A stretch of DNA of 35,288 nt from positions 1 to 35,288 of the forward strand of contig NIVC01004775.1 in the NCBI GenBank assembly GCA_002269645.1, read 5' to 3'. The stretch is from Macrostomum lignano (taxonomy: Eukaryota). The stretch's first letter is position 1, and the number at the start of each line of letters is the position of its first letter. The translations under genes and the position numbers were made by a program. Below, piece by piece: positions 1 to 35,288 of the stretch. Below the pieces are notes generated by a model, which saw only the letters and a program-made list of their open reading frames with translations, was not told the origin of the DNA and did no database searches.

Positions 1-2073
1 CGACAGTTCATGCTCGTCCGACAGTTAAATTCGACCTTATTCTTGCAGCTAATATCTCGTACTGTTAAAACATTTTATTCTGTACGTTTTAATGTTTAAC
101 AAGAACTGTTAAAGCTTTATATTTTTCATGCACTATTCTGACTTCAGCAGTTAATTTGAAGGTGGAGTGAATTCAAAAATGTTTCTAATATTTTTTATGG
201 TATTTTAGTGTTGAAATTAAAGTCCTCATTAAAGATAAGCTGCATTTTATGATACGTAAATGTGTCCCGAAATAATTGTTTTTTTTATGATTACTAAATA
301 ATAAAAAACAAAATTATTTTGTTTGTAATATTAATTTTCAGCTGAAAAAATGGAAAATCTAGTTGCTGTAAATTTTGTTTTAGTACACTAAAATATCGGT
401 CGGAATATCGATAGGAAATATCGATCGGAATATCGGTCGGTAAATGTTATACACGTACGACCGCACCGCCCTACTCGTTTCAAGTCGTTTGTCTGGCTGT
501 CATGCGTCACATTGCGCTTGCCAATTGTTTGACAGAAATGGTTTTGTGATTTTACCTAAGTGATTTAAAGTGTCGCTTAAAGTGTGGCTAATAAATAAGT
601 TGGCTATATATTAATAAGAAATAACAAAGTAAAGGGTGTTCGAAAAATAATTTATAGCAATAGCCAATAGGTAAATTATTATTATAAACATTTAACCAAT
701 TAATCAATTTTGATGAATCTGTTGGCATTTTTGCCAAAGGATTTGTAATTATCTGAAATAAATACCATTATATATTATTTTAACCTGCTTTAATGTCGTA
801 ATGATATAAAGCCAATGTGTAAAATATTCAAAAGATGAGTTTAAATCCCTATGCTTTCAATGAAAAGCCAAACAAGGTTAAATTCTTGATTGGTTCAACT
901 CATATTCTGATAAAAATTGAGCCACAACTTTTCTCTTTCTATTATATAGGCCTCAACAGAAATACTGTTATATATTGCCTATATACAAAAGAAAAAAGGG
1001 CAATCCTCAAGTTTTGCACATTTAATTATTTTTTCAAAAATAGCAACTTTGTTAGTTACCACCAGTAAATATTTGAACTCGCACAAGTATAAGACATGGT
1101 AGTGAGATGGCAAACATTGATATGTTTATAGGCCTAGTTATTAGGCCTAGTTTGAGATGGCTAAAAGTTATGTCTATGACTCTATGGGCTATGGTGAAAA
1201 CCTGCAATAGCTCCCTATTTTTTAAAAAGGACTGAGGTTGGAGGGACTGGGATTCTGAGGGATTTATTGCCTTGCTTGCTTTCTTGAGCAATCTTGATTA
1301 TTAATCTTGAGTAACAACTCTTTTTTATCATGGCTAGATGCCTTGTAGCACCTACTAGCATAATTCCAATTGCAATGTTCAACCTGCAATGCTGTTGCAA
1401 TTTCTAGGCCTATGGTACATTGCCAACTGTGCAACACCTTTGGCAATAGCAATATACTTTTATATATGGCGCACTACTATGATATCTAATGCAACCAAAT
1501 GTGACAACAAATTTACTAACTATTGTTTAATTTTGTTAAAACTTCATTCAATTTTTTAAGTTGGAAAAATAATTAAGTATGAAACTAGAGGATTGCCAAA
1601 AATGTTCAATGGCTGCATAAATACATTTTGACCTTGGCTGACTGACTGACTGCATAGTCAATTGCTTTTTATAGATTTCTATCTATCCATATATCTACTA
1701 TCTACTTAATGTCTAAGATCTGTTTGTTTGTTTGTAAAATTCTAAAGATTGAACTGATTGACTAGTCTCATTTGTATTTTTGCTAAAAGATCTATAATTA
1801 ACTAGAAAGAAGAGTTTTAGGTTCTGTTACTAGATTATTTAATAGAACTATAGCAATTTAGTAAAATAATTCAATTTAGTAAAAACTATTTATATTAGTA
1901 TGCAGTTCTTTTCTTTATGATATTTTAACCATTTTTAAATTTTCAAGTCATAAACACTAGGCCTATCTCTATTTAAATGGAATATATACGCATAAAAAAC
2001 CATAATCTCCTAGTAAAAGTTAAAGATGATACAAAAAAGTTGGGAATCATTTTGGCTCTAGCCTAGAGCAAGA

Positions 2074-2271
2074 GCCTTGAGTAACACACTTAACTGTGCA
2101 TTGCTTCAGATCACCCAGCTATAAAATTGGCACCAGCATTAGGGGTACTTTAGGGTATATGTAAGACCCCCTAGTCCATGGACTGAACAGCTATATGCAG
2201 CCTTCAGAAGTGCCATAAAAAAGCTACTAGCTGTTGGTTGCACATCTGGCCCAATTTGGGGCAGGTGTAAT
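2074..2271 (+). mobile_element. Degenerate 5'-truncated copy of the tRNA/CORE-type SINE
   Basis: Colinear with 2820-3025 (ccttgag..cacttaact.tgcattgcttcag.tcacccagct.taaaa..caccagcattag...ggactgaacag..gcagccttcag...ggttgcacatctgg...gcaggtgtaat), with its CpG sites mutated. Confidence 0.8.
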
Positions 2272-2471
2272 CAATACTTATATTATTTGGCCCTAGTCTA
2301 TTTCATTGTTCAAGTTGAATTAATTATGAGGCTTTAAAGATGCCTAGAAATGCTAAAATACTTATCATTCATGTCTAAGTAATATTATTTCCATTCTAAA
2401 AAATGAATGTTACACGTTGGGATATACTTCTGCAGTTTTTATTTCACATCAAGAATAGAAGTGCAAACACA

Positions 2472-2669
2472 ATGCTAGTTGACGAGGCAGAGCTCAAGCG
2501 TCTAGCGCCCAGCATTGATGAAGCCAAGCGTACGGCCTATGCCAGCCTGGCATTCCTGCTGTTTGGCCTGCTGTTTGTGCCAGTCTGGTGGCATCTGACA
2601 ACCATTGAGAGACACCCACTGCCAGCTGACGAGATCAGCCGTCTGTATTACCGACAGCCAGAGCTGCAG
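2472..2669 (+). CDS. PIGS: GPI transamidase component PIG-S, coding exon 1 of 5
   Basis: ATG at 2472. Encodes MLVDEAELKR...AFLLFGLLFVPVWWHLTTIERHPLPADEISRL, a TM helix plus the WWxTT..R..LP motif of the PIG-S N-terminus. Donor CAG|GTGAGG at 2670, phase 0. Confidence 0.9.
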
Positions 2670-2737
2670 GTGAGGTTCTCAGATAACTAACTCAGACGCG
2701 TCTGACTCTGGGACCTGTGCTATGAAGCAATAATACA

Positions 2738-3044
2738 GGGGTTGTAGCCTAGTGGTCAGAGCGTCGGACTCACGACTTGAAGGTCGGGGTTCGATTCTTG
2801 ACTCACTCGGAACTATCTGTGTCCTTGAGCAAGACACTTCACTCTGCATTGCTTCAGCTCACCCAGCTGTAAAATGGGTGCCAGCATTAGCTGGGGTAAT
2901 TGAGGCTGTGTGTGGCGACCCCCAGTCCTTGGACTGAACAGCCGTACGCAGCCTTCAGATGCGCCGCGCAATAGCTGCGGCTGAGCTGTCGGTTGCACAT
3001 CTGGCTCAATTGCGGCAGGTGTAATAAGTTATTATAATTATTAT
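2738..3044 (+). mobile_element. tRNA-derived SINE with CORE-like central domain, in PIGS intron 1
   Basis: Pol III A box TAGCCTAGTGG and B box GGTTCGATTC. Followed by GTGTCCTTGAGCAAGACACTTCAC...CAGCTGTAAAATGGG, resembling the MIR/CORE conserved block, and a (TTA/TAA) tail. Three copies occur in the window. Confidence 0.85.
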
Positions 3045-3238
3045 CAAGCAAGGTTCAAATTCAAGTGTTCAGGAGATTTTTGAAAGAGTCTAGGGGTGCA
3101 ACAGTCAAGAGTGAGCGTGCTAACAAGCTAGTACCTGCCAGTACACCCTGTGTGAGCGTGTGTATGAGTGCAATCGGCAGAACTACCAGGAAACTACATG
3201 GAAATAGTCACCGTATCCACACCTTCCACTGATTGAAG

Positions 3239-3582
3239 GTGGACCTGCGCGTTCTGAGCTTCGATCCGTGGCTTGAGCCCGGCGACTTGGCCAGCCTGGA
3301 GCGGCAGCTGCTGGACCGCCTGGTGCCAGCCGGGCTGGACAGGCGGCGTCACGTGCAGCTGCGCTACAGAGCGACTGTCAGGCCGGCCACTCCGCACGAG
3401 ACCGAACTGATGCGGTCTGCAGGCTCGGCTGCCGAGCTTGAAGACGGCCTGCTTCGATCGGCGTCTCCCAGCAGTGGTGGCGGCGGGGCTGCGTCTGCGG
3501 AATCGATGCTGACGATTTTGCTGCTGCCGAATTCGTCTCGCCTGCTGGAACCGCCGGCTTCCGTGGGGGGCGGCAACGGCAG
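3239..3582 (+). CDS. PIGS: PIG-S exon 2
   Basis: Acceptor AAG| at 3237-3238, open frame VDLRVLSFDP...GGGNG, donor AG|GTGAGT at 3583. Phases (0 in, 2 out) match the neighbouring exons. Confidence 0.8.
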
Positions 3583-3685
3583 GTGAGTTGAGTGAGAGAG
3601 GGAGAGAGCGGAGATCGAGGCATCCATGAAGTGTTCATGAAAATTGCCCTTTTCAGTTATGAAAATTGCTTTTGTTGTTCATATA

Positions 3686-6574
3686 AGAATCGCTTCAATC
3701 CGCTTTGACTCTGAGAATCGCCCGAATCTGCTCGGAGAATCGCCCAAATCCGCTTTGAGAATCGCCCCGATCCAACCGTGAAAATCGCCCCAATCAAATG
3801 GTGAGAATCACCCGATCCGCCCTAAGAATCGCCCATATCCGCCCTGAGAATCGCCCGTATCCGCCCTGAGAATCGCCCATATCCGCCCTGAGAATCGCCC
3901 CAATCCAACCCTGAGAATCGCCCCAATCCAACCCTGAGAATCGCCCCAATCCAACCCTAAGAATCGCCCCAATCAAATGGTGAGAATCGCCCCAATCCAA
4001 CCCTAAGAATCGCCCCAATCAAATGGTGAGAATCGCCCCAATCCAACCCTGAGAATCGCCCAATCCAACCCTGAGAATCGCCTCAATCCAACTCTGAGAA
4101 TCGCCCCAATATAACCGTGAGAATGGCCCTAATCCAACCCTGAAAATCGCCCCAATCCAACCTGAGAATCGCCCAATCCAACCCTGAGAATCGCCCAATC
4201 CAACCCTGAGAATCGCCTCAATCCAACTCTGAGAATCGCCCCAATATAACCGTGAGAATGGCCCTAATCCAACCCTGAAAATCGCCCCAATCCAACCCTG
4301 AGAATCGCCCCAATCCGACACTGAGAATCGCCCCAATCCAAACCTGAGAATCGCCCCAATCCAACCCTGAGAATCGCCTCAATCCAACCCTGAGAATCGC
4401 CCAATCCAACCCTGAGAATCGCCCCAATCCAACTCTGAGAATCGCCCCAATCCAACCCTGAGAATCGCCCCAATCCGACACTGAGAATCGCCCCAATCCA
4501 ACCCTGAGAATCGCCCCAATCCAACCCTGAAAATCGCCCAATCCAACCCTGAGAATCGCCCCAATCCAACCCTGAGAATCGCCCCAATCCAGCCCTGAGA
4601 ATCGCCTCAATCCAACCCTGAGAATCGCCCCAATCCAAACCTGAGAATCGCCCCAATCCAACCCTGAGAATCGCCTCAATCCAACCCTGAGAATCGCCTC
4701 AATCCAACCCTGAGAATCGCCCCAATCCAGCCCTGAGATTGGCTGAGAATCGCCCCAATCCAGCCCTGAGAATCGCCTCAATCCAACCCTGAGAATCGCC
4801 CCAATCCAACCCTGAGAATCGCCCCAATCCAACCCTGAGAATCGCCCCAATCCAACCCTAAGAATCGCCCCAATCAAATGGTGAGAATCGCCCCAATCCA
4901 ACCCTGAGAATCGCCCCAATCCAAGCCTGAGAATCGCCCCAATCCAACCCTGAGAATCGCCTCAATCCAACCCTGAGAATCGCCCCAATCCAAGCCTGAG
5001 AATCGCCCCAATCCAACCCTGAGAATCGCCTCAATCCAACCCTGAGAATCGCCCCAATCCAAGCCTGAGAATCGCCCCAATCCAACCCTGAGAATCGCCT
5101 CTATCCAACCCTGAGAATCGCCCCAATCCAAGCCTGAGAATCGCCCCAATCCAACCCTGAGAATCGCCTCAATCCAACCCTGAGAATCGCCCCAATCCAA
5201 CCCTGAGAATCGCCCCAATCCAACCCTGAGAATCGCCCCAATCCAACCCTAAGAATCGCCCCAATCAAATGGTGAGAATCGCCCCAATCCAACCCTAAGA
5301 ATCGCCCCAATCAAATGGTGAGAATCGCCCCAATCCAACCCTGAGAATCGCCCAATCCAACCCTGAGAATCGCCCAATCCAACCCTGAGAATCGCCTCAA
5401 TCCAACTCTGAGAATCGCCCCAATATAACCGTGAGAATGGCCCTAATCCAACCCTGAAAATCGCCCCAATCCAACCTGAGAATCGCCCAATCCAACCCTG
5501 AGAATCGCCCAATCCAACCCTGAGAATCGCCTCAATCCAACTCTGAGAATCGCCCCAATATAACCGTGAGAATGGCCCTAATCCAACCCTGAAAATCGCC
5601 CCAATCCAACCCTGAGAATCGCCCCAATCCGACACTGAGAATCGCCCCAATCCAAACCTGAGAATCGCCCCAATCCAACCCTGAGAATCGCCTCAATCCA
5701 ACCCTGAGAATCGCCCAATCCAACCCTGAGAATCGCCCCAATCCAACTCTGAGAATCGCCCCAATCCAACCCTGAGAATCGCCCCAATCCGACACTGAGA
5801 ATCGCCCCAATCCAACCCTGAGAATCGCCCCAATCCAACCCTGAAAATCGCCCAATCCAACCCTGAGAATCGCCCCAATCCAACCCTGAGAATCGCCCCA
5901 ATCCAGCCCTGAGAATCGCCTCAATCCAACCCTGAGAATCGCCCCAATCCAAACCTGAGAATCGCCCCAATCCAACCCTGAGAATCGCCTCAATCCAACC
6001 CTGAGAATCGCCTCAATCCAACCCTGAGAATCGCCCCAATCCAGCCCTGAGATTGGCTGAGAATCGCCCCAATCCAGCCCTGAGAATCGCCTCAATCCAA
6101 CCCTGAGAATCGCCCCAATCCAACCCTGAGAATCGCCCCAATCCAACCCTGAGAATCGCCCCAATCCAACCCTAAGAATCGCCCCAATCAAATGGTGAGA
6201 ATCGCCCCAATCCAACCCTGAGAATCGCCCCAATCCAAGCCTGAGAATCGCCCCAATCCAACCCTGAGAATCGCCTCAATCCAACCCTGAGAATCGCCCC
6301 AATCCAAGCCTGAGAATCGCCCCAATCCAACCCTGAGAATCGCCTCAATCCAACCCTGAGAATCGCCCCAATCCAAGCCTGAGAATCGCCCCAATCCAAC
6401 CCTGAGAATCGCCTCTATCCAACCCTGAGAATCGCCCCAATCCAAGCCTGAGAATCGCCCCAATCCAACCCTGAGAATCGCCTCAATCCAACCTTGAGAA
6501 TCGCCCCAATCCAACCCTGAGAATCGCCCCAATCCAACCCTGAGAATCGCCTCAATCCAGCCCTGAGAATCGCC
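3686..6574. repeat. 23-bp tandem satellite (GAGAATCGCCCCAATCCAACCCT)n filling PIGS intron 2
   Basis: More than 100 directly visible units with variants; higher-order period of 1314 bp. Confidence 0.97.
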
Positions 6575-6578
6575 ACAG

Positions 6579-6980
6579 GCCTCATGTCACATCAAACAGA
6601 CGCGGCTACGTTCGCGAGTCTGGCTGCGTCTACCTGAGCAGCGGCGCTGGCATCAAGGAGATTCGCGACAAAATCGAGCGAATCGTCACCCGAGTCCTAC
6701 TGGACGTCGACGGCCTGGAAGAATCCTACGCCAGCGCTATTGGCGACCAGCGACTGTCCAGCGCCGATTCGCGCCGCCAGGCGGGCGCTGCGCCGGCCTA
6801 CGACATCGTGCTGAGCCTGGCGCACAGCCAGCCTTCGAGCCAGCGCCGGCTGAGCTGGGACGTGCAGGAAGCCGTCAGGCTGCTGCTGGACCCGTTTCTG
6901 GCTCGACTGAGTCGCTACGTGAACTTGTCGGTTCGATCCCAGATCGTGCATCACGTGACCTTCCATCGACCACCTAAGAG
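6579..6980 (+). CDS. PIGS: PIG-S exon 3
   Basis: Acceptor CAG| at 6576-6578 directly after the satellite. Encodes AYDIVLSL...LSWDVQEAVRLLLDPFLARLSRYVNLSVRSQIVHH, matching the PIG-S WDIEGAVRRYVQPFL..NFSVDSQILYY region. Donor AG|GT at 6981. An alternative in-frame acceptor exists at 6559-6560. Confidence 0.88.
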
Positions 6981-7030
6981 GTTCGCTTTGCTGTTTATTG
7001 ATGAGAGAAGTAAAGTAATAGTGTCTATTT

Positions 7031-7436
7031 GATGAGATAAGTGGAGAGTGAGACTCTCACTAATGAGATAAGTGGAGAGTGAGAGTCTCACTAATGAGAT
7101 TAAGTGGTGAGTGAGAGTCTCACAAATGAGATAAGTGGAGAGTGAGAGTCTCACTAATGAGATAAGTGGAGAGTGAGAGTCTCACTAATGAGATTAAGTG
7201 GAGAGTGAGAGTCTCACTAATGAGATAAGTGGAGAGTGAGAGTCTCACTAATGAGATTAAGTGGAGAGTGAGAGTCTCACTAATGAGATAAGTGGAGAGT
7301 GAGAGTCTCACTAATGAGATAAGTGGAGAGTGAGAGTCTCACTAATGAGATTAAGTGGAGAGTGAGAGTCTCACTAATGAGATAAGTGGAGAGTGAGAGT
7401 CTCACTAATGAGATAAGTGGAGAGTGAGAGTCTCAC
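7031..7436. repeat. 31/32-bp minisatellite (GTGGAGAGTGAGAGTCTCACTAATGAGAT[T]AA)n in PIGS intron 3
   Basis: Tandem units visible. 31- and 32-bp units largely alternate to give a 63-bp dimer; each unit has an internal palindrome AGTGAGA-G-TCTCACT. Confidence 0.95.
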
Positions 7437-7493
7437 GAGAGCCCTTAAGACTCTTCAATCATTGTCGTCAGCATCCCTGTCTCGATCGCCCAG

Positions 7494-7875
7494 ATCCTCA
7501 GACGGCAGCCACTACTATTACGATGAGTCAGCTCTGCCAGACTTACTAAACAGCCTGGAGCCCTACGTCCAGACAGCCGTGAGTTCGAATCCACAGCTCA
7601 GCCTGCTAATCTACGTGCCACCAGCCGCGCATTCACCGCTGCGACTCTACGGACCCGACGGTCGGCCTGTCAGCGTCAACGCTCTGGTGAGCGCCCGCTG
7701 GGGCGGCGTGTACTTTTATAATCCGCCGTCTGGCGAGAGCTGGCCCAACGGTCGGCACCGGGTCAACATGACCGAGGCGATGGCGGGCCTGCTGCCGCAG
7801 CTAAAAGCTCTTCTGGGACTGCGCAGACAGCTGCCAAGGATTTACCTGCCTTTGGAGCCGCCAGGATACAGTCAG
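7494..7875 (+). CDS. PIGS: PIG-S exon 4
   Basis: Acceptor CCCAG| at 7493. Encodes LPDLLNSLE..LSLLIYVPPAAHSPLRLY..NALVSARWGGVYFYN, matching the PIG-S LYVP..HSPL..NAF.SPRWGGI..YN motif. Donor CAG|GTGAGG at 7876. Confidence 0.92.
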
Positions 7876-7924
7876 GTGAGGGTGCTCTGTTGCTGGCCTG
7901 GGTGTATTGTAGATTGCTTTGAGC

Positions 7925-8372
7925 AGATTGAAGGTTAGCTTGACCAGATTGTATATTGGTTTGACCAGATTAAAGATTACTTTGACCAGATTTTTGGTCT
8001 GACCAGATTGAATTTGCTCTGACCAGATTGTAGATTGTTTTGACCAAATTGAAGATTGCTTTGAACATATTGAAGGTTGGCTTGACCAGATTGTAGATTG
8101 GTTAGACCAATTGTAGATTGGTTTCAGCAGATTGTAGATTGGTTAGACCAGATTGTAGATTGGTTTCAGCAGATTGTAGATTGGTTAGACCAGATTGTAG
8201 ATTACTTTGGCCAGAATGAAGCTTGCTCTGACCAGATTGTAGATTGGTTAGACCAGATTGTAGATTACTTTGACCAGATTGAAGCTTGCTATGACCAGAT
8301 TGTAGATTGGTTTGAGCAGATTGAAGCTTGCTATGACCAGATTGTAGATTGGTTTGAGCAGATTGTAGGTTA
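7925..8372. repeat. About 21-bp minisatellite (GACCAGATTGTAGATTGGTTA-like) in PIGS intron 4
   Basis: Repeated GACCAGATTG(T/A)AGATTG units. Confidence 0.9.
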
Positions 8373-8445
8373 ATTTCAATCGATATTATTTTTTTTCACA
8401 AAATTTGTTTGACCGAAGTGCAAATTGGTTTGACCAAATCTTCAG

Positions 8446-8862
8446 GTAACTCAATTGGAGCTCCGCCACTGGCTCCGCCGGCGCAGTCTGGAGAGCGCGG
8501 CGCGGACCAAGCTGGCCCTGCGCTCGCTGCTGCAGCTGCTGGACCGAGTGGAAAATATGGTTATTAGCGAGCGAGTTGCCGACCAGATTAGCGCCTCGGT
8601 TGGCGCCCTCAGTCTGGCGCTGGATAATCTGAGGATCGGCGGCCTAACTGAGGCTTTCGTGGCGGGCAAAGCGGCTTTGAAAAATTCTGAATCGGCCTTC
8701 TTCGATCACAGCTTGCTGCAGCTGCTGTACTTTCCTCAGGACCAGAAGTACGCCATCTATGTGCCCTACTTTCTGCCTGTCGGCATCTCCCTGATGGCAT
8801 CTGGCCTGGCCGCTATCCGCCTGCTGAAGGCGCTGCAGGCCAAGAAGACCAAAGACGAATAG
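8446..8862 (+). CDS. PIGS: PIG-S exon 5 (terminal)
   Basis: Acceptor TTCAG| at 8445. Encodes SESAFFDHSLLQLLYFPQDQKYAIYVPYFLPV, the PIG-S signature AFFDPSLL.LLYFPDDQK.AIY.P.FLP, then a C-terminal TM and KKTKDE*. The five exons sum to 1743 nt (580 aa plus stop) with consistent phases. Confidence 0.95.
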   Translation, partial: VTQLELRHWLRRRSLESAARTKLALRSLLQLLDRVENMVISERVADQISASVGALSLALDNLRIGGLTEAFVAGKAALKNSESAFFDHSLLQLLYFPQDQKYAIYVPYFLPVGISLMASGLAAIRLLKALQAKKTKDE

Positions 8863-8865
8863 CGG

Positions 8866-9165
8866 AATAGGGGTGGGTGGAATGGTAGAGTGGTTGGGTA
8901 GAGTGGGTGAAATGGCAGAGTGGTTGGGTAGATCGGGGCCGGGGGTGGGTGAAATGGTAGAATGGGGTGGAATGGTAGGGTGTATGGAATGGTAGAGTGG
9001 GGTGGAATGATAGAGTGGGGGTGGATTGGTAGAGTGGGGTGGAATGGTAGAGTGGGGGTGGAATGGTAGAGGGGGTGGAATGGTAGAGTGGTTGAGTAGA
9101 GTCGGGATGGACTGGTAGTGGTTGGGTAGAGTGGGGAAGTGAGGGAGTTGATTGGAATGGGGATT
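8866..9165. repeat. Purine-rich GGAATGGTAGAGTGG-type minisatellite immediately after the PIGS stop codon
   Basis: Repeated ggaatggtagagtgg(g/t) units. Confidence 0.85.
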
Positions 9166-10049
9166 TATTGAAGTGCTGTCACAGCTCCTGAATGTAAGGA
9201 ATGTAAGGATGTGGAACATCACATCATCATTCGGCTATATTGTTTTCTTGGAACTGTTTTCCTTCTACTAAACTTTGCTGTCTGCTGTGTACAGTTCTCT
9301 ATGACTTTGCCTTTCCCTACTTACCTGTTTTTGTAACCAAAGTGTTTAAATAATCTGTTAAACTGCGAACTGACTACTATTAGTAAAATACTGTTGCTGA
9401 AAATACTCTATACACTCTTCTTCGTGCCAATGATTAGCTTCTAATTTGGTTCACGATTGCAATTTAGGCATTAGTGTTTTCTAATTTTTTCTTATTATAG
9501 TGTAGTCCTCTCTGGCATTTTTATTGCTTCTTGTTAGCCAGTTCACTTGTTGAGATACAATGTAAGGATTACCGGTTAATTACCTGTTAATTAACCTGCC
9601 AAGTATGAATTTTAAGCTTGAGTTTTTTATTAATTTTAAATATTTGCTTCATAAGATTGCATGTCACAGGTTGTGTGCATATACAAGCGACGTGTAAATT
9701 AGGCAATAGACACCAGGGTCCTGTTGACTGTGCTCAAAAGACCACAAGTGGAGGAAAGGCTACTCAGGGTACTCATACCTACCACAGATACTAGGGACTT
9801 ACTGCTACTAAGCATTGCAGCAGTTTCATCTGCGGATTCCAGTTGCTGTGGTACCTATGAAAGGACACAGGTACGTGTAAGAATCATCCCTAACTAAGCG
9901 ACTCTAAGAGGTCCGTGGCCCCTGCTCAGCCCTGTGAGCAAGTGGAATAGGAAGTAGGGAGGAACCCGAGACAACCTGGCCAAGAGGAATTGGGAGCAAC
10001 CAACCGCCACTGCCACTCAATGCAAAGCAACAATGGAACGAAAGGGCCA

Positions 10050-10352
10050 CACAGCTATCTTGAAGACCAGTTAAGTGACAAAAAAATTGCCCAAAAAACG
10101 GGTTGTGTTTTCAAAAACAATGCACCACTAGAAGTTTCTATATAAATTTTCAAAATGATTTTGCGAGATATTTTTATTTTATTGCATGTTTTTACTTTTA
10201 CAATGATTTCTGTGCTGAAATTATAGCATCTGTGGTCTGGTAGTTAAGGGTTACTTGTATAATGTATAGCATACGTATAATTTTTGATCAAACATATCAA
10301 TACATAAATTAGTAAACTTCATTAAATGAAAAATGGTGAATAATATTAGACT
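10050..10352 (+). repeat. Left inverted terminal repeat (303 bp)
   Basis: Reverse complement of 11654-11956, with about 6 mismatches counted by eye. Confidence 0.93.
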
Positions 10353-10419
10353 TTCAATAACATTTTGATAGAAAATCACCTTTACCTTTAAAAATAGTTA
10401 TCAACTAAAAGCAACTTGT

Positions 10420-11632
10420 TTACTGGTGCCGTGAGTTGTACACAATTGTGCATTTCAGCAGCTGCTTGCTGTACTGTGCACTCGTTTTCGCCACTTTGTA
10501 GCTGCTGTCCCAGAGGCGACTGAAGTCCGCATGCACAGCCTCACTTGCCTGCTCCGACCAGAATCCAAGGCCATGCAGAGCTGATCCAGGCATTTGCGGC
10601 TGGTTGCGAAGAAATAGAGCAACATGCTCAAAGACAGCATGGACTTTAGGGCTGACAGGAATGCCAACATCCTTGTAGGCCGCAGCAAATGCCTTTATTG
10701 CTGCATCGTAGCCGTCTAGAAGCACCAGTCCAAAACAAGTCCTACAGACTTCACGAAAGGTGCGAAGGGCTTGTACAATAGGCATGGCTGCTATGGCACC
10801 GCAGTCTTGCAGCATTTGCTCAAGTGAGTCGACACTGTTTAGCAGCTTGCTGCAGTGGTTGCCAGTAAACTGCCCACCTTGATATGGTGCCTGCCAGATG
10901 TTTAAACGATTAGCAAAGTCCTGTGCTCGTATTGTACAGTTGGAGATTGACTGTAATTGAGAATCAAGCTCCTTGAACAGCCGATTGACAATACCTAGCA
11001 TCAAGTGCAACTCCATTGGAGGCACAACGTTGATCACCAAAGTCTTGTCTGGAAAATCAAGCAGCGGCATTCTAACACAATTCTTGAACCTGGCAGCCGA
11101 GTGCCTTGTGCTACTTGTCTGCTGCACCAGCTCTTGGTAGCTATTAGCATTCTGTCTTATGCTGCCAAATGACCGCAAGGGAACTTCATGATGCATGCTA
11201 CAGAATTCTTTGCAGTTCAACTCGCACCATGGACAGGGGTGACTGCTGCTGGCACACTGGAGGCCAAGTAGTGTGTTAGCCATCTTCATGTCAACAGCAA
11301 GACTGAAGCGTACCTGTTGCAGTCTCAGAAGGTCCAGGACAGCCTTGATGTTGAAGTAGGACTCTCGAACATCTTCGACAATTGCAAGGATCAGCAGTTT
11401 TTTTCACTCCACTATCACAGAAACGAGAACTGCATGCGGCAACAGAATAGCTTGTTTTTGTTTTAGGTTGTTGCTCTGCTCCAATTTGCACAATAGTGAG
11501 ACAGACCTTCAAGAAGTTGCCTCCTCCATCTATGCCAATTTTAACTTCAAAGTTTTCTTCTTCAATGCAGCAGTGGTACAGAAGGCTATCAATGAGTCCC
11601 TCCGGGTCCTTGCAGTATACAACGTGTCTCAT
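10420..11632 (-). pseudogene. DDE transposase catalytic core (RAG1/Transib/Chapaev-like), N-terminally truncated, one frameshift
   Basis: Motifs KIGIDGGGNFLKVC (D1), AVDMKM (D2), CPWC, PPMELHLMLG, FTGNHCSKLL, KVHAVFEHV and GFWSEQASEAVH (E). ORFs 11291-11632 and 10420-11289 join by removing one base from the 7-nt A run (plus-strand T at 11398-11404), giving ...DSGVKKLLILAIVEDVRESYFNIKAVLDLL... Confidence 0.85.
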
Positions 11633-11653
11633 CTCTGTTGCTGCATCCTTCCC

Positions 11654-11956
11654 AGTCTAATATTATTCACCATTTTTCATTTAATGAAGTTTACTAATTT
11701 ATGTATTGATATGTTTGATCAAAAATTATACGTATGCAATACATTATACAAGTAACCCTCAACTACCAGACCACAGATACTATAATTTCAGCACAGAAAT
11801 CATTGTAAAAGTAAAAACATGCAATAAAATAAAAATATCTCGCAAAATCATTTTGAAAATTTATATAAAAACTTCTAGTGGTGCATTGTTTTTGAAAACA
11901 CAACCCGTCTTTTGGGCAATTTTTTTGTCACTTAACTGGTCTTCAGGATAGCTGTG
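11654..11956 (-). repeat. Right inverted terminal repeat (303 bp)
   Basis: Reverse complement of 10050-10352. Confidence 0.93.
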
Positions 11957-12411
11957 GCCAAGCTAGGCTGGCAGAACCAGGGCGATCAACTGCAAAAAGA
12001 AACTATCGAACCAGCAAAGACTAAGAGAGAAGAGTAGGTAAAGTGGCCTTGCGGAGGCTGCGGCAAGGCCATGGGAAGCAATTCATCACGTGTTAGGAGC
12101 ACACGTCAGCAGATGCATACACACTAGTAGTACACTTCTATATGAGTAAATGAAGTGCAGAGGCGCAAGGCAAGGAAGACTTCCATGCAGTGTCTGGGAC
12201 GGCGAAGGTGACAATGCAAAGACCAACAAGAGAGACGGCCTTGGCAACTAGACAGACAATTTAAAAGAGCTACATGTAACGATCGAGGAAGTTAAGAGTT
12301 TCTGCGCTTTGTGTGCGACCGATTGAGACTGTGAATTCGCAGTGCGCATGAGGATCTGACTAGGGTGGAAGAAGTTCATCTTGCTTGTCTTCCAGGTGGG
12401 GCAGTGCGCAG

Positions 12412-12745
12412 CTACAATCCCCAAACTTCACAATATCCGAGCTTCACAATCCCCAAACTTCACAATATCCGAGCTTCACAATCCCCAAACTTCACAAATA
12501 TCCAAGACTCACAATATCCAAACTTCACAACCACCAAACTTCACAAATATCCAAGACCCACAATATCCAAACTTCACAATCCCCAAACTTCACAAATATC
12601 CAAGACCCACAATATCCAAACTTCACAATCCCCAAACTTCACAAATATCCAAGACTCACAATATCCAAACTTCACAACCACCAAACTTCACAAATATCCA
12701 AGACCCACAATATCCAAACTTCACAATGCACAAAGTTCACAATAA
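12412..12745. repeat. Minisatellite built of CCAAACTTCACAA / TATCCAAGAC(C/T)CACAA subunits
   Basis: Tandem subunits of about 17 bp in a higher-order unit of about 50 bp. Confidence 0.9.
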
Positions 12746-13159
12746 CTAAATAGCCAGAAATGACGTAACTTAAGGAGCTGTGTCAAATAGAGTTGTTTTA
12801 TTATTTCAATCTAAACTTATTGTATATGTTGTATAGATTTAAGGCTTAAAAGCGAAGAAAATTAATTACAAATAAATACGACAGAGATAAAAAACTTTAA
12901 AAATTCGGGAGTTCCTTGTACGAGGCAATATTTGTTCAATTAGGAACAGAAAAATTTTTACTGAGCATACTACTTCATAGCTACAGTACATGTATGCATT
13001 AATATGCAATCTAAAGGAATCTTCAATAGAAACTGCACTACTGTAGCTGCGATAGAGAAAGTAAGCATGTTTAAATAAGTTTAAATAGCTTTAAAAAGTA
13101 AGTACAGTAAGTATAATCTGGCCTGCATAATGTCGATGAGAAAAGACTGACTGCTCATG

Positions 13160-13956
13160 TTAACTGCACAGAGAGGCGACCACCTGAGCGATGTTCACCT
13201 TGCCGAAGACTTCACCGTTGCCGCCTGTCGCTCCCGTGGCCTGCTTGCCGGATGAGCTCGCGTAGCTGCCACCGCCGCCTCCGTAGCCGTCATCGCTGTC
13301 GCCGGATCCTCCGCAACCGCCAGAGAAGCCGCCTCCTCCACCGCCGCCTCCACCGCGGCCGTCAGGAGGGACTCCATCGTTGTTGCCGCCTCCGCCACCT
13401 CCGCCGTAGCCGCCGAAGCCGTTGCTGCCCGTTCCCGCGTTGCCGCCGGCCCAGCTGCCGCCGATGCCTCTTCCACCGTGGCCTCCGCCATTGCCAGTGG
13501 CTTGAGCTGTTCCATCTGAGCTCCAGCCAGCTCCGCCCGCGCCAGAGTTATCGTTGCTGTCTCCGTCACCGCCTTGTCCGTCGGATGTGCCGCAAGAGCC
13601 TCCGGTGCTGCTTGTTCCGTCCTTACCGATCGACGAGGAAGACTCGGCGCCGCCGCCTCCTCCGCCACCGGCCGCCAGCAGCAGCGTGTTGGGGCCGGTT
13701 GTGTACACAAAGCTGCCTCCTCCTCCGCCTCCTCCACCGCTGCTGCCGCTGTTTCCCGGCTTGCCAACAACAAGCGTGAGAGTTTGCGACGTGGTCAGCA
13801 TGAAATTGGCGCTCTTGAATGCGCCTCTGCCGCCGTTCGCGTTAGCGGATGACTTGCCGCCTCTGGCGCCCCAAGCCGAGATTTGATAGCAGCCGTCGGT
13901 CGGCGGAGTGAAAGTCTGCACCGATCCAGTTTGGTTGCTCGAGTCCGACGGAGGAG
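13160..13956 (-). CDS. Copy 1 exon 2: ALK/LTK-type glycine-rich domain
   Basis: 103-nt intron 13957-14059 ending TTCTTCCAG|. Encodes TGSVQTFTPPTDGCYQISAWGARGG...GGRGA..LTLVVGKPG..GGGGGSFV...LLLAAGGGGG, the pattern of the ALK/LTK glycine-rich family. Spliced product is 449 aa. Confidence 0.85.
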
Positions 13957-14059
13957 CTGGAAGAAGTTCCATGTGTTGTATTGCTATAATCTGATACAGT
14001 GTTCGCTAATGGCACCCATGACCCGGCATTTAGATCGGAAGATCTCATGCTCAACTTAC

Positions 14060-14612
14060 CATGAAATGCGGTTTGTGCAGTGGTTGTTGTTTGGGTTGTA
14101 GTTGTAGTTGGTGTTGTAGTTGTAGTTGGTATTGTAGTTGTAGTTGGTGTTGTAGTTGTAGTTGTAGTTGTAGTTGGTGTTGTAGTTGTAGTAGTAGTTG
14201 TAGTTGTAGTTGTAGTTGGTGTTGTAGTTGTAGTAGCAACTGCTCCAGTCGAGGCTGCAGTTGTGGCTGCAGTGTCGCTCGTGGACGCGCACGCTGCCCG
14301 ATCTCGAAGCGTCTGCGTGTCGCACGCTGGCCCGCCAGTGCTCTGCCACTTCAGCAGCAGGTCGCAGCTGTTGCCAAGGACGCAGGATTTGTTGCCAGGC
14401 AGGTATTGGTAGACGGAGCACATGCTGGTGTTGACCGCGCACTCAACCGCGCACACTCGAGAGTCAACAACTCCGAGCACTTTGCGCTGGTGGCCAGCAG
14501 CCGGGTCCGCCTCCGCGAAGCACAGGTCCGGCCTCTTGTCGAAGACGAAGGTCTCACCGGCAGCTCGAGAGCTCCAGATGGCCACGATGACGGCAATGCT
14601 CGATAAAGACAT
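14060..14612 (-). CDS. Secreted PAN/apple-like + Thr-rich + glycine-rich protein, copy 1, exon 1
   Basis: ATG at 14612, hydrophobic signal MSLSSIAVIVAIWSSRAAG. Cys domain C..(CAVEC)..CSVYQY..CVLG.SC..C resembles PAN/apple, followed by a poly-Thr stalk. Donor CATG|GTAAGT, phase 1. Confidence 0.82.
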
Positions 14613-15271
14613 TTTGGAAGGCCGTCCAGTAAGTAGGAATGAGAAGGCAGCACTGAGTGAGAGGCTGTGAGCTTGAGAATCTCAACAAACTGGGGAAGTA
14701 GCGCAGACCCGATGCAGTCAAACTCTGCTTTAGTAGGAAAGTCTATTGTCTTGGGGCCTGCCTAATGTTTCCATTGAAACTTTGAGAAACAAACTGACAG
14801 AGGGAAACATGTGAGAGAGCGAGAAAGGAGGGGAGGGAGAGCGGGGAAAGGTGGGGACGTAGAGCGAGAGGGGAGAAAATAAAGACCAGTCGTGGGAATG
14901 GGTTGGGTCCTCCGCAAAAACGACGTGGAAAAATGGTTCTCTTTAGAAATCTCTACTCATGAGGATAAGTTGATCGATGCCGCTAAAGTACCGAGTTTGG
15001 GGTACAAGCGCACATTTTGACCATCGCACGTATTTCAAAGAATTATTGCGTTAAATAGCGAATTTTTTAATCAGTGCTCCTTATCAACTATGGAGAAGTG
15101 ATTTTAATACTTCCAGCTCCATGTTAAGAGCTCGTTTATGCGGCCATCGCACGTGGTTACTATTCACGGATTCTACTTTTTTTGTCGCCTTTGTACATTT
15201 CTTGGAGGATTTTTACAACTAGCCTACTAGAAGTGGTAAGATGAAGCTATATAAAGCAAGCTGTCAGAATT

Positions 15272-17584
15272 GCGTTCCTGCGCGTGGCAGGTACGCAACC
15301 CGGAGACAAGCACAGCTCGACCACGTGCTCGTGCGTTTCCGTGAGCGTCGTCGCGCCGTCAACTGCCGCACCATCACGCCGCTGGCTCTGCGGTCCGATC
15401 ACCGGCTCCTCATCTGCGACCTCAACCTTTGCGATCCGCTCTACCGTCCGCCGAAGCGGCCACCGCGGTGCTACTACCGCGCGCTCAGAGCCACCGATAC
15501 GCAGCGTCGCTTTGCTAGCGCCTTTAACACCGCGCTGGGCGACAAGCGTGGAAGTGCCGAGTATGCGGAAGTGTGCGCTGCAGTCAGAACCACCGCGGAG
15601 CAAGTAGTCCCGATGATGCAACCGGCTCAACGTGGGCAGCCGGTCTGGCAGGACGACCCTGCGATTCAGGCAGCGAGGAAAGATCTGGAGAGGCTCCGCT
15701 TGAGCAGGCGACCAACCCGCGAGGCAGAGGCAGCTCTGGCGGCTGTCTACCTGCAGCGCCAACAAGCGGCTGTCGATGACGCCATTCAGGCTGTCTCTGC
15801 CGCTGGGCCCGATGCCAGAGGCGCGTGGCCTGGTCCGCCATCAACGCTCTGACGGGGCGAAAGCGGCGAAATCCGCTGAACCTGGCTGGTGACACTCCGG
15901 ACGAGCGCAGGAACGAGCTGCGCGAGTTCTTCGCCGCCATCGTCAACGCGCCGCCACCCCGCTGCCAGACAGTCTGACGCTGCCGCCGGAGACGCCGTTG
16001 CCGGCAGAGAAGAGTTTCAGCGTAGCCCCAGTCAACGCAGCCGACGTTGTCAAGCTCGCCCAGCAGTCACCGGGCGGGAAAGCGCTGGGTCCGGACGAGG
16101 TGCCCATCGAGGCGCTGCGCATCCCCTGTGTGGCCGCTGAGGTCGCCAGAGTGATGAACCGCGTGCTCTTCGGTGAGGCGGCGCCCAACGAATGGACCAC
16201 GGCACACATCGGCGCACATCGTCGCTGTTCCAAAGAAGCCGGGCACCACTAGGCTTGAAGACCATCGAGGCATCTGCCTTCAGTCCTGTGCAGCGAAGCT
16301 GTTCAACCGGATGCTGCTTTCGCGGTTGCAGCCCGTGCTGGATCCGTACCTGCGCCCAGAGCAGAACGGGTTCCGGCCCATCGCGGCACAGTGGCGCAGA
16401 TCCTGGCTCTTCGCCGAGTCATCGAGGAGGCGCGGATTCGCCAGTCGATCCTGATTCTAATCTTTATTGATTTCAAGAAGGCATTCGACTCGGTTGTCAG
16501 AGCCGTGCTTCCAATGGTGCTCCGCGCGTACAACGTGCCTAAGCAGCTGATCTCGCCATCATGGCGATGTACCGTGATACGACAGCTGCTGTGACAACAC
16601 CGGATGGCCTATCGGACTCCTTTGAGACATCCTCCGGAGTGCTTCAGGGAGATACGCTGGCGCCGTTCCTGTTCGTCCTGGTGCTTGACTGGGTGCTGCG
16701 GATTGCTCTTCCTACCGACGACGACGGTTTTCTGCTGCGGCGACGCGTGGGTCGACGTCAACCGGAGAAACGGCTCAGCGTGCTTGGCTACGCCGACGAC
16801 CTCGCCTTGCGGTCCTCGACCGTCGAGGGCACCCAACGGCAGCTGGACACGCTAGTTGCCGTTGCGGCGAGCGTCGGCCTGGTGGTCAACACGCAGAAGA
16901 CCGTTGTGCTCTGCGTGCCGGACGACATCGAGACTGTAATATTCTGCCGAGGCACTGACGGGCAGGCGACCGAACTCCCGCGATGTCAGCAGTTCGTCTA
17001 CCTCGGCGGTCTGGTTCCAGACGCTCGCGAGGACCTGCGACGCCGCCGCGGGCTTGCCTGGGCTGCCTTTCGTTCTGTGAGGGCAGTCCTGCAGTCCGAG
17101 GCCCTACCGACCGCCAGAGGGCGGCGCTGTTCCAGGCGGTAATCGAGACCGTCCTGCTGTACAACGCCGAGACCTGGACGCTGACGGACTCACTCGAACA
17201 GCAAGTTGATGCGGCGCACGCTGGCCTGCTGCGCGTCGCCTTCAACATCGGCGTCGAGCGAGTCACCAACGCGGCACTCTATCGCCGCGCTGGCCTGCCA
17301 CGTCCAAGCGATCTACTGCGCCGTCGGCGACTCCAGCTCGCAGGCCATCTCATCCGCGCCGAGTCGTACTGCCCACAGCCGGTGCAGGAGGTGCTGCTGC
17401 TCACGCTGCAGGCACCCTACCGGCGAGGACAAGCGCGAACTCGGCGTTATGTCGACTGTCTGCTGGCTGACGCCGGCGCCCCGGACACTGCCTGTGGTGC
17501 GGCCTTTGTTCGCGCCCAAGCCATGAAGCGCGCCCTGTGATGCTGACTTTTGCCATCCTGACAGCGTATTTTGTTGTTTGTTGT
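15272..17584 (+). mobile_element. 5'-truncated non-LTR retrotransposon of the RTE/RTEX type with several frameshifts
   Basis: AP-endonuclease C-terminus (QLDHVLV..SDHRLL), RT motifs (GPDEVP, HRGICLQS.AAKLFNRMLLSRL, EQNGFR, FIDFKKAFDSV, GVLQGDTLAPFLF, YADD) and RTE-type tail (LLYNAETWTL, RRRRLQLAGH). Ends in a (TTG)n-like tail. 10-bp TSD TGTCAGAATT at 15262-15271 and 17585-17594. Confidence 0.93.
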
Positions 17585-17693
17585 TGTCAGAATTTTATTT
17601 AATACGCAATACTCAATTTTTGGACCATGACTACTTTGGAATTCTCAATGGATAAGCGCTAATGTGCTGTACGTAATAAAGGACAGGTAGGTT

Positions 17694-17920
17694 GGGTTGT
17701 AGCCTTAGGTTATAGGTTGGAGCGTTGGACTCACAACTAAAAGGTCGGGGGTTCGATTCCTGACCCACTCGGAACAATTCGTGTCTTTGAGCAAGACACT
17801 TAACTCTGCATTGCTTCAGTTCACCCAGCTGTAAAATGGGTGCCAGCATTAGCTGGGGTAATTGAGGCTGTGTGTGGCGACCCCCCAGTCCTTGCACTGA
17901 ACAGCCGTGGACAGGTGTAG
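17694..17920 (+). mobile_element. tRNA/CORE-type SINE copy with an internal deletion in its 3' part
   Basis: B box GGTTCGATTCC and CORE-like block nearly identical to 2738-2945, then jumps directly to CAGGTGTA. Confidence 0.85.
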
Positions 17921-18112
17921 TGTAGTAAGATATTTAATTAGGCTGATGTAACTAACCACGCTTTGGTCGCGGGATAGGGCAGGGGAACTTTTTCGAGAAG
18001 TGCCGCCCATCACCGTGCACCTCTTGCGCAGAGCCGTCGCGCAAGTATGCAAGCTGATTGTTTTCCAGTGTTTGTAACAATAAAAAATGACGAGTATCAG
18101 TGCGCGCTCATG

Positions 18113-18903
18113 TTAACTGCACAGAGAGCCGTCCACCTGAGCGATGCTCACCTTGCCGAAGACTTCACCGTTGCCGCCTGTCGTTCCCGCGGCCTGCTTG
18201 CCGGATGAGCTCGCGTAGCTGCCGCCGCTGCCTCCGTAGCCGTCATCGCTGTCGCCGGATCCTCCACAACCGCCAGAGAAGCCGCCTCCTCCGCCGCCGC
18301 CTCCATTGTCACCATCGTTGTTGCCGCCTCCTCCGCCTCCGCCAAAGCCGCCGAAGCCGTTGCTGCCGGTTCCCGCGTTGCCGCCGGCCCAGCTGCCGCC
18401 GATGCCTCTTCCACCGTGGCCTCCGCCATTGCCAGTGGCTCGAGCTGCTCCGTCTGAGCTCCAGCCAGCTCCGCCCGCGCCAGAGTTATCGTTGCTGTCT
18501 CCGTCACCGCCTTGTCCGTCGGATGTGTCGCAAGAGCCTCCGGTGCTGCTTGTTCCGTCCTTACCGACCGACGAGGAAGACTCGGCGCCGCCGCCTCCTC
18601 CGCCACCGGCCGCCAGCAGCAGCGTGTTGGGGCCGGTTGTGTACACAAAGCTGCCGCCTCCTCCGCCTCCTCCGCCTCCTCCGCCGCTGCTGCCGCTGTT
18701 TCCCGGCTTGCCAACAACAAGCGTGAGAGCTTGCGACGTGGTCAGCATGAAATTGGCGCTCTTGAATGCGCCTCTGCCGCCGTTCGCGTTAGCGGATGAC
18801 TTGCCGCCTCTGGCGCCCCAAGCCGAGATTCGATAGCAGCCGTCGGTCGGCGGAGTGAAAGTCTGCACCGATCCAGTTTGGTTGCTCGAGTCCGACGGAG
18901 GAG
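18113..18903 (-). CDS. Copy 2 exon 2: ALK/LTK-type glycine-rich domain
   Basis: 103-nt intron 18904-19006, open frame to TAA. Spliced product is 491 aa. Confidence 0.85.
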
Positions 18904-19006
18904 CTGGAGGGAGTTCCGTATGTTGTATTGCTATAGTCTGATACAGTGCTCGCTAATGGCACCCATGACCCGGCATTTAGATCGGAAGATCTCATGCTCA
19001 ACTTAC

Positions 19007-19691
19007 CATGAAATGCGGTTTGTGCAGTGGTTGTTGTTTGGGTTGTAGTTGTAGTCGTAGTTGTAGTTGTAGTTGGTGTTGTAGTTGTAGTTGGTGTTGT
19101 AGTTGTAGTTGGTGTTGTAGTTGTAGTAGTAGTTGTAGTTGGTGTTGTAGTTGTAGTTGGTGTTGTAGTTGTAGTTGATGTTGTAGTTGTAGTTGGTGTT
19201 GTAGTTGTAGTTGGTGTTGTAGTTGTAGTTGGTGTTGTAGTTGTAGTTGGTGTTGTAGTTGTAGTTGATGTTGTAGTTGTAGTTGTAGTTGGTGTTGTAG
19301 TTGTAGTTGTAGTAGCAACTGCTCCAGTCGAGGCTGCAGTTGTGGCTGCAGTGTCGCTCGTGGACGCGCACGCTGCCCGATCTCGAAGCGTCTGCGTGTC
19401 GCACGCCGGCCCGCCGGTGCTCTGCCACTTCAGCAGCAGGTCGCAGCTGTTGCCAAGGACGCAGGATTTGTTGCCAGGCAGGTATTGGTAGACGGAGCAC
19501 AAACTGGTGTTGACCGCGCACTCAACCGCGCACACTCGAGAGTCAACAACTCCGAGCACTTTGCGCTGGTCGCCAGCAGCCGGGGCCGCCTCCGCGAAGC
19601 ACAGGTCCGGCCTCTTGTCGAAGACGAAGGTCTCACCGGCAGCTCGAGAGCTCCAGATGGCCACGATGACGGCAATGCTCGATAAGGACAT
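19007..19691 (-). CDS. Secreted PAN-like + Thr-rich + glycine-rich protein, copy 2, exon 1
   Basis: Paralog of copy 1 with a longer (PTTTTT)n stalk. ATG at 19691, donor CATG|GTAAGT, 685 nt, phase 1. Confidence 0.82.
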
Positions 19692-20970
19692 TTTGGAAGG
19701 CCGTCCAGTAAGTAGGAATGAGAAGGCAGCACTGAGTGAGAGGCTGTGAGCTTGAGAATCTCAAAAACTGGGGAAGTAGCGCAGACCCGATGCAGTCAAA
19801 CTCTGCTTTAGTAGGAAAGTCTATTGTCTTGGGGCCTGCCTAATGTTTCCATGGAAACTTTGAGAAACAAACTGACAGAGAGAAAATGTGAGAGAGTGAG
19901 AGAGGAGGGGAGCGAGAGTGGGAAACGAGAGGCCACAGTAGCGTACGAGCGTAGCTTGAAATGGGAGGCGATAATGGGAGGGGATAACTCCTGATGGGGA
20001 GATAAAAGCTGTAAATGTTAGAAAACGCAAAAAGACTCAGTTTTTGTTAAAGTCTGTGCCACAAAAATTTCTACCAATGGGGGGCTTATCACGGTCTACT
20101 GAGAGACGAGTCTTAAGAATGGATGGGTGCTCTGCAACAAACGACTTGGCAAACTTTCTATAGTAATCTCTATTCGTGAAGGCACTTAGCGTCGTTACCC
20201 AAAGAACTTCTCTTTTGAGGGAAGGCTATCCATTAGCGGTCGATATTTCAGCTCTTCCATTTTAAGCTGATGTTAAATGAGACCCATGGTATGCCTGGCG
20301 CGCCATCAGTGTTGGGGGGTGGTGCATATTTTCTTTCTAGTTTTAGGCTTGCTGACAGAACCATACTGAAGGCACTACGGGCGACAAAGCATTTAAGGCA
20401 AGAGAGATTTCAGGCAAAGAATCGACTGAATCCGTCGGGAAGTTATATAAAAGCCCTCTAAAAGCCAGAAAAACAAAATTATTAGTGAATTGACCTTGTC
20501 AGAGACCATTTTGGTAGTCAATGAGCTGCCAATAGCACTGATGATACTGGCACAGAGAATTTCGATTGGACACCACTTAAAAATATCTCCCTCGCCTCTG
20601 TAATATTCTTCACTTTTGTTGTTGCTTGTTACGTCAGTGATGTGACTCAATAGCTCGTTCACGCTGCCATGAAATCACACATAGGATGTACAAAGATACA
20701 GCAGCTTGTGAACGAGTCGTGTGATTACGCAAATATTGGGCTCCTGTGATGGCAGCGCCGAAGTAGCTTTGAACTGAGCTGCATTTACATGTAGATGTCT
20801 TCAACATGACTTTACATGTCTTTAACTATTTAACAGGGTAGCGCTTTCTTTGACTCTAACGCAGAAACTGCTCTATAGTGCATATACGGTGCTGACGGTG
20901 GCAGACAGGCGGCCTTGATGTTGCTACCTCTTCGGTCTCGTGCCGCATATGTTGCGCTTGGGCTCTCAGA

Positions 20971-22120
20971 CCGACAGATGGAAGACTGCATGCTCGAGAT
21001 CCGACAGATGGGAGACTGCATGCTCACATGTTCGAGATCCGACAGATGGGAGACTACATGCTCACATGTTCGAGATCCGACAGATGGGAGACTGCATGCT
21101 CACATGTTCGAGATCCGACAGATGGGAGACTGCATGCTCACATGTTCGAGATCCGACAGATGGAAGACTGCATGCTCGAGATCCGACAGATGGGAGACTG
21201 CATGCTCACATGTTCGAGATCCGACAGATGGAGACTGCATGCTCACATGTCGAGATCCGACAGATAGGGAGACTGCATGCTCACATGTTCGAGATCCGAC
21301 AGATAGGAGACTGCATGCTCACATGCTCGAGATCCGACAGATGGGAGACTGCATGCTCACATGCTCGAGATCCGACAGATAGGAGACTGCATGCTCACAT
21401 GCTCGAGATCCGACAGATAGGAGACTGCATGCTCGAGATCCGACAGATAGGAGACTGCATGCTCACATGCTCGAGATCCGACAGATAGGAGACTGCATGC
21501 TCACATGCTCGAGATCTGACAGATGGGAGACTGCATGCTCGAGATCTGACAGATGGGAGACTGCATGCTCGAGATCCGACAGATAGGAGACTGCATGCTC
21601 ACATGCTCGAGATCTGACAGACAGATAGGAGACTGCATGCTCGAGATCCGACAGATAGGAGACTGCATGCTCACATGCTCGAGATCTGACAGATGGGAGA
21701 CTGCATGCTCACATGCTCGAGATCTGACAGATGGGAGACTGCATGCTCGAGATCCGATGCTGCATGAGATCCGACAGATAGGAGACTGCATGCTCACATG
21801 CTCGAGATCCGACAGATGGAGACTGCATGCTCGAGATCCGACAGATGGAGACTGCATGCTCGAGATCCGACAGATGGGAGACTGCATGCTCGAGATCCGA
21901 TGCTGCATGAGATCCGACAGATGGGAGACTGCATGCTCGAGATCTGACAGATGGGAGACTGCATGCTCGAGATCCGACAGATAGGAGACTGCATGCTCGA
22001 GATCCGATGCTGCATGAGATCTGACAGATGGGAGACTGCATGCTCGAGATCCGACAGATAGGAGACTGCATGCTCACATGCTCGAGATCCCACAGATGCG
22101 AGACTGCATGCTCGAGATCC
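20971..22120. repeat. 30/38-bp minisatellite (GAGATCCGACAGATGGGAGACTGCATGCTC[ACATGCTC])n
   Basis: Tandem units directly visible. Confidence 0.96.
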
Positions 22121-22362
22121 TTCTCAACCGTGCATTCCCATGTGCAGATTGCGAACTTCTGGAATCTGCATTCCGGCAGTTGGAGGAGCCCAAAAGCCTG
22201 ACACTGTCCCATACCGACCCATTGCATGATGTAGTCACACAGCTACAACTTGTGTGATCGCTGAAAGCTATAGAGAGTCTCCGTATTAACGTGGTTCATT
22301 CTATAAGAATTTACTTCAAATAAGAGAGTTTTATTGACATAAGTTCCCGAAGGATTCAGTCG

Positions 22363-23332
22363 ACAGCTACAACTACAACTACAACACCAACTACAGCTAC
22401 AACCCAAACAACAACCACTGCACAAACCGCATTTCATGGTAAGTTGAGCATGAGATCTTCCGATCTAAATGCCGGGTCATGGGTGCCATTAGCGAACACT
22501 GTATCAGATTATAGCAATACAACACACGGAACTCCCTCCAGCTCCTCCGTCGGACTCGAGCAACCAAACTGGATCAGTGCAGACTTTCACTCCGCCGACC
22601 GACGGCTGCTATCGAATCTCGGCTTGGGGCGCCAGAGGCGGCAAGTCATCCGCTAACGCGAACGGCGGCAGAGGCGCATTCAAGAGCGCCAATTTCATGC
22701 TGACCACGTCGCAAACTCTCACGCTTGTTGTTGGCAAGCCGGGAAACAGCGGCAGCAGCGGCGGAGGAGGCGGAGGAGGCGGAGGAGGCGGCAGCTTTGT
22801 GTACACAACCGGCCCCAACACGCTGCTGCTGGCGGCCGGTGGCGGAGGAGGCGGCGGCGCCGAGTCTTCCTCGTCGATCGGCAGAAACGGAACAAGCAGC
22901 ACCGAAGGCTCTTGCGGCACATCAGACGGACAAGGCGGTGACGGAGACAGCAACGATAACTCTGGCGCGGGCGGAGCTGGCTGGAGCTCAGATGGAGCAG
23001 CTCAAGCCACTGGCAATGGCGGAGGCCACGGTGGAAGAGGCATCGGCGGCAGCTGGGCCGGAGGCAACGCAGGGACGGGTAGCAACGGCTTCGGCGGCTT
23101 CGGCGGAGGCGGTGGAGGCGGCAACAACGATGGTGACAATGGAGGCGGCGGCGGAGGCGGCGGCTTCTCTGGCTGTTGCGGAGGATCCGGCGACAGCGAT
23201 GACGGCTACGGAGGCGGCGGCGGCAGCTACGCGAGCTCATCCGGCAAGCAGGCCACGGGAGCGACCGGCGGCAACGGTGAAGTCTTCGGCAAGGTGAACA
23301 TCGCTCAGGTGGACGGCTCTCTGTGCAGTTAA
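22363..23332 (+). pseudogene. Glycine-rich gene copy 3, 5'-deleted (no ATG, signal peptide or PAN domain); intron and exon 2 intact
   Basis: Only the end of the Thr stalk remains (22363-22438). Donor at 22439, acceptor at 22540-22541, exon 2 at 22542-23332 open to TAA. Confidence 0.8.
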
Positions 23333-24540
23333 CATGAGCACTCAGTCATTAGTTTGCTACTGTTTAAAAAATACAGGAAAATAAGGGGCTTGTGAATTGG
23401 ATCAACTATTTGAAGGAACGCCGTTTTTTATTAATTTCATGTTTTAATGTACCAACCGACAAACTGACTAACTTCCTTTGATGGTATAAATTAGATTTCT
23501 TCCTTTTTGAGTATATTTATGATTAAATATTTTTATTATATTTAATTTTGCTTGCAACCTAGGGTGATCGATCTTTCTAATTAAATATTGAATATAAAAT
23601 TCGTTTATTCACAAAGCCAGCCAAGCTTTGTTTGACTTTCTCTGCTGGTTTTGTGCTGTTCAGTTGTGAATTATGATTTATGCAGCCATGGCCATATTTG
23701 CCGTAATCCACTGACCCATGTTAATAAGCTTGAGTGCTTTGTCTGAAAAATTAAACTTTTTTTCTTGAAAGACTTGATCCTTTCTCTGAACGTTTTCATG
23801 TAAAAAGCTATCCGAGTTTTGCTACTTACAGTAGGGTGACACGTATTTCTGAACTGGTTTTGTTGAACTGGAATAAACGGGCGAGTCAGTCTGATGCAGT
23901 GATTATTCTTTAAGTTTTTTTCTAAAGGAAAGATCATTCGAGTTCTGTAGTCAATCAGCTGCCACTGGCCCCAATCCCTCAAACTATGATACTGCTGGCA
24001 TGGGAGTTTCGTTTAGAAACCGTAACTAAAACACTTGTAGAACACCCCAGCTGATGGGCGCTTTTTCCCACATAATGTTTGCTCTGGCTCGATCACAGAC
24101 TTGAATCGCCAGCACGGGCTGCTACCATTTATTTTCATCGGCTTGTAGCTGAAAGATGCGATGCGCATAGGAAATGCTAGCACTCGTAGAAAAAATTAAA
24201 GTTGAGCTTGATAAACACATTTTGGCGTTTGTCAGCCACGAACCAATAAGCCAGTGATCCGTCTCAGCCATAACAGTGGCGTTGCAGCGACTCTAACCGG
24301 ACGCAATGAGCAAGGAGCCAGCCAAAACAGCAGGCGATCCAACAAAGTCTGCGGGACGAGGGAGAGCCAAGTCGGCTACAATCTCTGCAAGCCGCAATGG
24401 AGCAGCTCGGCCAAGAAGAAGAAGGCGTCAGGTAAGCCTGGAAGCAAGTCGTTCAGTGATTCGTACAGCAGGTTCATGACATTGCCGGGATATTTGCAGC
24501 GGAGACACGCGCGGCTCTCAAGTGGAGATGAATTACTCAA

Positions 24541-25730
24541 TGTGCCCTTCAACTCTGCCCTTCAACTGTATCCTTCCACTGTGCCCTTCCACTGTGCACT
24601 TCAACTGTGACATTCCACTGTGCCCTTCAACTGTACCCTTCCACTGTATCCTTCCACTGTGCCCTTCCACTGTGCCCTTCAACTCTGCGAACCCACTGTA
24701 CCCTTCCACTGTACCCTTCCACTGTACCCTTCCACTGTGCCCTTCCACTGTGCACTTCAACTGTGACATTCCACTGTGACATTCCACTGTACCCTTCCAC
24801 TGTACCCTTCCACTGTGCCCTTCCACTGTGCACTTCAACTGTGACATTCCACTGTGCCCTTCCACTGTACCCTTCCACACTGTGCCCTTCCACTGTGCCC
24901 TTCCACTGTACCCTTCCACACTGTGCCCTTCAACTGTGACATTCCACTGTGCCCTTCCACTGTGCCCTTCCACTGTACCCTTCCACACTGTGCCCTTCCA
25001 CTGTGCCCTTCAACTGTGACATTCCACTGTGACATTCCACTGTGCCCTTCCACTGTGCCCTTCCACTGTGCCCTTCCACTGTGACATTCCACTGTGCCCT
25101 TCCACTGTGCCCTTCCACACTGTGCCCTTCCACTGTGCCCTTCAACTGTGACATTCCATTGTGACATTCCACTGTGCCCTTCCACTGTGCCCTTCCACTG
25201 TGACATTCCACTGTGACATTCCACTGTGCCCTTCCACACTGTGCCCTTCAACTGTGACATTCCACTGTGCCCTTCCACACTGTGCCCTTCCACTGTGCCC
25301 TTCAACTGTGACATTCCACTGTGACATTCCACTGTGACATTCCACTGTGCCCTTCCACTGTGCCCTTCAACTGTGACATTCCACTGTGACATTCCACTGT
25401 GACATTCCACTGTGCCCTTCCACTGTGCCCTTCCACACTGTGCCCTTCCACTGTGCCCTTCAACTGTGACATTCCACTGTGACATTCCACTGTGCCCTTC
25501 CACTGTGCCCTTCAACTGTGACATTCCACTGTGACATTCCACTGTGCCCTTCCACTGTGCCCTTCAACTGTGACATTCCACTGTGACATTCCACTGTGCC
25601 CTTCCACTGTGCCCTTCAACTGTGACATTCCACTGTGACATTCCACTGTGCCCTTCCACCGTGCCCTTCCACTGTGCCCTTCAACTCTGCGAACCCACTG
25701 TAACCTTCCACTGTACCCTTCCAATGTGCC
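24541..25730. repeat. 13-bp minisatellite (CCACTGTGCCCTT / CCACTGTGACATT / CAACTGTGACATT)n
   Basis: Tandem 13-mer variants. Confidence 0.96.
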
Positions 25731-26401
25731 CAGCACTGATCGCACAGCTTTTAGATCCTTCCAAAGCCTGACTCAAGCGTGAAGAAGTCACAGAGCCATA
25801 ACGTTGCTATAGAGAGTAAATAGCTCATATTAACGTGTTTCAGTTTATTAGAGAAAGACTGCTTAATAAAATATACTCGAATAGGTGAACGCTGCCTTTT
25901 GCTAGAGAATTTAAAGAGAAACCACAGCATCAGAATGACTCGCCTATTTATTTAAGTTTAACAAAACCAATTTGCAGTTGCTAATTCACGTCACCCTACT
26001 ATAAGTAGTGAAACTTTTATATAAAGACATTCGAAAAAAATCAAATTGTACCAGAACAAAATTTTTATTTTTGTGACAAAGCACTCAAGCTTGTTACCAT
26101 GGGTCAGTGGATTACGGCTAATATGGTCATGGCTGCATAAATCATAATTCAGAACTGAGCAGTACAAAAGAGAAAGTCAAACGATAATAAATTGGCTTTG
26201 TGAAAAAAATATTTAATCAAAAATATATTCAGAAAGTAAGAAGTCTTAATTGTACGATTGCAAAGTTGCTGGTTTGTCACTAAACATCTTCCAACCCAAC
26301 ATTAATTCAAATGACGTTCCTTCAAATAGTTGATCCAATTCACAAGCCCATTATTTTCCTGTATTTATAAACAGTAGCAAACTAATGACTGAGTGCTCTT
26401 T

Positions 26402-27483
26402 TTAACTGCACAGAGAGCCGTCCACCTGAGCGATGCTCACCTTGCCGAAGACTTCACCGTTGCCGCCTGTCGTTCCCGCGGCCTGCTTGCCAGATGAGCT
26501 CGCGTAGCTGCCACCGCCGCCTCCGTAGCCGTCATCGCTGTCGCCGGATCCTCCGCAACCGCCAGAGAAGCCGCCGCCTCCGCCGCCGCCTCCATTGTCA
26601 CCATCGTTGTTGCCGCCTCCGCCGCCTCCGCCGTAGCCGCCGAACCCGATGCTGCCCGTCCCTGCGTTGCCGCCGGCCCAGCTGCCGCCGATGCCTCTTC
26701 CACCGTGGCCTCCGCCATCACTAGTGGCTTGAGCTGCTCCGTCTGAGCTCCAGCCAGCTCCGCCCGCGCCAGAGTTATCGTTGCTGTCTCCGTCACCGCC
26801 TTGTCCGTCTGATGTGCCGCAAGAGCCTTCGGTGCTGCTTGTTCCGTTTCTGCCGATCGACGAGGAAGACTCGGCGCCGCCGCCTCCTCCGCCACCGGCC
26901 GCCAGCAGCAGCGTGTTGGGGCCGGTTGTGTACACAAAGCTGCCGCCTCCTCCGCCTCCTCCGCCTCCTCCGCCGCTGCTGCCGCTGTTTCCCGGCTTGC
27001 CAACAACAAGCGTGAGAGTTTGCGACGTGGTCAGCATGAAATTGGCGCTCTTGAATGCGCCTCTGCCGCCGTTCGCGTTAGCGGATGACTTGCCGCCTCT
27101 GGCGCCCCAAGCCGAGATTCGATAGCAGCCGTCGGTCGGCGGAGTGAAAGTCTGCACTGATCCAGTTTGGTTGCTCGAGTCCGACGGAGGAGCTGGAGGG
27201 AGTTCCGTGTGTTGTATTGCTATAATCTGATACAGTGTTCGCTAATGGCACCCATGACCCGGCATTTAGATCGGAAGATCTCATGCTCAACTTACCATGA
27301 AATGCGGTTTGTGCAGTGGTTGTTGTTTGGGTTGTAGTTGTAGTCGAGACAGTAGATGATGCCGTGGTCCCGCACGCTGCCCTCCGCGAAGCACAGGTCC
27401 GGCCTCTTGTCGAAGACGAAGGTCTCACCGGCAGCTCGAGAGCTCCAGATGGCCACGATGACGGCAATGCTCGATAAGGACAT
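26402..27483 (-). pseudogene. Glycine-rich gene copy 4: PAN domain deleted with frameshift; exon 2 intact
   Basis: Exon 1 (27483-27296) is 188 nt, 3n+2 rather than 3n+1. The deletion joins CFAE.. to the AAC.. segment at a GCC microhomology near 27380. Intron 27193-27295; exon 2 at 27192-26402 is open. Confidence 0.8.
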
Positions 27484-28665
27484 TTTGGAAGGCCGTCCAG
27501 TAAGTAGGAATGAGAAGGCAGCACTGAGTGAGAGGCTGTGAGCTTGAGAATCTCAACAAACTGGGGAAGTAGCGCAGAGCCGATGCAGTCAAACTCTGCT
27601 TTAGTAGGAAAGTCTATTGTCTTGGGGCTGCCTCACGTTTCCTTGGAAACTTCGAGAAACAAACTGAAATAGAGAAAAAGAGAGCGCTCCCCCGCTTAAG
27701 TCCACCTGAGGCGGTAATTTATTGCATCGTTTGCGGGTGCTTAACAGCTGTACTGAGTTTGAGTTTGAGTTTAAGCCAAGCAAGCCAGAATTCTTATAAA
27801 TTAAACAGGTCTCCTTCTTTGCTTTTCTGTGGCACGCCTGCAACAAAGTATGCAGTCAATGCAAGCCTGGATGCTGACTGTTCTAGTAACATTACATGCA
27901 TAATAATGAGCTGGAGCTGCCGTCAGCCAAATGTTTAAGCTTGAGTCTCTGCCTGTGCAAGTACGTCAATACTAAATTGACTTGCATTACTGATTGCTTT
28001 GTACTTTTTGAATTAGTGCGCGCAACTTTGCAATAGAACATGCTGATTCAGTATTTTTTAAGAATAGGTAAATAAAAATATCATAGAATCGCTACTAGCC
28101 TACTAACAGTACTACTAACAGAATAAAAGCTGTTATATCTTTTTTGTGATCTAAATTTTACTTGTAATAAGACGAGTCCTTGACTAGCGAGGAGGTAAAT
28201 AAGAAGGCCGTTGCCTTTGACCGCAACGCATGGTGTACAGGAGCCCTGGCTTTCCAATCGCCAGCTGTTTAATACTATTGGTGATCATTATCACTGCAGA
28301 GGTGAATATTTAGTTCCTAGTGCGATTGCACCTTTACCTTCCTCGTTTCCAAACCCACTGCACTTGGAAGGCCTGGCGAGAGAATTCCCCAGATCCTTGA
28401 GACGCGCCCCCCCCCAACTGAGGATTTGAGAACTCAAACCTCGCCATGCCCTCCTCTACTCTTGCTAAATCGATTCTAATGACCGGCCGACAGTTGGAGC
28501 CGAGGAGAGAGAGAGAGACTTGGCTTTGGCTGGCTTTCAATCACATTTCAAGCAGGCGCATGCGCGGCCACGGCACACACGCAGCCACTCGTTCACCCGA
28601 TTCAAGTGATTTGGCTCCGCTGTCCCACTCTCAGATCAATTCTGAGAACACTTATGTACGTTTTG

Positions 28666-29030
<365 letters not shown>

Positions 29031-29052
29031 GGACTGTAGATATCTAGTCTGT

Positions 29053-29180
29053 TTGGTGCCAAGGGAGACGGGTGGCGCCAAGGGGGACCGGGTGGCGCCA
29101 AGGGAGACTGTATGGCGCCAAAGGAGGCTGTATGGCGCCAAGGGAGACTGTATGGCGCCAAGGGAGACTGTATGGCGCCA
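29053..29180 (+). repeat. 20-bp tandem array (GGCGCCAAGGGAGACTGTAT)n
   Basis: About 6 units; an inverted counterpart lies at 29740-30017. Confidence 0.9.
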
Positions 29181-29739
29181 TACCCGAGAAGACTGCGGAC
29201 CAGTTAGCTGCATTTGAGCAGCCTTTCAGTCACTCTATTTTTATAATTTCTAGAAGAAACTTTTCAGACCCCTGAACTGAGTGGTCTGGTCAGCGCAGTG
29301 ATTGAGCAGAATCTAGAAATCCCTATTTTGCTTGCAAACCCCCCGAGGAAATGCAAACTTTGGAACGCCAAAATGCAAAAGCTCGCCTGCCATTTCCCTG
29401 AACTTAAGCTTTTAGTCGCCTCAGCCAATGCCAATAAGGCTATTCCAACTGCACCAAGACAGTGATCAGGGGCGTCTAAAAATTCCATTACGAAACACGA
29501 ATCTGGAACCCGATAGCTCGTGCGGAAGTAAACCTCGATTGTTTTAAGTCAAAGAAGTCCCTTACTCCAGCCAGGGAAAAGTTCATTTAGTTTCAATTTC
29601 CGGGAATATTTTTCGGGTTCTTCGCGGCCGCTAAATCAACTCTGCAGTCAATTAACGCTCAGTTCTGTCGCTGCCCAGCGATATTCTCCAGAGTGACTTG
29701 CACTCAGGTAAGTCATAGGTATCTTGAACCCACTCTTAG

Positions 29740-30017
29740 CCTCCCTTGGCGCCATACAGTCTCCCTTTGCGCCATACAGTCTCCCTTGGCGCCATACAGT
29801 CTCCCTTTGCGCCATACAGTCTCCCTTGGCGCCATACAGTCTCCCTTGGCGCCATACAGTCTCCCTTGGCGCCATACAGTCTCCCTTGGCGCCACATGGC
29901 CTCCCTTGGCGCCATACAGTCTCCCTTTGCGCCATACAGTCTCCCTTGGCGCCATACAGTCTCCCTTGGCGCCATACAGTCTCCCTTGGCGCCATTCAGT
30001 CTCCCTTGGCGCCACCG
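29740..30017 (-). repeat. Inverted 20-bp tandem array (CTCCCTTGGCGCCATACAGT)n
   Basis: About 14 units, the reverse complement of the 29053-29180 unit. Confidence 0.92.
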
Positions 30018-30429
30018 GCTTAACCAGCCTCACCAACATTTCTCCCCCTCAGAACAGCTGGCAGAAGTCAATTTTACATCGGGATCTCCCCAAAAAATCG
30101 CATCTTTTATCCAGCCAACCAGTCAGTCAGCGCACCCTGTATTAGTACATCCGGCACACAGCAGTTTGGCTAGCGCTGGCACTGGCTGATCAATGGACTG
30201 CCAGTTCCCTGCTACAGGAGATCCCGGTGAAAACCGATGCGGTTTGGGAAAACTTGATTTTGCGGGGGGAGACAACCGAGGGCATCGAATGTGCGGCCCA
30301 GTTTTGCATTCCACCGCGCCGTAGACTGGGAGTCACCTGACCTGGGAATGGACTTCGGGAATGCCGTGAACTGGGGGTGCTGGGGGCTACGGCCGCCCCA
30401 AGGACATTTTTCTCTGCTGTGCCACTTAT

Positions 30430-30669
30430 AACTTTCTTCAAGCCCACCGACAGTCCGAGCCCTCATCAATCGCAGCTCATTCCATCCCAAGTCTACTTTC
30501 CGAGGGGGTGGTGAAGTCCCAGCTTCTCAGATACGCCTTGACGTCGCTCTCGGATGGCTGACTTCGATGAAGCTTGCACCAGAAAATCTGGTGCGACACC
30601 AGGGCTACAGCGGACGTTTCCTGCGCACGTATCAAATAAGAGGTGCTGATGGAGCTGGGCTTCTTACCC
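30430..30669 (+). pseudogene. Degenerate Penelope-like element RT C-terminal/thumb region
   Basis: Across frameshifts it reads FFKPTD..ALINRSSFHPKSTFRG/VVKSQLLRYA../ADFDEAC../QGYSGRFLR/IK*EVLMELGFLP, matching the PLE motif KPTD...S.HP....SQ.LR......F......RGY. Confidence 0.72.
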
Positions 30670-30680
30670 TCACTCATCAC

Positions 30681-31293
30681 TCACCCTCTCTCAACCTCTC
30701 TCACCCTCTTTCACCCTCTTTCACCCTCTTTCACCCTCTCTCACCCTCTTTCACCCTCTCTCACCCTCTCTCACCCTCTTTCACCCTCTTTCACCCTCTC
30801 TCACCCTCTCTCACCCTCTCTCACCCTCTCTCACCCTCTCTCACCCTCTCTTACCCTCTCTCACCCTCTCTCACCCTCTCTTACCCTCTCTCACCCTCTC
30901 TCACCCTCTCTTACCCTCTCTCACCCTCTCTCACCCTCTTTCACCCTCTCTCACCCTCTCTCACCCTCTCTCACCCTCTCTCACCCTCTCTCCCCATCTC
31001 TCACCCTCTCTAACCCTCTCTAACCCTCTCTTACCCTCTCTCACCCTCTCTCACCCTCTCTCACCCTCTCTCACCCTCTCTCACCCTCTCTCACCCTCTC
31101 TCACCCTCTCTCACCCTCTCTCACCCTCTCTCACCCTCTCTCACCCTCTCTCACCCTCTCTTACCCTCTCTCACCCTCTCTTACCCTCTCTCACCCTCTC
31201 TCACCCTCTCTCACCCTCTCTCACCCTCTCTCACCCTCTCTCACCCTCTCTCACCCTCTCTCACCCTCTCTTACCCTCTCTCACCCTCTCTCA
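30681..31293. repeat. (TCACCCTCTC)n decamer array
   Basis: About 60 tandem units. Confidence 0.98.
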
Positions 31294-32237
31294 TCCGTGG
31301 TCGCATGCTGGCGCACATCGGTGACATCCGGCACACCCGTGACACTCCGGTAGCGCGCCACTTCACCAGCGGTGGCCACAGTCTGACGGACTTCGCCTTC
31401 ACCGGCATCTGGACACGCGATGGCACAGGACCCAGAGCTGACGAGCGGCGTCAGCGCCAGGAGGCCAAGTTTATCGAGGTCCTGAGGACTCATGTTCCAC
31501 ACGGCGCCAACGAACTTGCCGGCATACTGCACAAACCGGCCATCCCGCTGATCCTGCCCCACTGTGCGACCTCCGACGCCCTGGCTGCCAAAGTGAAGGA
31601 CAGGGTGATACGCCACTGCGAGACCCCGGTGCTGCCCGCCTACACCAAGGGGAGAAGCCTCCGGACTCTGCTCTCTCATAGTCGGCTCGATCCTGCCAAC
31701 TAGGCCCCTTTTGACGCCTGTACAGAGGCTCTTTTACTGCTATTTTTCCCCTCTGTGATTTTTTCATTGACTTTATTTTGATTTATTCAGATTATTTATT
31801 CTCTGCTTTTTATTCATTTTTCTGACACTGTGTACGGTGCACCTGCATTTTTTGCTCTGAGCATTTAATAATAATTTTTATTTACCTTGTCTATTTATTT
31901 TGCCATTTATTTTTACAATTTTTATTCTACACTCAAAGGTCGTCTTGGCCCAATTGTACAGTTTTAGCCACCCCCCGCTTTTCTCATAGTCTCGGACTCG
32001 TTTTTATGTACTGACCATGCGTACTGTTTTAAGTGCTTGAGCACATCAATTTATCGATCGTCTCTCCCTGGCGATATCGCCTTTATATATTGATGGCAAT
32101 TCGCGCCAAATAAACTTCACTCGCTTACAGCCCTGACGAAGAAATTTAATTTCGAAATATCGGCTACTCAATTTAAATTGACTTTTTTCAGTCCTTTCTG
32201 ACTTTCTACCGTGTCAGTGCCCGAGATTGGAGGCGCC
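31294..32237 (+). mobile_element. 5'-truncated Penelope-like element: GIY-YIG C-terminal half, C-terminal extension, 3' UTR/pseudo-LTR with hammerhead
   Basis: Open frame to 31703: RMLAHIGDIRHTRDTPVARHFTSGGH..D...R..QEAKFIEVLRTHVPHGAN, matching the PLE endonuclease motif R..EH..I....PVA.HF...H...R...E..WI..L.T..P.GLN. Flanked on both sides by the same decamer/CT microsatellite. Confidence 0.82.
32129..32165 (+). ncRNA. Minimal type I hammerhead ribozyme motif
   Basis: AGCC-CUGACGA-A-GAAAU(UUA)AUUUC-GAAA-UAUC-GGCU. Helix I is AGCC/GGCU, the core boxes are CUGANGA and GAAA, helix II is 5 bp, helix III is the palindrome AUAU, and the cleavage triplet is AUC. It lies in a PLE 3' region. Confidence 0.8.
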
Positions 32238-32274
<37 letters not shown>

Positions 32275-32457
32275 CTCTCTCTCTCTCTCTCTCTCCATCT
32301 CTCACCCTCTCTCACCCTCTCTCACCCTCTCTCACCCTCTCTCACCCTCTCTCACCCTCTCTCACCCTCTCTCACCCTCTCTTACCCTCTCTCACCCTCT
32401 CTCATCCTCTCTCACCCTCTCACACCCTCTCTCATCCTCTCTTCCCCTCTCTCTCTT
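32238..32457. repeat. (CT)n followed by a (TCACCCTCTC)n array
   Basis: Direct observation. Confidence 0.95.
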
Positions 32458-32901
32458 AATTAACTTCTCTCTCACCTTTATCTCAAACTTTTATGTACCA
32501 TCCCTCTAGCTTTATACGATGTACTTTAAACTTATAATTAAAGTACTGATATCTGCATAGCTCAATAATTGTATTAGTCTGGAAGGAAAGAATACAAATT
32601 ATAGGGCCTATTAAGAATCATATGGTAGCAAAAGTCTGGCACAGCTGTTTGCTGCGTGTCGGCGGGGGAGAGCGGCGGCGGGCAGTAAGGCTCTTGCCTC
32701 TTCTTCCAGATCCTCACTCCCCCACGTGCGCACTGGCCCTCCCCCCCCCCCTGTTTCATTTCTGGCGATTTTTGTCCAGCCAATTGGCGACGGCGAAGCC
32801 TTCATGTCGATTTTCTGTCTCCCTCCATTTCTTATACTGCCCGGGCCCCTTCTGCCTACTCCGTGACCTCCTCTCTCCGCTTCCCCCCCCCCCAACCACA
32901 G

Positions 32902-33118
32902 CGCCTCCTCGATAACTCCAGCCCCAGCAACTGCAGTCGAGGGAAAACAGACCAGTCACAGTGGCGGGCAGGGCAGGCAGGCTTTAAAGAAAATTCCCGA
33001 ATCGCTATACAAAGATGACGGCTGCACACTAAATCTCGCGGCTGGCCAACTGAATCTCAAACTCGACTTTTCAATCAGCTACCGGAGTGAGGGACTGGGC
33101 ACGTCTGCTGACGAAGCG
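32902..33118 (+). CDS. Candidate internal exon of an unidentified gene
   Basis: Pyrimidine tract plus CACAG| acceptor at 32900-32901, 72 open codons (ASSITPAPATAVEGKQ...LKLDFSISYRSEGLGTSADEA), strong donor GCG|GTAAGT. No homolog recognised. Confidence 0.4.
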
Positions 33119-33265
33119 GTAAGTAAGTAAGTAAGTAAGTCACTCAGTCAGTCAGACAGTCAGTCAGTCAGTCAGTCAGTCAGTCAGTCAGTCAGTCAGT
33201 CAGTCAGTCAGTCAGTCAGTCAGTCAGTCAGTCAGTCAGTCAGTCAGTCAGTCAGTCAGTCAGTC

Positions 33266-33297
<32 letters not shown>

Positions 33298-33529
33298 AGT
33301 CAGTCCGTCAGTCAGTCAGTCAGTCAGTCAGTCAGTCAGTCAGTCAGTCAGTCAGTCAGTCAGTCAGTCAGTCAGTCAGTCAGTCAGTCAGTCAGTCAGT
33401 CAGTCAGTCAGTCAGTCAGTCAGTCAGTCAGTCAGTCAGTCAGTCAGTCAGTCAGTCAGTCAGTCAGTCAGTCAGTCAGTCAGTCAGTCAGTCAGTCAGT
33501 CAGTCAGTCAGTCAGTCAGTCAGTCAGTC

Positions 33530-33561
<32 letters not shown>

Positions 33562-33577
33562 AGTCAGTCCGTCAGTC

Positions 33578-33609
<32 letters not shown>

Positions 33610-34307
33610 AGTCAGTCAGTCAGTCAGTCAGTCAGTCAGTCAGTCAGTCAGTCAGTCAGTCAGTCAGTCAGTCAGTCAGTCGTCAGTCAGTCAGTCCAGT
33701 CAGTCAGTCAGTCAGTCAGTCAGTCAGTCAGTCAGTCAGTCAGTCAGTCAGTCAGTCAGTCAGTCAGTCAGTCAGTCAGTCAGTCAGTCAGTCAGTCAGT
33801 CAGTCAGTCAGTCAGTCAGTCAGTCAGTCAGTCAGTCAGTCAGTCAGTCAGTCAGTCAGTCAGTCAGTCAGTCAGTCAGTCAGTCAGTCAGTCAGTCAGT
33901 CAGTCAGTCAGTCAGTCAGTCAGTCAGTCAGTCAGTCAGTCAGTCAGTCAGTCAGTCAGTCAGTCAGTCAGTCAGTCAGTCAGTCAGTCAGTCAGTCAGT
34001 CAGTCAGTCAGTCAGTCAGTCAGTCAGTCAGTCAGTCAGTCAGTCAGTCAGTCAGTCAGTCAGTCAGTCAGTCAGTCAGTCAGTCAGTCAGTCAGTCAGT
34101 CAGTCAGTCAGTCAGTCAGTCAGTCAGTCGTCAGTCAGTCAGTCAGTCAGTCAGTCAGTCAGTCGTCAGTCAGTCAGTCAGTCAGTCAGTCAGTCAGTCA
34201 GTCAGTCAGTCAGTCAGTCAGTCAGTCAGTCAGTCAGTCAGTCAGTCAGTCAGTCAGTCAGTCAGTCAGTCAGTCAGTCAGTCAGTCAGTCAGTCAGTCA
34301 GTCAGTC

Positions 34308-34339
<32 letters not shown>

Positions 34340-34355
34340 AGTCAGTCCGTCAGTC

Positions 34356-34387
<32 letters not shown>

Positions 34388-34595
34388 AGTCAGTCAGTCA
34401 GTCAGTCAGTCAGTCAGTCAGTCAGTCAGTCAGTCAGTCAGTCAGTCAGTCAGTCAGTCAGTCAGTCAGTCAGTCAGTCAGTCAGTCAGTCAGTCAGTCA
34501 GTCAGTCAGTCAGTCAGTCAGTCAGTCAGTCAGTCAGTCAGTCAGTCAGTCAGTCAGTCAGTCAGTCAGTCAGTCAGTCAGTCAGTCAGTCAGTC

Positions 34596-34627
<32 letters not shown>

Positions 34628-34691
34628 AGTCAGTCAGTCAGTCAGTCAGTCAGTCAGTCAGTCAGTCAGTCAGTCAGTCAGTCAGTCAGTC

Positions 34692-34723
<32 letters not shown>

Positions 34724-34866
34724 AGTCAGTCGTCAGTCAGTCAGTCAGTCAGTCAGTCAGTCAGTCAGTCAGTCAGTCAGTCAGTCAGTCAGTCAGTCAG
34801 TCAGTCAGTCAGTCAGTCAGTCAGTCAGTCAGTCAGTCAGTCAGTCAGTCAGTCAGTCAGTCAGTC
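33119..34866. repeat. (GTAA)n changing into about 1.7 kb of (GTCA)n microsatellite
   Basis: Direct observation, with occasional GTCC variants. Confidence 0.99.
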
Positions 34867-35176
34867 CCAAAGTAAAAACACGAATGCGTCGCAAGCCACA
34901 TTTCTAAGAATCCTTTTGGTTTTGCAAGTTAACTCTCAGAGCCCTGTTTAGACCCGAGTTTTCAAAGCAGGACAGGAAACACCTGCTACTAACGAGCCTC
35001 AAATTTTATTTATTGGAATTTGACCCATCCAAAACTAGCTGTCGGCAGCATCACAAAAAACAAATTGTTGGCAATACGGGAAATTTCGCTGCTTGCAAGG
35101 GATCCCAAATGATACATTTTTTGCCGGAAATCTGGTGTGATTTGGCCCCCTTCGATAAGCAAAAGAGTAGAGATTC

Positions 35177-35288
35177 GGAGAGAGTGGGAGTAAATTGGGG
35201 GGAGAGTGGGAGAGAGTGGGGAGAGTGGTGGATAGTGGGGGAGAGGGAGAGAGTGGGGATGAGGTGGGACAGTGAGAGAGAGTGGGGG
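35177..35288. repeat. Purine-rich GGAGAGAGTGG-like repeat running off the window end
   Basis: Direct observation. Confidence 0.7.

Follow-up and report, generated by a model that had tools for sequence, protein, structure and literature searches.

The window analyzed here, 35,288 nucleotides of Macrostomum lignano DNA, contains a small tandem cluster of two intact (A and B) and two decayed (C and D) gene copies. The intact genes and their parts, by position in the window, are as follows.

13160..14612, minus strand: gene A, intact, two exons, 449 aa (spliced translation and ORFs)
14612..14060, minus strand: gene A exon 1
14556..14612, minus strand: gene A predicted signal peptide (MSLSSIAVIVAIWSSRAAG), the sole hydrophobic segment
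14283..14534, minus strand: gene A PAN/apple-like module, aa 27-110, with core C54, C58, C65, and C77
14060..14267, minus strand: gene A Thr/Pro mucin-like stalk, aa 116-185, ACA/ACT repeats, 69% Thr
13957..14059, minus strand: gene A intron, 103 nt, GTAAGT..CCAG, phase 1, splice sites kept in all four copies
13160..13956, minus strand: gene A exon 2, the entire ALK/LTK-type TG (TNF-like plus Gly-rich) domain, SLCS tail, and stop
14613..14849, minus strand: gene A 5' flank, conserved, resembling the B and D flanks; putative promoter and 5' UTR
18113..19691, minus strand: gene B, intact, two exons, 491 aa
19691..19007, minus strand: gene B exon 1
19362..19613, minus strand: gene B PAN/apple-like module, Pfam PAN_1 19.8 bits
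19007..19346, minus strand: gene B Thr/Pro stalk, 113 aa, ~15 copies of an 18-bp unit encoding TTTTTP
18904..19006, minus strand: gene B intron, 103 nt, GT..AG, phase 1
18113..18903, minus strand: gene B exon 2, TG/Gly-rich domain, 91% amino acid identity to A
19692..19925, minus strand: gene B 5' flank, conserved

The first-pass annotation had described two intact two-exon genes of 449 and 491 aa, each ending in SLCS. Spliced translation across the 103-nt introns bore this out, and the stop codon immediately after SLCS is kept in all four copies. The two-gene observation is real and not due to chance, since the unit occurs in duplicate with 94-95% DNA identity, exon 2 is open in all four copies with dN/dS of 0.24-0.49, and splice sites and upstream sequence are conserved. 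Over aa 1-115, genes A and B differ by three amino acid and four silent changes, and the gene A 5' flank is 95-96% identical to those of copies B and D across 195-237 bp. After the signal peptide, the cysteines total 12, an even number, with 8 in the PAN region and 4 in the Gly-rich part, the latter count agreeing with the few that had been noted there. The exact proteins encoded by A, B, and one neighboring ORF are absent from a collection of 15 billion proteins. The sole database model on the A/B locus, P0002, is a chimeric misprediction that includes antisense frames; each of its pieces matches the window at 100% identity.

The other two copies are pseudogenes.

22360..23332, plus strand: copy C, 5'-truncated pseudogene (5' part lost)
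26402..27483, minus strand: copy D, pseudogene, PAN module and stalk deleted internally

Both lie outside positions 13160-19691, the region that the first-pass annotation covered. What is left of copy C is the intron (22439-22541), flanked by the final ~80 nt of the stalk (22360-22438) on one side and by an exon 2 that is still open (22542-23332) on the other. The exon 1 remnant of copy D (27483..27296, 188 nt) comprises the signal peptide and first 34 aa followed by the stalk tail; because this remnant is in phase 2 rather than phase 1, it is not in frame with exon 2 (27192..26402). Pseudogenes make up half of the copies in the window, and constraint on the family may therefore be relaxed. 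Taken further, A and B could themselves be unexpressed relics, that is, recent duplicate pseudogenes with reading frames that have not yet decayed. The clear decay of two of the four copies fits such a state, as does the absence of the exact proteins from protein collections, with only a chimeric model at the locus. However, A and B retain the start codon, signal peptide, all Cys, splice sites, and stop, their stalk-length changes are in frame, dN/dS is below 0.5, and transcript-based models exist for paralogs elsewhere in the genome, which makes relic status highly improbable. The locus is best explained as a birth-and-death tandem cluster of a flatworm family of small secreted glycoproteins.

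The proposed order of signal peptide, PAN-like module, mucin stalk, and ALK/LTK-type Gly-rich domain, with neither transmembrane (TM) helix nor kinase, was supported. By inspection, the signal-peptide region has a short hydrophobic core (IAVIVAIW) followed by SRA/A, and the paralogs carry typical, classical signal peptides. This N-terminal segment gave the best 19-aa hydropathy window; with a mean KD of only 1.44 and no other hydrophobic segment, no TM helix is expected. On these sequence features, A and B are predicted to be secreted via a cleavable signal peptide. Pfam returned no kinase match in A or B, no ORF of at least 150 aa in the window was kinase-like, and the transcript-based paralog models likewise stop after the glycine-rich domain (GRD). 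There was also no Pfam match to EGF in A or B, and the protein stops 5-6 residues past the last strand. Lacking an EGF module, TM helix, and kinase, the A/B proteins cannot signal as receptors. A GPI anchor was considered and rejected, as the tail past the last strand is only ~5 residues.

Between the two folded parts, the stalks span 71 aa in A and 113 aa in B, consistent with the length difference reported at first pass, and are 69-77% Thr and 8-9% Pro. Tandem repeats cover 14095-14234 in A and 19042-19313 (period 18) in B. The stalks thus show the Thr/Ser/Pro-dominated tandem repeats that define mucin-type (PTS) regions, and they behave as a variable-number tandem repeat. M. lignano produces mucin-type Gal-beta(1-3)-GalNAc glycans (PMC8621496), and the stalk composition suggests dense O-glycosylation and an extended shape.

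The gene models of A and B confirm that the Gly-rich domain, 35% Gly in composition, is confined to a single exon. A phmmer search of the PDB with gene A exon 2 retrieved LTK at E = 1.1e-5, and a 37-sequence family profile that includes A retrieved ALK (7n00, E = 7.4e-34), LTK (1.1e-31), and Caenorhabditis elegans SCD-2 (3.6e-20), with matches spanning nearly the whole domain. AF2 run without templates gave a TG model with pLDDT 87.9 and pTM 0.89, in which eight strands surround a 140-residue region that has no helices or strands yet is confidently modeled. When this model was searched against the PDB with Foldseek, ranks 1-21 were all LTK, ALK, or SCD-2 (E 1.4e-12 to 3e-6), with TM of 0.60-0.66 and identity of 22-28% to LTK/ALK; the next match had E = 0.067, and only weak phage tail/fiber matches (E = 0.07-0.6) lay below ALK/LTK. 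The structure prediction suggested at first pass as a check on the ALK/LTK-type assignment therefore came out in its favor. A direct hmmscan did not report PF12810 (ALK_LTK_GRD) for A or B; the scores of paralog fragments against it are 34-41 bits (cutoff, 24.5), and membership of A and B in this family comes through those fragments, the A-containing profile, and the structure match. We assign exon 2 to the TG domain, and the proteins to a signal peptide-PAN-stalk-TG architecture, with high confidence. Two Cys are conserved family-wide, C207 at the TG start and C448 at the C terminus; they probably pair in a disulfide that would staple both ends of the TNF-like sandwich.

A domain of this composition invites the thought of a structural matrix protein, in which the Gly-rich domain and terminal Cys would polymerize into secreted material with no specific partner, such as rhabdite/mucus rods, eggshell, or a stylet- or cuticle-like matrix. 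The 35% Gly and the conserved C-terminal Cys are in keeping with this idea, as are a family fragment automatically named "Loricrin" in UniProt and the variation in copy number and stalk length, which is common in structural secretions. However, the Gly-rich part is predicted to be compact, confidently folded, and globular rather than a low-complexity fiber, the Cys total of 12 is even, and both family-wide GRD Cys are positioned for intradomain pairing. We consider a matrix role fairly unlikely.

A and B have the fold and sequence family of their TG domain in common with the ALK/LTK receptor tyrosine kinases (PDB 7nx1, 7nx0, 7nwz, 7n00, and 7lrz; SCD-2, 7lir), a family defined in PMC10605310. 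These receptors additionally have MAM, LDLa, and heparin-binding parts, an EGF-like module, a TM helix, and a kinase, all missing from A and B, whereas in A and B a PAN module and mucin stalk stand before the TG domain and the long insertion after the VVGxxG strand is missing. The first-pass annotation had raised a decoy receptor, i.e., a soluble decoy or trap for an ALK-type ligand, which would suit a fold that is the ligand-binding TG domain of ALK/LTK. With identity of only 22-28%, a TG domain equally close to phage/bacterial versions, and neither the ALK insertion nor the membrane-proximal EGF-like module, this proposal has a very slim chance of being correct. ALKAL ligands are not known outside vertebrates.

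More local is the likeness to the snow-flea antifreeze protein and the phage S16 gp38 adhesin, in which a Gly-rich polyglycine-II (PGII) secondary-structure motif has been described (PMC13243192). This motif is all that A and B have in common with them: both proteins lack the TNF-like sandwich of the A/B TG domain, and neither is among the 50 PDB matches listed by Foldseek for the TG model.

The PAN/apple-like reading of the N-terminal module stood in part. In its favor, the C54-x3-C58-x6-C65-x11-C77 pattern is kept in all paralogs, which UniProt labels "Apple domain-containing protein," and the best matches are mostly of the PAN type; against it, the module fell below threshold in every test. 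Pfam PAN_1 (PF00024) scored 19.7 bits for A (E = 7.6e-4) and 19.8 bits for B, under the 21.4 cutoff, and a homolog search with a PAN-only profile gave no matches. The AF2 model has a strand, helix, and hairpin core at pLDDT 69-79 within a whole model of low confidence (pLDDT 54). Foldseek and PDB-profile searches returned mostly PAN modules as best, if weak, matches (E 0.045-3), among them the HGF N domain, plasminogen, MIC4, SML-2, SRK, and FXI, with apicomplexan microneme lectin PAN modules ranking near the top. We consider it likely that the module is of the PAN/apple type.

The closest relatives of A and B are uncharacterized M. lignano paralogs in UniProt/UniRef, whose gene models derive from a genome-guided RNA-seq transcriptome (PMC5730564). 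P0085 (403 aa; PAA61162.1/PAA91998.1, BOX15_Mlig019850g2/g1) and P0093 (373 aa; PAA57358.1, Mlig028980g1) both have the order signal peptide-PAN-GRD. Like A and B, they contain the signal peptide, the PAN Cys pattern, and the N- and C-terminal GRD Cys; unlike A and B, to which they are ~45-48% identical, they have no Thr stalk. Two family fragments, P0094 and P0146, carry an Asp/Tyr-rich linker in contrast to the Thr stalk of A and B. The GRD of P0085 and P0093 is a terminal exon behind a phase-1 intron, in the same phase and position as in A. A word-indexed homolog search was swamped by poly-G/poly-T words, such that the full query gave 69 matches and missed the true paralogs; with Gly and Thr runs masked, P0002 was the sole match.

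PAN and GRD also occur together in corals, namely in Porites harrisoni ABFA07_017308 and ABFA07_017842 and in a partial protein from Pocillopora meandrina. There, a single protein of secreted type has both PAN_1 and PF12810 above the Pfam thresholds. Where A and B have the mucin stalk, the coral domains are separated by a COLFI-like segment and/or EGF modules; the coral GRD has an extra insertion, and overall identity to the flatworm protein is 25%. As in A and B, the PAN exon of the Porites protein P0014 ends in phase 1, and a phase-1 intron precedes the one terminal exon that encodes its GRD. An hhalign comparison of flatworm and coral PAN profiles aligned the core at E = 0.0012 with a probability of only 19%, and homology beyond both being PAN is not demonstrable. 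The PAN-mucin-TG architecture, which the first-pass annotation took to be undescribed, is thus real and previously unstudied but not unique to the A/B locus, given the paralogs and coral proteins in databases. We found nothing on the A/B family in the literature on non-kinase GRD proteins and on Macrostomum PAN, apple, or glycine-rich proteins, and no mention of PAN-GRD proteins in that on M. lignano seminal fluid and adhesion.

Beyond animals, most of the 3,167 GRD relatives are apparently bacterial; bacterial matches carry PEP-CTERM, T9SS, or pilin-like sorting signals. Among viruses, 53 proteins reach E <= 1e-3 (TM as high as 0.69), and phage virion structural proteins account for many of these. 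The earlier remark that such domains also occur in microbes therefore holds for phage virion and bacterial surface proteins with the TG fold. Bacterial PF12810 surface proteins and phage/giant-virus virion proteins resemble A and B in placing the TG/GRD fold at an exposed end; what sets them apart is their prokaryotic sorting signals or virion context and the lack of a PAN module and mucin stalk.

This distribution raises the prospect that the GRD exon entered the flatworm lineage from a bacterium or phage by horizontal transfer and was later fused to a PAN exon. Besides the bacterial majority among the relatives, the flatworm GRD lacks the insertion found in ALK and coral GRDs, and flatworm GRDs fall among probably bacterial sequences in a neighbor-joining tree. 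However, that tree, from which a coverage filter dropped many sequences, is star-like and does not resolve horizontal transfer from vertical descent, and by raw distance the sequence nearest to the flatworm GRD is coral P0014. Spliceosomal introns, eukaryotic signal peptides, and host-like flanks likewise tell against transfer, as do the PAN-then-GRD order and the phase-1 intron before the terminal GRD exon in coral, and we judge it improbable. The layout common to the paralogs and P0014 is more readily explained by exon shuffling than by recent horizontal transfer. Exon shuffling, raised as a possibility at first pass, is accordingly a plausible origin of the PAN-GRD genes, judging from a phase-1 intron before a terminal GRD exon in two paralogs and a coral gene.

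Because the TG fold is common in phage virion and bacterial surface proteins, A and B are best read as two-headed binders or adhesins that would be secreted and O-glycosylated. We advance this function tentatively, holding it on its own to be somewhat less likely than not; the combined explanation, in which architecture, TG domain, PAN module, and binder/adhesin function are taken together, receives a probability of roughly 55%. As envisaged, a cleavable signal peptide would direct export of a protein built from one PAN/apple disulfide module, a variable Thr/Pro stalk, and a C-terminal TG domain, the latter a TNF-like beta-sandwich bearing a polyglycine-II lattice. The stiff, glycosylated stalk would keep two independent binding heads apart, and the exported protein could then act as an extracellular binder or cross-linker, perhaps as an adhesin- or lectin-like component of mucus, surface coat, or gland secretion.

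A narrower version assigns the proteins to pattern recognition or defense, with the PAN lectin module and TG head binding microbial or algal surface glycans and the genes undergoing birth and death under microbial pressure. Tandem duplication with pseudogenization, a stalk that is a variable-number tandem repeat, apicomplexan microneme lectin PAN modules among the best structural matches, and the placement of the TG fold by phages on virion proteins that touch cell surfaces are all compatible with such a role. Yet dN/dS below 0.5 gives no sign of positive selection, and the proposal is a special case of the binder/adhesin explanation rather than a separate mechanism; it is, in our estimation, distinctly unlikely.

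Experimental knowledge of the ALK/LTK glycine-rich domain comes almost entirely from two receptor kinases, in which it is the cytokine-binding part; in A and B the same fold forms the C-terminal head of small proteins that are predicted to be secreted and lack a kinase. The order and phase-1 layout of the paralogs and coral gene, together with phage and bacterial use of the fold, suggest that the GRD is a general extracellular binding module that receptor kinases recruited via exon shuffling. A bolder and rather doubtful extension is that PAN-TG proteins constitute an old metazoan secreted family, assembled from phase-1 exon modules and present in cnidarians and bilaterians, and that they are related to the ALK/LTK ligand-binding domain as its non-kinase sibling or possibly its donor. 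The TG head would then be a general surface-binding module common with phage virion and bacterial surface proteins, and in Macrostomum mucin or acidic stalks would have been added and the family would have grown as part of the adhesive, mucus, or defense secretions. A binding partner of the A/B proteins would offer a first functional entry point to the thousands of GRD proteins that have no kinase and could also bear on flatworm mucus or adhesion biology, in a host that is tractable by transgenesis, RNAi, and in situ screens.

Scans of the window for Rfam families and tRNAs found none. In a blastn comparison of the window with three M. lignano loci, the sequence in common consisted only of a diverged minisatellite and the GRD.

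The two intact genes of this family lie on the minus strand, and each consists of two exons joined across a short intron.

14612 to 13160, minus strand: gene A, from the ATG to the end of the stop codon; spliced frame of 449 aa
14612..14060, minus strand: gene A exon 1, 553 nt, ending in phase 1
14059..13957, minus strand: gene A intron, 103 nt, GTAAGT...CCAG, phase 1
3' of the intron to 13160, minus strand: gene A exon 2, 797 nt, the terminal exon, encoding the glycine-rich domain (GRD)
19691 to 18113, minus strand: gene B; spliced frame of 491 aa
19691 to the intron, minus strand: gene B exon 1, 685 nt, ending in phase 1
19006..18904, minus strand: gene B intron, 103 nt, phase 1
3' of the intron to 18113, minus strand: gene B exon 2, 791 nt, the terminal GRD exon

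Spliced translation of both genes yielded the 449- and 491-residue products that the first-pass annotation had proposed. Read unspliced, exon 1 of either gene enters a shifted, meaningless frame in the ORF listing. The proposed intron is very likely real because Macrostomum lignano paralogs share an equal, transcript-supported boundary; the Mlig_3_7 GenBank gene models were built from a transcriptome that had been assembled from RNA-seq with genome guidance (PMC5730564). The duplicated unit spans 13153-14849 and 18106-19925, is 94-95% identical at the DNA level, and takes in about 200-237 bp of conserved 5' flank. Between genes A and B lies a degenerate non-LTR retrotransposon fragment (15241-17540, plus strand), in which the reverse transcriptase (Pfam RVT_1, E=9.5e-11) is split across several frames.

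Both proteins comprise a hydrophobic N-terminus, a 96-residue region with 8 Cys, a Thr/Pro stalk (71 aa in A and 113 aa in B; Thr 69-77%), and a C-terminal part of 263 residues (Gly 35%, 4 Cys) ending in SLCS. Translation and composition reproduce the initial description of the proteins in every detail, from the unequal stalks and the Cys to the SLCS terminus. The stalk of B is a tandem array of about 15 copies of an 18-bp unit encoding TTTTTP, and the length difference between the two stalks is in frame. The sole hydrophobic segment spans residues 5-13, and with a mean hydropathy of 1.44 even the best 19-residue window falls short of a transmembrane helix, so none is predicted. A stop codon directly follows SLCS in all four copies at the locus, and an ORF search of the window returned no kinase-like frame. 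Hydropathy, the conserved stop, and the window ORFs thus uphold the view that these proteins lack a transmembrane segment and a kinase.

The glycine-rich exon encodes a true ALK/LTK TG domain (TNF-like plus glycine-rich); the ALK/LTK-type glycine-rich assignment made at first reading is sustained here by profile, AlphaFold2, and Foldseek comparisons. PF12810 was not among the direct Pfam matches of A or B, likely owing to compositional bias, and phmmer against PDB sequences matched LTK at E=1.1e-5 over the first 70 residues, with ALK following at about 5e-5. A TG family profile built from 37 members, A and B included, matched ALK (E=7.4e-34), LTK (1.1e-31), and C. elegans SCD-2 (3.6e-20) across profile positions 30-277. 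Modeling of the GRD with AlphaFold2 without templates gave a mean pLDDT of 87.9 and a pTM of 0.89, with eight beta-strands split between the termini (residues 12-95 and 237-258) and a confidently modeled middle that DSSP assigned to neither helix nor strand. This is how a predicted TNF-like sandwich with a polyglycine-II lattice should look. When the model was searched against the PDB with Foldseek, ranks 1-21 were occupied solely by LTK, ALK, and SCD-2 (E 1.4e-12 to 3e-6, TM 0.49-0.66), and the first match thereafter had E=0.067. Two Cys are conserved family-wide, C207 just before the first TG strand and C448 in the C-terminal tail; these probably pair in a disulfide, fastening the two ends of the sandwich to each other.

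The module encoded by exon 1 is probably PAN-like, short of proof, and we accept this assignment because several weak lines of evidence agree. Pfam PAN_1 matched residues 41-79 of A and B at 19.7 and 19.8 bits (E=7e-4), under the 21.4 cutoff. The Cys core C54-x3-C58-x6-C65-x11-C77 is kept in all paralogs having the PAN region. An AlphaFold2 model from only 8 sequences was poor overall (pLDDT 54), with a core of strand, helix, and hairpin at pLDDT 69-79. Its best PDB matches were almost all PAN/apple modules at weak E-values (0.045-2), including the HGF N domain, plasminogen, Sarcocystis SML-2, Toxoplasma MIC4, plant SRK, and factor XI A4, and the sequence profile retrieved similar PDB proteins at E=0.15-3. 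UniProt names the M. lignano paralogs "Apple domain-containing protein." The original PAN/apple call therefore agrees with the Cys pattern, fold matches, and database names, but its scores are sub-threshold and its E-values weak.

An exhaustive HMMER search retrieved 3167 relatives at E<=1e-3. Most of them look bacterial, being either giant multi-GRD proteins or proteins whose N-termini are of T9SS, PEP-CTERM, or pilin-like type. Among these relatives, the same build was found only in M. lignano, in PAA61162.1/PAA91998.1 (Mlig019850, 403 aa) and PAA57358.1 (Mlig028980, 373 aa); several M. lignano fragments are also family members. In two such fragments, P0094 and P0146, an acidic Asp/Tyr-rich linker (DYDSDY...) takes the place of the Thr stalk of the window genes, and it is the linker that seems to evolve fast in this family. 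The exon layouts of the paralogs and of a coral gene that exceeds the threshold for both PAN_1 and PF12810 are as follows.

Mlig019850: exon 1 of 388 nt ending in phase 1, a 744-nt intron, and a single terminal GRD exon
Mlig028980: three exons, with a 791-nt terminal GRD exon behind a phase-1 intron, equal in size to that of the window genes
Porites harrisoni ABFA07_017308: exons of 304, 150, and 899 nt, two phase-1 introns, and a terminal GRD exon

The phase-1 modular layout is thus common to two phyla, which accords with exon shuffling and perhaps with descent from one PAN-GRD ancestor. Of the two origins initially suggested, shuffling is consistent with this layout; as to horizontal acquisition, a distance tree of GRDs is star-like and does not discriminate between vertical descent and horizontal transfer. 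The flatworm GRD lacks an insertion that ALK and the coral proteins have after the VVGxxG strand, so a bacterial or phage source of the domain retains a small chance.

Searching the window with tblastn revealed four copies of exon 2, so that the two intact genes first described stand beside two further copies, C and D, outside the interval originally assigned to the family.

22360-23332, plus strand: copy C, retaining the intron and exon 2 but only the final ~80 nt of stalk sequence
26402-27483, minus strand: copy D, retaining the 5' flank and, from the ATG on, the first 34 codons, then joining the stalk end

Both are pseudogenes. Copy C is 5'-truncated, with a minisatellite upstream, and copy D has an internal deletion and a frameshift: its exon 1 is 188 nt long and therefore ends in phase 2, placing exon 2 out of frame. 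The exon-2 frames are open in all four copies, with pairwise dS of 0.045-0.095 and dN/dS of 0.24-0.49, and we regard it as unlikely that the genes are unexpressed relics. Between copies, the 103-nt introns show 0-6 differences. With copies oriented minus, minus, plus, minus along the window, the locus is a young birth-and-death cluster. A 520-aa public protein, P0002 (UniParc UPI0007A34941), is a chimeric misprediction built on this locus. Segments of it are 100% identical to the window at 22657-22911, 26823-27077, 24266-24430, and 30531-30641, and across 22657-33124 the model fuses family copies and minisatellite DNA, translated partly in sense and partly in antisense. Homology searches can be led astray by a model of this kind. 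The UniParc number of P0002 falls among those of M. lignano proteins, and on these grounds the window is most likely M. lignano DNA.

Both folds and mucin stalks are well known. The literature searched held no description of PAN, GRD, and stalk combined in a kinase-less secreted protein, in keeping with the first-pass view that the architecture is no named family; the PAN-GRD combination is, however, already present, unnamed, in public M. lignano and coral protein sets. Elsewhere, the TG fold occupies exposed positions: ALK/LTK have it in the region that binds ligand, and in bacteria it occurs on proteins that bear surface-sorting signals. In viruses, the GRD model had 53 matches in BFVD at E<=1e-3 among phage and giant-virus proteins, including cyanophage and Caulobacter phage virion structural proteins. 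Many of these are automatically named "receptor protein-tyrosine kinase" though they are virion structural proteins, a systematic misannotation.

Because the TG fold is exposed in these settings and PAN modules bind proteins or glycans, we favor, at roughly one chance in three, the reading that the protein is a bivalent binder or adhesin secreted into mucus, surface coat, or gland secretion. The protein would be exported via the secretory pathway, and its stalk, densely O-glycosylated, would keep two separate binding heads apart. Core-1 type glycans are made by M. lignano (PMC8621496). A defense lectin would be a special case of this binder mechanism; a structural protein that polymerizes and a reproductive secretion are competing readings. 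ALK/LTK use the TG fold in ligand binding, and a decoy for an ALK ligand is a further, unlikely reading. The value of the family would rise sharply if a ligand or phenotype were found.

Elsewhere in the window, an open frame at 7417-7938 (plus strand), flanked by minisatellites, matches the middle of the GPI transamidase subunit PIG-S (Pfam PF10510, E=9.5e-23, profile positions 244-372 of 514) and is probably one exon of a neighboring housekeeping gene. A 289-aa ORF at 10420-11289 (minus strand), with an ATG start and the sequence MKMANTLLGLQCASSSHPCPWCELNC..., had no Pfam match and is without an identical counterpart in the protein collection; it could be an orphan gene or one derived from a transposon. 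The mini- and microsatellite load is very heavy (3711-6574, 20989-22113, 24541-25731, 28666-29030, 30680-31293, and 33122-34866), with units of 23 bp (about 124 copies), 38 bp, 13 bp (about 90 copies), (TAGA)n, 10 bp, and (AGTC)n (about 437 copies), and these arrays account for strong GC-skew blocks and long spurious ORFs. Such a load fits the M. lignano genome, 15% of which is simple and tandem repeats (PMC5730564). The first 2,000 nt of the window (1-2000) are far richer in AT, with a GC content of 0.30 versus 0.40-0.63 in the remainder.
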